64,000 nt of DNA from an uncultured Verrucomicrobia subdivision 3 bacterium (GTDB lineage: Bacteria > Verrucomicrobiota > Verrucomicrobiia > Limisphaerales > UBA8199), in NCBI GenBank assembly GCA_903913865.1, contig CAIWMU010000149.1:151-64150 (forward strand). The letters run 5' to 3'. Positions 1 to 64,000 of this stretch are shown in pieces; the stretch's first letter is position 1, and the number at the start of each line of letters is the position of its first letter. Position numbers and translations under genes: made by a program. Below the pieces are notes generated by a model. That model searched no databases, was not told the origin of the DNA, and worked only from the letters and a program-made list of their open reading frames with translations.

Positions 1-1700
1 GGCGAGCAGGCTCATGTAACCGTTGCTGGGTTGATAAGATTGGAGGGAGGACAGATCGACGATGCTGTTGTCGCCATCGGCATAAACCTCAAAATAGCCA
101 TCGGCTATGCTCACCAGATTGCTCATGACCAGTTGCCCACCGCTGAAGGCCCTGAGGCGAACCCATTCCCAGTTGAAGCCAGTCAGGTTGGTCAAACCGT
201 TCAGAACCAGGCGGCTGCCGGATCCCTCCGCCTGCCAGGTCGTCGGAACACTGCAAGCAGCCTGACCGACTCCCGGCACCGCCACCACAGCACCTGCGAT
301 TGCAAACAGTCGTGCGGTGCTGTCCAGATTTGTCAGGCCACTCAGGATGGCAGATCCACCCGCCTGAGTGAATCCGTTCAGGCGGAAGAACTGGGCAACC
401 GGGATATTCCCACCAGCCCGGCGATCGACCTGCACGGATCGACCATCCGACAACTTTGGCACCAGAACGGCACCATTGTTGTAGGCGAGAAGGCTCATGA
501 TGCCGGTGGTGGGTTGATAAGTTTGGAGGGAGGATAGATCGACGATGCTGTTGTCGCCATCGGCATACGCCTCAAAATGGCCATCAGTGATGCTGACCAG
601 ATTACTCATGACCAGTTGGCCCCCGCTGAAGGCCCTGAGGCGAACCCATTCCCAATTGAAGCCAGTCAGGTTGGTCAAACCGTTCAGCACGAGGCGGCTG
701 CCGGATCCTTCCGCCTGCCAGGTTGTTGGCGCACCGCATACAGCCTGACGGACTCCTGGGACATCCACCAGGGCACCAGCAGAAGCAATCAGGCGAGTCG
801 TGAAATCGAGGTTCGTCAACCCGGTGAGGCTGGCAGAACCACCTGACTGACTGAATCCGGCCAGCCTCAAGAACTGTGAAACAGGGATGCTGCCTCCAGA
901 CGTGCGGTCCACTTGGATGGAACGGCCATCCAACAAATTCGGCACCAGGATCGTTCCGTTGTTGTTTGCCCGCAGGCTGCTGTAGCCCACGCCGGGTTGA
1001 TAAGTTGCCAGCACTGAGAGATCCACCACACTTCCATCGCCGTCCGCATAGACATCCACATAGCCATCCGTGATGCGTGAAATCCTGCCCAGATCCAGAC
1101 GTCCCCCGCCGTAGGTTCTGAGGTAAAGCCATCCCGAGGATGAGGATGTCAGATTCGTCAAACCGGCGAATACCAACCTGCTGCCCACCCCATCGGCTTG
1201 CCACGTTGTACCGGCGCTGCAGGTTGCCTCCGCGACTTTGGGCAGTTCCACCACTGCACCTTCAGACGCATACAAGCCAACGGTGAAGTCCAGATTCGTC
1301 AGTCCAGCCAGACTGGCCGATCCGCCCACCTGGGTGAAACCATTCAGTCGGAAGAACTGAGCGATCGGGATGTCGCCACCTGCACGGCGATCCACCTGCA
1401 CGGCGCGGCCGTCGGATAACCTTGAAACCCGAATGGTTGAGTTGTTATAGGCCTGCAATCTCATGTAACCGACCACCGGTTGGTAGGTTTGCAGCGAGGA
1501 CAAGTCCACGAGGGTGTCATCTCCGTCAGCGTAAATGTCAACATAGCCGTCAGTGATGTTTGCCAGATTCATCATCTCCAGCCGCCCGCCGCCGGTCGTT
1601 CTGAATCGAACCCACTCCGACACCGAGGATGTGAGGTTGGTCAGCCCGGACAGCACGATCCGGCTGCCTGAACCATCAGCCTGCCAGGAGGCACTGCTGC
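1..1700 (-). repeat. Intragenic tandem repeat with an exact 483-bp (161-codon) period, about 3.5 units
   Basis: The landmark ttgataag / ttggtagg recurs at 31, 514, 997 and 1480, spaced 483 nt each time. Translated units share GSR(L/I)V..GLTNLT...DGY...YADGD..(I/V)VDLS.L..YQP...DGR..QVDR..GG.IP..QF.RL.GF.Q.GGSA.L.GLTNLD. Units 31-240 and 514-723 are about 92 percent identical at the DNA level. Confidence 0.9.
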
Positions 1701-2202
1701 CAAATGTGGCCTGCCGAACCCCCGGGAGTTCAATCACGGCCCCGGCGGATGCATAAAGGGATGATCCGGAAGTCAGTGCAGTGCCGTTGGCAACGAAGGT
1801 CACACCCGTTCCGTTTGCACTGATACTGGTGCCGGGGGATGTCAAGAGATCGCCGGCGATCATCGAGGAGCCGCCGGTGAGCGTGAAAGTTCCACCCGCC
1901 AGGGAAAAGCTGCCAGTGCATTGCATGCTTCGGATGATCGCACCGTTTGGACAGACGACCGTCACGTTGGGCGGCACATTGATGACCACGTCATCCGAGT
2001 TCCCGGGCAATGCCTTGCCGCTCCAATTCTGAGGGTTGTTCCAGTTGAGATCACCACCACCTCCATCCCAGGAGACTGTCTGGGCTCGGGAAAGCGAGGC
2101 CATCGAGCAAACCAGTAATAGAACCGACAGGAGCAAAGAGATGGAACCTCCTGATTGGTTCCTGTGCCCAGAAACAATAACCCGTTCCCCAATAGTATTC
2201 AT
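1..2202 (-). CDS. Secreted repeat protein, N-terminal 734 codons only (3' end lies beyond the window start)
   Basis: Absent from the ORF track because no stop lies inside the window. Hand translation of the minus strand from ATG (cat at 2200-2202) stays open for exactly 734 codons to position 1. The N-terminus MNTIGERVIVSGHRNQSGGSISLLLSVLLLVCSMASLSRAQ is signal-peptide-like. It is followed by VSWDGGGGDLNWNNPQNWSGKALPGNSDDVVI and 161-aa repeats rich in GLTNLT, YADGD and VDLSSLQxYQP. Function unknown. An AGGAGG at 2147-2152 followed by a TTG is an alternative start. Confidence 0.75.
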   Translation of the reverse strand, partial: MNTIGERVIVSGHRNQSGGSISLLLSVLLLVCSMASLSRAQTVSWDGGGGDLNWNNPQNWSGKALPGNSDDVVINVPPNVTVVCPNGAIIRSMQCTGSFSLAGGTFTLTGGSSMIAGDLLTSPGTSISANGTGVTFVANGTALTSGSSLYASAGAVIELPGVRQATFGSSASWQADGSGSRIVLSGLTNLTSSVSEWVRFRTTGGGRLEMMNLANITDGYVDIYADGDDTLVDLSSLQTYQPVVGYMRLQAYNNSTIRVSRLSDGRAVQVDRRAGGDIPIAQFFRLNGFTQVGGSASLAGLTNLDFTVGLYASEGAVVELPKVAEATCSAGTTWQADGVGSRLVFAGLTNLTSSSSGWLYLRTYGGGRLDLGRISRITDGYVDVYADGDGSVVDLSVLATYQPGVGYSSLRANNNGTILVPNLLDGRSIQVDRTSGGSIPVSQFLRLAGFSQSGGSASLTGLTNLDFTTRLIASAGALVDVPGVRQAVCGAPTTWQAEGSGSRLVLNGLTNLTGFNWEWVRLRAFSGGQLVMSNLVSITDGHFEAYADGDNSIVDLSSLQTYQPTTGIMSLLAYNNGAVLVPKLSDGRSVQVDRRAGGNIPVAQFFRLNGFTQAGGSAILSGLTNLDSTARLFAIAGAVVAVPGVGQAACSVPTTWQAEGSGSRLVLNGLTNLTGFNWEWVRLRAFSGGQLVMSNLVSIADGYFEVYADGDNSIVDLSSLQSYQPSNGYMSLLA

Positions 2203-2337
2203 AATAGTCATTCCCAATTTTACGCCACATGTTCGGACAGGGTGACCACCCCGCCAATAAAGACGTCCGATCAGGTGCAGCTTCCGGCCGTTCGCGCAAC
2301 TGTCGAGGTAACTACGTCTAATTCGAAGCTTAACTTT

Positions 2338-2365
2338 AAAATAGGGGCTGCAGGTCGTGTGTCAA
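2338..2365 (-). promoter_or_regulatory. Candidate sigma70-type promoter for the repeat-protein gene
   Basis: The minus strand reads TTGACA (2365-2360), a 16-nt spacer, then TATTTT (2343-2338), about 130 nt upstream of the ATG at 2202. This is a sequence match only. Confidence 0.35.
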
Positions 2366-2381
2366 TCATAAATTAGGTTCT

Positions 2382-2397
2382 ACTTATCTGGATAAGT
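2382..2397. promoter_or_regulatory. Perfect 16-nt palindrome ACTTATCTGGATAAGT (7-2-7), candidate operator or activator site
   Basis: Read directly from the sequence. It lies 16 nt upstream (in the minus-strand sense) of the -35 candidate at 2360-2365. Confidence 0.3.
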
Positions 2398-2716
2398 GCC
2401 AATTGATGAAAGAATTGAGCAGGTTTGGCGTGGGTCTCGGGCTCGTCGGTTACGGCATTCAGATGGCTGTCGACAGGTTGGAGCGGGATCGATGGGGGGG
2501 GGTGACCCCGATCAGAGTCCTCGACGATCGACACATCTGCAACAGGGGGCTTGCAAGCCCGACATCGGAGCCCCGGCAAACGGATTGCAGTCTATCTCGC
2601 TGCTCCTTGACTCGCCACGGGGGTGAGTCCGCTTGTTGCGCGACTGCCGGGAGCGCATACGCGTCGCAGAACGGCCTCGAGTCGGTCAACAGAGGTGATG
2701 CAAGCAACCGAAGCAG

Positions 2717-2745
2717 CAACGGGCGGCCTTGTGGGCCGCCCGTTG
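2717..2745 (-). terminator. GC-rich hairpin, probable terminator of the Gfo/Idh/MocA gene
   Basis: CAACGGGCGGCC-ttgtg-GGCCGCCCGTTG forms a 12-bp perfect stem with a 5-nt loop, about 55 nt downstream of the stop at 2798. On the minus strand it is followed by CTGCTTCGGTTGCTT, which is only moderately U-rich. Confidence 0.45.
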
Positions 2746-2797
2746 GCGAAGTCCTGTTTGGATTATAGGGCTCGCGCCTCAGTCTCCCAATCCCCGG

Positions 2798-4120
2798 TTA
2801 CGGGAGTTTCCAGGGGCTGCGATAGGGGCGGGTGAGGAGTTTGGAGGCTGCTTCATCACCAAGAATCACTTCCTTCTTAGCGTTCCATTTGATGGGGCGA
2901 CCCACAAGGAGGGAAATCAGGCTCAGATGGCCCGGGATTGCCGAGTGGTGGGCGGTTTCCACAGGGGTGATGGTGGGTTTTCGGCTCTTCACGCAGTCGA
3001 GAAAGTTCCGGTGGTGATTATCGGAGGCGTAGAGATGCACCTTTTGCTTGTCCGCTGGAATTTGAGCGAACCAATCAGGATTCGATGCATCGAAACCGCC
3101 TCGATCCACCCATACCCAGCCATCTGTCCCGATCCATTTGGTCCCACTCCGGATATCACCGTGGCCGCCTGCGATGATCATGGTGACATCGTTGGGATAT
3201 TTCAGAATGGACTTGTATTTGGTGCAGGTATTCCACACGGCGTCCCTTGGCGGGAAATCACCCTCCGCACTGATCTCATAGGGGCCGGAGTTGTCGGCAT
3301 TCATGCCCCAGTGGGCGATGTCGCCGTGGTGACCGATCCAGTCCAGTAGCTGCCCGCCGCCGATGTTGTAGTTCCAGCGCCAGTTCATGTGGATGCGGCC
3401 TTCGATATAAGGTTCCATCTGGGAGGGACCGATCCAGAAGTCGTAGTTCAAGTGTGCGGGAGGGGCGGTGACGGACATTTTGTCCTTGGTTCTCGCGAAG
3501 TCATGGTGTCCGGAGGGCAGGCCGACCTCAACCCGGGTCAATTTTCCTATCAATCCGTTCCTCACGATCTCAGCCGCCTTGCGGAAAGGACCCTGCGAGC
3601 GCTGCCAGGAACCGGTCTGCCAGATGCGCTTGTTCTTCTGCACCGCGTGGACGATTGCCTGCTGCTCGGCAATGGTGCGGGCGAGTGGTTTTTCCCCGTA
3701 AATATCCTTTTTGTTTTTGGCTGCCGTGACGGCTGCCAGCGCATGCCAATGGTCGGGAACAGCCAGCATCACCGCGTCGATATCCTTCCGGGCCATCATG
3801 TCGCGGAAGTCATCGTAAGGTTTGCAATCCTTGTTCTTGTAGTGGCCGTTGATTGTGTTTAGAGCCTGTTCCAGATGTTTTTTGTCGAGGTCGCAGGCGG
3901 CAACCACCTGACAATCCTTTTGCCCCAGGAAAGCATCCGTGTTGCCTGGTCCCATCATACCCCAGCCCAGAACACCCATGGTAATCCTCTCAGAGGGGGG
4001 CGTGTGGCCATCGCGGCCGAGGGCGCGGGCAGGGATGAAGTTGGGTGCTGCGATCGCAAGTGCGGTGGTGGTAAGGAATTGGCGTCTGGACCAACCCGTT
4101 CGATTGGGTGCTTTGTTCAT
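2798..4120 (-). CDS. TAT-exported Gfo/Idh/MocA family oxidoreductase
   Basis: ORF-track entry 2798..4426 is trimmed to the internal ATG (cat at 4118-4120). This gives MNKAPNRTGWSRRQFLTTTALAIAAP, a twin-arginine signal. It is followed by the Rossmann motif GVLGWGMMG and YGEKPLA, both typical of the family. The discarded 102 N-terminal codons overlap the upstream gene. Confidence 0.9.
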   Translation of the reverse strand: MNKAPNRTGWSRRQFLTTTALAIAAPNFIPARALGRDGHTPPSERITMGVLGWGMMGPGNTDAFLGQKDCQVVAACDLDKKHLEQALNTINGHYKNKDCKPYDDFRDMMARKDIDAVMLAVPDHWHALAAVTAAKNKKDIYGEKPLARTIAEQQAIVHAVQKNKRIWQTGSWQRSQGPFRKAAEIVRNGLIGKLTRVEVGLPSGHHDFARTKDKMSVTAPPAHLNYDFWIGPSQMEPYIEGRIHMNWRWNYNIGGGQLLDWIGHHGDIAHWGMNADNSGPYEISAEGDFPPRDAVWNTCTKYKSILKYPNDVTMIIAGGHGDIRSGTKWIGTDGWVWVDRGGFDASNPDWFAQIPADKQKVHLYASDNHHRNFLDCVKSRKPTITPVETAHHSAIPGHLSLISLLVGRPIKWNAKKEVILGDEAASKLLTRPYRSPWKLP

Positions 4121-4271
4121 GGTTGGGATGACGCCACAAGAAGGAGAATAATTCCAGACATTTTTCCCAATGTGCGGTAGTTTTTTCGCGGGACCGGGAA
4201 TGAGGGGATTGAGCCACATCGCTCCGGGCGAGATCAGCAATCCAATCAGGTTGTAGTTCCGGGATGTCCCG

Positions 4272-5912
4272 TCAGAAGGCGATTTCCGGACGGGTGAGAT
4301 CGGTGGAAGTTTTTGCGGGAAGTCGCCAGACGTGGTCCCCTCGCTGATTTGTGAAGTAAAGGCTGGATTCTGAGGGTTGGCGGGCATTGCCATCAGCCCA
4401 GAGGGCATAAAAATCAGGGTGGGCATTCAGGGGACGCCGGGCGAACGTGTGGTTTCGCCGGGTGTCAGTCGTGAGTTGTTTGACCTTCTTCCATGTCCGG
4501 CCCTGATCACCACTGGTCCACATGACCATATTACCACCGGGGTTGAACGGCTGTGCCCCGGATTCCGTCGGAGCGATGATGCGCCACAACCCGTCCGGCT
4601 CGATATAGAGCGACCCGTGGTCGTAGTTGTTTCCGGATGTGGTGAACGGGCGCCGGACCCAGTCTGAACCGTTCCAATGGAGGGTTTGCCACTGGCGAGG
4701 GCCGTTTGCAGGGCCGGGTTCAAACCCTTTGCTCGTCAGAAAGAGGATGACAGGCCTTCCCTGGGCATCAAAATTGACGTCGCAGAGATAGGACAACAGC
4801 CCTTCATTACGCGTGTCCAGCACAAGAGCAGGGTTGCTCGTATTTGTGAGGGGCGGGGAAACGGATTGGCCCTGCACATTGCGCCAGGATTGGCCCAAGT
4901 CACTGGTTTCCAAATAGTAAAGGTTTGCCCGGGCGTTCAGGCCGATGGGGCTGGGGTGGAAATCGAAAACAGTCGCAACCCGTTTGCCAGACCCCCAACT
5001 GATCTGATAATCCCCGGCGTCAATTCCAGCGAGCAGTTGGGGATCGCTCCAGTGTCGGCCATCGGTGCTGGTCGTCCAAAACAGGCATCGGGCGGCATTG
5101 ATACCCGAGGACTTGCCGCCGTCATAGCGGGTGTGGAGGAATAGGAATCCCTGGCCTGGTATGTGCCAGGGTTGGGAATAGGAAAAGTTGGTCTCCTGCA
5201 CACATTCGAACTCATCAATGGACCAGGGTTTCACGCTCCGGTGGATGTAGGATGGGCGGCCGGTGCCGTGGGAGGAGGAAAAGATCCACAGGTGGCCAAG
5301 GTCATCAATCTGCAAGGTCGGGTTATCATGCGCATCGGAGGTGTGCTTGTTGAGAAGAATTCGTGGCCGGGAGACCATCCCCGTCGTGTGATCGTAACAG
5401 GAGATCATGTGGAGGAGTTCCTGCCTGTCTGCTGCGGAATGTGCGGTGGTGCCTCCATAGACAAAGAACGTTTTGTTTACGGTCCTGGAGTAGATGGCGA
5501 TAGGTCCCTGCTGGTAGGGGTAGGTGGCAAATCCACCGCTGTATTTATATTTGTATTCATCCCCAGTCGGCTGGTTGTAATACCAGATTCCTCGAAAGCC
5601 GTCGTCGAGTGGCAGAATTCTTGCGAAGGCCTTCGTGCCGGGTGATCCCTTGTCAGCCAACCTGCCGGAACTGTCACGATTGCCTGGTGCCGCGAGGGAT
5701 TTGACAGCCGGGCCGGGTTGAGGAAGAGTTGACTGAGGAGCAGAAGAAAGTGAGGCGGATTGAACCGCCCAAGTTGAACACCCAATCACAATGAACGCAA
5801 GAATCAGGAGCCCGAAGGGTCCCCTCAGGGATTTTGGGGCAGATTGGGGCGGTTTCCCGCATACGCGGGGAGGGTCGTCGGGTGACCGATTGTCGGAGCG
5901 TGCGGTTGTCAT
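4272..5912 (-). CDS. BNR-4 (sialidase-like beta-propeller) repeat protein with N-terminal membrane anchor
   Basis: Taken from a 574-aa ORF. It has Asp-box-like motifs (TSTDGRHWS, TSDLGQSW, SGDQGRTW), the GIWYYNQ / YSGGFATYP / WIFSSSHG strings I associate with the BNR_4 family, and the hydrophobic anchor GLLILAFIVIGCSTWAV. The start is ambiguous: TTG at 5996, ATG at 5933 or ATG at 5912. The last is chosen. Confidence 0.8.
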   Translation of the reverse strand: MTTARSDNRSPDDPPRVCGKPPQSAPKSLRGPFGLLILAFIVIGCSTWAVQSASLSSAPQSTLPQPGPAVKSLAAPGNRDSSGRLADKGSPGTKAFARILPLDDGFRGIWYYNQPTGDEYKYKYSGGFATYPYQQGPIAIYSRTVNKTFFVYGGTTAHSAADRQELLHMISCYDHTTGMVSRPRILLNKHTSDAHDNPTLQIDDLGHLWIFSSSHGTGRPSYIHRSVKPWSIDEFECVQETNFSYSQPWHIPGQGFLFLHTRYDGGKSSGINAARCLFWTTSTDGRHWSDPQLLAGIDAGDYQISWGSGKRVATVFDFHPSPIGLNARANLYYLETSDLGQSWRNVQGQSVSPPLTNTSNPALVLDTRNEGLLSYLCDVNFDAQGRPVILFLTSKGFEPGPANGPRQWQTLHWNGSDWVRRPFTTSGNNYDHGSLYIEPDGLWRIIAPTESGAQPFNPGGNMVMWTSGDQGRTWKKVKQLTTDTRRNHTFARRPLNAHPDFYALWADGNARQPSESSLYFTNQRGDHVWRLPAKTSTDLTRPEIAF

Positions 5913-6070
5913 GCCTTCAAGGACGGTATCCATTTTCCAGTTCGTTTGCCATCCTGCTTTGAACCCGTCGGTGCAGTAGTTACGAACCGGGAACAAGAGA
6001 CCGATTTTGGGGTGAAGTAGACGATAATGTTTGCGTTTGAGGAGGGCTTTTTGAATGATTGTGCATTATT

Positions 6071-7321
6071 ATGAGAAGCGTGAGTTTGATCAAAACATCA
6101 GTGACCGCCGCCGTGATGGTGTCCGGTTTCATGTCGGTTGTGGCTGCGGATTGGACCCAGTGGAGGGGGCCTAACCGGGATGGTATTTCGAGCGAAACCG
6201 GGTTGCTGAAGAGTTGGCCGGAAGGCGGGCCGAAGCTGGCATGGAAGTCCGCCGGTTTGGGACTGGGCTACTCGACAGTCTCTACTTCGGGGAAGCAGTT
6301 GTTCACGGCGGGAGACAGGGGGGAATCCAGCTTTATCATCGCGCTGAACGCGGAGGATGGGAAGGAGCTTTGGGCCACGAAAGTTGGGAAATCAGGTGCT
6401 CCGGGTTGGGGTGGTTTTGCCGGCCCTCGTGCGACACCGACGGTGGAGGGTGGGATGGTTTTCTCTGTGGATCAGTGGGGGACCCTGGTCTGCCTCTCCG
6501 CAGTTGATGGAAAGGAGAAGTGGCGCAAGGAGTTCACCAAGGATTTTGGAAGCTCAAGGCCCGAGTGGGGGTTTTCTGAGTCCCCGCTGGTGGATGGAAA
6601 GAACCTGATTTTGACGCCCGGCGGATCTGGCGGGGCGATTGTGGCACTGGACAAGACGACAGGTGCCGAGGTATGGCGTACGAAAGACTTTACCGATTCG
6701 GCCCACTACAGTTCGTTGATCAAGACCGAGATCGGCGGGGTGGCACAATACGTGCAGCTGACCGCTGAGAACGTTGTGGGGGTGGGAGTTGATGGCAAGC
6801 TGCTTTGGAAGGCGGTTCGCAAGGGTAAGACGGCTGTGATTCCGACCCCGGTTTGCAAGGGGAACCTGGTGTATGTGTCATCCGGCTATGGCACAGGCTG
6901 CAACCTGTTCAAGATCAGCAATGCCAACGGCCAATTTACCGCCGAGCAGGTCTATGAAAACAAGGTGCTCCAGAATCATCATGGCGGCGTGGTCATTGTC
7001 GGCGACTCGGTTTACGGATACGGCGATGGCAAAGGCTGGACCTGCCAGAATTTGCAGACCGGTGAGGCCCGGTGGCAGGACAAGTCCGTGGGCAAAGGTG
7101 CCATCCTCTGTGTGGATGGAAACTTCATTATCCGGCAGGAGGACAAGGCTGGAACCATTGCGCTCATCGCTGCCAGCCCGGATGGCTACAAGGAGTTGGG
7201 GAAGTTCAACCCACCTGACGCCAGCGGGAAGAACTACTGGCCGCATCCGGTGGTTTCCAACGGCAAGCTTTACATCCGGGATCAGGACATACTCCTCTGT
7301 TACGATCTGAAGGGGAGCTAA
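6071..7321 (+). CDS. PQQ-like (BamB-type) beta-propeller repeat protein, secreted
   Basis: The ATG at 6071 gives MRSVSLIKTSVTAAVMVSGFMSVVAADWTQWRGPNRDG, a signal peptide plus the characteristic W.QWRG....G opening. Repeated G.(L/V).A(L/V)D..(T/D)G...W blades follow. Confidence 0.85.
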   Translation: MRSVSLIKTSVTAAVMVSGFMSVVAADWTQWRGPNRDGISSETGLLKSWPEGGPKLAWKSAGLGLGYSTVSTSGKQLFTAGDRGESSFIIALNAEDGKELWATKVGKSGAPGWGGFAGPRATPTVEGGMVFSVDQWGTLVCLSAVDGKEKWRKEFTKDFGSSRPEWGFSESPLVDGKNLILTPGGSGGAIVALDKTTGAEVWRTKDFTDSAHYSSLIKTEIGGVAQYVQLTAENVVGVGVDGKLLWKAVRKGKTAVIPTPVCKGNLVYVSSGYGTGCNLFKISNANGQFTAEQVYENKVLQNHHGGVVIVGDSVYGYGDGKGWTCQNLQTGEARWQDKSVGKGAILCVDGNFIIRQEDKAGTIALIAASPDGYKELGKFNPPDASGKNYWPHPVVSNGKLYIRDQDILLCYDLKGS

Positions 7322-7360
7322 GTCTGGAAGGCCAGGGATTACCGACTCAAGACCTTCGAA

Positions 7361-9940
7361 TCAATGTCGGCGAAGGATGAGTCGGTGATCGACTCGGCGG
7401 GTTTGGGTGTAGTCGAGAGGCGGGAGGGTGGTCAATGTGGGGGACTCCGTCTCGTTGAGCATGCTTTTTGCCAGTTGCTGGAGCCGTTGCCAGCGCTCCC
7501 ACAATAGCTGGGGGGCATGGGCGATCTGGCGCAGGAGGCTGCGCCATTCTATGATTGCCCGGTCAATATCCCCGGGCCCCAGGCGCTCCGATATCCAGGC
7601 GTGTTTCGCGGCCGGGTCCTTGTGAACCGCGGCGACGATGACTTCGGCCCCGGCTCCATATTTGGGAGGCACACCGTTCTCCAGATAGCCCGGAACACTC
7701 TGGAGGCCGTAGGATCGATGGCATGTCTCGGCCAGGCGCCCACCCCACCGGTTTTCATCCCCGCAAAAACGAAACCCTCCATCGAGGTTTGCAATATCGT
7801 AAACCAGTTCCTCAAGCTGGTAGGAATCGTCCTCCAGCGCAGCGGCAAGGGCTAGCCCATCACCTTGGGAGAAAAAACTGACAAGCGTGCCCCTGCGTGT
7901 CGGCACTCCGGTGACATCGATGAGTCCCAACCGCCTCCACAGCAGGGCCACGCCGGTGGATGTCGGCAAGGCGGCGCATACCGCGATCCGCTCGCAGCGG
8001 GCGCAATCCGACGGAATCACATCCCGTTGGATGGGTTTCCAGATGGCCACACCGTGCCGATCCACCGGGACGCGGAGTGTCAGGTCTGCGATGCTTGTAA
8101 TGGCTAGAATCCGCTGACCTTCCTCTGCAAACCTGACCACAGGAGTTTTGTTTTGGGCGAGTTTTTCTATCACCAGGGGACGAAGTGACTCCAGCCAGAC
8201 CTGATCCGGGACCTGACGCCCACTCCAGTTCGTGAGGCGCCGAACCCATTTGGCGAGCAGAACCTTCCCTCCCTCCAACCGATCGGCCACGGTGGATGCC
8301 CGGCCATGAATCGTGATGCCATTTTCCTGGGAAAGGACGCAAAGAACCCCCTGACCAACCTTCTCCACGGCCGAAGCAGAACCGAGCGCGGCAACAAGCG
8401 AGGGAGGGGGGGCATCCAGGGCCCTGGTATCCGGAGTTTGTTGTGTGGCAGGGGTTAGAATCTCCCCCAGAGGTCGGGGATGTTGCTCGCACAGTGGTTC
8501 CCATTCGCCCCGGCTGTTGAGCATTTCCAAATAGCGTTTTCGAACGTGGCGGGCGCGCTCTGAGTCGGTGCGCAGGTTGCAGGGAGTGTCAGGGTGCTTC
8601 AACGACTCTTCGATTCCCAACACGATCGGTTTGGTGGTGAAAAGGCGATCCTGAGCCTGAACCGCCTCCCGGAAAGGGTCTTTCCCGCTTTCCGCCGCCA
8701 CGCGCATGATGCCCAGGAGGGCAGCCCAATCCACAGCGCGACTGCGGGTGAGGTGGCCGGGATGGCCATCCAGCAGGCGCAGTTCATTGGCGGTGATCAG
8801 GACGAAACCGGTCTCATCCAGTCCACGGCGTCCAGCGCGGCCGAACATCTGCATCAATTCATCAGCCCGCAACAATTGCTCGGCCTCCTCCCGGCGGTAG
8901 GATTCTCCCGCGAGCGCGACGCTGCGCAACGAGAAATTGATGCCAGCCGCCAGCCCCATCGTTGCGACCACGACTCGGAGCTGCCCCGCTTTGGCGAGTG
9001 GTTCGATCACTCCAGCCCGGGCACCATAGCTTAATCCGCTGTGGTGGTATGCCACGCGGGCCTTGAGCAAGCGTGTGAGACTCTCCCCGGCGATCGCCCG
9101 CTGTTCGGGTGTCAGTTGTAGAGGGTTCGGATTGGGGAGCTGGCGGGATAATTCGCCTGCCATGACTTCGGCTGCGTGACGGCGCGGGGCAAAAATCAGG
9201 ACCGGGCCCAGATCCTCAGCCAGGGCTTTGGCGACGAGCCGGGGCCAGTAGCCACGGATCTCGGAAGGAAGGTGGTAGTTCAGGGTGCTCGCATGGACCT
9301 CCTCAAGAGGCACGGGGCGGATGTCGTGGCGGATCAGCACAGCGGAACGTCCAAGGCGTTGCAACCAGTGAACGACATCCTGCGGATTGGCCACGCTGCC
9401 GCTCAGGAGCAGCAACTGCGTGTGCGCCGGAGCCATGGCGATGGCCAACTCATAGTTCAAGCCCCGATCCTGATCGCTGATCATCTGATATTCATCAACG
9501 ACAAGGAGTGATGGGCCGTCTCCGCAAATCAGGCGGTTCTTTTGAGTTTCAAGTGTTGCCACCAGAACAGGAGCGTCCAGATTCTCTGCCAGATCCCCGG
9601 TCGCAATCCCCACATTCCAACCCCGGGCACGCCATTCCGCCAGCTTGTCATTTGCTAGTGCCCGGGTTGGAACAGTATAGATCGCCTGGCCCCTGTTTTT
9701 CCCCTGATTGGACCACAGCTCAAAAACAAGCGTCTTCCCCGCGCCGGTGGGGGCCTGGACGACGACGTCCTGACCGGCACGGAGCGCGGCGACCGCCTGT
9801 TGCTGCCACAGGTCAGGCACTGCCATCTGCTGCAGCGCGGGCAGCGCATCAAGCTGTGAGCCAATACTTATCACGGGGGACAAGATAGACGCATCTTCCA
9901 CGGCGGGAAAGCCCGATGGGATGGATCGGGCAGGAAACAA
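7361..9940 (-). CDS. Ski2/HelY-like DEAD/DEAH-box helicase with a roughly 450-aa uncharacterised C-terminal half
   Basis: Motif I VQAPTGAGKT, motif II VVDEYQ, motif III LSGS and motif VI QMFGRAGRRGLD are present in the first 400 aa or so. The rest has no motif I recognise. An alternative start is the ATG at 9826 (MAVPDLWQQQ). Confidence 0.88.
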   Translation of the reverse strand: MFPARSIPSGFPAVEDASILSPVISIGSQLDALPALQQMAVPDLWQQQAVAALRAGQDVVVQAPTGAGKTLVFELWSNQGKNRGQAIYTVPTRALANDKLAEWRARGWNVGIATGDLAENLDAPVLVATLETQKNRLICGDGPSLLVVDEYQMISDQDRGLNYELAIAMAPAHTQLLLLSGSVANPQDVVHWLQRLGRSAVLIRHDIRPVPLEEVHASTLNYHLPSEIRGYWPRLVAKALAEDLGPVLIFAPRRHAAEVMAGELSRQLPNPNPLQLTPEQRAIAGESLTRLLKARVAYHHSGLSYGARAGVIEPLAKAGQLRVVVATMGLAAGINFSLRSVALAGESYRREEAEQLLRADELMQMFGRAGRRGLDETGFVLITANELRLLDGHPGHLTRSRAVDWAALLGIMRVAAESGKDPFREAVQAQDRLFTTKPIVLGIEESLKHPDTPCNLRTDSERARHVRKRYLEMLNSRGEWEPLCEQHPRPLGEILTPATQQTPDTRALDAPPPSLVAALGSASAVEKVGQGVLCVLSQENGITIHGRASTVADRLEGGKVLLAKWVRRLTNWSGRQVPDQVWLESLRPLVIEKLAQNKTPVVRFAEEGQRILAITSIADLTLRVPVDRHGVAIWKPIQRDVIPSDCARCERIAVCAALPTSTGVALLWRRLGLIDVTGVPTRRGTLVSFFSQGDGLALAAALEDDSYQLEELVYDIANLDGGFRFCGDENRWGGRLAETCHRSYGLQSVPGYLENGVPPKYGAGAEVIVAAVHKDPAAKHAWISERLGPGDIDRAIIEWRSLLRQIAHAPQLLWERWQRLQQLAKSMLNETESPTLTTLPPLDYTQTRRVDHRLILRRH

Positions 9941-10192
9941 CCCCGTTCTTCCTCAGGGCATCCCATTTCGACCGCATCGGTTGCCGGGGGGCGACGGGTC
10001 CTGGCTCAGGCGGATCCAGTATGGCGGACCATTCAAGCTTCAGGTATGCTACCGGCATGAAGTGCAAGAGCCATCATGGCAGGCGGGACAAGTTCTGGTT
10101 GATCAGCTTGCTGTCCATAGCGACATCACGCTGGAAGATCATGCCCTGCGGATTTCAAATGATGCGCAGGATCGATATCCATCCGAGTTGAT

Positions 10193-10942
10193 ATGGTCGT
10201 GAACCTTCCAGTTTCTTCCACAGTTGGGGCAGGTGCGCGAAACCCCATCTTCGAGGTGCGGGGATTAACCAAGATCTATGGCATGGGAGATGCGGAGGTG
10301 CAGGCCCTTGCCGGGGTGGATCTTGATCTCTTTGAAGGGGAGTTGGTTGTGTTGCTGGGGCCTTCCGGGAGTGGGAAGACTACGCTGCTTAACAATCTTG
10401 GAGGTCTGGACGTGCCAACAGCTGGTCAGTTGAGATATCGCGATTTTGATTTGTCCGATGCCAGTGAGGCCGAGTTGACGCAATACCGGAGGGACCGGGT
10501 GGGGTTTATTTTCCAGTTTTACAATTTGATTCCCAGCCTGACTGCTCTTGAGAACGTGGGGTTGATCACGGAGATCGCCCGCGATCCAATGCCTCCGGAG
10601 ACTGCCCTTGAAATGGTCAACCTGGGTGCACGGCTGGATCATTTCCCGGCGCAATTGTCCGGTGGTGAGCAGCAAAGGGTCGCGATCGCCCGGGCTATCG
10701 CCAAGCGTCCCGAGGTTCTGTTGTGCGATGAGCCAACGGGAGCCCTGGATGTGCGTACCGGAATTGTCGTTCTGGAGGCCATTCAACGGGTCAACCGGGA
10801 GTTGGGGACGCTCACGGTGATCATCACACACAATGCCATCATGGCGGATATGGCTGACCGGGTGATCCACTTTTCGGACGGGCGTGTGCATCACATCCAT
10901 GAAAATCCGGAGCGGGCTCCGGCGAGTTCGCTCAAGTGGTGA
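10193..10942 (+). CDS. ABC transporter ATP-binding protein (MacB/LolD/FtsE-type)
   Basis: Walker [10 protein letters not shown], signature [14 protein letters not shown] and Walker [12 protein letters not shown] are present. Confidence 0.95.
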
Positions 10943-13308
10943 TGATTTCCCATCTGGATAGAAAATTGCTAAGGGATCTGCGCCGGTTGAAGGGGCAGGC
11001 CGTGGCAGTTGCCCTCGTCATGGCGTGTGGTTTGGCGATGATGATCATGGCCCGCAGCCTGATTCACTCCCTCGACACAACGCGGCAGGTCTATTACGAG
11101 GAGAACCGCTTTGCCGATGTCTTTGCCTACCTAAAGCGCGCACCCAATTCCCTCGTGGCGCGAATTGCGGAAATCCCGGGTGTGGCGACGGTGCAGCCGG
11201 ATTTGGCGGTCCAGACCACTCTGGATATGCCCAACATGGATGAGCCTGCCAGCGGCATGGTCCGATCCCTCCCTGATTTTGAGGAGCCCGCACTCAACAG
11301 GCTCTTTCTCCGCGCAGGTCGGTGGCTCACCCCGGGAGCATCGCATGAGGTGCTTGTTGGTGAAGCTTTTGCAGATGCCAACCAGTTGCATCCCGGTGAC
11401 TGCATCACCATGCTTCTAAACGGCCGCAGGCAGGTGATGAGGATCGCCGGGATCGTCCTATCGCCGGAATATATTTTTGAGTCACGTCCCGGAGCGGCCC
11501 TTCCGGACAACCGGACCTATGGAACTTTTTGGATGCTCTACCGGGACCTGTCAGCCGCATTTGATATTTACGGGGGATTCAACCACATCTCGATCAGTCT
11601 TGCACCCGGGGCATCCGAGCGGCCGGTGATCAGCGCCCTGGATGAATTGTTGAGACCCTATGGCGGCCGCGGCGCCTACGGTCGCGAAGACCACCCCTCC
11701 CACATTCGTGTTTCGGACGAAATCAGGATTCTGAAGACGCTCTCTATTGGATTTCCGCTCGTGTTTCTAAGTGTGGCGGCCTTCATGACAAACGCAGTGC
11801 TGACCCGGTTGCTGGCGTTACAGAGGGAGCAGATAGCGGTGTTGAAAGCCTTTGGCTTTCGCAACAGCCAGATTGTGATCCATTATTTGAAGTTCGGCCT
11901 CGTGATGGTCGTGGGGGGCACAGTAATGGGGGCAGGGGGGGGTGTTGTGCTGGGGCATCAACTGGTGGAGATGTATCACCGTTTTTTTCGCTTTCCAGAC
12001 CTTTCGTTCAGGCTCGACCAGACCGCCTTTCCCCTTGCGCTCGTGGTCTGCACCTTCGCTGCAACGGCCGGGGTATACAGTGCGGTGCGCCGGGCGGCGA
12101 AACTGCCCCCTGCTGAGGCGATGCGACCGGAGCCACCGGCAAACTACCGCCCGTCCTTGCTGGAGCGGACCGGGGTTGCCCGGGTGTTTTCCCATACCTT
12201 CAGGATTGCGATCAGGAATCTGGAGCGCAGGCCGTTTCAGGCAGTTTTCACCGTTGCGGGACTCGCACTGGCCACGGGCATTCTGATCGTGCCGAATGCC
12301 TTCCGCGATGGAGTGGATCAGGTGCTGGATTTCCAATGGGATGTCGTGCAGCGTCAGGATCTGGGGATCGGCCTTGTTGAGCCGGGCAGTTCGCAGATCG
12401 TGAATCTTTTCCGGCGCCTTCCAGGTGTGGTGATGGTGGAGCCGACCCGGGCGGCATTTGTCCGGATCCGTTTCGGGCATCAGCGCAGGCAGTTGGGCAT
12501 ACAGGGGATACTCCCATCCGGGTTGCACACCCGTGTGGTGGACCGGTTCTCCCTGCCTATCTCCCTGCCTGAGAGTGGAATGGTTGTCTCGGCCAAACTT
12601 GCGGAGGTTCTTGGTGCCCGCGTGGGGGATGATCTCGAGGTGGAAGTGCTTGAGGGGAGGCGGCCCACCCGATTGGTGCGGCTGGTCGGTCTGGCCGAAG
12701 ACTTTGCAGGCATGGCCGCCTACATGGATATTCACGCCGTCAACCGCTTGCTTGGGGAGGGGGATGTGATCACGGGCGCCTCCTTCCGTGTGGATGACCG
12801 GGAACGCGGACGGTTTTTGCGCGCGTTGAAGGACATTCCCCGTGTGGCCTGGGTGGCGGTGAAGAATTCGCTTAGAAACAATTTTCGGGAAACCACGGCG
12901 GCGAGTATCGGCTTGATCCAGAAAATCTACATGGTATTCGCGATTGTCGTCGCATTTGGGGTGGTTTATAACAATGCCCGCATCTCGCTCGCGGAGCGGG
13001 CCCGGGAGCTGGCAACACTGCGTGTGGTCGGCTTTTCGCAACGGGAGGTGGGGGCGGTGCTGATCACTGAACTGGTGATTCTGGCTGTGCTGGCGGTCCC
13101 GGTTGGGTTGCTGCTGGGAACAGGCTTTGCGGCCGGGATCATGCGGGCAGTGAACACCGAGACCGTGAGGTTGCCGCTGGTGCTTACGGCATCCAACTAC
13201 GCGTTTGCGGTGCTTGTGGTTCTGGTGGCATCAAGCGTCTCTGCGCTCGTCGTTTTACGCAAATTGAGTCAACTTGATCTTGTGGGCGCTTTGAAGGCGC
13301 CGGAGTAG
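10942..13308 (+). CDS. ABC transporter permease with duplicated FtsX-type modules
   Basis: Long ORF (790 aa from the track's GTG at 10936) with two blocks of FtsX-like transmembrane helices separated by large extracytoplasmic regions. The ATG at 10942 overlaps the upstream TGA (TGATG), implying translational coupling. Confidence 0.9.
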   Translation: MISHLDRKLLRDLRRLKGQAVAVALVMACGLAMMIMARSLIHSLDTTRQVYYEENRFADVFAYLKRAPNSLVARIAEIPGVATVQPDLAVQTTLDMPNMDEPASGMVRSLPDFEEPALNRLFLRAGRWLTPGASHEVLVGEAFADANQLHPGDCITMLLNGRRQVMRIAGIVLSPEYIFESRPGAALPDNRTYGTFWMLYRDLSAAFDIYGGFNHISISLAPGASERPVISALDELLRPYGGRGAYGREDHPSHIRVSDEIRILKTLSIGFPLVFLSVAAFMTNAVLTRLLALQREQIAVLKAFGFRNSQIVIHYLKFGLVMVVGGTVMGAGGGVVLGHQLVEMYHRFFRFPDLSFRLDQTAFPLALVVCTFAATAGVYSAVRRAAKLPPAEAMRPEPPANYRPSLLERTGVARVFSHTFRIAIRNLERRPFQAVFTVAGLALATGILIVPNAFRDGVDQVLDFQWDVVQRQDLGIGLVEPGSSQIVNLFRRLPGVVMVEPTRAAFVRIRFGHQRRQLGIQGILPSGLHTRVVDRFSLPISLPESGMVVSAKLAEVLGARVGDDLEVEVLEGRRPTRLVRLVGLAEDFAGMAAYMDIHAVNRLLGEGDVITGASFRVDDRERGRFLRALKDIPRVAWVAVKNSLRNNFRETTAASIGLIQKIYMVFAIVVAFGVVYNNARISLAERARELATLRVVGFSQREVGAVLITELVILAVLAVPVGLLLGTGFAAGIMRAVNTETVRLPLVLTASNYAFAVLVVLVASSVSALVVLRKLSQLDLVGALKAPE

Positions 13309-13319
13309 ATAGACCTGAG

Positions 13320-14540
13320 ATGAAAGAGAATTTGAGTTCAACATCCATTGAGGCCAAGGGGGCCCGGCGGGCCGGGTCAGCAGGGTCGATGCTTCGTCGT
13401 TGTCTGCCCTATGTCGGACTGGCCGGTGTGGTCGTCCTCATCACGGCGGGTCTTTGGCCCCGGCCCGTTCCTGCGGAGATTGCCTCCGTCAGCATGGGCC
13501 CACTCCGCACCGTTGTCAGCGAGGAGGGCAAGACGCGCATCCGGCAGCGCTATACTGTCAGTGCCCCGGTGGGTGGCCAGTTGCGCCGGTTCCCGCTCAA
13601 GCCGGGTGCGGTGGTTCTTTCCAACGAGACGGTGGTAGCCACGATTGATCCCGTCACTCCCCCCGTGCTCGATGCCCGATCCCGTGGCATGGCCGAGGCT
13701 CGGCGTGACGCTGCGTCGGCAAGTGTGGGAAAATACAGGGCATCCCACGATTTTGCTGCCCGGGAGCTTAAAAGACTGGAGGGTCTCTTCCAGCAGCAAA
13801 CCATTTCGATTCAGGATCTGGAACGGGCCCGGCTGGCTGAGGCTTCGGCAGCAGAGGAGTTGAAAGCAGGGGAGGGTGCACTGCGCCAGATTGATGCGGA
13901 ACTGATAGAGTTCAGCCGGTTTCCTGCGAGAGTTGTGGCTCCAGTTGAAGTCAGGGCACCCGCCTCCGGCCGGGTCTTACGTGTTTTTGAGGAAAACTCG
14001 CGGGTGGTGAGTTCAGGAACACCCCTGCTGGAGATCGGTGATCCCACCGATTTGGAAGTGGTTGTGGAGGTTCTGTCGCGGGATGGGGCCTCCATCCTGC
14101 CGGGGACCCGGATTGAATTTGAACAGTGGGGCGGGACAGGGCCACTGCAAGGAACGGTTCGCCTGGTGGAACCGGCCGCCTTCACCAAGATTTCGGCTTT
14201 GGGTGTCGAAGAGCAACGGGTTCGGTTGGTTGCGGATCTGACCACTCCCCCTGAGCAACGCCCGACACTTGGGGATAATTTTCGTGTGGACGCCCGCGTG
14301 ATCACATGGGAAACCGAGCGGGGAATGAAGATTCCCTCCGGGGCGCTCTTCCACATAGGCAACTCTGCCGGGGTGTTCCTCGTGGAGGGAAGCCGGGCGC
14401 GACTGCGGCAAGTGAAGGTGGGGCATTCCAGTGGCGCCGAAGTCCAGGTCCTTGAGGGGGTGAAAGAGGGGGATGAAGTGATCATCTACCCGGGGAACCG
14501 AATCAAGGAAGGTCAACGGGTGAGCCGGATCGGTTCGTGA
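13320..14540 (+). CDS. HlyD-family periplasmic adaptor (membrane fusion protein)
   Basis: It has an N-terminal TM helix (VGLAGVVVLITAGLW), a coiled-coil hairpin (RELKRLEGLFQQQTISIQDLERARLAEASAAEELKAGEGALRQIDAEL) and a beta-barrel C-terminus. It begins 12 nt after the permease stop. Confidence 0.9.
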   Translation: MKENLSSTSIEAKGARRAGSAGSMLRRCLPYVGLAGVVVLITAGLWPRPVPAEIASVSMGPLRTVVSEEGKTRIRQRYTVSAPVGGQLRRFPLKPGAVVLSNETVVATIDPVTPPVLDARSRGMAEARRDAASASVGKYRASHDFAARELKRLEGLFQQQTISIQDLERARLAEASAAEELKAGEGALRQIDAELIEFSRFPARVVAPVEVRAPASGRVLRVFEENSRVVSSGTPLLEIGDPTDLEVVVEVLSRDGASILPGTRIEFEQWGGTGPLQGTVRLVEPAAFTKISALGVEEQRVRLVADLTTPPEQRPTLGDNFRVDARVITWETERGMKIPSGALFHIGNSAGVFLVEGSRARLRQVKVGHSSGAEVQVLEGVKEGDEVIIYPGNRIKEGQRVSRIGS

Positions 14541-14708
14541 ACGGTTGAGTCCGACCGTGGGGCAATCAAGTCCCGGAGTTTCGGTTCCATCCGGCCAACT
14601 GCCTTGGATTTGCCCTGTTTTTCCGGCAGGCTATGTGTCGGCATTGTTGGGGGCCTCATGGAGTTCCGAATTCCCGGTATGGTATTGACGTCGGGAGGAT
14701 GTTCGAGG

Positions 14709-15689
14709 TTACGGATTTGTTCGTTTTCCCAAAGAGCGGAAGCCGCGGGCATTCAGGTTGTGCCGCCAGGCATCGAGGATCACTGCGCCCACGATGACGA
14801 TGCCTGTGATGACACGTTTGGTCGGTTCGGAAGCTCCCACCTGTGCGAGTCCAGCCTCAAGGGTGGCGATGATGAGCACACCAAAAAAGGTTCTTACGAC
14901 GGACCCGCGTCCTCCCATGAGGCTTGTTCCACCGATCACAACGGCTGCAATCGCTGAGAGTTCCAGTCCCATGCCGGCGTTGGGGTCTGAGGATCCGAGT
15001 CGGGAGGTATGGAAAACTCCCCCCAATCCACTCAGTAATCCGAGCAGGGCAAACACAGCAATCTTGGCCGGTTTTGGGTTGATTCCCGCAAGACGCACGG
15101 CCTCTTCGTTGGTGCCGATCGCAACCAGATGGCGTCCGAACACCGTGCGGGACAAGGCGACCTGACTGCAGATGATAACAAACAATGCCATCAGGAATGC
15201 AGGTGAAATCCCCAACCCTGGAATCGGGGCCGACATCGGTTCCACGGGGCTGCCAATATATTTTGTCTGCGAGTTTGTGGACAGATAGGCAAGCCCCCGG
15301 GCGATTTCCAGCATCCCCAGCGTCACGATGAAGGAGGGAATCCGGAAAAAGACGCTAATGACGCCGTTGAGCGTTCCCGCGACCAGACCGATGCCAAGTG
15401 CAAGGAGCGTGGCGACCCAACAGGGGAGGTGAGCATTCACCAGCGCAACTCCCATCACCGATCCGCAGAGGCCAAGGACCGAACCAACAGACAGGTCGAT
15501 GCCGCCTATGATCAGGACCAGCGTCATCCCGGTCGCCACCACCGCAAGCGAGGGTATTCGGTTGGCGAGGCTTGAGAATGTGGCACCTGTGAGGAAGTTC
15601 TGGCTCAGCAGGCCGAACATGACGAGCAAGCCGACCCAGATACCGAGCATCGCCGCATACTCGGCGAGCTTTTTTGGCGTGGATGTCAT
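14709..15689 (-). CDS. rbsC: Ribose/sugar ABC transporter permease
   Basis: The ORF track entry is trimmed to the ATG at 15689 (MTSTPKKLAEYAAMLGIWVG). This start overlaps the rbsA stop as ATGA. The protein is a typical CUT2 permease (GGIDLSVGS, RLGSSDPNAG). Confidence 0.9.
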   Translation of the reverse strand: MTSTPKKLAEYAAMLGIWVGLLVMFGLLSQNFLTGATFSSLANRIPSLAVVATGMTLVLIIGGIDLSVGSVLGLCGSVMGVALVNAHLPCWVATLLALGIGLVAGTLNGVISVFFRIPSFIVTLGMLEIARGLAYLSTNSQTKYIGSPVEPMSAPIPGLGISPAFLMALFVIICSQVALSRTVFGRHLVAIGTNEEAVRLAGINPKPAKIAVFALLGLLSGLGGVFHTSRLGSSDPNAGMGLELSAIAAVVIGGTSLMGGRGSVVRTFFGVLIIATLEAGLAQVGASEPTKRVITGIVIVGAVILDAWRHNLNARGFRSLGKRTNP

Positions 15690-17212
15690 GTGGTTTGTTT
15701 GCTTTCTCGAGTGTCCAGATAACCGGCAAAGGCGGCCTGAGTCACTTTCTCCTGTGTCCAGGTGGAGGGGGTGAATTCGGCTGTTATCCTGCCGCGTGAA
15801 AGCACCAGGATGCGGTCGCAAACGGCCATCAATTCCAGAAGTTCGCTCGAGACAACCACCAGGGCTTTCGACTGGCCTGCCAGGTCTCGCAGCAGTTGGT
15901 GGATTGTATCTTTTGCCGCAGCGTCGATACCCCGGGTCGGTTCATCGAAGAGGAGAATGCCACAGTCGCGGGCAAGCCAGCGGGCGATGACCACCTTTTG
16001 CTGGTTTCCCCCGCTCAACTCACGAACTGGCTGTCCGGATGAGGAGCATCGAACCTCAAGCCGATCACAGAAATCTTTTGTCGTGGCTGCCTCGGCACTT
16101 GAGTCCATCCACCCGAACCGGTTCGCGTGTCCCGGGATCGTGCTGAGGGTTGTGTTGATGAGGATCGACTGTGGAAGGAGCAGTCCCTGATGTTTGCGGT
16201 CCTCAGGGACAAGTCCAATGCCAGCACGAAGAGCATCCTGAGGGTTGTTGATGGTTGCTTGCTGACCATTGACAATGATCTCCCCTCCATCTTTCGCATC
16301 AGCTCCGAAGATCGCCCGCAGAGTTTCTGTTCTGCCCGAGCCTATCAACCCCGCAATCCCAAGGATCTCACCGTGCCTGACTCCGAAGCTGACTTGATGC
16401 AGGACGTCCGCTGACGTGAGGTTCTCCACTTGCAACGCCCATCCTCCTGTCGGACCGGCATCCAGGGGATTCCGTTCCGTAAGATCGTGACCCACCATTT
16501 CCCGGATTAGTTGCGAAGGGATCACATCCGTCGCTGTGTGAGTGGCCACCATCCGGCCATCACGCATCACGGTGATCCGGTCGGCGATCCGTTGGATTTC
16601 ATCCATGCGGTGGCTGATGTAGATGATGCCAACCCCCTCGCTCTGGAGCCTCCGAATGTTTGCAAACAGTTGCTCGATTTCGGGATCAGTCAGTGCGGCT
16701 GTCGGTTCATCGAGAATGATCAGGCGGGAATTCCGGGCCAGTATCCCGGCGATTTCGACCAACTGTTGCTGGCCCATCCCCAAGGCTGAAGCCGGAGTGG
16801 ATGGGCTGACATGTGCGAGGCCGACGCGGTCGAGAGCCCTCCGGGTCGCCTCGTGCAACACATGATATCGGATGAACCCGGCTGTGCGCGGCAGGCAATT
16901 CAGAAAGATGTTCTCAGCAACACTCAGGGTGCCTATCACGTTGAGTTCCTGAAGCACCATGGTGACGCCCGCATCCTCAGCCTCGCGTTTGGACCTGGGC
17001 GAATATGGGCGCCCTAGAATCTGCATGGATCCCCCGTCGGGGAGTGTGAGCCCCGACAGGATGCGTGCGAAAGTGGATTTACCGGCACCGTTGCTGCCGA
17101 CAAGGGCGTGAACTTCTCCGGGCCGCAGGGAGAAATCAAAGTCGACCAAAACGGGGACGTTATAGCTCTTTACAAGTCCTTTGACTTGCAGGAGCGGTGC
17201 CGGATTTTCCAT
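15686..17212 (-). CDS. rbsA: Ribose/sugar ABC transporter ATP-binding protein (duplicated ATPase)
   Basis: It carries two ABC cassettes: GSNGAGKST with LGMGQQQLVEIA and LIILDEPTAAL, then LSGGNQQKVVIARW with LLFDEPTRGID. Confidence 0.93.
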   Translation of the reverse strand: MENPAPLLQVKGLVKSYNVPVLVDFDFSLRPGEVHALVGSNGAGKSTFARILSGLTLPDGGSMQILGRPYSPRSKREAEDAGVTMVLQELNVIGTLSVAENIFLNCLPRTAGFIRYHVLHEATRRALDRVGLAHVSPSTPASALGMGQQQLVEIAGILARNSRLIILDEPTAALTDPEIEQLFANIRRLQSEGVGIIYISHRMDEIQRIADRITVMRDGRMVATHTATDVIPSQLIREMVGHDLTERNPLDAGPTGGWALQVENLTSADVLHQVSFGVRHGEILGIAGLIGSGRTETLRAIFGADAKDGGEIIVNGQQATINNPQDALRAGIGLVPEDRKHQGLLLPQSILINTTLSTIPGHANRFGWMDSSAEAATTKDFCDRLEVRCSSSGQPVRELSGGNQQKVVIARWLARDCGILLFDEPTRGIDAAAKDTIHQLLRDLAGQSKALVVVSSELLELMAVCDRILVLSRGRITAEFTPSTWTQEKVTQAAFAGYLDTRESKQTT

Positions 17213-17220
17213 TCGGAAGG

Positions 17221-18204
17221 CTATTTCGTAATGAGGTCCACGACGGTTGTCTGATCCGCAGGGGCGGATTCCCCCTTGAGGATCTTGAGAGCCGCTTCGA
17301 TGCCGAACACAGCGAGTTGATCGCCATGCTGGTCGGCGGTTGCCACGACTTGTCCCTTTTGCAGGAGTGGTTGAAGCGCGCTGATGTTGTCGAAACCCGC
17401 CACCAGCACCTTGCCGGTCTTGCCTGCCGCCTGGATGGCGGAAACCGTGCCAAGAGCCATGCTGTCATTCGCACACAGGATCGCCTTCAGATCGGCATGT
17501 TCGCTCAGCATCGCCGCAGCCACGTTGCTGGCGGCTTCCATCTCCCAGCGACCGCTCTGGACCCCGACGAGGGTCAGTCCCGCCTTCTTCACAGCGTCCT
17601 CAAAGCCCAATCGGCGTTGCTGCCCATTGAACGCTGTGGGTATGCCCTCTATAATCGTGACCTTGTCACCCGCCTTCAATTGCTTTGCCAGTGCTTCACC
17701 CACTTTGCGCGCGCCGGCCCGATTGTCCGGCCCCACAAAGGGTATGTTAAGGTCGGCCTGCTTGAGGACGCCGGCATCGAGTTTGTTGTCGATATTTACC
17801 ACGAGGATTCCGGCAATTTTGGCCCGCTTGAGAACGGTCACCAGGGCTTTTGAATCTGCCGGTGCGATCACAATGGCGCTGACCCGCTGGGCGATCATCT
17901 GCTCGACGAGATTTACCTGCTCTCCCAGGTCCGTCTCGTTCTTGATGCCGTTGACCACGAGTTCATAGCTGGCACTGTTGGTGGATTGGTGCTTTTTCGC
18001 TCCCTCGGCCATCGTGCTGAAGAACTCGTTGGCGAGAGACTTCATGATCAAGGCAACCCTCGGCTTGCCCGGCGCGGCTTTCGGTTCGGGCTGATCGGGG
18101 GCTTTGCTGCATCCACCATTCATGAGGGCGAGTGCGCCCATTAGAAGTGCAGATGCGAGAAGGGGGGTAAGGTTGGTGGAGAATCGGTTTTTCATAAAAG
18201 GCAT
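17221..18204 (-). CDS. rbsB: Periplasmic ribose/sugar-binding protein (lipoprotein-like signal)
   Basis: The signal LLASALLMGALALMNGGCS is followed by a type-I periplasmic binding fold with RbsB-like strings (ALIMKSLANEFF, VGPDNRAGA, ANDSMALG, VAGFDN). Confidence 0.88.
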   Translation of the reverse strand: MPFMKNRFSTNLTPLLASALLMGALALMNGGCSKAPDQPEPKAAPGKPRVALIMKSLANEFFSTMAEGAKKHQSTNSASYELVVNGIKNETDLGEQVNLVEQMIAQRVSAIVIAPADSKALVTVLKRAKIAGILVVNIDNKLDAGVLKQADLNIPFVGPDNRAGARKVGEALAKQLKAGDKVTIIEGIPTAFNGQQRRLGFEDAVKKAGLTLVGVQSGRWEMEAASNVAAAMLSEHADLKAILCANDSMALGTVSAIQAAGKTGKVLVAGFDNISALQPLLQKGQVVATADQHGDQLAVFGIEAALKILKGESAPADQTTVVDLITK

Positions 18205-18212
18205 GTCAGGAG

Positions 18213-19178
18213 TTACTTGTTTGGTTTTCGGGTCGTTCGGTGGGTCACCCTCCCGGTCCGGACTGTTGCTTCGATCTCGCGCCGGGTTGGGGCTGATGGC
18301 TGGGCACCAAGCCGGGTGACGGAAATCGCAGCGGCCGCAGTCGCAAATTGTGCCGCAACGAGGAGGGGGCTACCCGCCGCAAGGGCAACACAGAGGGCAC
18401 CATTGAAAACATCGCCCGCCCCTGTTGCATCCACAGCCACCACTTTCAAGCCAGGGATCGGTTGACGGATGCCCTCTCCGGCGATGAACGATCCACGGGA
18501 TCCCAGAGTGATGATGACGTTCTGGACGCCCTGAGCCAGCAGCTTGAGCGCGGCTTGCTCGGCTGAGGGAATATCGGAGACGGGAATGCCGGTGAGCAGT
18601 TCAGCCTCGGTCTCGTTTGGCGTCAGCAGATAAAGTTGCTTGAGCAGTGCAGGGGGGAGGGGTTGTGCAGGAGCCGGGTTCAAAACAGACCGCACTCCTG
18701 CCCGGGTGGCAATCCTAACTGCCTCCTGAACTGTTGCCAGGGGTGTCTCCAGTTGCAAGAGGAGGACTCCCGCCTTGCTGATTAACCGATTGGCCTTTCT
18801 GACGTCACCGGGGCTCAAGAAGTCATTTGCGCCGGAGGCGACTGCGATGCTGTTCTCCCCGTCAGCTCCCACGAAAATCAACGCAACGCCGGATGGGTTG
18901 CTCTTGTCCTTGATGATATGGCTGACGTTGATGCCATCGGTGGAAAACCCAGCAATCGACTGATCTCCGTTGGCATCACAGCCCACCCGGGCGAGCAAGG
19001 TGACATCCCCTCCCGCCCGCGCTGCCGCGACAGCCTGATTGGCTCCCTTGCCACCGGCCGCCCGTGTGAATGTTCCCCCCAGAATGGTCTCTCCCGGCTT
19101 GGGGATTCGCGCGACCTGAATGATCAGGTCCGTGTTGGAACTGCCGATGACCAGAATGTTGGGTGAGGATGATGCCAT
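18213..19178 (-). CDS. rbsK: Ribokinase
   Basis: Trimmed to the ATG at 19178 (MASSSPNILVIGSSNTDL). PfkB motifs GGKGANQAVAAA, NETEAE and DATGAGDVFNGAL are present. Confidence 0.9.
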   Translation of the reverse strand: MASSSPNILVIGSSNTDLIIQVARIPKPGETILGGTFTRAAGGKGANQAVAAARAGGDVTLLARVGCDANGDQSIAGFSTDGINVSHIIKDKSNPSGVALIFVGADGENSIAVASGANDFLSPGDVRKANRLISKAGVLLLQLETPLATVQEAVRIATRAGVRSVLNPAPAQPLPPALLKQLYLLTPNETEAELLTGIPVSDIPSAEQAALKLLAQGVQNVIITLGSRGSFIAGEGIRQPIPGLKVVAVDATGAGDVFNGALCVALAAGSPLLVAAQFATAAAAISVTRLGAQPSAPTRREIEATVRTGRVTHRTTRKPNK

Positions 19179-19506
19179 GTTGCGCGCGTGGTGAGGATGC
19201 ACCGAAAATCTCAATCGTGAAGCAGAATCGGCGTTATGGAATTAAAGGGGGGTCTGCTGGCCATGCCGATTTGAACGAGTCAGTCTGATCGTCCGTCAGC
19301 GAGAATTTGTTCCGGAGGCGGTTCCATTCCGATCGGGGGGCATGGACGCCTGATTTCGGGTGGCAAAGAGGCCATCGATTTTGAGCTGTCCTCATGCCTC
19401 TCAGTGAATTAGTGGCGCGCCTGATCGTTTTGAGCAGTTCATGCCCCGAGCAACGCTAAAAAACGCGCTATTGGCAAGAAGATTCATGGATCGTCCCACA
19501 GCGGAA

Positions 19507-20163
19507 TTAGCGCAACCAGCCATCCACGGTGGGGGCGAGTTTCGCAGCAACTTCCGAAGCGAGGAATGCGGCCAGCGCCCCTGCAACAACATCCATGGTG
19601 TAGTGTGCCCTCAAGACAAGCACTATAAGCATTTCTCCGAGGGCGATTATTGTCGCGAGGACGGCAACCCAGGTTGGTGCAAAATGTGCCGCTTCGATGG
19701 CTCCCAGCACCGCCAGGGCGGTGTGACCCGAAAAGAAGAAATCATTGCCCACAGAGTAAGTCACCAGAAGCGCAGGGAACCCGGGGTATCTCCAGATGAT
19801 GCCCGGGGGAGGGGGGAGCGTGCAGAGACCCTGACAGGTTTGCCGTAACGTGAACACGATGAAGATCGCCAGGAAAGGGGCGAATGAGGCGCCAAAGATT
19901 GCAGCGGCGATGAGGGACAGGCTGAACAGGTCGATGAAGAGTGAGCTTATAATCAGGGCCACATTGGCGGCGGTGTGGTGAGTTGAGAAAAAATAGTTCC
20001 AGCGTTCGGTGAGATCATGGACGACGTCGCCGATGGCACCCTTGGGAGCTGATTTGCGCGCTATCAGGGATTGGGTCCAGAACCAGGCGACAAGTGCTCC
20101 TGCGACCACTCCAGTGCGGAGTCCGATAGTTGGCCAGTTGAATGTGGCTATTAGGGGTGTCAT
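19507..20163 (-). CDS. PAP2_C / sphingomyelin-synthase-like integral membrane phosphotransferase
   Basis: Trimmed to the ATG at 20163, 4 nt after the upstream stop. The protein is polytopic and carries FFFSGHTALAV and LRAHYTMDVVAG. These are the S-G-H-T and H-Y-T-x-D-V signatures of the SMS/PAP2_C branch of lipid phosphate phosphatases. Confidence 0.75.
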   Translation of the reverse strand: MTPLIATFNWPTIGLRTGVVAGALVAWFWTQSLIARKSAPKGAIGDVVHDLTERWNYFFSTHHTAANVALIISSLFIDLFSLSLIAAAIFGASFAPFLAIFIVFTLRQTCQGLCTLPPPPGIIWRYPGFPALLVTYSVGNDFFFSGHTALAVLGAIEAAHFAPTWVAVLATIIALGEMLIVLVLRAHYTMDVVAGALAAFLASEVAAKLAPTVDGWLR

Positions 20164-20167
20164 AATG

Positions 20168-21370
20168 TCATGTGCGGCGGCGCTTCTTGCTTTCTTCAAG
20201 GAGGCTTTCGAGTTGCCGACGAAGTTCGATCGCGATGGGGTCGCCATCGACGCCTCGCTCGCGGGTGGGGGTTGCCTCTATCGCGTCCCCCACAGAGATG
20301 ACCGCATGGACTGGGGGATGGGGTCGTGCGTTATCGGTCAGGTCCTCCTCGTAACGCTCGACGGTCTCCAGAAGGCGCTCCGGCGTGGGGGTGCCTGCCA
20401 GATAATCCCCGGAATAGCAATGGAGTTGTTGGGCGAAGTAGAGATCGGTGAGCAACCGCCAGCGGCGTGCGTTCTCCTCCTCGGTGAGGTCCCCCTGAAC
20501 GATCTCCGGAAGAATGGCTGCCCGCAGGCGTTTGATTCGGATCATCGTATCCGGTTCGCGACGTCCCCCAACCCATTCATTTTCAAGAGGTTGGAGGAGG
20601 TGGTCGAGCAGATTTGAAAGCCGGTCCGCCATTTCGCCCGATTTGGCTGCCCCGAGGTATTCGATTTCCTTCAGCCCGAGAAGGGCGTGCCCCACTTTGA
20701 CGATGCGATCGGTCCATGGGAGGTGGCTCTGCGGTTGCCACGAAAGCCGTGCCTCGATTTCCTGGAGGACCGGGGTGATGGTCGTGCCAATGTCACCCTC
20801 AAAGAAGTAGCGAATAAAAATCGGGTGCACCACCACCTTCCCGGGTCGTTGCGAGTTCAACCGCTGTTTTGCTGCTGCCCGGGCCAGAAATGCAACTCCA
20901 TCCATCAGGTTCAACAGCCGGTCATTGTTGCGGGTGACGAAGCCTTCTGGAAAGATCGCCAGAGGGTGTTGGGCTTCTGCCAGAATATGGGTTGCGCACT
21001 TGAGAGATTCCCGATCCAGACCTTCGCGGTAAACGCTGAAGCCCCCGATACGTTGCAACAGGAAGGATTGCAATCGGCTCTGCATGAAGAGATGCCAGCT
21101 CGCCATCACGTGCAACGACCTTTTTACTTCGCGTGAGAGCAAACCCAGCACCATGGGGTCACAGGGGCGGCAGTGGTTGGAAGCCAGCATCACGCCCGAT
21201 CCGGCATTCAGGGAGGCAGTGAGCTTTTCGGCCCCGATGAATTCCCAGGAAGTGATGCCGAAGTTTTTCCTCAGATATGTCGGCAGATAGCAGTGTATGA
21301 TCCAAGCCCAGAACGGGCTGAAGCGAGGAGGTGCGAACCGGTAGGGTTTGGCGATGACGATGTTCTGCAT
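20168..21370 (-). CDS. PlsC-type lysophospholipid/glycerolipid acyltransferase with a roughly 200-aa C-terminal extension
   Basis: It has the HX4D box (ASNHCRPCDP) and an FPEG box (AIFPEGFVTR). The C-terminal half is unassigned. Confidence 0.85.
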   Translation of the reverse strand: MQNIVIAKPYRFAPPRFSPFWAWIIHCYLPTYLRKNFGITSWEFIGAEKLTASLNAGSGVMLASNHCRPCDPMVLGLLSREVKRSLHVMASWHLFMQSRLQSFLLQRIGGFSVYREGLDRESLKCATHILAEAQHPLAIFPEGFVTRNNDRLLNLMDGVAFLARAAAKQRLNSQRPGKVVVHPIFIRYFFEGDIGTTITPVLQEIEARLSWQPQSHLPWTDRIVKVGHALLGLKEIEYLGAAKSGEMADRLSNLLDHLLQPLENEWVGGRREPDTMIRIKRLRAAILPEIVQGDLTEEENARRWRLLTDLYFAQQLHCYSGDYLAGTPTPERLLETVERYEEDLTDNARPHPPVHAVISVGDAIEATPTRERGVDGDPIAIELRRQLESLLEESKKRRRT

Positions 21371-21801
21371 GTCCGGCGAAAGTTCAGGGTCAGTTCATCC
21401 TCTTGAGAGCATCAACCCGATGAGGAATAGGCATGGTCGGTTGCACTGACGCTTTTGGCATGGCAGGGTTGATTGGAGAACGGCTTGAAGGGAACTCGAA
21501 TTTGCTCCGGTGCCGCGCCTGTGAAGGTGCAGCCAGAGTGAGGGGTGGTTGATCCTCATTCCCGCTTGTCACGCCACTAAAGTAACATGGCGGGGTGTCA
21601 TGGCAAATTGAAACCGGCAGCATACCAGAGGCCCGCCATTCGCCCTGTTTTGAGGAAGGGGCTGTCCACATCTGGCGGGTAGGAGGAGCTGAATCATCGT
21701 CAGGGCATGGTGCATGTTCCTGCCGATAACCGGGTTTTGGAACCGGGGCGGTGGAGTGCAAATGGGGTTGGTCTTTTTTTTGTCTATGCTACCCTTGCGT
21801 T

Positions 21802-22761
21802 GTGCAGCGTTTGATCATTTTGTTTGTTCTTTTGGCTATCTGTGGCTTCCGGTCAGAAGGGTTTGCTCTGGATGGCTCCAAGCAGACCGTGTCCGCGCCT
21901 GCGGGTGCGGTTGATCCCGTGCAGCAGGAATACCAGAAACTTCTGGATGAGGATAATGCCGCACAGTCAGATGTGGATGACTGGATTCTGGAAAACGACA
22001 AGTTTGCCGCACGTGGGGCCTCCATCCCACCGGCCGACATGAAACAGAAGATTCAGAAGCGGTTTGCGCCGGTCCGGAAGGGTTATGAGGATTTTCTGGC
22101 CCGGCATCCGGAGCACGTCAAGGCGCGGATAGCCTACGGCAGCTTTCTGGGGGATGTTCATGATGAGGATGGCGCGCGTGAGCAGCTTGAGAAGGCGCTG
22201 GCGTTCGAGACCAACAACCCCGCCGTTTACAACAACCTCGCAAACATTTATGGCCACACGGGCCCTGTCCGCAAGGCGTTTGAGTTTTATTCGCGCGCCA
22301 TCGATTTGAGTCCCCGCGAGCCGGTTTACCTGCAAAACTATGCCACAACGGTTTATCTTTTCCGGAAGGATGCGTCTGAAGTCTATGGCTTGACGGAACA
22401 GCAGGTGTTCAACAAGGCCCTCGGACTCTATCGAAGAGCCCTTGATCTGGATCCGACCAACTTTCCACTCGCATCCGATCTGGCCCAAACCTACTACGGC
22501 ATCGAGCCGAGACGGACGGACGAGGCGCTGATTGCGTGGACCAATGCCTTCAAGCTGGCCAGGGACTCGGTTGAGAGGGAAGGGGTGCATTTGCATTTTG
22601 CCAGACTCAAGATCGCCGCCCGCCGCTTTCAGGAGACCCGCGCTCACATCGGCTCCGTGACCAATTCCCTCTATGATGATCTCAAGGTTCGTCTGGAGAG
22701 GAACCTTAAAGAGCAGGAGGCGAAGGTCGCTCTGGAGCGAAAAGAGTCCGCAAGTCAATAG
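21802..22761 (+). CDS. Secreted TPR-repeat protein
   Basis: The GTG at 21802 gives (M)QRLIILFVLLAICGF, a signal peptide. TPR-like helices follow (NPAVYNNLANIYGHTGPVRKAFEFYSRAIDLSPREP, ALGLYRRALDLDPTN). The ORF-track start at 21751 is an alternative. Confidence 0.8.
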   Translation: MQRLIILFVLLAICGFRSEGFALDGSKQTVSAPAGAVDPVQQEYQKLLDEDNAAQSDVDDWILENDKFAARGASIPPADMKQKIQKRFAPVRKGYEDFLARHPEHVKARIAYGSFLGDVHDEDGAREQLEKALAFETNNPAVYNNLANIYGHTGPVRKAFEFYSRAIDLSPREPVYLQNYATTVYLFRKDASEVYGLTEQQVFNKALGLYRRALDLDPTNFPLASDLAQTYYGIEPRRTDEALIAWTNAFKLARDSVEREGVHLHFARLKIAARRFQETRAHIGSVTNSLYDDLKVRLERNLKEQEAKVALERKESASQ

Positions 22762-22944
22762 GGATTCATTTTCGATTGTCGATACGGCTCTGGTGGTCCA
22801 TCCAGGGTTCCGCGAAAACCCGGGGCGGGGGATCGTTCACACAGTTTGGGGACATGGGAGGGGGATGATCATTTTGGGTGATATGGGAGCATTATGCTTG
22901 AATTTTAGTCAGGAGATTTGTTAACTGGTCAAGCATCTTTAACT

Positions 22945-24348
22945 ATGAATGATCATTTTGAAATGCCTCTGGTGACGCCGCGCGTGACGCCCCAGCTCGA
23001 TCCGGCATTTCGCCCGGCGGTGCTGGCAAACCGTGCTTTCCGCGCCGAACTCGAGGCCTCAGGTTCCGGTATCCCCGTGTTGCTTGCCTTGGAGCAGGGG
23101 GACGGCATTGTTTCCCATTTCAGGACAGAGGTTTTTCCTGAAAGTGATCCCCGGTCCCGGGCAAACTTCTTCTACCTTGAGCGTATTCTGAAGTTCCTGC
23201 TTTGGTCGCGAGGGGGGTGGCGGATCCACTTTTCCGGGCCCCGGAACCTTGCGACCCGTCTTGCAGAGTATTATCAGGGGACAGCCACTGGACGTTTTGA
23301 CTCTAACATCGTAGGGGAGAGGATGTTTGATCATCCTCTGGAGGTGATCCATACGGAGAATCCCCCTCCCGAGTATCGTAACGCTGCTGCTTTGGGGCGG
23401 AATCTGGATGGGTGCCGGATCGGCTTCGACCTCGGGGGAAGTGATCGGAAGGTGGCTGCTTGTATCGATGGCAAGGTGGTCTTCAGCGAGGAGATCGTCT
23501 GGGACCCTTATTTCCAGCCGGATCCCCAATACCACTTTGATGGGATCATGGATTCACTCAAAAAGGCGGCGGTTCATCTGCCCCGGGTTGACGCCATTGG
23601 TGGGAGTGCCGCAGGGGTGTATGTCAACAACCGGGTCAAAGTGGCATCCCTCTTCCGGGGTGTATCCCCGGAATTGTTCAAGTCGCGGGTGGTGGATATT
23701 TTCCTCGAGGTCCGCAAAGCCTGGAACAACATACCGTTGGAGGTTGTGAATGACGGCGAAGTGACGGCGTTGGCTGGATCCATGTCGCTTGGGAAGAACC
23801 GGATTCTTGGAATCTCTCTGGGCACCAGTACTGCTGGTGGCTACGTGAACGGGGATGGCAACATCACCTCCTGGATCAACGAGCTGGCGTTTGTGCCTTT
23901 GGACTACAACCCGGCGGCTGCGGCGGATGAGTGGTCCGGGGACAGGGGCTGCAACGTGCAATATTTCTCCCAGCAATGTGTTGGACGACTTATCCCGGCT
24001 GCAGGTATTGAGGTGCCAAAGACGATGCCGTTGCCGGAGAAACTGAAACAGGTGCAAAAGTTGATGGATGCGGGGGATCTCCGCGCACGCAGGATTTACG
24101 AAGCCATTGGCACCTACCTTGGATACGGGGTGGCCCATTGCGCCGATTTTTACGATCTCGAGAATGTTCTGATCCTGGGTCGGGTGACTTCCGGACCGGG
24201 TGGCGACCTGATCATTGAGGGTGCCCGTGAAGTTCTCAAAGCAGAGTTTCCTGAACTGGCCGGGAGAATCGCCTTTCATATTCCTGACGAAAAGGAAAAA
24301 AGGCACGGTCAGGCGGTTGCGGCGGCGAGCCTGCCCAAGACCATCTGA
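22945..24348 (+). CDS. ROK-family sugar kinase with a roughly 150-aa N-terminal extension
   Basis: The ATG at 22945 is used. The ROK/actin-fold strings IGFDLGGSDRKVA, GGSAAGVYV, VNDGEVTALAG and LGTSTAGGYV lie in the C-terminal 320 aa. The N-terminal part is unassigned and has no obvious HTH. Confidence 0.85.
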   Translation: MNDHFEMPLVTPRVTPQLDPAFRPAVLANRAFRAELEASGSGIPVLLALEQGDGIVSHFRTEVFPESDPRSRANFFYLERILKFLLWSRGGWRIHFSGPRNLATRLAEYYQGTATGRFDSNIVGERMFDHPLEVIHTENPPPEYRNAAALGRNLDGCRIGFDLGGSDRKVAACIDGKVVFSEEIVWDPYFQPDPQYHFDGIMDSLKKAAVHLPRVDAIGGSAAGVYVNNRVKVASLFRGVSPELFKSRVVDIFLEVRKAWNNIPLEVVNDGEVTALAGSMSLGKNRILGISLGTSTAGGYVNGDGNITSWINELAFVPLDYNPAAAADEWSGDRGCNVQYFSQQCVGRLIPAAGIEVPKTMPLPEKLKQVQKLMDAGDLRARRIYEAIGTYLGYGVAHCADFYDLENVLILGRVTSGPGGDLIIEGAREVLKAEFPELAGRIAFHIPDEKEKRHGQAVAAASLPKTI

Positions 24349-24352
24349 ATTT

Positions 24353-25210
24353 ATGAATCCATATCAAGAGTTTGTGAACAGCATGGCGGAGGCGGTCAAG
24401 CGGGCCGGGACCCTTCCCCTGGGAGGTTTTCCCCCCGCACCCCGCCCGAAACTGCCGCAGGATGCACCAAAAGCCCTTTTCTTTTCCCCCCACCCGGATG
24501 ATGAATGCATCGTCGGCGGGGTGGCGGTGCGCATCTTCCGCGAGGCTGGCATGGAGTTGGTCAATGTGGCGGTGACCCAGGGCAGCAAAAAGGAGCGTCA
24601 GGCGGGCCGCTATGAGGAGTTGCGCCATGCATGCGATTATCTTGGCTTTGGGCTGGTTCCGACCGGACCCGGAGGGTTGGAGAAGGTGAACCCCAAAACC
24701 CGCCGGGAGGATCCGGCGCACTGGGCTGCCAGCGTGCAGGTCATTCTATCGATCTTGAAGGAGCACAACCCCAAGGTGATCATGTTTCCCCATGATCAGG
24801 ACTGGAACGGGACGCATATCGGAACCCATCATTTGGTGATGGACGCGCTGGCGCTCATGCCTGCGACTTTTGAATGTTACACGGTCGAGACCGAATTCTG
24901 GGGCCAGATGGATGATCCGAACCTGATGGTGGAGCTGAGTGCAACCGATTTGACTGACATGATCACCTCCACCACCTTCCACGTCGGGGAGGTGCAGCGG
25001 AATCCATATCACCTTTCTCTTCCGGCATTCGCGATGGACAATGTCCGGCGGGGTGCGGAGTTGGTGGGCGGGCAGGGCGGGGCGGCCCCTGAGTTCATGT
25101 TTGCCGCGCTATACCGTCTGCGCCGTTGGGCAGGGGGCGCGATCCAGAATATTCAGAAGGGCGGGCGGCAGGTGCCCCGGACCATGAACATAGGATGCCT
25201 GTTCCCGTAA
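24353..25210 (+). CDS. PIG-L / LmbE-family N-acetylglucosaminyl deacetylase
   Basis: Trimmed to the ATG at 24353, 5 nt after the ROK stop. FFSPHPDDECIVGG is the family zinc-site signature. A later HxxH-like string (GTHIGTHH) is also present. Confidence 0.85.
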   Translation: MNPYQEFVNSMAEAVKRAGTLPLGGFPPAPRPKLPQDAPKALFFSPHPDDECIVGGVAVRIFREAGMELVNVAVTQGSKKERQAGRYEELRHACDYLGFGLVPTGPGGLEKVNPKTRREDPAHWAASVQVILSILKEHNPKVIMFPHDQDWNGTHIGTHHLVMDALALMPATFECYTVETEFWGQMDDPNLMVELSATDLTDMITSTTFHVGEVQRNPYHLSLPAFAMDNVRRGAELVGGQGGAAPEFMFAALYRLRRWAGGAIQNIQKGGRQVPRTMNIGCLFP

Positions 25211-25221
25211 ATTCATCCTTC

Positions 25222-25674
25222 ATGCGGGAGGCCATCAGGCTCTCGCTGGAGAAGATGGAGGAAGGGGCCGGGGGGCCCTTTGGGGCGGTTGTCGTGCATA
25301 GCGGACGAATTGTGGGGCGCGGCTGGAACCAGGTCACATCGACCAATGATCCCACCGCCCATGCGGAAGTCATCGCGATTCGCAAGGCCTGCAAGCGTCT
25401 CGGGACCTTTGTTCTCGATTCCTGCGAGCTTTACACCAGTTGCGAGCCGTGCCCGATGTGTCTTGCGGCCATCTACTGGGCCAGAATACCCCGCGTTTAC
25501 TATGGGAACACCCGTCGTGACGCGGCCCGGATTGATTTTGACGACCAATGGCTCTATCGCGAGGTCTCCCGCCCCATCCGGGCGCGCAAGGTGATCATGA
25601 AACCGCTCCTGCGGAATGAGGCAATCGTCGCGTTTCGTGTCTGGTCCGAAAAGCCGGACAAGACCCCCTATTAG
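25222..25674 (+). CDS. CMP/dCMP-type zinc nucleoside (guanine/tRNA-adenosine-like) deaminase
   Basis: Trimmed to the ATG at 25222 (MREAIRLSLEKM). The zinc motifs HAEVIAI and CEPCPMC are present. Confidence 0.9.
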   Translation: MREAIRLSLEKMEEGAGGPFGAVVVHSGRIVGRGWNQVTSTNDPTAHAEVIAIRKACKRLGTFVLDSCELYTSCEPCPMCLAAIYWARIPRVYYGNTRRDAARIDFDDQWLYREVSRPIRARKVIMKPLLRNEAIVAFRVWSEKPDKTPY

Positions 25675-25733
25675 CGAGCCTTTGACAAATACGCTTTCGC
25701 GGGGCATCTTGCCTGAATTCGGTGTGACTATTA

Positions 25734-26756
25734 TTGCCGAGCACAATATCAGTGCAACATAAAGATTATTACAGCGTGTTGGGCGTCGCCCGTAACGCTT
25801 CGGAACTCGAGATTAAAAAAGCCTTTCGCAGGCTGGCTCGCCAATTCCATCCCGATGTCGCCGCCAACAAGAAGCAGGCGGAGGAGAAGTTCAAGGAGAT
25901 CAACGAGGCTTACGAGGTTCTGGGCGACTCTGAAAAGCGACACCGCTACGACGAGTTCGATGGGTTGCGTCAGGAGGATGGCGGATTTCCTCCCCCCCCT
26001 GGCGCGGGCGGTTCACGGAGACGTTCCGGCGGCAGGCGGGGAAGGAGGCGTGCCACCCGGTCAGACGCTGAGGAGTTTGGGTTTGATAATACCTCTTTCA
26101 GTGAGATTTTCGAGCAGGCTTTTCGTTCAGGAAGGGGGCAGGACGCCGGAGTGGGCTCCATGGACGAAGTTCAGGATGTGGAGTCGGAAATCGGGGTGAC
26201 GCTTGAGGAGGTCCTTCTAGGTTCCATCAGGACGGTTACGACGGTAACTGAGTTGTTGTGTGTAGCGTGCCGGGGGACCGGAAGAGTCAGCCGCAGGATC
26301 TGCGCCGGTTGTGGAGGGAGGGGACATTCCATGGGCACCCAGCCCTGCCAGGTGAAGATCCCTGCCGGGATTGGCGATGGTCAGCGATTGAGGATTCCCG
26401 GCAAAGGCATCGGCCATCCGCCAGGGGATTTGTACCTCAAAGTAAGGGTCGAAAAGCATCCGCTATTTGAGGTTTCGGGGTTGAATCTCGTTCACGAGTT
26501 GAGTCTGATGCCCTGGGATGCGGTGCTCGGAGCGAATGTTGCGGTGCCAACACTCGAGGGGCCCGTGAACATCAGGATTCCCGCAGGTACGCAACCGGGT
26601 CAGAAACTCAGGGTTCGGGATCGTGGTCTGGCAGGTCCCAGAGGGGAAAAGGGGGATATGATTGTGCGGGTTTCAATTGGAATCCCTCCGCTGGTGGGTG
26701 AGCGGGATCGGGAATTGTGGAAGCAACTGGCGGATGCGGCGAGGCAGGGTCTATAG
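25734..26756 (+). CDS. DnaJ/CbpA-like J-domain co-chaperone with a single CxxCxGxG pair
   Basis: The J domain is KDYYSVLGV...FHPDV...EAYEVLGD. An Arg/Gly-rich linker follows, then CVACRGTG..CAGCGGRG, then a DnaJ C-terminal beta domain. There is no ATG at the 5' end, so the start is TTG 25734 or GTG 25752. Confidence 0.85.
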   Translation: MPSTISVQHKDYYSVLGVARNASELEIKKAFRRLARQFHPDVAANKKQAEEKFKEINEAYEVLGDSEKRHRYDEFDGLRQEDGGFPPPPGAGGSRRRSGGRRGRRRATRSDAEEFGFDNTSFSEIFEQAFRSGRGQDAGVGSMDEVQDVESEIGVTLEEVLLGSIRTVTTVTELLCVACRGTGRVSRRICAGCGGRGHSMGTQPCQVKIPAGIGDGQRLRIPGKGIGHPPGDLYLKVRVEKHPLFEVSGLNLVHELSLMPWDAVLGANVAVPTLEGPVNIRIPAGTQPGQKLRVRDRGLAGPRGEKGDMIVRVSIGIPPLVGERDRELWKQLADAARQGL

Positions 26757-27050
26757 CCATAGTTTCCCCTTGGAATGGAGCAGACCGGCTTCGCAGCTTT
26801 CGAGTGTCAGGGTTTGTTTGCCCTGAAGGTCCCTGCTTTCGCACGTTTCACAAGGCATCCCTTTCAGGTTGGGCAGGACCCAAAGTCTGACGACCGATGG
26901 AGGGTGGTAGGGAGTATCCGCTTTCTCCGGCCGTGATTGCGATGGTTCCCCCACGGGATCCACCACATCGTGATTTTATCGTCGAAGCAGCAAAAATTTC
27001 GATTGCGTGAAAGAGGATTTGATCAGAGGATGGGGTATTCACATCACGCT

Positions 27051-27740
27051 ATGGCGGTAAAACTTGTACTCATCACGGGGGTCACACGCGGACTCGGTCG
27101 GGCCATGACCGAGGAATTCGCGCGTTTGGGTCATACTGTGATTGGATGTGCCCGTTCCAAGGACGGCGTTGAGCAGCTGCGCCGCCAACTGGGTGCCCCG
27201 CATGATTTCTACATGGTGGATGTGATGGTGGATGAGGCTGTGAAATCGTGGGCAAGCCTGCTCCTGAACACCTACGGCCCTCCCGACCTTGTGATCAACA
27301 ACGCCGGGCTGATTAATCGCAACGGAAGGCTTTGGGAGATTGGCGATCGTGAGTTTGCGGAGGTGATGGATGTGAACGTGCGCGGGATTGCCAACGTGAT
27401 CCGCTGGTTCGCGCCGGAGATGGTGCGTCGCAAACGTGGCGTTTTTGTGAACATGAGCTCCGGATGGGGACGTTCCACGGATGCTGAAATGGGTCCCTAT
27501 TGCTGCAGCAAATGGGCTGTGGAGGGGTTGACCCAGGCCTTCTCCCAGGAACTTCCCACCGGAATGGCTGCGGTGGCGCTTAATCCCGGAATCATCAACA
27601 CCGACATGCTCCGCAGCTGCTTTGGCTCAACCGCAGAGAATTACATTTCGCCCGACCAATGGGCCCGCCGCGCTGTTCCACTGCTCCTGAACCTCGGGCC
27701 TGCGAACAACGGCAAGCAGATGGACATCCCCCGTGTCTGA
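27051..27740 (+). CDS. Short-chain dehydrogenase/reductase (SDR)
   Basis: Trimmed to the ATG at 27051 (MAVKLVLITGVTRGLGRA, which carries TGxxxGxG). The catalytic YCCSK (YxxxK) and NNAG motifs are present. Confidence 0.85.
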   Translation: MAVKLVLITGVTRGLGRAMTEEFARLGHTVIGCARSKDGVEQLRRQLGAPHDFYMVDVMVDEAVKSWASLLLNTYGPPDLVINNAGLINRNGRLWEIGDREFAEVMDVNVRGIANVIRWFAPEMVRRKRGVFVNMSSGWGRSTDAEMGPYCCSKWAVEGLTQAFSQELPTGMAAVALNPGIINTDMLRSCFGSTAENYISPDQWARRAVPLLLNLGPANNGKQMDIPRV

Positions 27741-27830
27741 GGCACTATTGAATTCCTCATCCGGAGTGAGTTCTCCGGGTTGAAGTTCCGTCTCTGGAGT
27801 CATCCGCACTTTCATCCTGATGGCCTTTGC

Positions 27831-28682
27831 TCAGTTTGGGCGCTTTGCGGGAGGTTGGTAGTTCTTGTGCCAGTATTGTTCCCAAAGCTTTTCCAACCGG
27901 ACCACTTCCACATGACTGTCCGCAAAGTGAACACTGATCCCTCCCGGCAGGGGTGATCCTGAAGGCACCAGTTTTGGCGCTGCCGTGGCACTGGGAATAT
28001 TCCCATGCCGGGCGATGGTGATGCGTTGCATCCCGGCGTTGTTGCCCCCCTCGTATAGGTTGCGCGAGGGTGAATCTGTCGCGGTCGGCCAGGTGTCCAC
28101 CCACGTGGAATCGAAAAGCACCGGGGTTTTGGATGGAAACTGAATGGCACCCTCGGTCCGGAACTCCTTGGTGGCGTCATCGTTCGCGTAGAACCATCCA
28201 TTGAGTGCATAGCCCCCCTGATAGTTCGTGGTGCCATAAATCCATTTCCATGGTTGATCCGCCATCCCGAAACCACCGAGCAGGGTGTTCCGCTGCACCC
28301 AGGGATTTTGCTCCGGGGCCACAGGGCAGATACGCACTTTGTTCACTGCAGCGTAGTAATTGATCAGCTTTTTCATCCAGAGATCGTAGGAATCCCCCGG
28401 TGCCAGATAGGGCATGGTCTTGCCGGTGTCATTCACATACATGAAGTGGGCCATCCCCAACTGCTTGAGGTTACTCACACACTGCACGCCCTGGGCCTTG
28501 AACTTCGCCCGGCTCAGCGCGGGGAGCAGCATGGCGGCCAGAATCGCGATAATGGCAATCACCACCAGTAGTTCGATTAGCGTGAAAGCCCCAAAAAAGG
28601 AAGCCTCTGGGATGCGGTAGGGCACGGGGCGATTGTGACGCCGCGTGTCGGTGTTTGTCGTCGGGCTGTGGTGTGTGGTCAT
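27831..28682 (-). CDS. Prepilin-type N-terminal cleavage/methylation domain protein (DUF1559-like pseudopilin paralogue)
   Basis: It has [26 protein letters not shown] after a roughly 30-aa leader, and a C-terminal FADSHVEVV motif resembling the H-X9-DG type tail common in PVC bacteria. Confidence 0.9.
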
Positions 28683-29277
28683 ATGAAAAAATCCTCGTCA
28701 GGCCTGGTTCCGGCTAAGTGGAGATTGCAATGAATTTTCTTTGCTGGCCAGAGACACCACCAGACTTCCGGTCAGAGGGACCGTGACCGGAGGATGCACC
28801 TGAAACGGAGGATGTTGCCTGCATATTGTTCATCGTGCGTGATCATCCCTCTGGCGGCACAACAGCAACAGACCAGAAGGACGTGTTGACAACTTTCTAT
28901 CAGAAGCGTTGTCCCAGAACAATCCTGACTTTTTCACAGCCAAAACGGTTTGGGACCTAGCATCCGATTATGGTCAGGAAGTGGCAGACATCGAAAGGGG
29001 GAGATTCGGGGAGCTGCTTCGGCACCGGGGCATCCCGGCGAATGGAAGGAATTGGGATCATTCGAATCCCAAACATCCCAACTCGCCTGGCGGACATCCG
29101 GGGTGGTTACAGGATTCTGAAACGTGACACCCAACAAAGCAGTAGGAAATTTGCATGCAGACATTTCAGGGCTTGCATTTTTGGAAGTGCGTGTGGCATT
29201 CTATGCCCGCGTGGCTGAAGAGCCGCTGTGTGGATGGAGCTTGCGAAATCCGCGCTGCTGGCAGGAAGTCGCGTTGT

Positions 29278-29353
<76 letters not shown>

Positions 29354-29552
29354 CTTCTCAAAATTCACCAGGACCGCCCTCTTTCCCACTTTTTGCTATC
29401 TCCGTCGTGGAATGACCTTGCAGGAGCCAGTCAAAAAAGCTGCGAATGTGGCGTTGTGACTGTTTGGGATGGATATTGGGAACTTCCACCTCCGAAATGT
29501 GTTGCCCTTGGAGAAATATCGGTCCATAAAGCCGTGGAAACACACCATACAT

Positions 29553-30215
29553 ATGCCTACCCCACGAAAAAAAGCCACTGGTAAGAGTATTGGTTCTTTC
29601 TGCCAGATCATCATCGTTTTGTTGGACTCGGACCCTCCCATCTGGCGGCGCTTGATCATACCGACCACCGCGAACCTTGGCTGGCTGCATGCGGCTGTCC
29701 AATTGTCCATGGGCTGGACCAACAGTCACCTTCACCAGTTCCTCCTTGATGAAAAGCGTTATTCGTGTCTGGACCACGATGTTTCCTTCGGGGAGGAGGA
29801 TCCGGATTTGCTCGACGAACGCAAATTCACCATCGGACAACTGCTTCCCAGTCCGGAACCTGTGTTAATCTACGAATATGACTTTGGCGATTCCTGGATG
29901 CACGCGATCAAAGTGGAGAAAGTTCTGGAGTCCAAACCGGCCGCAGACCAGATCGCAACCTGCATTGAGGGTGCTCGGGCCTGTCCACCAGACGATTGCG
30001 GTGGGGTTTGGGGCTACATGGAACTTCTCAAGGCGTTAAAAAACCGGAAACATCCGGATCACAAGCACATGAAAGAATGGGTGGGTGGGCGGTTTGACGC
30101 CGAGGCTTTTGATATGGACAACACAAACCTCTGGCTGGGCAATTTGAAGTGGCCCCACACCACCGAGGCCCAACTTAGAAAGATACTGATGGCGCGTGAC
30201 GGCTACCGTGAGTAG
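29553..30215 (+). CDS. pRiA4b ORF-3 / IS1096 TnpR-like family protein
   Basis: Trimmed to the ATG at 29553. The strings PPIWRRLIIPTTANLGWLHAAVQLSMGWTNSHLHQF, YEYDFGDSWMH and CPPDDCGGVWGY match my recollection of this family's signature. Confidence 0.75.
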   Translation: MPTPRKKATGKSIGSFCQIIIVLLDSDPPIWRRLIIPTTANLGWLHAAVQLSMGWTNSHLHQFLLDEKRYSCLDHDVSFGEEDPDLLDERKFTIGQLLPSPEPVLIYEYDFGDSWMHAIKVEKVLESKPAADQIATCIEGARACPPDDCGGVWGYMELLKALKNRKHPDHKHMKEWVGGRFDAEAFDMDNTNLWLGNLKWPHTTEAQLRKILMARDGYRE

Positions 30216-30283
30216 CCGTAGCCTCGAATACCTTCATCCAGTGTGTTGCCAGTCTCCGGAGGCCTTAGGGACCGGGTGGCGTT

Positions 30284-31483
30284 CTATTTGCCATAAGCCA
30301 GTTTCGCTGACTGCTCGAACACCGCGCGCGCCCGGGCGCCGTCAGCTGGAAACCCGTTATGCTGGACCATCCAAACGAGAACCAGTCCCTGTTTGTGGTC
30401 GATCTGCATATTTGTGGAGTAGGCACCCCCGTGACCGCACCAATCCGGGCCCACCGCCAACCCGAGTCCGTAGCCGTCCTTGAGGTCTGGAGCCGTTTGC
30501 CGGGTTGTCAGTTGCTTGATCGATTCTTCGGACAAGAGTCGCCTGCCTTTGTGAACGCCCCCGCTCAGGATCATCTGGCAGAATGATGCCGTGTCTCCCG
30601 CAGTGGAAAAGAGCCCTCCTGCGGGCATCGGATGGCGGCTCGCCCTATCCGATAGAGGGTAGCGCAGTTGGGTGATTGTCGTCTCTTCCAGTCCCGTCTT
30701 GCTTTGATTCGGTTTGTAGGATTTGGCCAATCGCTTGATCTGTTGTGCGTTCGGCCAGAAGGTCGTGTCCTTCATTCCGAGTGGTTTGAACAAGCGCAGG
30801 GTCATAAACTGCTCGTAAGCCATTCCGCTGACGACCTCGATGACGCGCCCTGCCGTGTTGATTCCGGCGTTGCTATACTGATACTTAGTGCCGGGTTGAA
30901 ATTGAAGCGGCATCATGGCATGGCTGCGGACGGCATCCCGCAGCGGCATTCCGTCAAGCGTCGGTTGCTCCATCGGGGATGAAAAAGGCAGACCACTGGT
31001 GTGGCTCAGAATTTCTCGGACGGTAATGGGATGGGCCGGTTTGCGAAGGAGGGTGTGGTCGGCGTCGCGTTCTACGACCAGCATTTGGTCCCGGAACTCC
31101 GGGAGATACTTTTCCACCGGGTCGTCCAGTCTCACGCGGCCTTCATCGACCAACATCATCACACACGCGGCTGTCATGGCCTTGGATTGTGAGGCGATCC
31201 AAAACAGCGCATCGTTCCTCATCGGGCGGTGCGCTGCGACATCAGACCAGCCAACGGAACCGACACTGAGCACTTTGTCACCTGTGGCCACGAGCATCAC
31301 CGCGCCTGCAAGAGCTTTCCGATCAACGAATGGGACCACGGCGCTGGAGATGGTCTTTGAGCCTTCCGGGGCCTCCAGTGCGATCCCAACCGCAGGGAGA
31401 AAGGCCATGTGGAACAAAAGGAGGCCCATGCGAATGCCCATATACGGCCGAAGATTTTTCATGTTTCGGAGCATGATCGACAA
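30284..31483 (-). CDS. Serine hydrolase of the beta-lactamase / PBP class C-like family
   Basis: It has a signal peptide, the SxxK motif (ASQSKAMT), YxN (YSNAG) and an HGG triad substitute (CGHGGA). Confidence 0.88.
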   Translation of the reverse strand: MSIMLRNMKNLRPYMGIRMGLLLFHMAFLPAVGIALEAPEGSKTISSAVVPFVDRKALAGAVMLVATGDKVLSVGSVGWSDVAAHRPMRNDALFWIASQSKAMTAACVMMLVDEGRVRLDDPVEKYLPEFRDQMLVVERDADHTLLRKPAHPITVREILSHTSGLPFSSPMEQPTLDGMPLRDAVRSHAMMPLQFQPGTKYQYSNAGINTAGRVIEVVSGMAYEQFMTLRLFKPLGMKDTTFWPNAQQIKRLAKSYKPNQSKTGLEETTITQLRYPLSDRASRHPMPAGGLFSTAGDTASFCQMILSGGVHKGRRLLSEESIKQLTTRQTAPDLKDGYGLGLAVGPDWCGHGGAYSTNMQIDHKQGLVLVWMVQHNGFPADGARARAVFEQSAKLAYGK

Positions 31484-31734
31484 CGGGTGGCTGAATCAAC
31501 TGCGAAGTTGGTGAAGGGGGGCTGGGTTGGATTCCCGTTAGACCCAAGTCTGTTTCTACTCCGGAATCCCGGGCCAGCGGGGCGGATCATCAAGACGCCA
31601 GCTGGTGAGCGATACAGGGGTTGTCCGGTTCTGGTCGGCGGTCGCAGGGGCCGTGTGAGAAAGTCGTGGTCGCTTGTGCCAGGTTCGCTTGATTGGGGCA
31701 GGGGAAAGCCCTAAAATGCCGCCAACGCACCGTG

Positions 31735-34704
31735 ATGAGACTGCTGCTCGCTCTACTGCTTGGCGTCCAAGCCCTGATGCTGTCGGGTTCCAGCCTTTTG
31801 GCGGGGCCATCCAATCCGGATTGGTTTGCTCGCGACTGGCAGACGGATGATGGTCTGCCGGACAGCATCGTTTACGGTGTGGAGCAGAGTTCGAGTGGTT
31901 ATTTGTGGGTGGGCACACATTCGGGTCTAATTCGATTTGACGGCGAACGTTTCACTTCGTGGCCGCTGCCGATCGCTTCCGCCCCGTGGATCCGGGCGAT
32001 GATGCTGGGGCGGGATGAAACCTTGTGGATGGTGATCGAATCCGGAGAGGGATTTTTGCTTGGCGTTTCAAAGGATGCGACCAACCTGTTTCGTTTTCCA
32101 AGATATTCGGTAACCGGTATCGCCGAGACGCCAGATGGAACCGTGTGGGTAGGTCATGTAGAGGGGCATATTTCCAGCTTCAGGAATGGAAGGACCCGAC
32201 AATTCGGGACTTCCGAAGGGTTGACAGGAATTGGTGGTTGCCGGGTGGTCACAGACATCGAGGGGCGGTTGTGGTTCACGAAGGGGGGGATGGTGGGAAC
32301 GATCGAAGAGGGGAAGGTTCGAAGGCGGCTGCCCCTGAGCGGAGAAACCGCCCGCATTGCACCGGCGCGTGGAGGTGGTATTTGGATTCTGAACGGGAGC
32401 CACCTTCTCAAATCGAGTGACGGTCAATCCACAGACACTCTCGGTGAGTGGCCATCGACCCCGGCTGGCGTTGTTCCCTCAGTTATCTATGAGGACAGCG
32501 CTGGAGGATTGTGGGTTGGCACGTCAGCCGGAGGATTGTTTTTCTGGGATGGCAACGCGTTTCTATCGGTGCGAACGTCGCACAATGTGATCAACTGCAT
32601 CAGGGAGGATCGCGAGGGCAACCTCTGGGTGGGCACTGGCGGTGGAGGCTTGAACCGATTGCGAAAACGAGCAATCGCCTTCCAATCCCCGGCGACAGGC
32701 CTGCCATTTGAAAGTGTGCGGTCATTGTGTGAGGCCAATTCCGGTGACATTTGGGCAGTCAGTCAGCGCGGGGATGTGTGGCGGCAGATGAACCAGCAGT
32801 GGTATCCGGTTCCCAGCCCTGGCGCATGGTCCGAAGGACATGCAACCTGTGTGGCGGCGGATGCGCATGGGGCTGTGTGGATTGGGACCGATCAAGGTGG
32901 ATTGCATCGGTGGCAGGAGGGGCAGGTCAGGTCTTTCGGTCAGAGGGATGGCGGAGTCGGCGGGTGGGTGCGTTCACTGTTGGTCGCCAGAAACGGCGAT
33001 GTCTGGATAGGTCTCGAATCCAGCAATTGTGTCAGCCGCCTGCGACAGGATCAGTTGGCGGTGTTCCCTCTCCCGCCCGGCAGCCTCTCCGTGCGGGCTA
33101 TGGCTGAAGATGGTGCAGGAAACATTTGGATGGGCACTTCAGCAGGAAAGCTTTACTGCTCCAATGATGGCGGTTTGTCGGACGAAACTCCCCGAATGAC
33201 GGGCCCGCCTTCGCCGGTCCGTTGTCTGCGTAGCACGCCGGATGGGAGTTTGTGGATTGGCTATGCCGGGGCAGGTGTGGGTTGGTTGCACAATGGAGAG
33301 TTCTCCCGCTTTGGTATTGAGGAGGGGCTTCCGGACAACTACATCTGCGGAATCGAACAGGACGACAAGGGAGCTCTTTGGTTCAGTTCCCGCCGGGGGA
33401 TCTTCCAGGTGCGCCAATCTGACTTTGTGGAGGCGGTGGGGAGACCTGGGGCGCCGTTGATGGCCGTCATGTTTGGGCGGAATGAAGGGTTGGTGAATGT
33501 GCATGGGGTTTTCGGGGCATGGCCGAACACAGCGCGGGGTCACGATGGGCGGATCTGGTTCGCGACGGTGTCAGGAGTCGTGGTTGTCTCACCGCTGCAG
33601 ACAGGCACGAATCGTGGTCCGCCAGCGGTGATGATCGCAAGATTACTGGTGGATGGCCATCCGCAAGAGATTGCTGCGGGTGGGGGTATCAGGGTTGATC
33701 CAGGGCATCGAAAACTGGCCGTGGAATGTGTCGCGCTCAATCTCGCGGCACCGGAGACCACCCTGTTTAGATACCGGTTGCACGGATTGGATGATCATTG
33801 GAGCGAGCCGACCAAATACAGGGATTTCACGTTCCCACGCCTGCCTGCCGGGGGATATGAATTTGAGGTCACTGCCTGCAATGAGGCCCGCCTTTGGAAT
33901 CCTGAGGGGGCGAGTTTGCGATTTGAGGTCGAGCCGTTTCTGTGGCAACGCTGGTGGTTTCGGTTCGGAGTGCTGGGCGGGTTGCTGGGACTGGTTGGCG
34001 CCATTGTGCGTTACTGGTCGAACCGCCGGTTGCGGAGGGAACTGAAGCTCCTGAAGCAGCGGGAGGAGTTGGAAAAAGAGCGGACGCGGATCGCTCGCGA
34101 TTTGCACGATGATCTCGGCAGCAGTCTGGCGGAAATCAGCTTCCTTGGCTGGTTCTCGGAATCAGCTGAAGTTGATCCTGCGGAATTACGAATCCGATTC
34201 GACAACATCGTCGAACGAACACGCCGGATGACTAGATCGCTGGACGAAATTGTCTGGGCGGTGAATCCGGCCAACGACACCTTGAAGGCCACCGTCAATT
34301 ATCTGGGGTCGCGCGCCCAGGAGCACCTGCGTGCAGCGCAAGTGCGCTGTCGGCTTGACGTGCAGGAGGAGCTTCCCAATTTTGTGCTTCCATCACAGGT
34401 GCGCTACAACCTTCTGCTGGCGGTGACGGAAGCCATGACCAACGTGATGAAGCACGCAGTGGCTTCCGAGGTGTGGCTGCGGATCGCGGTCAAGGGGGAG
34501 AATCTGATCATTCGTGTGGAGGATGATGGAAAAGGTCTTGCTCCGGACGAGCTTCGAGAGGGTCGCAATGGTCTCTCGAACATGCAGCGGCGCTGTCAGG
34601 AGTTGGGCGGGGAGTTTTTGATTGAAAGCGTTAAAGGCGGGGGGACAATGGTCATGTTCACACTCTCCTTGACCCAACTGCGGATCGGCAGGGTGTCCCA
34701 TTGA
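31735..34704 (+). CDS. Sensor histidine kinase: periplasmic double beta-propeller + Y_Y_Y domain, TM helix, HisKA_3, HATPase_c
   Basis: The ATG at 31735 gives MRLLLALLLGVQALM. Many two-component-regulator-propeller repeats are present (DGLPDSIVYGVEQSSSGYLWVGT, GGLWVGTSAGGL and others). The Y_Y_Y string is FRYRLHGLDDHWSE...GGYEFEV. The TM helix is WWFRFGVLGGLLGLVGAIV. The H-box is RIARDLHDDLGSSL and the ATPase G-boxes are EDDGKGL and GLSNMQRR. Confidence 0.9.
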   Translation: MRLLLALLLGVQALMLSGSSLLAGPSNPDWFARDWQTDDGLPDSIVYGVEQSSSGYLWVGTHSGLIRFDGERFTSWPLPIASAPWIRAMMLGRDETLWMVIESGEGFLLGVSKDATNLFRFPRYSVTGIAETPDGTVWVGHVEGHISSFRNGRTRQFGTSEGLTGIGGCRVVTDIEGRLWFTKGGMVGTIEEGKVRRRLPLSGETARIAPARGGGIWILNGSHLLKSSDGQSTDTLGEWPSTPAGVVPSVIYEDSAGGLWVGTSAGGLFFWDGNAFLSVRTSHNVINCIREDREGNLWVGTGGGGLNRLRKRAIAFQSPATGLPFESVRSLCEANSGDIWAVSQRGDVWRQMNQQWYPVPSPGAWSEGHATCVAADAHGAVWIGTDQGGLHRWQEGQVRSFGQRDGGVGGWVRSLLVARNGDVWIGLESSNCVSRLRQDQLAVFPLPPGSLSVRAMAEDGAGNIWMGTSAGKLYCSNDGGLSDETPRMTGPPSPVRCLRSTPDGSLWIGYAGAGVGWLHNGEFSRFGIEEGLPDNYICGIEQDDKGALWFSSRRGIFQVRQSDFVEAVGRPGAPLMAVMFGRNEGLVNVHGVFGAWPNTARGHDGRIWFATVSGVVVVSPLQTGTNRGPPAVMIARLLVDGHPQEIAAGGGIRVDPGHRKLAVECVALNLAAPETTLFRYRLHGLDDHWSEPTKYRDFTFPRLPAGGYEFEVTACNEARLWNPEGASLRFEVEPFLWQRWWFRFGVLGGLLGLVGAIVRYWSNRRLRRELKLLKQREELEKERTRIARDLHDDLGSSLAEISFLGWFSESAEVDPAELRIRFDNIVERTRRMTRSLDEIVWAVNPANDTLKATVNYLGSRAQEHLRAAQVRCRLDVQEELPNFVLPSQVRYNLLLAVTEAMTNVMKHAVASEVWLRIAVKGENLIIRVEDDGKGLAPDELREGRNGLSNMQRRCQELGGEFLIESVKGGGTMVMFTLSLTQLRIGRVSH

Positions 34705-34990
34705 CCGGGTTGGGGTGGCTGAGCCTCGTGTTGTGTTTGCGTCAAAAAACCACCTGTTTAGGGGGGTGCCACAAATGCCGCCGGATGACAGAATAGCACA
34801 AGCCCATGGATGTGTGAACCCGTGTTTTCATTTGAAACGAAGCGGTCCCTTGGAAGTTGCTGCTTTGATTCATGCCGGTGCACGAACTGGACTGACTCCG
34901 ATCAAACAGGAATGCTGGTCGAAAACGCGGCTGGAATCTTGATTCCGCCATGTAAAGCACAGAGCAAAAATACAGAACAAAAATAGTGTA

Positions 34991-37900
34991 ATGAAGAAGA
35001 TAGGCGCAAACCAACAAACATCGGCCATAGGTGCCCCCAATAGTTCAAAAAGCCTCAGGACTCTTACTCTGCGTGACCTCGCTTGTTTGATGGGGCCCTC
35101 CAGATTGGCAGTGGCTCTGCTCATGTTCCAGGGGTTAACAGCCCCTGCCCAGACCTACCTTGTTGATTTTGGATCGACCGGTTCAGCCAATACCACCACG
35201 CTGGGGTCGAGTCCCAACGATCCGCAGAATTATTGGAACAATTTAACCACGACAATCGGTCAGACCGCGAATGGGGTGCTCACCAATCTGGTTTCCTCGT
35301 TAAATCAAACCAGCGCGATCAGCATAAAAATGATCAGCCGCTTCAATGGAGCGAACACCGTTGGAACCACGCTCTCCACCCTTTACCCTGTGAACTCCAC
35401 CAAGGATTCACTTTATGGAAACACTGAGAGTTTCAACAGCCTCACCAATATTTTCCCAAGCTTCAAGCTGACCGGGTTGGCCACCAACACCACCTATAGC
35501 CTCAGCTTTTTTGCGTCGCGCAGTGGGGCCTCGGACAACCGGGAGACCGGCTATAGTGTCAGCGGGGCGAACAGCAATTACACCATTTTGAATGCTTCGA
35601 CCGCCATCGATAACACGGGGCAGGTGCAGGGCGTTTTACCAAGCGCCGCAGGGGAAATAATCATCAGTCTTGCACCTACTCCGGCCAACAATAGCGCGCA
35701 ACATTTCACATATCTGGGGGTGCTCCAAGTGGACGCCATCCCGCCGCAGACACCGCTGGCCTTCAACCTCGAGCCCGTCAGCAAAAAGGTCCAGCAAACC
35801 AAACCGGTCACATTCTCATGTTCGGTGACCGGCTCGCCGCCGTATACCGTGCAGTGGTATGAAAATGGTAGTCCGATTGCCGGTTGGCACCAGTTCTACT
35901 ATACGGTTCCCTCCGCCGACCTTTCCATGAACGGATACCGATATTCCGTGACCGTCAGCAATCTGGTTTACGCCATCGCCAGCACCAACGCCGTGCTCAC
36001 TGTGCTTAGCGATACCAACCCCCCCACGGTCATCAAAGCAGCCAGTTACGACGGGGGATCGATTCTGTTGACTTTCAGCGAACCTCTGGAAGTCAGCACG
36101 CCTTTGAATCCGGCAAACTATATCGTGAATGCCGGGGCGGTGCCGGTGTCTGGGGCAACACTCGTTGGGGACAGCCAGTCAGTCGTTCTGGCACTTTCTG
36201 CCTCGATCACGGGCTCATTCACAGTCGTTCTCAACAACATTCAGGATATCGCTGGCAACACCATCGCTCCCAATACGAGCATCAATGGAAACGTTGTCGC
36301 TATTGAAGACCAGAGTTTCCTGTTGGATTTTGGAGGGGCTAATACGACGGAGGTCGGTCCGAGTCCGGATGACCCCAACAACTTCTGGAACAACGTGAAC
36401 TCGAGCGTCTCTGCCTCGGATACAGGAGAGTTGCAGAATCTTGTTTCCGTTCACAGTGCCCAGACAACCCTGGGTTTGGTGATGATCCGCAGGTTCAATG
36501 GCATCAACGAAAATGGCACTCTGGTTTCCACGGTCTTCCCCCAGGATGCGGCTCGGGACTCCATGTATGGAAACACTGAGGCCTTTAGTGCTGGTGCAGA
36601 CTTCTTCCCGAGTTTCAAACTCACCGGCCTGAATCCGGGACGGGCATACAACCTGACCTTCTATGCGTCGCGCGCCGACGTAACGGACAATCGGGAGACT
36701 GGCTATACCGTAGTGGGGGCGAATGCAGGGTTCACCGCCTTGAACGCCGCCAACAATGTCGACAACACAGCAAAGGTGGAGGCGATCTTTCCGACCCTAT
36801 CAGGGGAGGTCAGCGTCAGTCTGGCACCGACAACAAACAACAACAACGCGAACCATTTCACCTATTTGGGTCTCCTGCAGTTATCCCCCGGTGTGGTTCC
36901 TCCGCAAAGTGCCTTGTCGTTCACCAAACAACCGGTGAGTCAGAGAGTTGCCCAACTTAAGCCGGTCACCTTCACTTGCGAGGTTGCTGGTCCTCCACCC
37001 TATTTTGTCCAATGGTATGAGAATGGGCAACCCGTATCTGGTGCCAACGGCTTGAGCTATAAGATTGATGCCGCGCAGTTGCAGATGAATGGAGCGTATT
37101 ATGCCGTGACCGTCAGTAATCTGGTTTACGGGGTTAGGAGCACAAATGCCGTGCTGACAGTCAACTCTGATACCAACCCGCCGTCCTTGATCAAAGCCGT
37201 CGGTTACAGCGGAACCACCGTAGAGTTGACCTTCAGTGAGCCTTTGGATGCCACCACAGCGATCGATCCTGCCAATTACAAGGTGGACAACGGGGTGGTT
37301 GCTGTAATAGCAGCCAACTTAAGCACGGATGGATTAAAGGTCACGTTGACTCTGGACACGACTTTTACGACATCGTTCGGTGTGGAGGTCCGCAATGTGC
37401 TGGATCTGGCTGGCAACCTGATCGCCAGCAGCAGTCGTGTCACCGGCAGCGTGGTGGCTATCGAGGACCAGGACCTCCTCATCGATTTTGGTGGTGCAAG
37501 TCTTACCCTGCACGGTGCCTCGCCAGACGATCCAATCAATTATTGGAACAGCATTTCCACGGACGTTGGTGCTGCAGACACAGGTGTGTCGCCCAATCTC
37601 GTAACCTCGCACAACACGACATCCCTCGTGGGCTTGAGCATGATCAGTCGTTTCGGGGGAGCAAACACTGCAGGAACGACAGCGTCTGCCCTCTTCCCGC
37701 AAAACGCAACGCGGGATACCCTGTATGGCAACACCGAGGTCTTCAGCGGGGCCAGTAATATCTTCCCTAGCTTCAAGCTGACCGGATTGAACCCGGCCCG
37801 CAAATATGACCTCACGTTTTTCGCGTCGCGCATCGGCGTGAGCGACATTCGCGAGACTGGTTACAGTGTGAGTGGCGCGAATAGCAACTACACCCGCTTG

Positions 37901-38242
37901 AACGCTGCGAACAACATCAATAACACCGCCCAGATAACGGGAATGTCACCCAATTCCGCGGGTGAGATCACCATTAGTCTTGCGCCGACTCCCGCCAACA
38001 ACAATGCCAACCATTTTACCTATCTGGGCATCCTGCAGGTGTCGCCTTATGTGCCACCGCTGCAATTTCTTCCGTCCGTCATCGAGGGGGGAAAGATCAA
38101 ACTGCAGTGGACCGGTATCGGCCAGCTTGAACGGGCCCTGTCTGTAAACGGATCGTGGACTCCGATCACTCCCGCACCCACTTCGCCTTATCAGGAGGAT
38201 GTTGTGGCAGGAGAAATTCGGTTCTACCGTCTGAAAAAGTAG
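34991..38242 (+). CDS. Large secreted protein: 3 copies of an unassigned roughly 190-aa domain, 2 Ig (I-set-like) domains, 2 SbsA/Big_5-like domains, and a C-terminal FYRL module
   Basis: 1083-aa ORF. The signal peptide MGPSRLAVALLMFQGLTAPAQT begins at the internal ATG 35090, which is an alternative start. Domain boundaries were read from repeated motifs (see the repeat feature). Ig domains have PVTF(S/T)C.V.G.PPY.VQWYENG. Big_5-like units have SDTNPP..IKA......LTFSEPL......NY......D.AGN. Confidence 0.85.
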   Translation: MKKIGANQQTSAIGAPNSSKSLRTLTLRDLACLMGPSRLAVALLMFQGLTAPAQTYLVDFGSTGSANTTTLGSSPNDPQNYWNNLTTTIGQTANGVLTNLVSSLNQTSAISIKMISRFNGANTVGTTLSTLYPVNSTKDSLYGNTESFNSLTNIFPSFKLTGLATNTTYSLSFFASRSGASDNRETGYSVSGANSNYTILNASTAIDNTGQVQGVLPSAAGEIIISLAPTPANNSAQHFTYLGVLQVDAIPPQTPLAFNLEPVSKKVQQTKPVTFSCSVTGSPPYTVQWYENGSPIAGWHQFYYTVPSADLSMNGYRYSVTVSNLVYAIASTNAVLTVLSDTNPPTVIKAASYDGGSILLTFSEPLEVSTPLNPANYIVNAGAVPVSGATLVGDSQSVVLALSASITGSFTVVLNNIQDIAGNTIAPNTSINGNVVAIEDQSFLLDFGGANTTEVGPSPDDPNNFWNNVNSSVSASDTGELQNLVSVHSAQTTLGLVMIRRFNGINENGTLVSTVFPQDAARDSMYGNTEAFSAGADFFPSFKLTGLNPGRAYNLTFYASRADVTDNRETGYTVVGANAGFTALNAANNVDNTAKVEAIFPTLSGEVSVSLAPTTNNNNANHFTYLGLLQLSPGVVPPQSALSFTKQPVSQRVAQLKPVTFTCEVAGPPPYFVQWYENGQPVSGANGLSYKIDAAQLQMNGAYYAVTVSNLVYGVRSTNAVLTVNSDTNPPSLIKAVGYSGTTVELTFSEPLDATTAIDPANYKVDNGVVAVIAANLSTDGLKVTLTLDTTFTTSFGVEVRNVLDLAGNLIASSSRVTGSVVAIEDQDLLIDFGGASLTLHGASPDDPINYWNSISTDVGAADTGVSPNLVTSHNTTSLVGLSMISRFGGANTAGTTASALFPQNATRDTLYGNTEVFSGASNIFPSFKLTGLNPARKYDLTFFASRIGVSDIRETGYSVSGANSNYTRLNAANNINNTAQITGMSPNSAGEITISLAPTPANNNANHFTYLGILQVSPYVPPLQFLPSVIEGGKIKLQWTGIGQLERALSVNGSWTPITPAPTSPYQEDVVAGEIRFYRLKK
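35156..38046 (+). repeat. Intragenic module repeat of about 1.16 kb; the unassigned domain occurs at 35156-35740, 36317-36883 and 37475-38046, with a fourth copy at 39595-40170 in the next gene
   Basis: The (Y/F/L)L(V/L/I)DFG openings fall at 35156, 36317 and 37475, spaced 1161 and 1158 nt. All four copies share DFG..(8)..SP(N/D)DP.N(Y/F)WNN, RFNG.N..GT, RD(S/T).YGNTE.F, FP(S/R)FK(L/I).GL, (F/Y)ASR...(S/T)D.RET.Y.V.G and NNNANHFTYL. Confidence 0.9.
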
Positions 38243-38274
38243 TTGAATCTCAACGGCTGCATTCGGGAACCCGT

Positions 38275-38310
38275 GTCCACGGAAGCCATTCGTAAACGGC
38301 TTCCGTGGAC
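38275..38310 (+). terminator. Perfect 13-bp hairpin between the two secreted-protein genes (terminator or attenuator candidate)
   Basis: GTCCACGGAAGCC-attcgtaaac-GGCTTCCGTGGAC lies 33 nt after the stop at 38242. No U-tract follows, so it may be a partial terminator or an RNA-stability element. Confidence 0.4.
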
Positions 38311-38418
38311 GATTCTGGCACATCCCATTCGATGGGGGGATTACAGTCATGCGATTCGCATGACGATAGTTGCCTCGGACGGTGCTGAAATAGGCCCTCC
38401 TGAGTCCTTCGAAAAGTT

Positions 38419-40368
38419 ATGATGATCGCACGCACATTCCGGAGGTTCCTTCAATCCGCCTGCCTGCTAATTGCCCTCGCAGTCCTTACCCCATCGACCA
38501 CCCGGGCCCAGATCCGTGTCTTGTTTATCGGTAACAGTTTCACCCTTGGCAGTGGCGACGCAACGGAACGCGCCCAGACGATCGGGGGTGTACCGGAAAT
38601 TTTCAGTCGGCTTGCCCTGGCCGGTGGACGGACCAATCTCACCGTGGTGATGCGCGCGGTGGGTGGGCAAGGTTTCCAGTTTCACGATCAGGACCCCACC
38701 TCCCAGGCTACAATCCGGGCCCAACCGTGGACTTACGTCGTGCTGCAAGCCTACAGTACCGAGCCCACGCACCTGGTGGATGGCACCCACAGTCTATCCA
38801 GTTTCTACACCTATGGTAAGGACCTCTATTTGTGGTCCATGACCAACAATCCCAATACCCAGGTCCTCCTCTATGAAACATGGTCCCGGTCGTCCTCCCA
38901 CTCGCTCATCAGCGGTATCTCCACCCCCTCTGGTTTTGCGAGCACAGCGGAGTTTCAGGCAGAACTTCGGACAAATTATCAAAACCTCGCGAATTCGCTA
39001 AACCTCGCGAATCCCACCAATCCGCCCGTGATCGTTGCCCCGATTGGGGACGCCTGGGAAAACGCGGGTGGACTGCGTTCCCCTACCACCCAGGGTTTTG
39101 CCAGCCTGTTTTCCAGTGACAACTATCACGGCAATGACAACGGCTACTATTTGAATGCGGCCGTTTTTTACTCCAAGATCTTCGGAACCAGTCCCCTGGG
39201 GCTTTCGAGCAATTCGCTTGTTACCAGCTTAAATCTGCGGCTCACCGTGCCGCCCGCTTTCCTTGAACAGGTGGCATGGTCCACTGTCCAGGGATCCACT
39301 CTGGCCCCCATCGCATTCGTTCACCAACCGGTCAGCCAGACGGTTGCGCAATCGCAGACCGTCACCTTCAGCACGTCCGTTGTGGGCACTCCGCCGTTCG
39401 CCATCCAGTGGTTTAGCAACGGCATGCCGATCCCGGCCGCCAACCAACTCACCTATACCTTGTCGGCGGTGACGACAAACATGAGTGGATCCCTTTTCTC
39501 CGTCGGCGTGAGCAATCTAGTTCAGGGGACTCTCAGCACCAACGCTGTCCTCACCGTGGTTCCGATGCTGCCACTGGACACAAATATGCAAACCTTCTGG
39601 TTCGATTTTGGCAACCTGAACACCACGCAATCAGGGCCCTCACCCAACGATCCTGTGAACTATTGGAACAACATCATTAATAGCATCGGCTGCAACTCTT
39701 CCGGTCGGTTGAACAACCTCGTGGATTCCCAAAACAAGCAGACGAGCCTTGGCTTGGTGATGTTAAATCGGTTCAACTCCAACAACGAGAACGGCACTAC
39801 TTCATTTCCCGGGCTTCCTCAGAACGCCACGCGGGATTCGCTCTACGGCAATACCGAAACCTTCAACGGCATGGCCAATATATTTCCGAGATTCAAGATC
39901 GTCGGGCTGAACGCCACATCGACTTACAACTTCACTTTCTACGCCTCACGCACCGGGGCCTCCGACAATCGTGAGACTTGCTATACCGTGCAGGGGAGCC
40001 GTACGAACTTTGCCGCCCTGAACGTCGCAAACAACATTTCCAATTCAGTGATCGTCAGCAGCATCAAGCCCACGAGCCTCGGAGAAATTGTCATCAATCT
40101 CACCGCCACGGCGAACAATAACAACGCGAACCACTTCACCTACCTCAGTGTTATGCGAATGGATGCGCTCCCGCCATTGCCCGTGTTTGGACCATCGGTC
40201 CTAACCAACGGTCAGATCAAGCTCAGTTGGGCCGGTAGCGCGCAGTTGGAACGTGCTCTTTCCATTTCGGGGTCCTGGAGCCCGATCACACCCCGACCAT
40301 CCTCCCCATACACCGAGGAGATAGTGGCAGGCAGAAGCTGTTTCTACCGGCTGATCGCTGATCCATGA
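38419..40368 (+). CDS. Secreted SGNH/GDSL-like (DUF4886-type) hydrolase fused to an Ig domain, one copy of the unassigned domain and the FYRL C-terminal module
   Basis: The signal peptide is MMIARTFRRFLQSACLLIALAVLTPSTTRAQ. Block I is VLFIGNSFT and block V is DNYHGNDNGYYLNA (DxxH). Next come PVSQTVAQSQTVTFSTSVVGTPPFAIQWFSNG (Ig), then FWFDFGNLNTTQSGPSPNDPVNYWNN...NNNANHFTYL. The protein ends in ...CFYRLIADP. Confidence 0.85.
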   Translation: MMIARTFRRFLQSACLLIALAVLTPSTTRAQIRVLFIGNSFTLGSGDATERAQTIGGVPEIFSRLALAGGRTNLTVVMRAVGGQGFQFHDQDPTSQATIRAQPWTYVVLQAYSTEPTHLVDGTHSLSSFYTYGKDLYLWSMTNNPNTQVLLYETWSRSSSHSLISGISTPSGFASTAEFQAELRTNYQNLANSLNLANPTNPPVIVAPIGDAWENAGGLRSPTTQGFASLFSSDNYHGNDNGYYLNAAVFYSKIFGTSPLGLSSNSLVTSLNLRLTVPPAFLEQVAWSTVQGSTLAPIAFVHQPVSQTVAQSQTVTFSTSVVGTPPFAIQWFSNGMPIPAANQLTYTLSAVTTNMSGSLFSVGVSNLVQGTLSTNAVLTVVPMLPLDTNMQTFWFDFGNLNTTQSGPSPNDPVNYWNNIINSIGCNSSGRLNNLVDSQNKQTSLGLVMLNRFNSNNENGTTSFPGLPQNATRDSLYGNTETFNGMANIFPRFKIVGLNATSTYNFTFYASRTGASDNRETCYTVQGSRTNFAALNVANNISNSVIVSSIKPTSLGEIVINLTATANNNNANHFTYLSVMRMDALPPLPVFGPSVLTNGQIKLSWAGSAQLERALSISGSWSPITPRPSSPYTEEIVAGRSCFYRLIADP

Positions 40369-40411
40369 AATGAGTGCGTCTCCCACGTCTCCTGTGTATC
40401 CTCTGCCGAGC

Positions 40412-41035
40412 ATGACCAAAATTGGCATTGTCGAAGATAATCCAACCATTCGCTCCGGGTTGGAGGAACTGGTCACGGGATTGAAGGACTGTCGTTGCAT
40501 TGGAGCGTTTGGTTCTGCCGAGGAAGCCCTGCGAAAACTGCCCGCCCTCAAACCGGAGTTGGTTTTGATGGATATTCACCTCCCTAATCTTTCCGGAATC
40601 GAATGCACGGCGCGGTTAAAGGGGTTGCTGCCGGACGTTGGCATATTGATGCTGACCGTCTATGAGGATGAAGCAAAGATTTTCCAGGCGCTGAAGGCCG
40701 GGGCGAATGGTTACATCCTCAAGCGCACGGGCAGGAGGGAAATTGTGGAGGCAATCAATGAGTTGCGGCGCGGCGGCGCGCCGATGACCAGCGCCATTGC
40801 CCGCAAGGTGGTGGATTCGTTTCGCGAGTCGCCGCCGAAGGAGGAGTCAAATCTAACCCGGCGTCAAACCGAAATACTTGATTGTCTGGCGCGAGGGTTT
40901 TCGAATAAGGAGATCGCCGCACAACTGTCGCTTTCCGTGGACACGGTGGGCTCGCACCTGAAGGAGATATACGAGAAGCTCCGCGTTCACACACGCACCG
41001 CTGCTGCGCTTAAGTTTTTAGGCAGCAAGGAATAA
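40412..41035 (+). CDS. NarL/LuxR-family response regulator (REC + HTH_LuxR)
   Basis: The ATG at 40412 gives [17 protein letters not shown]. The phospho-acceptor context is LVLMDIHLP. The LuxR HTH is [43 protein letters not shown]. The ATG at 40370, 1 nt after the upstream stop, is an alternative start. Confidence 0.9.
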
Positions 41036-41051
41036 CCGTTGGAAACAATTT

Positions 41052-42353
41052 ATGGATAGGGGCGTCGCACAGATGGAAACTCCTCCTGCCACCAGAGCTT
41101 GGTATCGGATCCTCTACGTGCAGGTGCTGGTCGCTGTGGCACTGGGCATTGCCGTTGGTTGGCTCGCCCCCGAATTCGGCAAATCACTGAAGCCGCTCGG
41201 GGACGGTTTTATCAAGCTTGTCAAGATGCTGATCTCCCCGATCATCTTCTGCACTGTCGTCCACGGCATTGCCTCGATGGGTGATCTCAAGAAACTGGGT
41301 CGCATCGGTTTTAAGACGCTTTTGTACTTTGAGGTCGTCTCCACGCTGGCGTTGATCATTGGTTTGGTCGTGGTAAATTTGCTCAAGCCTGGCGCGGGTT
41401 TCAACATTGATCCCGCCACGCTCAATGCCGGGCTCGTCAAGGATTATGCAGTGAAAGCGCACGGCATGAGCACCGTGGACTTTTTGCTGAACATCATCCC
41501 GAAAACTTTCTTGGATGCGCTGGTTGGCGGAGACCTGATGCAGGTTTTGTTCATCTCCATCCTCGTCGCGCTCGCGGTTTCCGGGATGGGACCTCGGGGT
41601 AAACCCATCCTGAACGGCATAAGCCATGCGGCCGAGATGCTTTTCGGTGTCATGGCGATTGTCGTCAGGGTTGCCCCTATCGGCGCGTTTGGTGCGATGG
41701 GTTTCACTGTGGGTAGTTACGGACTGGGCGCGCTGAACAAGCTCCTCGCGCTGATGGCAGCGTTTTATCTCACGGCAGGGCTCTTTGTTGTGTTTGTGTT
41801 GGGCGGAATTGCATGGTGGTGCGGATTCTCGATTTTCCGTTTCATCGCCTACATCAAGGAGGAAATAATGCTGGTGCTCGGCACCAGTTCCAGTGAGACA
41901 GCTCTGCCCGGGATGATTCGCAAGTTGGAAGGGCTCGGGTGCTCCGGTTCTACAGTGGGTTTGGTCATACCCACGGGCTACAGCTTTAATTTGGATGGCA
42001 CGAACATTTACATGGCCATGGCGGCGGTATTCCTCGCACAGGCCACCAACACGCCGCTTGATTTAGGGCATCAAATTTCCCTGCTCGTTGTGGCGATGCT
42101 GACGTCCAAAGGGGCAAGTGGGGTCACGGGTGCGGGATTCATCACGCTGGCCGCCACTCTCGTGGCCGTGCCGGCTGTGCCAATCGAATCGTTGGCCCTG
42201 CTGGTCGGCATCGACCGTTTCATGAGCGAATGCCGTGCCCTCACGAATCTGGTTGGGAATGGTGTTGCCACCGTTGTCATAAGCAGATGGGAAAAGGAAG
42301 TCAGCCCGGAGACCCTGCGGTCCAGATTGCAACAACGCACGGATCCGCAGTAA
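41052..42353 (+). CDS. dctA: C4-dicarboxylate / amino-acid:cation symporter (DAACS family)
   Basis: [15 protein letters not shown]...[22 protein letters not shown]...[11 protein letters not shown]...[11 protein letters not shown] matches DctA-type signatures. The ATG at 41073 (METPP) is an alternative start. Confidence 0.9.
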
Positions 42354-42483
42354 TTGATGTTTGGTTGCTGCGAGGTGGCAGACAGTGAATGAGGAAGGAT
42401 GGGTTCAGCGCCGACCCCATTTCGCTCAGGAGTTGTTCCTTCAGGCGTTTCTTGCTCAGCTGTGTTGCGTCTTGCCGCATCGT

Positions 42484-44034
42484 TCAATGAGAAGGCGCAC
42501 CGGCACCTTTTGCAGCATTTGTGAACCAGACAAGCGGGATCATCGCCATGAGGACCGTTCCGAGGATGAGGAAGCAATCGCCAAAGGCCATGACGGAGGC
42601 TTCCCGGTGGATGATTTGTGCGACCGATCCGATGGCCTGGGTGGCGGCGGCGGCCTCATTGCCCCCACGGGCGGTGAGAATTCCAGTGATGGACTGGAGT
42701 CGGCCAAGGGTGGCTGGATCCAGAAGGGTGACGGTTTCCCCGAGTCGGGCAGAGTGGAGCTTTTCCCGGAGATCCAGGCGGGTGGCAAGGAGGGCGATGC
42801 CAATGCTACCGCCCAGATTGCGGAACATGTTGAACAGGGCGGATGCCGAACCGGATTGTGCGAGTGGTAGATGGCTCGTGGCGAGGGCGGTCAGCGGAAC
42901 GATGACGAGGGGCATTCCGGCGGCGCGGACGAGTTGTGGCATCCGCAATTGATCGTAACCGGTCAGGTTTGAGAGAAATCCGTTCATCAGGCCACTGGCC
43001 GCAAAGAGCCCAAGGCCCAGTGTGAGCAGCAACCGCGCATCCACCCGCTTCAAAAGGAGGGCCACCACCGGCATCATTAAGAATTGCGGAGCCCCGCTCC
43101 ACATGATGGTTTCCCCGATCTGAAGGGCGTTGTAGCCCTGCACACCGGCAAGATAGACGGGGAGCAGGTAGGTGGCTCCATACATCCCAAAGCCAAAGGC
43201 AAGGCTCACGAGGCAGCACAGACCAAAATTGCGGTCGGCGAGCAGACGAAGGTTGATGAACGGTTCCCGTTGGCGCAGTTCGATGACCACGCAAGCGCAC
43301 AGGGATATGAGGGCAAGAAGTCCGGTCACAAGGATTAGGCGGGAGCTGAACCAGTCCTTCCGGTTGCCCTCCTCGAGAAAAATGATGAGAGAACCAAGGC
43401 CGATGGCCATTGTGCAGATTCCCCACCAATCTCCATGTTTGAGTCGCTCGTGTCGGGGTGTCGTCGGTTCGAGACCCCAGGCAACCGCGCCGATCAACAG
43501 GGCGCCCGGCAGCAGGTTTAGATAGAAAATGGAGGGCCAACCGTAGTTGTCTGTCAGCCATCCACCAATCGTGGGTCCCACCGCCGGGGCGAAGGTGGCC
43601 GTCATGCCGAAGATGGCGAATCCGAGTGCCCGTTTGGAGGCGGGTAGCAGTTGCAGCGTGAGGGTGAAGGCCATGGGGATGAGGATCCCGCCCGCAAGTC
43701 CCTGAAGGGCCCGCAGGGCGATCATGCTTTCAATATTCCAGGCACAGGCGCAGCCGAGAGAGAAGAGGAGGAACAGGAACGCATTGACGAGGAGGTAGCG
43801 GCGGGGGGAAAAGACCTCCGAAAGCCAGCCACTGATGGGGATGACGATGATCTCGGCAACCAGATAGCTGGTGGTGACCCATGAACCTTCATCCATCGTG
43901 GCGCCGAGCGATCCAAGGATGTCGTTGAGGGATGCGTTGGTGATCTGGATATCCAGCACCGCCATGAACGCGCCGAGCATCGCCCCGCACAGGGCCACCC
44001 AGTGCCTCAGAGGAACCTGTTCCGTTGTGTTCAT
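42484..44034 (-). CDS. DHA2 (EmrB/QacA) family 14-TMS MFS efflux permease
   Basis: Trimmed to the ATG at 44034 (MNTTEQVPLRHWVALCGAMLGAFMAVLDIQITNASL). The N-terminal motif and length are typical of EmrB. Confidence 0.9.
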   Translation of the reverse strand: MNTTEQVPLRHWVALCGAMLGAFMAVLDIQITNASLNDILGSLGATMDEGSWVTTSYLVAEIIVIPISGWLSEVFSPRRYLLVNAFLFLLFSLGCACAWNIESMIALRALQGLAGGILIPMAFTLTLQLLPASKRALGFAIFGMTATFAPAVGPTIGGWLTDNYGWPSIFYLNLLPGALLIGAVAWGLEPTTPRHERLKHGDWWGICTMAIGLGSLIIFLEEGNRKDWFSSRLILVTGLLALISLCACVVIELRQREPFINLRLLADRNFGLCCLVSLAFGFGMYGATYLLPVYLAGVQGYNALQIGETIMWSGAPQFLMMPVVALLLKRVDARLLLTLGLGLFAASGLMNGFLSNLTGYDQLRMPQLVRAAGMPLVIVPLTALATSHLPLAQSGSASALFNMFRNLGGSIGIALLATRLDLREKLHSARLGETVTLLDPATLGRLQSITGILTARGGNEAAAATQAIGSVAQIIHREASVMAFGDCFLILGTVLMAMIPLVWFTNAAKGAGAPSH

Positions 44035-44042
44035 GGGTGTGC

Positions 44043-45167
44043 TCACTTGCCGGTGTGGACGCGCACCATGGCCGACATCCCCGGAACGATTCGTGTTTCG
44101 CAACCAGCCATGTCAGTGCCATCAAACACAATCTTGACCGGGACCCGCTGAACGATGCGGGTGAAGTTTCCGGTCGCATTCTCGGGTGGGAGCAGGGCGA
44201 ACATGGCTCCGCTGGCAGGAGAGACAGTGTCCACCCGTCCACGGAAGGTGCGCCCGGGGAAGGCATCGATCCGGATCTGGACATCCTGGCCGGGAAGCAG
44301 ACCGGAGATTTGGGTTTCCTTGAAGTTTGCAACGATCCATGGGTGGGTATCCACGAGGGCAAGCAGCACCTGACCGGGCTGGACACGATTCCCAATTTCG
44401 AGGTTTTTACGGCCGATGCGTCCTGCCACGGGGGCCTGGATCCCGGTGTAGGATGACTGCAGTCGTGCCTCTTCAAGAGAAGCGGTGGCCACCTGCTCCA
44501 GCGCGCGGGCTGAGGAGGCGTTGGCAATTGCGGATTGCAGGGCTGCCCGGGCGCCTTCAATGCCAGCCTTGCAGGCATCCCGGGTGGCCCGCGCCTGATC
44601 AAATTCCTGTCTGGAGATGGCACCGGTGCCATCCTCGTAGAGGGACTCTGCGCGCTCGAAGTCGAGTTGGGCTTTCCGGGTGTTGGCAGTCTCCCGATCC
44701 ACCATGGCGGCAGCCTGCGCGATCAGGGCTTCGGCCTGATTGACACCGGCGCGCGCCTGGGCGAGCTGTGCCAGGGACTGCTGCTCGCGGGAGGCGAGGT
44801 CCCGTGGGTCCAGGCGCGCGAGCAGCTGGCCCGCTTCCACGGCCTGGTTTTCATCCACAAGCACATCCTGAATGGTTCCCGAAATCCGGGGACTGATCTG
44901 GTGGATGTGGGATGACACCGATGCGTTGTCCGTGCTGACCCAGTTCCGGGAATGGTGCCACCAGCTGACGCACAGCGCCAGAAGCAGAACACCCATCAGG
45001 CAGAGCACCCTCCTTAGGCGGACATGGGGGACGGCGCGTGCTTCCGTGGCATCCACGGGGGGGAGAGGTTGCGGAGTTGGGGCAGTGGCTGGCTCCGGCA
45101 CCCGGATTGTGCTGCCTCCCTGTGTCAGTGGTTCTCCGTTTAGTGTCGCTGTTCGTGTCACATTCAT
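44043..45167 (-). CDS. HlyD/EmrA-family membrane fusion protein
   Basis: Trimmed to the ATG at 45167 (MNVTRTATL). It has a TM anchor (VLCLMGVLLLALCVSWW), NASVSSHIHQISPRISGTI, coiled coils, and C-terminal FTRIVQRVPVKI as in EmrA. It sits directly upstream of the MFS gene. Confidence 0.88.
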   Translation of the reverse strand: MNVTRTATLNGEPLTQGGSTIRVPEPATAPTPQPLPPVDATEARAVPHVRLRRVLCLMGVLLLALCVSWWHHSRNWVSTDNASVSSHIHQISPRISGTIQDVLVDENQAVEAGQLLARLDPRDLASREQQSLAQLAQARAGVNQAEALIAQAAAMVDRETANTRKAQLDFERAESLYEDGTGAISRQEFDQARATRDACKAGIEGARAALQSAIANASSARALEQVATASLEEARLQSSYTGIQAPVAGRIGRKNLEIGNRVQPGQVLLALVDTHPWIVANFKETQISGLLPGQDVQIRIDAFPGRTFRGRVDTVSPASGAMFALLPPENATGNFTRIVQRVPVKIVFDGTDMAGCETRIVPGMSAMVRVHTGK

Positions 45168-45250
45168 GGGATCAGCATGCCTTTGATTTAAGGCTTCCGC
45201 CCAATACTTTGTTCCTTGGAAGATCCATGCCAAAAAGGTATGGTTGCGGC

Positions 45251-46162
45251 ATGGAACTCAGGCACCTGCGATATTTTGTGGTGGTGGCGGAGGAGTTGAA
45301 CCTCACCCACGCCTCGGCGCGACTGCGCGTGGCTCAACCGGCCTTGAGCCGGCAGATCAAGGATCTGGAGGAGGAGTTGCAGACGCGGTTGTTCGACCGG
45401 CGGCGGACCGGGGTTCAACTCACCCCGGCGGGCGGGGCTTTTCTGAGGCGGGCGCGTGTTGTGCTGGAGCAGGCAGCCCTGGCTGCGCAGGAGGCACGCG
45501 CTGCGGCGGGATTGGTCACGGGAACACTTTCAATCGGATATCCCAGTGGATTGCACCTGAACTATCTGGAACCGGTCCTGCGCCAGTTTCGCGGGGAGCA
45601 TCCCCGGGTCGAATTGGATTACCTGCATATCCGCCCCGGTGAGCAGCTCAAGGCACTTCGCGATGGCCAGATCGATATCGCCTTCCTGAATTTGCCCGAG
45701 AGACCGGAGGGCCTGGAGCATGCCGTGGTCTGGCGGGTGCCATACGAGGTCGTGATGCCGGCACATCATCCACTCGCCAGACGGGCATCGTTCAAGCTTT
45801 CGGATCTCCGCGGGGAGGATTTTGTTTTTTCGACCCGGGACGCAAGGCCTGAGTTTTACGACGGGTTCTTCCACCAGTGCGCCAACGCGGGGTTTCATCC
45901 CCGGATCGTGAAAGAGGTTGGAGGTTACCCGACAAACATCCTCGGGCTGATTTCTGTCGGGGTCGGGGTGAGTGTCCTTCCGCACTTCAAGGAGACAGAG
46001 AGGTTCGCAAGCCTGGTGTGGAGGCCGCTCAACGAGCCTCGCCTGTTCATGGATTGGTCGCTGGTTTCCCGTCGGGAGAAGACTGCTGCAACAGCGCGGT
46101 TCCTTGGGATGGCTCTTAAAAAATATCCTGTAGCCCAGGATATGGAGGCAACCGGATTTTAG
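45251..46162 (+). CDS. LysR-family transcriptional regulator, divergent from the EmrAB-like pump
   Basis: Trimmed to the ATG at 45251. MELRHLRYFVVVAEELNLTHASARLRVAQPALSRQIKDLE is the canonical LysR HTH opening. Confidence 0.9.
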   Translation: MELRHLRYFVVVAEELNLTHASARLRVAQPALSRQIKDLEEELQTRLFDRRRTGVQLTPAGGAFLRRARVVLEQAALAAQEARAAAGLVTGTLSIGYPSGLHLNYLEPVLRQFRGEHPRVELDYLHIRPGEQLKALRDGQIDIAFLNLPERPEGLEHAVVWRVPYEVVMPAHHPLARRASFKLSDLRGEDFVFSTRDARPEFYDGFFHQCANAGFHPRIVKEVGGYPTNILGLISVGVGVSVLPHFKETERFASLVWRPLNEPRLFMDWSLVSRREKTAATARFLGMALKKYPVAQDMEATGF

Positions 46163-46181
46163 GGGAAGGAGCGCGTTCCTG

Positions 46182-46970
46182 ATGAAGATACTTGGGTTGC
46201 AACATGACATCGTGTGGGAGGATCCCACAGCGAATTTTGTCCGGGTGAAGGAACAACTGTCTGCCGCGAGGCCAGAACCGGGCACACTTGTGGTATTGCC
46301 GGAGATGTTCGGCACCGGCTTCACGATGAACGCAGCATTGGCGGAGCAGGAGACAGGGCCGACATCGCAGTTCCTGTCCAACCTCGCCCGGGAACATCAG
46401 GTGGGGATTGTGGCCGGGGTGGCGATGGTGGGGGCGGACGGGCTGCCGCGTAATTGTGCTGTCGCGTTCTCATCAGCGGGGGACCTGGTCTCCTCGTATG
46501 CCAAAATGCGTCCTTTCAATCCCGGCGGTGAGGGGAAATCCTATGCGGCCGGTCGCCAGGTTGTGGCCTTTCGGTCCGGCGAATGGACGATATCTCCATT
46601 CATCTGCTATGACCTGAGGTTCCCGGAGCTGTTTCGAACGGCGGCAGCGCTGCATCGTCCGGATCTGTTTGTGGTGATCGCCAATTTCCCTGCGCGCCGG
46701 ACAGATCAGTGGCGTTTGATGTTGCAGGCGCGGGCGATTGAGAATCAGGCATGGGTGATTGGCGTGAACCGGGTCGGAAGCGATCCCGTCGCCGTTTACG
46801 CCGGGCATTCCCTGATAGCCAATCCATATGGACAGATCGTTGCCGGGGCGGGTGAGACGCAGGAAATACTACGTTGGGAGTTGGACCTGCAGTTGGTGAG
46901 GGATTACCGAAGGAACCTGCCCTTTTTGGACGACGTGGGGACCGGGTGGGGCAGGGCGCTTCAGGACTAG
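46182..46970 (+). CDS. Carbon-nitrogen hydrolase (nitrilase superfamily, omega-amidase/YafV-like)
   Basis: The Glu-Lys-Cys triad contexts are VVLPEMF, YAKMRPF and ICYDLRFPE. Confidence 0.88.
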   Translation: MKILGLQHDIVWEDPTANFVRVKEQLSAARPEPGTLVVLPEMFGTGFTMNAALAEQETGPTSQFLSNLAREHQVGIVAGVAMVGADGLPRNCAVAFSSAGDLVSSYAKMRPFNPGGEGKSYAAGRQVVAFRSGEWTISPFICYDLRFPELFRTAAALHRPDLFVVIANFPARRTDQWRLMLQARAIENQAWVIGVNRVGSDPVAVYAGHSLIANPYGQIVAGAGETQEILRWELDLQLVRDYRRNLPFLDDVGTGWGRALQD

Positions 46971-47005
46971 TTTACATGCGCGGAATTCTTGCTCAAGATG
47001 GGGGC

Positions 47006-49393
47006 ATGAAGATGCGATGCAAGCTATCAGACCGGGCCATGAGACTGTTCACGGCTCTCGTGATTACTCTGCTGGGATCCGTTCCCAGCCAATGCGGGGC
47101 GATCGGCCAGAGCCTGATCTCCTGGTATGACCAGCCGGCAAAGAACTGGAACGAGGCACTGCCTATTGGCAACGGACGCATCGGGGCCATGATCTTTGGG
47201 GATCCCCTCAATGACCGGCTGCAGTTAAACGAAGATTCCCTGTGGTCGGGTGGACCGCAGGATGCGGATAATCCCGAGGCACTGAAGGCACTGCCGGAGA
47301 TTCGCAAGCTCCTGTTTGCCGGGAAGTATTCCGAGGCTCAAAATCTGGCAAACCGCACCCTGATCTGCAAAGGGAAGGGGTCCGGGCACGGGTCAGGCGG
47401 GCGGATCCCTTATGGCAGCTACGAGACATTGGGGGATCTGCGGATTGAGATGGGGTCGAAAGGGGCGGTGACCGCATACCGGCGCGAGTTGGACATCAAC
47501 ACAGCTACCGTCACCATTTCCTATGAACAGGATGGAATCCTCTTCAAGCGCGAGTTGTTCTCGAGCTTTCCTGATCAGGTCCTTGTCGTCCGACTTTCGG
47601 CTTCAAAGCCCGGAGCATTGAGCTTCCGCGCATCCCTATCCCGCCCGGCTGCATTCGCGGTCTCCTCACCGGGCAAGGGGGAGGTCTTGATGAAGGGACA
47701 GCTCTGGGATGGCAGTTCAGATAATGGGGTCAAATACGCCGCCCGGCTGCGCGCCATTAATACCAAAGGCAACGCGGTGGCCCAGGATGGCAGCATTCGG
47801 ATTGAAGGGGCTGACAGCGTGACCCTGCTTCTCTCCGCTGCCACTGATTACACGATGCAACTGCCGGACTGGCGGCACGGGGATCCGGAAGCGAAGAGTG
47901 CCACACAGTTGAAAACAGCCTCATTGAAGTCGTTCGAGCAACTGCGCAAGCGGCACGTGCAGGATTATCAAGCACTCTTCCAGCGTGTAACGTTTTCCCT
48001 TGAGGGTGCCACGGCCCCCAACATTCCAACGGATGAACGACTCAAGGCCCTCGCGAAGGGGAACCACGATCCGTCCATGATCACCCATTATTTCCAATTT
48101 GGCCGTTACCTGATGATCAGCAGCTCCCGCCCGGGGGACATGCCGGCGAACTTGCAGGGGCTGTGGGCTGATACCGTGCAACCACCCTGGAGCGCTGATT
48201 ACCATGCGAACATCAATTTGCAGATGATCTATTGGCCCTCTGAGACGGCCAACCTGCCTGAGTGTTTTGAGCCGTTGGACCGATACATCCACTTCCTTGC
48301 TGGAACAGGAGCCAAAACGGCAAAGACACACTATGGTGCCCGGGGGTGGACGGTTCACACGATAGCCAATGCATGGGGTTTCACATCACCGGGTGAGGTT
48401 CCCTCCTGGGGCCTCTCTCCCTCCGCCGGAGCGTGGCTCTCCCAGCATCTTTGGGAACACTTTGCCTTTTCCCATGACACCAACTTTCTGCGCCGCGCCA
48501 TGCCGGTCCTGCGCGGGTCGGCAGAGTTCAGCCTCGACTGGGTGGTCCCCGATCCCAGGAGCGGGAAGCTGGTTGCGGGACCGGCCACATCTCCTGAGAA
48601 CGTTTTCATCACTCAGGATGGACAGCATGCATCCCTTTGCATGGGACCCGCCATGGAGCAGGAAATTGTGTGGGATGCCTTTAGCAACTATCTGGAGGCG
48701 GCAGGAATTCTCGGGTTGAAGGAACCGTTGATGGCGGATGTTGAGGCTGCCCGGGCAAAGCTGTTGCCTCCCCAAGTCGGGCCGGATGGACGACTCATGG
48801 AGTGGTCCGAGCCGTTCAAGGAATCGGAGCCCGGGCACCGCCATGTGTCGCATCTGTTCGCGCTCCATCCCGGTCGGCAGATCACCCGCACCGGAACCCC
48901 CGAACTGGCTGCAGCCGCCGGAAAATCGCTCGACTACCGTCTTGCCAACGGCGGCGGACACACGGGCTGGAGCCGGGCATGGATCATCAGCTTCATGGCG
49001 CGGCTGGGTCAGGGGGACAAGGCGGGGACGAATGTGCAGGCGCTGCTTGCGAAATCCACACTGCCGAACCTGTTCGACACGCATCCGCCGTTCCAGATCG
49101 ATGGAAACTTTGGGGCAGTGGCCGGAATTTGTGAAATGCTGGTTCAAAGCCACTCGGGCGAAATTCAACTTCTGCCAGCACTGCCGGCGGCTTGGGGTAA
49201 TGGTTCGATACGCGGGCTTCGCGCGCGGGGCGGGTGTGTGGTTGATCTGGTTTGGCAGGATGGCAGACTGAAACAGGCCATTCTGCATCCCACCTTCAGC
49301 GGCAGGATCAAAGTGCGTTGCCAGGACGTTGTGCGAGAGATTACGACGATCGGAGGCAGGGAAATCCGGTTGGACGCATCCCTCAACCAGTGA
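47006..49393 (+). CDS. Glycoside hydrolase family 95 (alpha-L-fucosidase-type), secreted
   Basis: Trimmed to the ATG at 47006 (MKMRCKLSDRAMRLFTALVITLLGSV). WYDQPAKNWNEALPIGNGRIGAMIFG...LQLNEDSLWSGGP is the characteristic GH95 N-terminal signature. The size is about 795 aa. Confidence 0.9.
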   Translation: MKMRCKLSDRAMRLFTALVITLLGSVPSQCGAIGQSLISWYDQPAKNWNEALPIGNGRIGAMIFGDPLNDRLQLNEDSLWSGGPQDADNPEALKALPEIRKLLFAGKYSEAQNLANRTLICKGKGSGHGSGGRIPYGSYETLGDLRIEMGSKGAVTAYRRELDINTATVTISYEQDGILFKRELFSSFPDQVLVVRLSASKPGALSFRASLSRPAAFAVSSPGKGEVLMKGQLWDGSSDNGVKYAARLRAINTKGNAVAQDGSIRIEGADSVTLLLSAATDYTMQLPDWRHGDPEAKSATQLKTASLKSFEQLRKRHVQDYQALFQRVTFSLEGATAPNIPTDERLKALAKGNHDPSMITHYFQFGRYLMISSSRPGDMPANLQGLWADTVQPPWSADYHANINLQMIYWPSETANLPECFEPLDRYIHFLAGTGAKTAKTHYGARGWTVHTIANAWGFTSPGEVPSWGLSPSAGAWLSQHLWEHFAFSHDTNFLRRAMPVLRGSAEFSLDWVVPDPRSGKLVAGPATSPENVFITQDGQHASLCMGPAMEQEIVWDAFSNYLEAAGILGLKEPLMADVEAARAKLLPPQVGPDGRLMEWSEPFKESEPGHRHVSHLFALHPGRQITRTGTPELAAAAGKSLDYRLANGGGHTGWSRAWIISFMARLGQGDKAGTNVQALLAKSTLPNLFDTHPPFQIDGNFGAVAGICEMLVQSHSGEIQLLPALPAAWGNGSIRGLRARGGCVVDLVWQDGRLKQAILHPTFSGRIKVRCQDVVREITTIGGREIRLDASLNQ

Positions 49394-49399
49394 CCGGTC

Positions 49400-50464
49400 A
49401 TGAAACTTGGATTTGGCCTCTACAGGCATCAACTCAACGATGACCACTTCCGATTTGCCCGCCAATGCGGCGCAACTCATCTGGTGGTCCACTGGGTCGA
49501 TTATTTCAGATCCTCCCGCAGCAACAATCCAAACGACCAGCCGGTTGGTGACGATTCCGGCTGGGGCCTTGCAGGCGATCCTGACCAACTGTGGGACCGG
49601 CAGAATTTCGAGGAACTCCGGGACCGGGCTGCCGCGCATGATCTCGAGATCGCGGCGATTGAGAACTTCGATCCTGCACACTGGCACGATGTGCTGCTGG
49701 ATGGGCCGAAAAAAGGGCAGCAGCTCGAGAACCTAAAGAGCATTATCCGGGCGGTTGGTGCAGCGGGAATACCCGTTATGGGATACAACTTTTCCATTGC
49801 TGGGGTTGCGGGCCGTGTAAAGGGGGCATGGGGCAGGGGAGGCGCTGAGGTTGTTGGGGTGAGCGGTCCATGTGACACCCCGATCCCGAATGGCATGGTT
49901 TGGAACATGGTTTACGACCGGACTGCCCCATCCGGATATCTTGCTCCGATCAGTCACGAAGAATTGTGGCGTCGCCACGGGGAATTTTTGGATGCCATCA
50001 TTCCAGTTGCCGAGGAGGCGGGAGTCACACTGGCAGCGCATCCGGACGATCCGCCCATGCCGACAGTGAGGGGGCAGCCCCGGCTTGTCTATCAACCCGG
50101 AATGTATCAGCGGTTGATCGACCGCCATTCCAGTCCGCGCAACGCCCTCGAGTTCTGCATCGGAACGCTTGCGGAGATGACCGATGGGGGCGTTTACGAG
50201 GCTGTGGATACCTACAGCCGTCAGAAGCGCCTGGCCTACGTTCATTTGCGCAACGTCCGTGGCAAGGTCCCTCATTATCAGGAAACTTTCGTGGATGAGG
50301 GGGACATTGACATGCTGCGCGTTCTCCAAATTCTCCAGAAGAATGGCTTCGATGGTGTCGTCATTCCTGATCATGCCCCCCAGATGACCTGCGCGGCTCC
50401 GTGGCACGCGGGGATGGCTTATGCGTGCGGGTGGCTCAAGGCGGCCATACAATCGATCGGGTAG
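49400..50464 (+). CDS. uxuA: Mannonate dehydratase family protein
   Basis: [24 protein letters not shown] and VHLRNV...PDH strongly resemble E. coli UxuA ([24 protein letters not shown]). It starts 6 nt after the GH95 stop. Confidence 0.85.
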   Translation: [354 protein letters not shown]

Positions 50465-50545
50465 GATCGGTCGCGCCGACTGGGTTGCCCGCCTGTGGTT
50501 GCTTTGTGCACAGGGGTGATGTTTACAAATTTCTGTCTGGTGCGA

Positions 50546-50574
50546 TTGACAGAAGGAAACAGGATCACTACTCT
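50546..50574 (+). promoter_or_regulatory. Candidate sigma70-type promoter of the ars operon
   Basis: TTGACA (50546-50551), a 17-nt spacer, then TACTCT (50569-50574), about 20 nt upstream of the arsR ATG. This is a sequence match only. Confidence 0.3.
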
Positions 50575-50593
50575 CATATCGTTATTTGGCGAA

Positions 50594-50974
50594 ATGAAGA
50601 AACAGACAATGCATGAGTTCATGAACATTACCAAGGCGCTGGCCGACGCGACCCGCGTCCGCACCCTGCTGTCCTTGCGTGATGGGGAGTTGTGCGTCTG
50701 CCAGATCACCGAGTTGTTTGGGCTCGCTCCATCCACCGTCTCAAAGCATCTCTCCATCCTGTTCCAGGCCGGACTTGTCGAGTCACGCAAGGAGGGACGC
50801 TGGATCTATTACCAACTGCCCGGGAAAACCGCTCCCCCGGTTATTCGTGAGGCGCTTGACTGGGTTATAAGGGTGAACGCCACCGCCCCCGATGCTATTG
50901 AGGACTCGGAGCGGCTGAGCCTGATTCTCAAGGAAAATCCTGCTGATTTATGCAAACGCCAGTGTCAAAAGTGA
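50594..50974 (+). CDS. arsR: ArsR/SmtB-family metalloregulator
   Basis: Trimmed to the ATG at 50594. The wHTH carries the ELCVCQI metal-binding CVC motif, plus STVSKHLSIL. Confidence 0.9.
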   Translation: MKKQTMHEFMNITKALADATRVRTLLSLRDGELCVCQITELFGLAPSTVSKHLSILFQAGLVESRKEGRWIYYQLPGKTAPPVIREALDWVIRVNATAPDAIEDSERLSLILKENPADLCKRQCQK

Positions 50975-51408
50975 AACCGACAGTTCTCATCTTGTGCACC
51001 GGCAATTCATGCCGCAGCCACCTCGCCGAGGGGATCTTGCGCGCTGTGGCGGGCGATCTTCTCAATGTAGAGAGCGCGGGGTCAAATCCCGCAGGATACG
51101 TCCATCCTCTTGCCATCAGGGTCATGGGGGAGATAGGCATTGATATCTCAGCCCACCACTCCAAGCACATGAACGAGTTTTTGGTGCGACCCGTGGAGAC
51201 AGTCATCACCGTCTGTGGAAACGCGGATCAGGCTTGCCCCATTTTCCCCGGTCAGGCCAGCCGCCACCACTGGGGATTTGATGATCCGGCGCATGCAACC
51301 GGCACTGAGGAGGACCGTTTGGTGGTCTTTCGCAGAGTGCGCGATGAGATCAGAAGGGTTTTTGGGGCTTACGCCGATGGACGACGCGACCAGTGCAAGG
51401 CAGCGTGA
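50950..51408 (+). CDS. arsC: Arsenate reductase, thioredoxin-coupled LMW-PTP type
   Basis: The CX5R P-loop is LCTGNSCRSHLAEG, with downstream Cys residues. The ATG at 50950 overlaps arsR by 25 nt. An in-frame GTG at 50971 would give the classic GTGA 4-nt overlap with the arsR stop. Confidence 0.9.
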   Translation: MQTPVSKVKPTVLILCTGNSCRSHLAEGILRAVAGDLLNVESAGSNPAGYVHPLAIRVMGEIGIDISAHHSKHMNEFLVRPVETVITVCGNADQACPIFPGQASRHHWGFDDPAHATGTEEDRLVVFRRVRDEIRRVFGAYADGRRDQCKAA

Positions 51409-51493
51409 CCGGCTACCATTCATCCAGCATGCCACGCTTTGAGATCTTGAACCCGACCCTCCGGAGATCGCCCTCCGGGGTTTTGAACATTGT

Positions 51494-51859
51494 ATGAACA
51501 TCAACACCCTGCAGATTTTTGATCCCGCGATGTGCTGCTCCACAGGCGCCTGCGGACCACAAGTCGATACGAGGCTTGTCCAGTTTGCCGCCGATCTGGA
51601 TTGGCTCAGATCGCAGGGGGTGATCGTCAAACGACATAACCTTTCGCAAAGTCCGGCGGCTTTTGTTGAGAACGGGCTTGTGACCACCCTGCTGGTGGAG
51701 AAGGGGGAAGCAGCGTTGCCGGTGATCCTGGCCAACGGCAAGGTCGAGTCCACCGGGGTTTACCCAAACCGTTGCAATCTGGCGGCGTGGTTCAAGCTGG
51801 ATTCAGCGGCGGATCCTGTGCCATCCAAGGGTGCCTGTTGCGGTGGTCGGTCCTGTTAA
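51494..51859 (+). CDS. arsD: Arsenic metallochaperone / trans-acting repressor ArsD
   Basis: MNINTLQIFDPAMCCSTGACGP carries the conserved Cys12-Cys13-Cys18 arrangement. Confidence 0.92.
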   Translation: MNINTLQIFDPAMCCSTGACGPQVDTRLVQFAADLDWLRSQGVIVKRHNLSQSPAAFVENGLVTTLLVEKGEAALPVILANGKVESTGVYPNRCNLAAWFKLDSAADPVPSKGACCGGRSC

Positions 51860-51862
51860 GGG

Positions 51863-53662
51863 GTGATGAACATCGACGACAAACATCCACTCGCCCGGCT
51901 TTTGGAGTCTCCCACTCGCTTTCTGTTTTTCACTGGCAAGGGGGGTGTTGGGAAGACATCCCTTGCCTGCGCCTCAGCCATAGGTCTGGCCGATTCGGGG
52001 CACCGGGTTCTGTTGGTTAGCACGGATCCGGCATCGAACCTCGACGAGGTGCTGGGTGTTGAACTCACCACGATCCCCACTGGCATCAGGGATGTTCCAG
52101 GGCTCGATGCGTTGAATGTCGACCCGGCTGTCGCAGCTGCCGCATATCGCGAGAAACTGGTTGGTCCGTATCGAGGGAAGCTGCCAGAAGCGATCCTGCG
52201 AAGTATGGAGGAGCAGCTTTCCGGAGCTTGCACCATGGAAATTGCAGCCTTCGACGAGTTCTCAAAATTGCTCGGCGATCCTCTAGAGACCAAAGATTAC
52301 GACCACGTCATTTTCGACACCGCCCCGACTGGCCACACTTTGCGCCTGCTTTCACTGCCCGGCGCATGGTCTGGCTTTCTTGCCAGCAGCACGACAGGCA
52401 GTTCCTGTCTTGGACCGCTTGCGGGGTTGGAACGGCAGCGGGGCATCTACGAACGGGCCCTCGCCTCGCTGAGTGATGGCTCCAAAACGACACTCGTGCT
52501 TGTAAGCCGCGCACAGAAGGCCGCACTCCTGGAAGCAGAGCGCACCAGCAACGAGCTTTCTGCCATTGGAGTCCGCAACCAACGGCTTATCCTCAATGGG
52601 ATTTTCGAAGCTGCCGGATCGGATCCGGTCGCGCTTGCGCTGGAACGTCGGGGAGCTGAGGCTCTGTCAGGCGCCCGGGAATTTCTAGAGAGGATGCCTT
52701 TGTGCCAGGTGCCGTTACGTTTCCGGAATCTTGTCGGCATACCTGCCTTGCGTTCGTTGCTTCAGTCTGGTTTGGAAGAATCAGGGGCAGACCTGGTTGC
52801 CGAGTGTGTTGGCGATGTGCCTGACACGGGGACGCTCACGAAGCTTGTGGATGAGATTGCCGCTTGCGGTCATGGAGTGGTAATGACGATGGGAAAGGGG
52901 GGCGTTGGGAAAACAACCCTTGCTGCGGCGATCGCGACCGAGATCGCCCGGCGGGGATTCAAGGTGCACCTCAGCACCACGGATCCGGCAGCCCATATCT
53001 CCGCTGCCGCCGGGTGCGTGACCGGGATGGAGGTCAGCCGCATTGATCCCCAATCCGAGACTCGTGCCTATGTCGAACAGGTGCTTTTGAGCACCGCCGA
53101 CGATCTCGATGCCAGTGCCCGTGCGTTGCTTGAGGAGGATTTGCGCTCCCCATGCACGGAGGAGATCGCAGTTTTCCGGGCATTTGCTCGCACAGTGGCC
53201 GGGGGCAAAGATTCCTTCGTGGTTCTGGATACCGCACCCACGGGGCACACATTGCTGCTGCTGGATGCCACGGAGTCCTACCACCGTGAGATTGCACGCA
53301 AGGCAAGCAACATGCCGGATGAGGTTCGTGAGCTCCTACCCCGGTTGCGTGATCCCAGGTTCACACGGGTGATCGTGGTTACGCTGCCGGAGCCGACCCC
53401 TGTTCACGAGGCTGCTGCGCTTCAGGCGGATTTGCGCCGGGCCGGAATTGAGCCGTTCGCATGGGTCATCAATCAGAGTCTGGCGGGCAGCGGTTCACTT
53501 GATCCTCTGCTGCTGAAGCGCGGGCAGGGCGAGGCGAAGTTCATCCGCGAAGTGGTCGAGGCACACTCAACACGCACGGTCCTCGTGCCATGGGTCACCG
53601 AGGAACCCACAGGTGCGGATCGGCTCCAGCAACTCTTTCAGCCCCCCGGCGATGATTTATAG
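51863..53662 (+). CDS. arsA: Arsenite-stimulated ATPase ArsA (duplicated halves)
   Basis: It has two deviant Walker A motifs (GKGGVGKTS and GKGGVGKTT) and two DTAPTGHT signal-transduction motifs. Confidence 0.95.
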   Translation: MMNIDDKHPLARLLESPTRFLFFTGKGGVGKTSLACASAIGLADSGHRVLLVSTDPASNLDEVLGVELTTIPTGIRDVPGLDALNVDPAVAAAAYREKLVGPYRGKLPEAILRSMEEQLSGACTMEIAAFDEFSKLLGDPLETKDYDHVIFDTAPTGHTLRLLSLPGAWSGFLASSTTGSSCLGPLAGLERQRGIYERALASLSDGSKTTLVLVSRAQKAALLEAERTSNELSAIGVRNQRLILNGIFEAAGSDPVALALERRGAEALSGAREFLERMPLCQVPLRFRNLVGIPALRSLLQSGLEESGADLVAECVGDVPDTGTLTKLVDEIAACGHGVVMTMGKGGVGKTTLAAAIATEIARRGFKVHLSTTDPAAHISAAAGCVTGMEVSRIDPQSETRAYVEQVLLSTADDLDASARALLEEDLRSPCTEEIAVFRAFARTVAGGKDSFVVLDTAPTGHTLLLLDATESYHREIARKASNMPDEVRELLPRLRDPRFTRVIVVTLPEPTPVHEAAALQADLRRAGIEPFAWVINQSLAGSGSLDPLLLKRGQGEAKFIREVVEAHSTRTVLVPWVTEEPTGADRLQQLFQPPGDDL

Positions 53663-53716
53663 GCAAGGCAGCATTCATATCCTTTCAGTGCGCGCACCCG
53701 TTCTGGAGCAAACAAA

Positions 53717-54793
53717 ATGATAACCCCGACTCGTTCATCCTCGAATCCTCCACAGCCGGTGGCGGTTGCTGGAAGCATGTCTTTTCTGGACCGCTATTTG
53801 ACGCTCTGGATTTTTGCCGCGATGGGGTTGGGTCTGCTGTTGGGGCATTTTGTGATCACTGATCCCTCACGGTTCTTTGCGCCGATGACGGTTGGCACAA
53901 CGAACATCCCGATTGCGATCGGCCTGATCCTGATGATGTATCCCCCTCTGGCCAGGGTCAAATATTCGCAACTCCCCAGGGTCTTTGCTGACGTCCGCAT
54001 TCTGACGCTCTCTCTTGTTCAAAACTGGATCGTTGGTCCGGTTTTGATGTTCCTGCTCGCGGTGCTGCTGCTTCGGGACAAACCGGATTACATGGTGGGC
54101 CTGATTCTTGTGGGGATTGCCCGCTGTATCGCAATGGTGCTCGTGTGGAACCAACTTGCAAAGGGAAGCAACGAATACGCTGCCGGACTTGTTGCGCTGA
54201 ACAGCCTGGCACAGATTCTGTTTTACAGCTTTTACGCGTGGCTATTCATCACCGTGCTTCCCCCATTTTTCGGTCTGCAGGGGGTGGTCGTTCCAGTTCA
54301 CATGGTCGACATTTTCTGGAGCGTGATGATCTATCTCGGAATCCCCTTCGGGGCTGGAGTGTTGAGCCGTGTTGTCCTTGTCCCGCTCCGGGGGGAGGAA
54401 TGGTATGAGAAGGTTTTCATCCCGCGCGTATCGCCGATCACACTCACCGCCCTCCTGTTTACTATCGTGGTGATGTTCACATTTAAAGGGGATGCCATCG
54501 TCCAACTTCCGCTCGATGTCCTGAGGATCGCCATCCCGCTGCTTCTCTATTTCGGAATCATGTTTCTGGTGAGTTTCGTTATGGCAAAGCGGCTGGGGGC
54601 GGATTATCCCCGCTCCGCAACATTGGCTTTCACTTCGGCCGGGAACAACTTCGAACTGGCCATTGCTGTGGCGATCGCGGTCTTCGGAATCAAGTCGGGC
54701 GTTGCCTTCGCCGCAGTCGTTGGACCTTTGATCGAGGTTCCAGCCCTGATCGGCCTCGTTCATGTCTCCTTCTGGTTTCGTCGGCGATTCTGA
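53717..54793 (+). CDS. acr3: ACR3-family arsenite efflux permease
   Basis: A 10-TM protein whose strings ([39 protein letters not shown]) are typical of ACR3. Confidence 0.92.
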
Positions 54794-54893
54794 GGGGCTA
54801 TTGACGCTGCCACAGTTGCGGGCCCTGCCAAGCCAATATCCCTTTCTCATCAGGCCGGATCCGGACGACTGGGAATCCGGGAAGGAACTATGC

Positions 54894-55940
54894 CTACTCC
54901 CGGGTTTCCTGCGCAGAACACCGTAGAAAACGTCGTATGTAGAGGACATAGCCGAGCACGGGAAGGCCCGAGAGCAGCGTTAACCATAGCATTCGCTGTC
55001 CATTCAGAAAGCCGAACTGCTTGATTTGTTCGATCTGCGCCTCCGGGTAGCCCATGATGCGGTAGATTTCCATCATGTCGATCCGGGCATAGGTTACGGT
55101 GGCCGAGATCAGCCCAAGGCCCATCGTGATGAGGATCACCCACCATCCCCGGTGCTCAAGCCTGTAGAGTGATCGCGCCGCATAGGCCCAGATGCCGGCC
55201 ATCACGATGCACATGGCCGTTCCTGCCACCCCGGAGACCATCACGCCGAAAAAGGGCATCATTCCATGGGTTGCGATGGGCAGGATCAGGAACATCGGCA
55301 CACCCAGTGCCAGCCAGATGGCCAAGGCTAGGACGGGCAGGGGGCATAAGTCAGTCCAGCGTGTTATTGGATCCCGGGTCTGGCACGTGGACTTCACATT
55401 GGGACTACCATAGAAGAAGGCCCAAATGCCGGGGATAACGACGAAGAAGATCCCGACAACCAGTGTCGAGACCACGGTGGCGATAAGCACCGTCCCCTGG
55501 GGAATCGCCGGTTGGGCTGATGTTCCCGCCTTTGCGAGGCCGCCGAGCATTTTTGGCAGCACGACTATCATGGTCCCGGAAACAACGACCCCCATGGCGA
55601 GCCAGGTCCAGGAGAAAATCAGCAATAGGGCGCGTGCCCACCGCCGCGCCATGATGGAACCTATCCCGAGCCAGATGAGCACAACAGCCAGGATGCCATA
55701 AACGCCAATGGCAGGCAGCATCCCCAGGGTGGTGGAGGGAGATCCTGCGGGTCTGGGGACTGCCGCTGCTCCAATCACAAGCAGGAGGACAAGCATCCCT
55801 GCCAGACATCCCAGCAGAATCGTTAGGATGCCAAACCCGATGAGCCCCTTGGATCGATCCTTGTAGGGCGGCGGTGGGGTGTTCGAATCTGGAGTCATGA
55901 GATCCGGCGATTGTTGTTCCTTAGGCATAAAATTCATCAT
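54894..55940 (-). CDS. Polytopic membrane protein of unknown function
   Basis: There are about 9 hydrophobic helices. The ORF-track start at 55967 is a TTG. The ATGs at 55940, 55937 and 55928 are more plausible. I recognise no family motif. Confidence 0.6.
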   Translation of the reverse strand: MMNFMPKEQQSPDLMTPDSNTPPPPYKDRSKGLIGFGILTILLGCLAGMLVLLLVIGAAAVPRPAGSPSTTLGMLPAIGVYGILAVVLIWLGIGSIMARRWARALLLIFSWTWLAMGVVVSGTMIVVLPKMLGGLAKAGTSAQPAIPQGTVLIATVVSTLVVGIFFVVIPGIWAFFYGSPNVKSTCQTRDPITRWTDLCPLPVLALAIWLALGVPMFLILPIATHGMMPFFGVMVSGVAGTAMCIVMAGIWAYAARSLYRLEHRGWWVILITMGLGLISATVTYARIDMMEIYRIMGYPEAQIEQIKQFGFLNGQRMLWLTLLSGLPVLGYVLYIRRFLRCSAQETRE

Positions 55941-56462
55941 CCCTAATGTTGCTGTGAAAGTCCACAAACAAGATTGAACTTAACCCCCTGTGATGCTGTG
56001 GACACAAGTCATTGACAACCAGTGTAATACGGCAGACACGCCATCAGGTCGGGATGCTGGATCCCAAAAGAGCAAGCTGATCGGGGACCGATTTCGAACG
56101 GTGGATGTTCGGGGAGGTGAAAAGCGGCAGCCTCCGGAGCAACCGCAGCAGGTAGGAATTGATCCCGATGGGTGGCTGGTTTGATTTGCCCCCCATCCCG
56201 CACAATTAAGAAGGAAGTCGATCTACTTTGGAAAATCATAATCTGGCGAAACACATCCCCGAAGTGTATGCTAAAGAAGTTGCCAGAGAGGTCATTGATG
56301 CGCCTCCTGTTTCGGGGATATGAGTTTTGTGAGAAAGAAACATCACAGAGTTGACTTGAGGCTGCCTTTTTGGGATGGTCAGACTGACTTATGCGCGGTC
56401 ATATTAGGCCGCTTCAGATAATAGACTTTAACAGAAAACCTTGAGCAATTTGAAAGGCCATT

Positions 56463-58256
56463 GTGAGTAACGATTTAATCATAGGTATCGCAGGGGCAGG
56501 GGGGGATGGGGTTGTTTCGGCTGGTGAATCATTGATCACGGCCGCCGCCTTGGAGGGCTATCACGGCATCATGACGAAGAGCTTCGGTTCGCAGATCCGT
56601 GGAGGAGAAGCCTCTTGCCGACTTCGGCTGGCAACCCAGCCAGTTCTGAATCCCAACGGACCTCTGGATGTGGCGGTGGCTTTGAACTGGGAGGATTTCC
56701 GGAGATTCGGCGGTGAGTTGCCTGTCGAGTCCCGAACGATTGTCATTTATGAGAGCAACACGGGGGTATCGCCGGACAGGCTCCCGCTGGAGGGGGTGAA
56801 GCCCTCAGTGGTTTTCAGTGTTCCAATCACACAGATGGCTGAAAAATTTGCAGGCACGGCGAAAGCAAAGAACATCGTTGTGGCTGGACTGCTGGCCGGA
56901 TGGTTCGGCATTGGGCGCGAGAGCATGCTGACCGGGATCCGAAAGAAGTTCGCGAAGAAGGGGGCCGAAGTGGTTAACGGCAATGTGTGCGCATTCCAAG
57001 CCGGGCTGGACTTTGCCGAGGCACACCCGTTGAAGGAGGATCGAAAACTGGGGGCTCCTGAAGCCGGGCGTCAGGCGAAGCTTTTGACGGACGGGAACGA
57101 CATGTGCGCCGCTGCCGCAATTTTTGCCGGCTGCAACTTCTTTGGTGGCTACCCCATCACGCCCTCCACCGAAATCATGCAGTTTCTGGACCGGGAGATT
57201 TGGAAGTATGGTGGAACGGTGTTTCAGGCCGAGGATGAGATCGCCGGATTGGGGGCCGTTGTGGGAGCCTCTTTTGCGGGCAAGAAGGCGATGACCGCCA
57301 CATCCGGGCCGGGGATGTCCCTCAAGACTGAAATGCTTGGTTTGGCGAGCATCGCCGAACTGCCCCTGGTGTGTGTGAATGTGCAGCGGGGCGGACCCTC
57401 CACAGGACTTCCGACCAAGGCGGAGCAATCCGACCTGTTTCAGGCGGCATTCTCGGCTCACGGCGACTGTCTGCGGCCGGTGCTGGCACCGGTGAGTGTG
57501 GCGGATACGTTTCCCATCACCGTCGAGGCGTTCAACATAGCGGAGCACTACCAGACCCCGGTGATTCTGCTTTCCGACCAGGAGATTTCACAGCGCAAGG
57601 AGACCGTGGATCCTATCGACACTTCCAAGTTCCAGATTGTGGAGAGGCGGAGGCCGGCCGGCGCGGAATTGGCGAACTACGCCCGGTTCAAGTTGACGGA
57701 TTCCGGGATCAGCCCGATCAGCCACCCCGGGATGGAGGGGGGCAACTATCTGGCGGCTGGAATTGAGCATGATGAAAAAGGCCGCCCGACGGCGAGCGGC
57801 GAGATGCACGCGAAGATGAATGACAAGCGCTTCAACAAGTTCAATCCGCTGAAGAACCGACGCGACCTGTTCGTGACAATCGGAGATCAGGACGCTCCCA
57901 TCGGGTTGGTGAGTTGGGGCAGTGTTGCCGGAGTGGCGATGGAAGCCCTGCGACTGGCAAAGGATCAGGGAATGCATGTGAAGCTGCTCATCCCGAAGCT
58001 GCTCTTTCCTGTGGCGGAGCCGGTGTTCGAGGACTTCTTTGCCTCCGTAAAATGTGGGCTCTTCGTGGAGCAGTCCCATCAGGCCCAGCTTTACCGGCTG
58101 GTGAGGATGTATGTCGATGTTCCCCGCCAGGTGAAACCGCTTGCAAAGAGTGGTTCGAACCCGATCCAGCCGGGGGATGTGCTTGAGTGCCTGCGCAAGC
58201 TGGTTGTGACGATGCAGTGTAATCCGAACCATCAACCCGAGGCGATGGTTGGTTGA
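56463..58256 (+). CDS. korA: 2-oxoacid:ferredoxin oxidoreductase alpha subunit (gamma domain fused at the N-terminus)
   Basis: GTG start. IGIAGAGGDGVVSAGE (gamma-type) is followed by GYPITPSTEI and GASFAGKKAMTATSGPG (alpha-type pyrimidine-binding domain). Confidence 0.9.
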   Translation: MSNDLIIGIAGAGGDGVVSAGESLITAAALEGYHGIMTKSFGSQIRGGEASCRLRLATQPVLNPNGPLDVAVALNWEDFRRFGGELPVESRTIVIYESNTGVSPDRLPLEGVKPSVVFSVPITQMAEKFAGTAKAKNIVVAGLLAGWFGIGRESMLTGIRKKFAKKGAEVVNGNVCAFQAGLDFAEAHPLKEDRKLGAPEAGRQAKLLTDGNDMCAAAAIFAGCNFFGGYPITPSTEIMQFLDREIWKYGGTVFQAEDEIAGLGAVVGASFAGKKAMTATSGPGMSLKTEMLGLASIAELPLVCVNVQRGGPSTGLPTKAEQSDLFQAAFSAHGDCLRPVLAPVSVADTFPITVEAFNIAEHYQTPVILLSDQEISQRKETVDPIDTSKFQIVERRRPAGAELANYARFKLTDSGISPISHPGMEGGNYLAAGIEHDEKGRPTASGEMHAKMNDKRFNKFNPLKNRRDLFVTIGDQDAPIGLVSWGSVAGVAMEALRLAKDQGMHVKLLIPKLLFPVAEPVFEDFFASVKCGLFVEQSHQAQLYRLVRMYVDVPRQVKPLAKSGSNPIQPGDVLECLRKLVVTMQCNPNHQPEAMVG

Positions 58257-58289
58257 TCCGTTCAAAGTTAAATCCTTACCATACTATTT

Positions 58290-59189
58290 ATGAATAGCGT
58301 TGAAACACTACCAGTTGAGAGATTTCAGGCGGGCGATTTCAAGAGTGACTTGAAGCCCATCTGGTGCCCGGGTTGTGGCGATTTCGGTGTTGTGACGGCC
58401 CTCACGCGGGCTCTTGCCGCGATTGGGCGTCCCCCACATGAGATCGCGTTTGTTTCAGGCATCGGATGCTCAAGCCGGATCCCCGGTTATACGACGGCCT
58501 ACGGATTCAACACCGTGCATGGGCGTTCGCTTCCCATCGCCCAAGGCATCAAACTTGCAAACCCTGAGTTGCTGGTGCTGGTTGCCAGCGGTGATGGAGA
58601 CGGGTTTTCCATCGGTGGCGGGCATGTGCCCCATGTCATCCGCCGAAACATTGACATCACCTACATTGTGATGGACAACCAGATCTACGGTCTCACAAAG
58701 GGGCAGCTATCCCCGACCTCTCCCAGGGGTCGCAAGACCGCGACTTCAAATTTTGGGAGTCTGGAGGATCCGGTTAACCCGTTGCTCTATGTGCTGGGTT
58801 ATGGGGCGTCCTTTGTGGCTCAAGGCAGCCCGCTGGACATGGCGGGGCTTGCAAAGCTGATTGAAGAGGGAATTCGTTTCCCGGGATTTGCCTTCATCAA
58901 TGTTCAATCCCCGTGTGTGACGTATGGGGAGGAGGACCAGCAGTTGAAGGGACAGAGGACCCGTTTGCAGAACCTGGGTGCCATGGGGCATGACCCATCA
59001 GATCGGGCAAAGGCAATCGAGTTGGCCCGTGAATATGGGACAAAGCTCTACACAGGGGTTCTTTACAGAAATCCGACACCCGGGCCCACCTATGGAGATG
59101 GGGTAGCCCAGCGGCACCAGACGCTGCAAAAGCAGGCCGTTCCGAGGCACGATATTCTGAAGCGGTTCATTCCCAGCCCAACTGCCTGA
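58290..59189 (+). CDS. korB: 2-oxoacid:ferredoxin oxidoreductase beta subunit (TPP-binding)
   Basis: WCPGCGDFGV and the TPP motif GDGDGFSIGG...MDNQIYGLTKGQ are present. Confidence 0.92.
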   Translation: MNSVETLPVERFQAGDFKSDLKPIWCPGCGDFGVVTALTRALAAIGRPPHEIAFVSGIGCSSRIPGYTTAYGFNTVHGRSLPIAQGIKLANPELLVLVASGDGDGFSIGGGHVPHVIRRNIDITYIVMDNQIYGLTKGQLSPTSPRGRKTATSNFGSLEDPVNPLLYVLGYGASFVAQGSPLDMAGLAKLIEEGIRFPGFAFINVQSPCVTYGEEDQQLKGQRTRLQNLGAMGHDPSDRAKAIELAREYGTKLYTGVLYRNPTPGPTYGDGVAQRHQTLQKQAVPRHDILKRFIPSPTA

Positions 59190-59211
59190 TCCCGGGCATT
59201 ACGAATTCAAC

Positions 59212-59265
59212 ACCTCCGCCATGCGTTGCGGCCCACAATGCCGCCGTGGCGGAGGTTCTGTTTTA
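59212..59265 (+). terminator. Rho-independent terminator candidate after korB
   Basis: ACCTCCGCCA...(inner GCGGC/GCCGC pairing)...TGGCGGAGGT (59212-59256) is followed by TCTGTTTTAT. The hairpin covers the ORF-track start (59246) of the next gene, which argues for a later start there. Confidence 0.5.
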
Positions 59266-59314
59266 TGGGCGTCATCGCGTTGACATTAGAGCCTGTTTTG
59301 GGGATCCTTCCGGG

Positions 59315-62300
59315 GTGATTCGGACCGTTTCCGCTTTTTGCACCCTCCTGATCCTGTTCATCGCCGGGTTTTTCTGCCTGAGCGTTTCGACCGTTCAGGG
59401 AGCGCCTTCCATGGAAAGCAACAGTGTCTATTATGTTGTGATGGAGGGGGATCCGGTTGTCACATTCTATCTCGCACAAAGGGGTGTTCTGTCCCCCGAG
59501 GCGTTGCATCGGGGTTTGGTTTCTCGAGCCTCCGAACTGATGGGGCGGCAGGAGAAGTTGGCAGAGGCATTAAACGCTCTTGGGGGATTGGTTACGGGGC
59601 GGTTTGTGCGACTTGCCAATGCTGTCAGGGTGACAATTCCCCCATCCAGGCTTGAGGGCGTGGGCAGGCTTCCGGGAGTTTTGCGGGTTCAGCCTGTGAG
59701 CCACTACGAACGGTGTACGGGTCAGACCGTTCCATTCGTCGGGGCAACGAATGCCTGGGGGAGAACTCCGGGGTTGGCGGGGCGGGGGATCCGCATCGGC
59801 ATCATCGATTCCGGCATCGATTACCTGCACGCCAATTTCGGGGGCGGAGGGTCTGCTGGGAACTTTGACGCCAATGATCCTGAATGTATCGAAGAGGGGA
59901 GTTTTCCGACCTCGAGGGTTGTTGGCGGATACGATTTTGCCGGTGACGACTACAATGGGGATAACAAACCCGAGCCGGACCCGGACCCGCTGGATTGCGC
60001 CAGCCAGGGCCATGGGTCCCATGTTGCAGGGATTGCCGCTGGCGGAGGGGTGTTGCGGGACCATACGGCTTATGGCGGGCCTTACACCAACGGACTGGAC
60101 TTGAGCCGGTTCAGCATCGGACCGGGAGTCGCCCCGGAAGCTCAGCTGTATGCCATCAGAATCTTCGGCTGCTCTGGATCCTCCTGCCTCGTGCTGGATG
60201 GGGTGGAGTATGCATCGGATCCTAATGGCGACATGGATTTCTCGGATCGTCTGGATGTGGTGAATCTTTCCCTTGGAAGTTTGTATGGCTACTCTGGGGC
60301 GGATGATGTCGATCAGGTCGCCCTGTCCCATCTCGTGGGTTTGGGGTGTGTGGCTGTCGCTGCCGCTGGAAACAACGGGAATGCTTTCTACGTGACAGCA
60401 TCTCCTGCGGCGGGGGAATTCATGATCAGTGTGGCTTCGACCATAGGACCATCCTCCAAGCTTGCTGTCGGGGTTCTCTCAACTCCGGTTGCCAATTATC
60501 TGGTTGAGGAGGCTGATTTTACGCCACCTCTGATGACCATTCCTCCCATTGTGGCGGAGGTGGCGCAAACCTCCCCACTACAGGCCTGTGGTCCACTTGA
60601 GAATGCTGAGGCGCTTGCGGGTAGAATCGCCCTGATCGAGCGGGGTAATTGCAACTACACGGACAAAGTGCTCATGGCCCAGGCATCCGGGGCGGTGGGG
60701 GTGATCATCGTGAATAATGTGACCGGTGCGCCTGTCGCCATGACGGGAACGCCAGTGCTGCCCATCGTGATTCCCTGCGTGATGATCTCGCAGAGCGATG
60801 GCTTTTTGCTGAAGGCTCGCTTGTTATCCGGGCCGGTTCTCGCCCAGTTGTCAGGAGCGAACCGGATTCCCATGGGCACGCAGGTGGACCAGATCAGCAG
60901 CTTTAGTTCGCGAGGGCCTGCGAGCCCTTTCTCCCTGCTCAAACCTGACATTTCAGCCCCGGGACAGGGGGTTTTTTCCACAAAGGCGGGAAGCGGATCT
61001 GGTGCCGTTTCACTTTCAGGCACATCAATGGCCGCCCCCCATGTGGCGGGTGCCGCAGCGTTGCTGAGGCAGATGCACCCGGATTGGACACCGGAGATGA
61101 TCAAGGCGGCACTGATGAACACCGCACAGCCGGTGTGTGACAATGCCCGGCGACCCTACCCGGAATCCCGGGCTGGATGTGGCCGGCTCCAGATCGCTGA
61201 TGCGATGGCCTCGCCACTCATGGCGATGGCAGCCGGGACGAATGGGGCTGTGGCACTGAATTTCGGGTTCCTGGAATTGACATCTCCCACGGTCGTCACC
61301 CAATACGTTTTAGTCCGGAATCTCGGGATGACTTCGCAGGTTTGTCAGGTGACTGTCTCCAACACGGTGACAGAAAAGGGTTTTCTTCTGGAACCTATTT
61401 CGCGTGAAGTCTTCCTCGGATCGAACGCGACGGAGCTTGTCGCGGTGCGGATGACAGCCGATCCATCCCTTTTTGATCGGAGCGGCGAACCGACCACTCC
61501 GGCAGTGATCTCGGGCCGGGCGAGACACCAGATTTATGAGGCCAGTGGAAGCATCTGGATCAGCCCGGGAACGATGCCGGTGAAGGTTCCGTTTTATGCA
61601 TGTCTGCGAGCCGGGGCAGGACTCAGGACGGATGTCGGCAGCATCAATGCGCCATCCAATCGGGTGTTGAAGGCTTCCCTCCCGTTGATCGGCAAGTCTG
61701 CCCATCCATCACCGGTGATTGCCCTTTTTCAGCTGGGCTATGAGTCGGTCAGCGCAACGGAGAGTGATCCCGGGCTGGCTGTGGGGCATTTGATGGCTGT
61801 GGGAGCATCAAGCGATCTGCCTTACCAATCCAACATTCTCAGTGCCCGGGTGTTCTTTGGCCTGGCTTGTGCCACGAACTGGACAAGCCCGGGCGGTGAG
61901 GTGGGACTTTTCCACATTGATTTGGATACCAATCTGGATGGCACCGCCGATTTCATCCTTGAGAACAATTCGATGGGTGGATTAACCGGGACGCCAGGAC
62001 CGGATGATGTTTTTGTCTCTTCCCTGTTGAATTACGACGGAGCCAGGATCAGCAACAGCCCCCTGAACGTGTTCAGCCCGGATGCCCGGGACACGGCTGC
62101 CTTCAACAACTCGGTGCTTGTGATGTCATGCCCGGCCCAAACGCTTGGCCTAGCTGCAGGAAACGGCCGGTTTTCGTATCGAGTCCGGTCCGAACCTGCA
62201 TCCCAACGGACCGGGACGAATGATCAAACATCGTGGATACAGTTCGATGCGGCCCGCCCGGTGGTGAATGGGGCCGGTTCTGGAATTGGGCTCACTCCAT

Positions 62301-62683
62301 TCCAATCCGGCTGCTCCGCCTTGAGCGTCATTGTGGATGGGGCGGCGGCAGGGGCGAACGGTTTGGGTGCCGGGCAGACTTCAGGGCTTCTGGTGCTTCA
62401 TCCGTTCAACCGCGCCGGGGATCGCTTTCAGGTCGTTCGGATCAATTCCGCAGGCCCTGCGAGCATCACGATTACTGAGCCGGTTTTGATGCCGGATGGA
62501 GGTCATAGCTTCAGCTTCTCGTCGGAACAGGGGGTGGTTTACACGATACTGTCTGGTCCGGATCCACAAGGCCCGTTTGTGACGGTTGTGGCTTCCGGGT
62601 TGGTGGCAACCCCTCCGCTCAATCGGTTTACAAACACAGCCCCGGTCGAATTGCCGGTTTTTTATCGTGTCCGGGCGGATTAG
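59315..62683 (+). CDS. Secreted S8 subtilase with I9 propeptide, PA-domain insert and a roughly 500-aa C-terminal extension ending in an FYRV module
   Basis: The GTG at 59315 gives (M)IRTVSAFCTLLILFIAGFFCLSVSTVQGAP, a signal peptide. The catalytic triad contexts are IGIIDSGID, HGSHVAGIAAG and SGTSMAAPHVAGAAALL. The PA domain is GRIALIERGNCNYTDKVLMAQASGAVGVIIVNN. The ORF-track start at 59246 is an alternative. Confidence 0.88.
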   Translation: MIRTVSAFCTLLILFIAGFFCLSVSTVQGAPSMESNSVYYVVMEGDPVVTFYLAQRGVLSPEALHRGLVSRASELMGRQEKLAEALNALGGLVTGRFVRLANAVRVTIPPSRLEGVGRLPGVLRVQPVSHYERCTGQTVPFVGATNAWGRTPGLAGRGIRIGIIDSGIDYLHANFGGGGSAGNFDANDPECIEEGSFPTSRVVGGYDFAGDDYNGDNKPEPDPDPLDCASQGHGSHVAGIAAGGGVLRDHTAYGGPYTNGLDLSRFSIGPGVAPEAQLYAIRIFGCSGSSCLVLDGVEYASDPNGDMDFSDRLDVVNLSLGSLYGYSGADDVDQVALSHLVGLGCVAVAAAGNNGNAFYVTASPAAGEFMISVASTIGPSSKLAVGVLSTPVANYLVEEADFTPPLMTIPPIVAEVAQTSPLQACGPLENAEALAGRIALIERGNCNYTDKVLMAQASGAVGVIIVNNVTGAPVAMTGTPVLPIVIPCVMISQSDGFLLKARLLSGPVLAQLSGANRIPMGTQVDQISSFSSRGPASPFSLLKPDISAPGQGVFSTKAGSGSGAVSLSGTSMAAPHVAGAAALLRQMHPDWTPEMIKAALMNTAQPVCDNARRPYPESRAGCGRLQIADAMASPLMAMAAGTNGAVALNFGFLELTSPTVVTQYVLVRNLGMTSQVCQVTVSNTVTEKGFLLEPISREVFLGSNATELVAVRMTADPSLFDRSGEPTTPAVISGRARHQIYEASGSIWISPGTMPVKVPFYACLRAGAGLRTDVGSINAPSNRVLKASLPLIGKSAHPSPVIALFQLGYESVSATESDPGLAVGHLMAVGASSDLPYQSNILSARVFFGLACATNWTSPGGEVGLFHIDLDTNLDGTADFILENNSMGGLTGTPGPDDVFVSSLLNYDGARISNSPLNVFSPDARDTAAFNNSVLVMSCPAQTLGLAAGNGRFSYRVRSEPASQRTGTNDQTSWIQFDAARPVVNGAGSGIGLTPFQSGCSALSVIVDGAAAGANGLGAGQTSGLLVLHPFNRAGDRFQVVRINSAGPASITITEPVLMPDGGHSFSFSSEQGVVYTILSGPDPQGPFVTVVASGLVATPPLNRFTNTAPVELPVFYRVRAD

Positions 62684-62808
62684 CCGGGCGGGGAAGTGGT
62701 TGAACCCTCCCGGGGCGGAATCGCGGTTCGCAGACCGTTCAAGGATTGTTTCCCGGTGGGAATCCGCTATGATCGACGAAAGATTGGATTTTGACGGGAT
62801 TGAATTTT

Positions 62809-63510
62809 ATGAAGATTGCTCTGTTTGGCATTACGGAACTCAAGCTTGGGAAGCACAATTTGAAGGATCCCCGGCTCGACCAAGCTCACGCGCTGATCGA
62901 GGCCGATAAGAAGGCATCTGCGCAGGTGGATGTGGTGGGACAGGAAGAGATGCTGGAGGCTGACGCCATTCTGGCCCTCGATGAGAACAAAGCGGACCTG
63001 ATCCTGCAGGACCTTGAATTTGTCGAGACCCGCCTGAGTCGCGACCCCCAGCCTGTTGAACGCGCGGCACTTCAAAAGATCGGGGCACTTCTGGAAAGTG
63101 AACAATTCCTGTTTGGATCCTCCCTCACTGCTGAGGATCTCGCGGCTGTCTCCGCTCACGCCTTCATCACAAGCAAGCCGATCTTTGTGGCCACCCGGCA
63201 GGAACTGGCCGATCCGGAAAGCATCATGTTGCGAGCCTTCACACATGCCGGATACATTTGTTTCCTCACAGTCGGGGGCAAGGAAAACCGGGCATGGCCG
63301 ATCCGCAAGGGGATCAGCGCTTGGGAAGCGGCCGGAACGATCCATACCGACCTGCAAAAGGGTTTTATTCGTGCGGAAATCATCGCGTTCGCCGATTTTG
63401 TCGAGGCGGGTGGCGAAACTCAGGCAAAGCGGGCCGGCAAGCAGAGGCTGGAAATGAAGCCCTACATCATGCAGGACTATGATGTGGTGAACTTCCGCTT
63501 CAACAAGTAA
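62809..63510 (+). CDS. YchF-like protein (DUF933 C-terminal domain) with a degenerate, P-loop-less N-terminal domain
   Basis: The ATG at 62809 is used. The C-terminus FLTVGGKENRAWPIRKGISAWEAAGTIHTDLQKGFIRAEIIAFADF...KPYIMQDYDVVNFRFN aligns with the E. coli YchF tail. The N-terminus MKIALFGITELKLGKHNLKDPRLDQ lacks GxxxxGK(S/T). The protein is 233 aa, against about 363 for YchF. Confidence 0.8.
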   Translation: MKIALFGITELKLGKHNLKDPRLDQAHALIEADKKASAQVDVVGQEEMLEADAILALDENKADLILQDLEFVETRLSRDPQPVERAALQKIGALLESEQFLFGSSLTAEDLAAVSAHAFITSKPIFVATRQELADPESIMLRAFTHAGYICFLTVGGKENRAWPIRKGISAWEAAGTIHTDLQKGFIRAEIIAFADFVEAGGETQAKRAGKQRLEMKPYIMQDYDVVNFRFNK

Positions 63511-63573
63511 CCGACCGGGCAGGGGGATATCCCGAACTTCCCGTCCAGCCTCAGGCAGGGGACTGAACATTTG

Positions 63574-63612
63574 CCCCTCCGCAGCGAATCCAGAATGATT
63601 GCTGCGGAGGGG
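63574..63612 (+). terminator. Hairpin terminator candidate after the YchF-like gene
   Basis: CCCCTCCGCAGC-(15-nt loop)-GCTGCGGAGGGG forms a 12-bp perfect stem, followed by CTTTGT. It lies 64 nt after the stop at 63510. Confidence 0.5.
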
Positions 63613-63841
63613 CTTTGTCGTAAACAGGGTGCGCATGGGGACTCGCGGCAGAGGGTCGCTCTCCGGCGGCGTGATAGTCCGATTTTTGAGTATTGGGGTT
63701 TGATTTTTGAGCACTTGCCCTGATTTGCCTCCTGCCTTTTGACGATCGCATCAGGATCCAGGGCTTTGGCTCGACCGAATTTCCCGACATCCGGGGAGAG
63801 GACTGGTCTGCTGTCCGCCCCCACGCGCAAATTCTTTTGGC

Positions 63842-64000
63842 TCAGTTCAATTCAACATCGATCTGGCACTCGTTGTTGAACCGGTCCAGCTCATCCTGAA
63901 GCTGGTTGACCTGGGACTCCAGATCTGTGATCACCCGGTCCAATTCCGCCTGCCGCAACTGGGCCTGGTATTCCACCTCGATGCTGCTTGTGAAGCTCGG
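63842..64000 (-). CDS. C-terminal 52 codons of a coiled-coil protein (gene starts beyond the window end)
   Basis: Not in the ORF track because no start lies inside the window. The minus-strand hand translation is open from position 64000 to the TGA (tca at 63842-63844): PSFTSSIEVEYQAQLRQAELDRVITDLESQVNQLQDELDRFNNECQIDVELN. It has heptad-like E/Q/L composition and strongly G/C-biased third positions. Confidence 0.5.
   Translation of the reverse strand, partial: PSFTSSIEVEYQAQLRQAELDRVITDLESQVNQLQDELDRFNNECQIDVELN

Follow-up and report, generated by a model that had tools for sequence, protein, structure and literature searches.

We read the locus described here, with moderate confidence, as a classical HisKA_3/NarL two-component system (TCS) in which, in one species, a two-gene cassette came between a palindromic box with its putative promoter and the leader of the regulator gene. 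Within the window, i.e., the whole 64-kb stretch of DNA that was analysed, the genes follow each other on one strand in the order kinase, P2, P3, regulator and dctA, and 5.4 kb of secreted-protein genes (P2 and P3) lie between kinase and regulator. The five ORFs, their domains, the gaps and a 13-bp hairpin were all recovered at the positions reported in an initial annotation of the sequence, and the features considered are the following:

31735..34704, + strand: sensor histidine kinase (Pfam and PDB matches), 989 aa if started at ATG 31735, with the ORF open from TTG 31693
34746..34768, + strand: box AAAACCACCTGTTTAGGGGGGTG, candidate operator of the NarL-type regulator, conserved near kinase/regulator genes of relatives
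34789..34794, + strand: -10-like hexamer CAGAAT; nAnAnT-type hexamers stand at the same offset in an ungapped alignment of seven box regions
34991..38242, + strand: P2, secreted protein of 1083 aa (ORF, Pfam), alternative ATG at 35090
38274..38311, + strand: P2-P3 stem-loop lacking a U-tract, with a stem of 13-14 bp and a loop of 10 nt (dG -26.7 kcal/mol)
38419..40368, + strand: P3, secreted protein of 649 aa (ORF, Pfam DUF4886, alignment, structure model)
40363..40411, + strand: putative remnant of the regulator's native 5' leader, GAAATGAGTGCG ... GTGTAT ... ATG, abutting the P3 stop codon
40412..41035, + strand: NarL/LuxR-type response regulator (Pfam, NCBIfam; Response_reg and GerE), 207 aa from the Met at 40412
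41052..42353, + strand: DctA C4-dicarboxylate transporter (NCBIfam DctA, 632 bits vs. a cut-off of 513)

Components of the locus and its species range

The kinase, whose 989-aa form is the choice of gene callers in same-species contigs, comprises a signal/TM segment, a periplasmic Reg_prop double beta-propeller with Y_Y_Y domain, a TM segment, HisKA_3 and HATPase_c (Pfam: Reg_prop E 4e-42; Y_Y_Y E 7e-14; HisKA_3 E 1.4e-7, 32.4 bits vs. a cut-off of 24; HATPase_c E 6e-14). Its H-box reads ARDLHDDLG, its core resembles DesK, VraS and DevS in PDB matches, and its sensor has the periplasmic architecture of BT4663-type hybrid kinases, as initially proposed (4A2L and 3V9F match at E ~4e-37). Neither Response_reg nor HTH_18 was found by Pfam in the kinase, which ends after HATPase_c; having no fused receiver and no HTH, it was not classed as a hybrid kinase. 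The regulator carries Response_reg (E 1e-24) and GerE (E 1e-17), with VEDN and LMDIHLP kept in an alignment of 13 homologues. The Met at 40412, invariant in the N-terminal alignment of 13 homologues, is its probable start and leaves a gap of 43 nt after P3, while a start at the alternative ATG 40370 would lengthen the protein to 221 aa and shorten the gap to 1 nt. The gap from kinase to P2 is 286 nt, or 385 nt if the second ATG (35090) is used. The best NCBIfam similarities of the regulator are to MctR, MadR and NarL and, because all scores lie far below the equivalog cut-offs, the system was rejected as an orthologue of any named one.

The bracket of kinase, two domain-X genes and regulator is present in this species only, where at least 22 contigs, nearly identical and drawn from several samples, carry it; in all of them dctA follows the regulator with the layout unchanged. 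All five genes are under purifying selection, with pN/pS of 0.06-0.23 among the same-species contigs (0.20 for P2). Homologous kinase and regulator genes are adjacent in relatives, where the secreted genes are absent or lie elsewhere without a TCS. The initial annotation had seen a conserved, self-contained module in the bracket and had named exactly this pattern as the finding that would speak against it; the idea of such a module is thereby refuted. Judged from these comparisons, the bracket is a species-level rearrangement extending through dctA, and the same comparisons indicate that it is recent and specific to one species. The further claim that the bracket holds no transporter and no CAZyme stands only narrowly, because a same-strand DctA gene, left out of that account, starts 16 nt past the regulator stop, and P3 has an SGNH domain that may plausibly act as a carbohydrate esterase. 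The transcription unit probably ends with dctA.

The palindromic box and the pairing of kinase and regulator

The box contains the palindrome CCACCT-GTTT-AGGGGG (34750-34765) and is placed 41 nt past the kinase stop and 226 nt ahead of the P2 ATG. It is the sole site in the 64-kb window, and matches above 20 bits were not found elsewhere in 1.15 Mb. It adjoins kinase/regulator genes in L052, L053, L058, L083/84, L085 and L086/87 and was recovered in two independent tests, in L089 (30.6 bits) and L090 (27.8 bits), the count being 9 loci of this kinase-regulator lineage; the pattern was derived from few sequences and was independently confirmed in L083/84, L089 and L090, with weaker confirmation in L088. 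In L089 and L090, whose next gene is the regulator, 47-48 nt separate the kinase stop from the box, against 41 nt in the window. In relatives the box has the kinase gene on one side and the regulator gene on the other, whereas in the window the 5.4-kb cassette separates it from the leader remnant of the regulator, which was identified by DNA alignment to the box-to-regulator leaders of L083 and L085. The regulator retains only ~45 nt of this leader, in which no promoter or box of its own is recognisable. Because the cassette lies between box and remnant, it most likely landed in the autoregulated leader of the regulator by insertion; alternatively, regulator and dctA may have been relocated.

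The -10-like hexamer, found at a fixed 21-25 nt 3' of the box, would put the box centre of the predicted promoter at about -43.5, the position of a class II activator. We infer that the box is the binding site, or candidate operator, of the regulator, although it could instead be a promoter element for another factor. Co-transcription of the regulator with its presumed targets in a positive-feedback loop had been suggested before: the regulator is indeed placed for read-through from P3 (at most 43 nt away, with no hairpin between them) with the box upstream of P2, and the idea is plausible. Control of the cassette by the regulator, loop included, is likewise plausible because a lineage-specific operator-like box sits upstream of P2.

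The window holds a single HisKA_3 kinase and a single NarL-type regulator. The regulator directly follows, on the 3' side, a Reg_prop/Y_Y_Y/HisKA_3 kinase at all 19 of the 19 paralogue loci with downstream sequence, and the closest pairs (L052, L053, L088, L089 and L090) are all adjacent. Identities to the window's kinase and to its regulator co-vary over 30 adjacent pairs (rho 0.86), and L052 shares 82% with the regulator and 54%, over the full length, with the kinase. Since no other HisKA_3/NarL genes occur in 64 kb, homologues are adjacent and identities co-vary, the two proteins are very probably cognate. L052 and L083 are two close paralogues within one MAG, and the relatives' pairs may be orthologues or paralogues. 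No domain-X gene was found at the 19 paralogue loci or in the closest relatives, whose regulators share 62-82% identity with that of the window. In relatives the regulator is followed, at 10-30 nt, by PATR and N_methyl genes, and such large secreted-protein genes suggest that co-operonic secreted targets are typical of the lineage.

Secreted proteins and their cassette

P2 consists of a signal peptide (cleavage A-P-A|QT), X1 (~55-252), Ig, Big_5, X2 (441-638), Ig, Big_5, X3 (827-1020) and a C-terminal ~60-aa domain ending in FYRL, and its mature start AQTYLIDFGG is common to all orthologous first genes of the cassette. P3 is composed of a signal peptide, a DUF4886-type SGNH hydrolase (31-292; 28.6 bits vs. 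a Pfam cut-off of 26.7), Ig (297-385), domain X (391-586) and a C-terminal ~60-aa domain. The GNS serine and D205-x-x-H208 of P3, i.e., the SGNH block I Ser and block V Asp-x-x-His, are invariant among 56 aligned sequences, and on this alignment the predicted Ser-Asp-His triad is shown to be intact. DUF4886 has no characterised member (PMC9487903). The predicted structure (pLDDT 97.1) has 4I8I as best Foldseek match (E 3e-8), followed by acetyl-xylan esterases, and a carbohydrate esterase is a plausible prediction for this domain. Domain X, of ~195 aa, occurs in three copies in P2 and one in P3 (50-63% identity) and has no Pfam or NCBIfam match even at E 10. Its model (pLDDT 96.2, pTM 0.92) is a jelly-roll beta-sandwich whose top Foldseek matches are malectin-like domains or ectodomains and CBM61/35/32/6 (TM at most 0.54, E ~3e-4, identity 9-18%). 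By its modelled fold it is a CBM/malectin-like beta-sandwich that has no Pfam model; with no profile match and at such structural identity and TM, assignment to a defined CBM or malectin family was rejected. At 50% identity the domain falls into about 1,600 clusters, and it co-occurs with GH5, Sde182, GDSL and DUF4886 domains. Glycan binding and de-acylation are the activities predicted for the two proteins. PEP-CTERM sorting was discarded for both, which end in the ~60-aa domain (FYRL) and have no PF07589 match; PEP-CTERM is present on many single-domain X homologues.

At least 12 other Verrucomicrobiota genomes carry a P2-P3-type cassette with the same gene order, among varied and unrelated neighbours and with no TCS near it in the 12 genomes, which shows it, at the level of gene neighbourhoods, to be autonomous. 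Because these cassettes work without this TCS, they must carry promoters of their own, and the copy in the window may have retained its own as well.

The hairpin noticed between P2 and P3 was confirmed and proved conserved among cassettes: a strong stem-loop lies 15-60 nt past the stop of the first gene in 11 of 13 cassette loci (coding controls -16.2 +/- 2.5 kcal/mol). In the window its core (38275-38310) is a perfect 13-bp stem with z = -5.9, a stability that none of 200 shuffled sequences reached. L006 and L018, whose stem-loops carry a T-tract, share the arm motif CCACGGAAGCC with the window, and the hairpin is not a genome-wide repeat. Its probable role is to set the P2:P3 ratio, either by terminating part of the transcripts or by stabilising mRNA. 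It could also act as an efficient terminator, in which case P3, regulator and dctA would need a promoter in the 109 nt before P3, where no box is found.

Proposed circuit, rival explanations and known systems

The ancestral layout of this Verrucomicrobiota-specific lineage would have been kinase, a ~23-nt palindromic box with promoter and regulator, often followed by large secreted-protein genes. In the circuit that we favour, a presumed glycan-derived signal would be detected by the periplasmic beta-propeller/Y_Y_Y sensor, and the kinase would phosphorylate the regulator. A regulator dimer on the box (centre ~-43) would then activate one transcript running through P2, hairpin, P3, regulator and dctA, all four genes being presumably co-transcribed. 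The hairpin past P2 would cut read-through or stabilise the upstream message, giving an excess of P2, a multivalent CBM/malectin-like surface protein, over P3 (in which the binding domain of P2 is joined to an SGNH esterase), the regulator and DctA, and the remaining read-through would result in positive autoregulation of the regulator.

It is possible, though we hold it doubtful, that the insertion was passive and brought no regulatory link: the cassette would be driven by its own promoters, the hairpin would terminate, regulator and dctA would depend on an internal or constitutive promoter, and the TCS would have its targets elsewhere, e.g., PATR/N_methyl genes. Consistent with this are the autonomy of the cassette in at least 12 genomes, the terminator-like strength of the stem-loop, with the T-tract of L006 and L018, and the fact that relatives' regulators accompany PATR/N_methyl rather than domain-X genes; however, box and -10-like element stand directly upstream of P2 with no second box in the window, the ~45 nt of retained leader offer no recognisable promoter, and the layout is fixed, with purifying selection acting on it. 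That kinase and regulator are orphans with partners elsewhere, close to each other by coincidence, appears very unlikely: a separation of 5.7 kb with a 286-nt gap and the many paralogues of the pair in these genomes would fit, but homologues of the same kinase architecture and regulator subfamily are adjacent everywhere else with co-varying identities, the spacing from kinase stop to box is as in adjacent pairs, and 64 kb contain no other candidate partner.

The position of dctA, 16 nt past the regulator stop, could also mean that it is the main output, with regulator and dctA as the functional unit, the cassette incidental and an envelope or glycan signal coupled to dicarboxylate uptake. Kinase-regulator paralogues in L061 and L075 lie ~1 kb from a DctA gene (79% identical), and in L010 an esterase-X cassette, with Lipase_GDSL_2 as SGNH domain vs. 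DUF4886 in the window, directly precedes one (72%). Yet the gene is on the opposite strand in L061 and L075, none was found near the closest regulator homologues (L052, L053, L058, L083, L086, L088, L089 and L090), and the classical regulators of DctA are DctBD or DcuSR rather than a propeller-type sensor, which makes this explanation quite improbable. The same neighbourhoods, namely dctA beside the paralogues of L061 and L075 and directly after esterase-X genes of different SGNH families in the window and L010, hint at a more elaborate, still unlikely reading: a surface system binds an acylated, possibly succinylated, polysaccharide and strips its acyl groups, DctA imports the released dicarboxylate, and the propeller kinase senses the glycan and drives the whole unit, its own regulator included, through the box. 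If true, Verrucomicrobiota would have a non-PUL type of glycan-processing regulon that has not been described before, and DUF4886 and the unnamed ~1,600-cluster domain family would gain their first functions.

Autoregulated operons are common among classical HisKA_3/NarL-LuxR TCSs (NarXL, DesKR, LiaSR, UhpBA, MctSR), which share with the favoured system a HisKA_3 and HATPase_c kinase core and a regulator of receiver and GerE HTH. Their sensors are small periplasmic or membrane ones, in contrast to the ~730-aa periplasmic double beta-propeller and Y_Y_Y of the window, where two large target-like genes part kinase and regulator. The Reg_prop/Y_Y_Y sensor of hybrid kinases binds glycan fragments, and the Bacteroidota hybrid TCSs (BT4663, PDB 4A2L/4A2M) and the one-component regulator BguR have this periplasmic part in common with the window's kinase, which differs from the hybrid TCSs in the missing fused receiver and AraC HTH, in HisKA_3 instead of HisKA, in the separate regulator and in the phylum. 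PUL identity was rejected: there is no SusC/SusD pair at 31.7-42.4 kb, and no SusC-like TonB-dependent transporter or SusD-like gene in the annotated flanks (22.9-49.4 kb). MiST2 "classical" pairs may have 0-2 genes between kinase and regulator, and MiST2 gene strings comprise genes at most 200 bp apart (PMC2808908). Since up to two intervening genes are permitted, the same-strand layout of the window falls in a known category, although what intervenes is 5.4 kb coding for secreted proteins, and a gap of 286 nt is wider than gene strings allow.

The TCS logic is conventional, an ordinary signalling pair rewired rather than a new kind of system, and current understanding is not overturned. To our knowledge, regulation in Verrucomicrobiota is almost unstudied, and the 23-nt box offers a concrete candidate cis-element for a large lineage of propeller-sensor kinases and NarL-type regulators; the locus would be a natural example of how a cassette dropped into a regulator leader can recruit new targets to an autoregulated circuit. 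Two uncharacterised families are flagged, their context hinting at cell-surface glycan binding and de-acylation: domain X, whose model resembles malectin-like ectodomains and CBM61/35/32/6 modules but, unlike them, has no sequence-family assignment, and the DUF4886 SGNH esterases, the N-terminal domain of P3 having the same predicted SGNH fold and catalytic triad as SGNH carbohydrate esterases (DUF4886, PDB 4I8I; Axe2; CE2). In L026, L030, L034 and L036, domain-X gene clusters are directly preceded by a second, unrelated HisKA_3/NarL pair.

Gene content of the locus

The recomputed ORF map agrees with the gene coordinates of the initial annotation, all on the plus strand, and both of the intervals it had described were recovered, namely the one separating the sensor kinase from the first large secreted protein, P2 (286 nt, or 385 nt if the second ATG is the start), and the one between the second, P3, and the NarL-type regulator (1 or 43 nt); P2 and P3 are 176 nt apart. 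The four genes of this layout, hereafter the bracket, are as they had been described, but a transporter gene just beyond it had gone unmentioned: dctA starts 16 nt past the regulator stop and scores 632 bits against the NCBIfam cut-off of 513. It is followed by an MFS/MFP efflux pair on the opposite strand, a LysR regulator and a GH95 fucosidase.

Features of the bracket and of dctA
31735-34704 (or from 31693), plus strand: sensor kinase, ORF of 989 (1003) aa
34991-38242, plus strand: P2, ORF of 1083 aa
35150-35746, 36308-36904 and 37466-38056, plus strand: domain X copies in P2, ~195 aa each
38045-38239, plus strand: C-terminal ~60-aa domain of P2 (…GSW-PIT…FYRL)
38419-40368, plus strand: P3, ORF of 649 aa
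39589-40176, plus strand: domain X copy in P3, ~195 aa
40177-40365, plus strand: C-terminal ~60-aa domain of P3 (…GSW-PIT…FYRL)
40412-41035 (or from 40370), plus strand: regulator, ORF of 207 (221) aa
41052-42353, same strand as the regulator: dctA, C4-dicarboxylate transporter (NCBIfam DctA)

Pfam bears out the double beta-propeller plus Y_Y_Y HisKA_3 architecture proposed for the kinase (Reg_prop, E 4e-42, Y_Y_Y, HisKA_3 and HATPase_c) and the NarL type of the regulator (Response_reg and GerE). The suggested likeness to glycan-sensing hybrid kinases holds for the periplasmic part, which matches 4A2L/4A2M and 3V9F, solved sensor domains of Bacteroides hybrid kinases, at E about 4e-37; the sensor is nevertheless all that the two have in common. 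The cytoplasmic core matches the solved structures of DesK, VraS and DevS, and neither a receiver nor an HTH was found in the kinase, whereas hybrid two-component systems carry both in fusion. The SusCD pair of a polysaccharide utilisation locus is likewise lacking, both at 31.7-42.4 kb and in the annotated flanks (22.9-49.4 kb). By its sequence the system belongs with the classical HisKA_3/NarL two-component systems and would work like one. Modularity of the propeller/Y_Y_Y sensor is already known.

P2 and P3 had been described as built from the same unassigned domain, and indeed domain X occurs three times in P2 and once in P3 at 50-63% identity, unrecognised by Pfam and NCBIfam even at E = 10. 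An exhaustive HMM search placed it in 1,615 clusters (50% identity) at E ≤ 1e-3 and in 975 at E ≤ 1e-10, two to four copies per protein being usual and many short homologues having just a single X between the signal peptide and a PEP-CTERM or MYXO-CTERM anchor. The AlphaFold model (64 sequences; pLDDT 96.2, pTM 0.92) is a beta-sandwich whose best matches among solved structures, all modest (E about 3e-4, TM at most 0.54), are malectin-like ectodomains (ANX1/2, FERONIA), CBM61, CBM35, CBM32 and CBM6, and elsewhere X is fused to a GH5 cellulase, to Sde182 and DUF4886, to a GDSL esterase and to cadherin, MBG and Ig repeats. Given these fold matches and fusion partners, X is best read as a putative new, unclassified module of carbohydrate-binding type. 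A separate architecture class is seen in L029, L031, L035, L037-L039 and L041-L044, where three X domains stand in tandem within one gene, unseparated by Ig, and further X-X genes lie about 1 kb beyond.

An SGNH hydrolase of DUF4886 type makes up the N-terminal 260 aa of P3; its G-N-S serine and D-x-x-H motif are invariant among 56 homologues. A sequence search of this domain against the PDB returned nothing significant and a fold search was needed: with the model (pLDDT 97.1), the top Foldseek match was 4I8I, a DUF4886 structure (E 3e-8), and acetyl-xylan and other SGNH esterases came next. DUF4886 is without any characterised member (PMC9487903). Both P2 and P3 bear Sec signal peptides. Their C-terminal ~60-aa domain, without match in Pfam and NCBIfam at E 10, also terminates P2/P3 orthologues in Verrucomicrobiota and is restricted to X proteins among the loci fetched with the domain-X profile. 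It takes the place of the PEP-CTERM seen in planctomycete and small homologues, and may be an anchoring or export domain.

Distribution of the bracket and of its parts

The proposal that kinase, two X genes and regulator constitute a conserved module did not withstand comparison: in relatives kinase and regulator adjoin, and the X genes are absent or elsewhere, the very situation named at the outset as one that would refute it. Kinases of the window architecture (34-41% identity) are encoded at 24 metagenomic loci. Nineteen of these extend far enough downstream, and in every one the kinase is directly followed by a NarL-type regulator with 43-50% identity to that of the window; domain X is in none of the 19. 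The same adjacency is found in five loci holding the closest homologues of the regulator, again with no X genes.

Loci with the closest regulator homologues, and identity to the window's regulator and kinase
L052: regulator 82%; kinase 54% (full length); adjacent, regulator then kinase
L053: regulator 67-69%; kinase 62% (kinase domain); adjacent, kinase then regulator
L088: regulator 62%; kinase 50% (kinase domain); adjacent, kinase then regulator
L089: regulator 79%; kinase 62% (kinase domain); adjacent, kinase then regulator
L090: regulator 78%; kinase 66% (kinase domain); adjacent, kinase then regulator

The complete bracket recurs, at 98.9% identity, in at least 22 contigs from several samples, evidently of the species of the window; it is therefore real and fixed, yet species-specific.

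A scan with the X profile, one genome per species, gave 51 loci, nearly all in Verrucomicrobiota (Limisphaerales / subdivision 3). When the window domains were mapped onto them, a two-gene cassette, X-Ig-Big_5-X-Cterm and then SGNH-X-Ig-X-Cterm, proved conserved in 12 other genomes with invariant gene order and strand. Most of these cassettes have no kinase or regulator within 10 kb, and their neighbours are unrelated (Laminin_G_3, GH16, GH13, DUF2959, dynamin-like and others). In the second cassette gene of L010 (9260-11882) a Lipase_GDSL_2 esterase (E 1.3e-19) occupies the position of DUF4886 elsewhere, so that the design of SGNH esterase plus domain X is kept and the esterase families are interchangeable; the L010 genes contain frameshifts, with assembly errors possible.

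Two further associations were observed. X genes are associated with a two-component system a second time, independently, in L026, L030, L034 and L036 (about 4000-10800): another HisKA_3 kinase, of 695 aa and with no Pfam hit in its sensor, adjoins a NarL regulator, and immediately 3' of the pair come a small PEP-CTERM X protein, two X-Ig-X-Cterm genes and then an FG-GAP/ASPIC protein. DctA homologues (72-79% identical) lie beside the esterase-X cassette in L010 (12076-13320), where an Sdh/Frd flavoprotein gene follows about 1.6 kb downstream, and beside propeller-kinase/regulator paralogues, on the opposite strand, in L061 (10704-11969) and L075 (3731-4969). If a ~6-Mb genome is taken to have one or two dctA genes, roughly 0.3 chance hits would be estimated in about 1.15 Mb, and the recurrence exceeds that figure.

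A candidate operator and the probable origin of the layout

A weak BLAST match revealed a palindromic element of 23 nt, here called the box, a candidate operator of the regulator.

34746-34768: box AAAACCACCTGTTTAGGGGGGTG, inverted repeat CCACCT-N4-AGGGGG

In L052 the kinase gene is immediately followed by the box, with 226 nt from there to N_methyl and PATR genes, and in five further loci (L053, L058, L083/84, L085 and L086/87) it stands 42-89 nt upstream of the called regulator start; the L058 palindrome is perfect (CCATCC-TTTT-GGATGG), and L083/84 was fetched only after the box pattern was set. The orthologue loci L089 and L090, fetched purely as tests, both have the box (30.6 and 27.8 bits) in the order kinase stop, 47-48 nt, box, regulator, and in L088 a palindromic copy scoring 17.8 bits precedes the kinase-regulator operon. 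A weight-matrix scan found one site in the 64-kb window and, across 1.15 Mb of other loci, no site above 20 bits except beside the kinase-regulator lineage. Same-species substitutions in the kinase-P2 gap all fall outside the box. A -10-like hexamer follows 21-25 nt 3' of it in ungapped alignment (CAGAAT, 34789-34794, in the window), which would centre the palindrome near -43.5, the position used by LuxR-type class II activators.

The distance from kinase stop to box in the window, 41 nt, is as in L089 and L090, but P2 comes next and not the regulator. Farther downstream, the ~45 nt that precede the invariant Met of the regulator (40412) show homology, from the P3 stop codon onward, to the leaders of the L083 and L085 regulators. 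The simplest reading of these junctions is that an ancestral unit of kinase, box and regulator received P2, hairpin and P3 between its promoter/box and the regulator leader; the identical layout would also follow from an equivalent rearrangement. In relatives, large secreted PATR and N_methyl proteins are encoded 10-30 nt after the regulator, and co-transcription of regulator and secreted targets is therefore typical of the lineage, from which the window would differ only in order and cargo.

Small N_methyl (prepilin-type N-terminal motif) proteins and large PATR-repeat proteins were seen in the window (27831-28682, minus strand), L052, L058, L061 and L086; their genes are the usual neighbours of the kinase-regulator lineage in relatives and probably its usual regulon. 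In L053 (9560-9740) an AT-rich stretch of short, degenerate repeats (TACCTAGTACCT / GGTATGTACTAG types) precedes the box in the kinase-regulator spacer.

Other interpretations were discarded. The box is not an intrinsic terminator on the plus strand, where on inspection an A-tract precedes the short stem and no T-tract follows; on the minus strand it resembles one, yet no locus has a minus-strand gene upstream. The leaders of the window and L052 (226 nt each) aligned no better than shuffles, the equal spacing being coincidence. No sign of a strong terminator was seen after the kinase gene (fold of 34702-34760 no better than shuffles, z = +0.9), comparison of 31-43 kb, the 286-nt gap included, with Rfam (E ≤ 1) gave no riboswitch or known RNA, and sigma-70 promoter and terminator pattern scans gave counts equal to the shuffled expectation and were uninformative.

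The hairpin and a proposed regulatory model

The hairpin reported between P2 and P3 (38275-38310) was recovered with its perfect 13-bp stem, a 10-nt loop and a dG of -26.7 kcal/mol (z = -5.9; 0/200 shuffles fold as well). Stem-loops of -22 to -37 kcal/mol stand 15-60 nt past the first-gene stop in 11 of the 13 cassette loci, the best 46-nt folds of coding controls averaging -16.2 +/- 2.5 with a minimum of -20.9, and the hairpin is a conserved part of the cassette. Its sequence varies by locus; the arm CCACGGAAGCC is common to the window, L006 and L018, with related arms in L004, L015 and L023, and a T-tract follows in L006 and L018 only. Same-species substitutions in the P2-P3 gap all lie outside it. 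A genome-wide REP-like or dispersed repeat was rejected, the arm motif occurring within the window in the hairpin alone. The hairpin is probably a partial terminator or 3' stabiliser favouring P2 over the downstream genes; as a hypothesis, the earlier idea that it could tune the P2:P3 ratio finds support. The P3 start codon is preceded, at a distance of 55 nt, by a second small palindrome, TCATGCG-ATT-CGCATGA (38346-38364; dG -12.4, z -3.8), which may serve as an operator or belong to a promoter of P3.

The account that we favour, and consider somewhat likelier to be right than wrong, is that the kinase would sense a glycan-type ligand and phosphorylate the regulator, which would bind the box and activate P2, then, past the hairpin, P3, regulator and dctA; with the regulator on the activated transcript, the circuit would be positively autoregulated. 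A rival is that the cassette was inserted passively, with promoters of its own and transcription ending at the hairpin; the existence of cassettes with no two-component system nearby fits such a course, the leader homology beginning at the P3 stop and the box ahead of P2 fit the autoregulated transcript, and we regard passive insertion as possible but rather unlikely. That dctA is the main output of the system appears improbable. Wider synteny between window genes and related loci leaves dctA as the sole gene in common.

Another rival is that kinase and regulator are unrelated orphans. MiST2 (PMC2808908) accepts pairs in which as many as two genes stand between kinase and regulator; the 286-nt gap is longer than the 200 bp that it allows within a gene string. 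The 64-kb window holds one HisKA_3 kinase and one NarL gene only, every homologous kinase of the window architecture in loci with downstream sequence has such a regulator beside it, and kinase-domain and regulator identities to the window's pair are correlated (Spearman 0.86, 30 adjacent pairs), shared phylogeny contributing too. The two are very probably partners, and the orphan reading seems highly improbable. What is new here is modest but concrete: a candidate species-specific rewiring, which would have set a foreign cassette behind a promoter under autoregulation, a putative operator in one lineage of Verrucomicrobiota kinase-regulator pairs, and an uncharacterised CBM-like domain family paired with DUF4886 esterases.

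Compared with the same-species contigs L054 and L055, pN/pS is 0.06-0.23 for kinase, P2, P3 and DctA, and the regulator shows one non-synonymous and zero synonymous differences, which give no ratio; none of the five genes bears a sign of decay. In the same comparison pS is uneven along 31735-42353 (kinase 0.0096, regulator 0, P2 0.030, P3 0.055, DctA 0.037), perhaps because the cassette and dctA have recombined with more divergent strains, or because of constraints on codon use.
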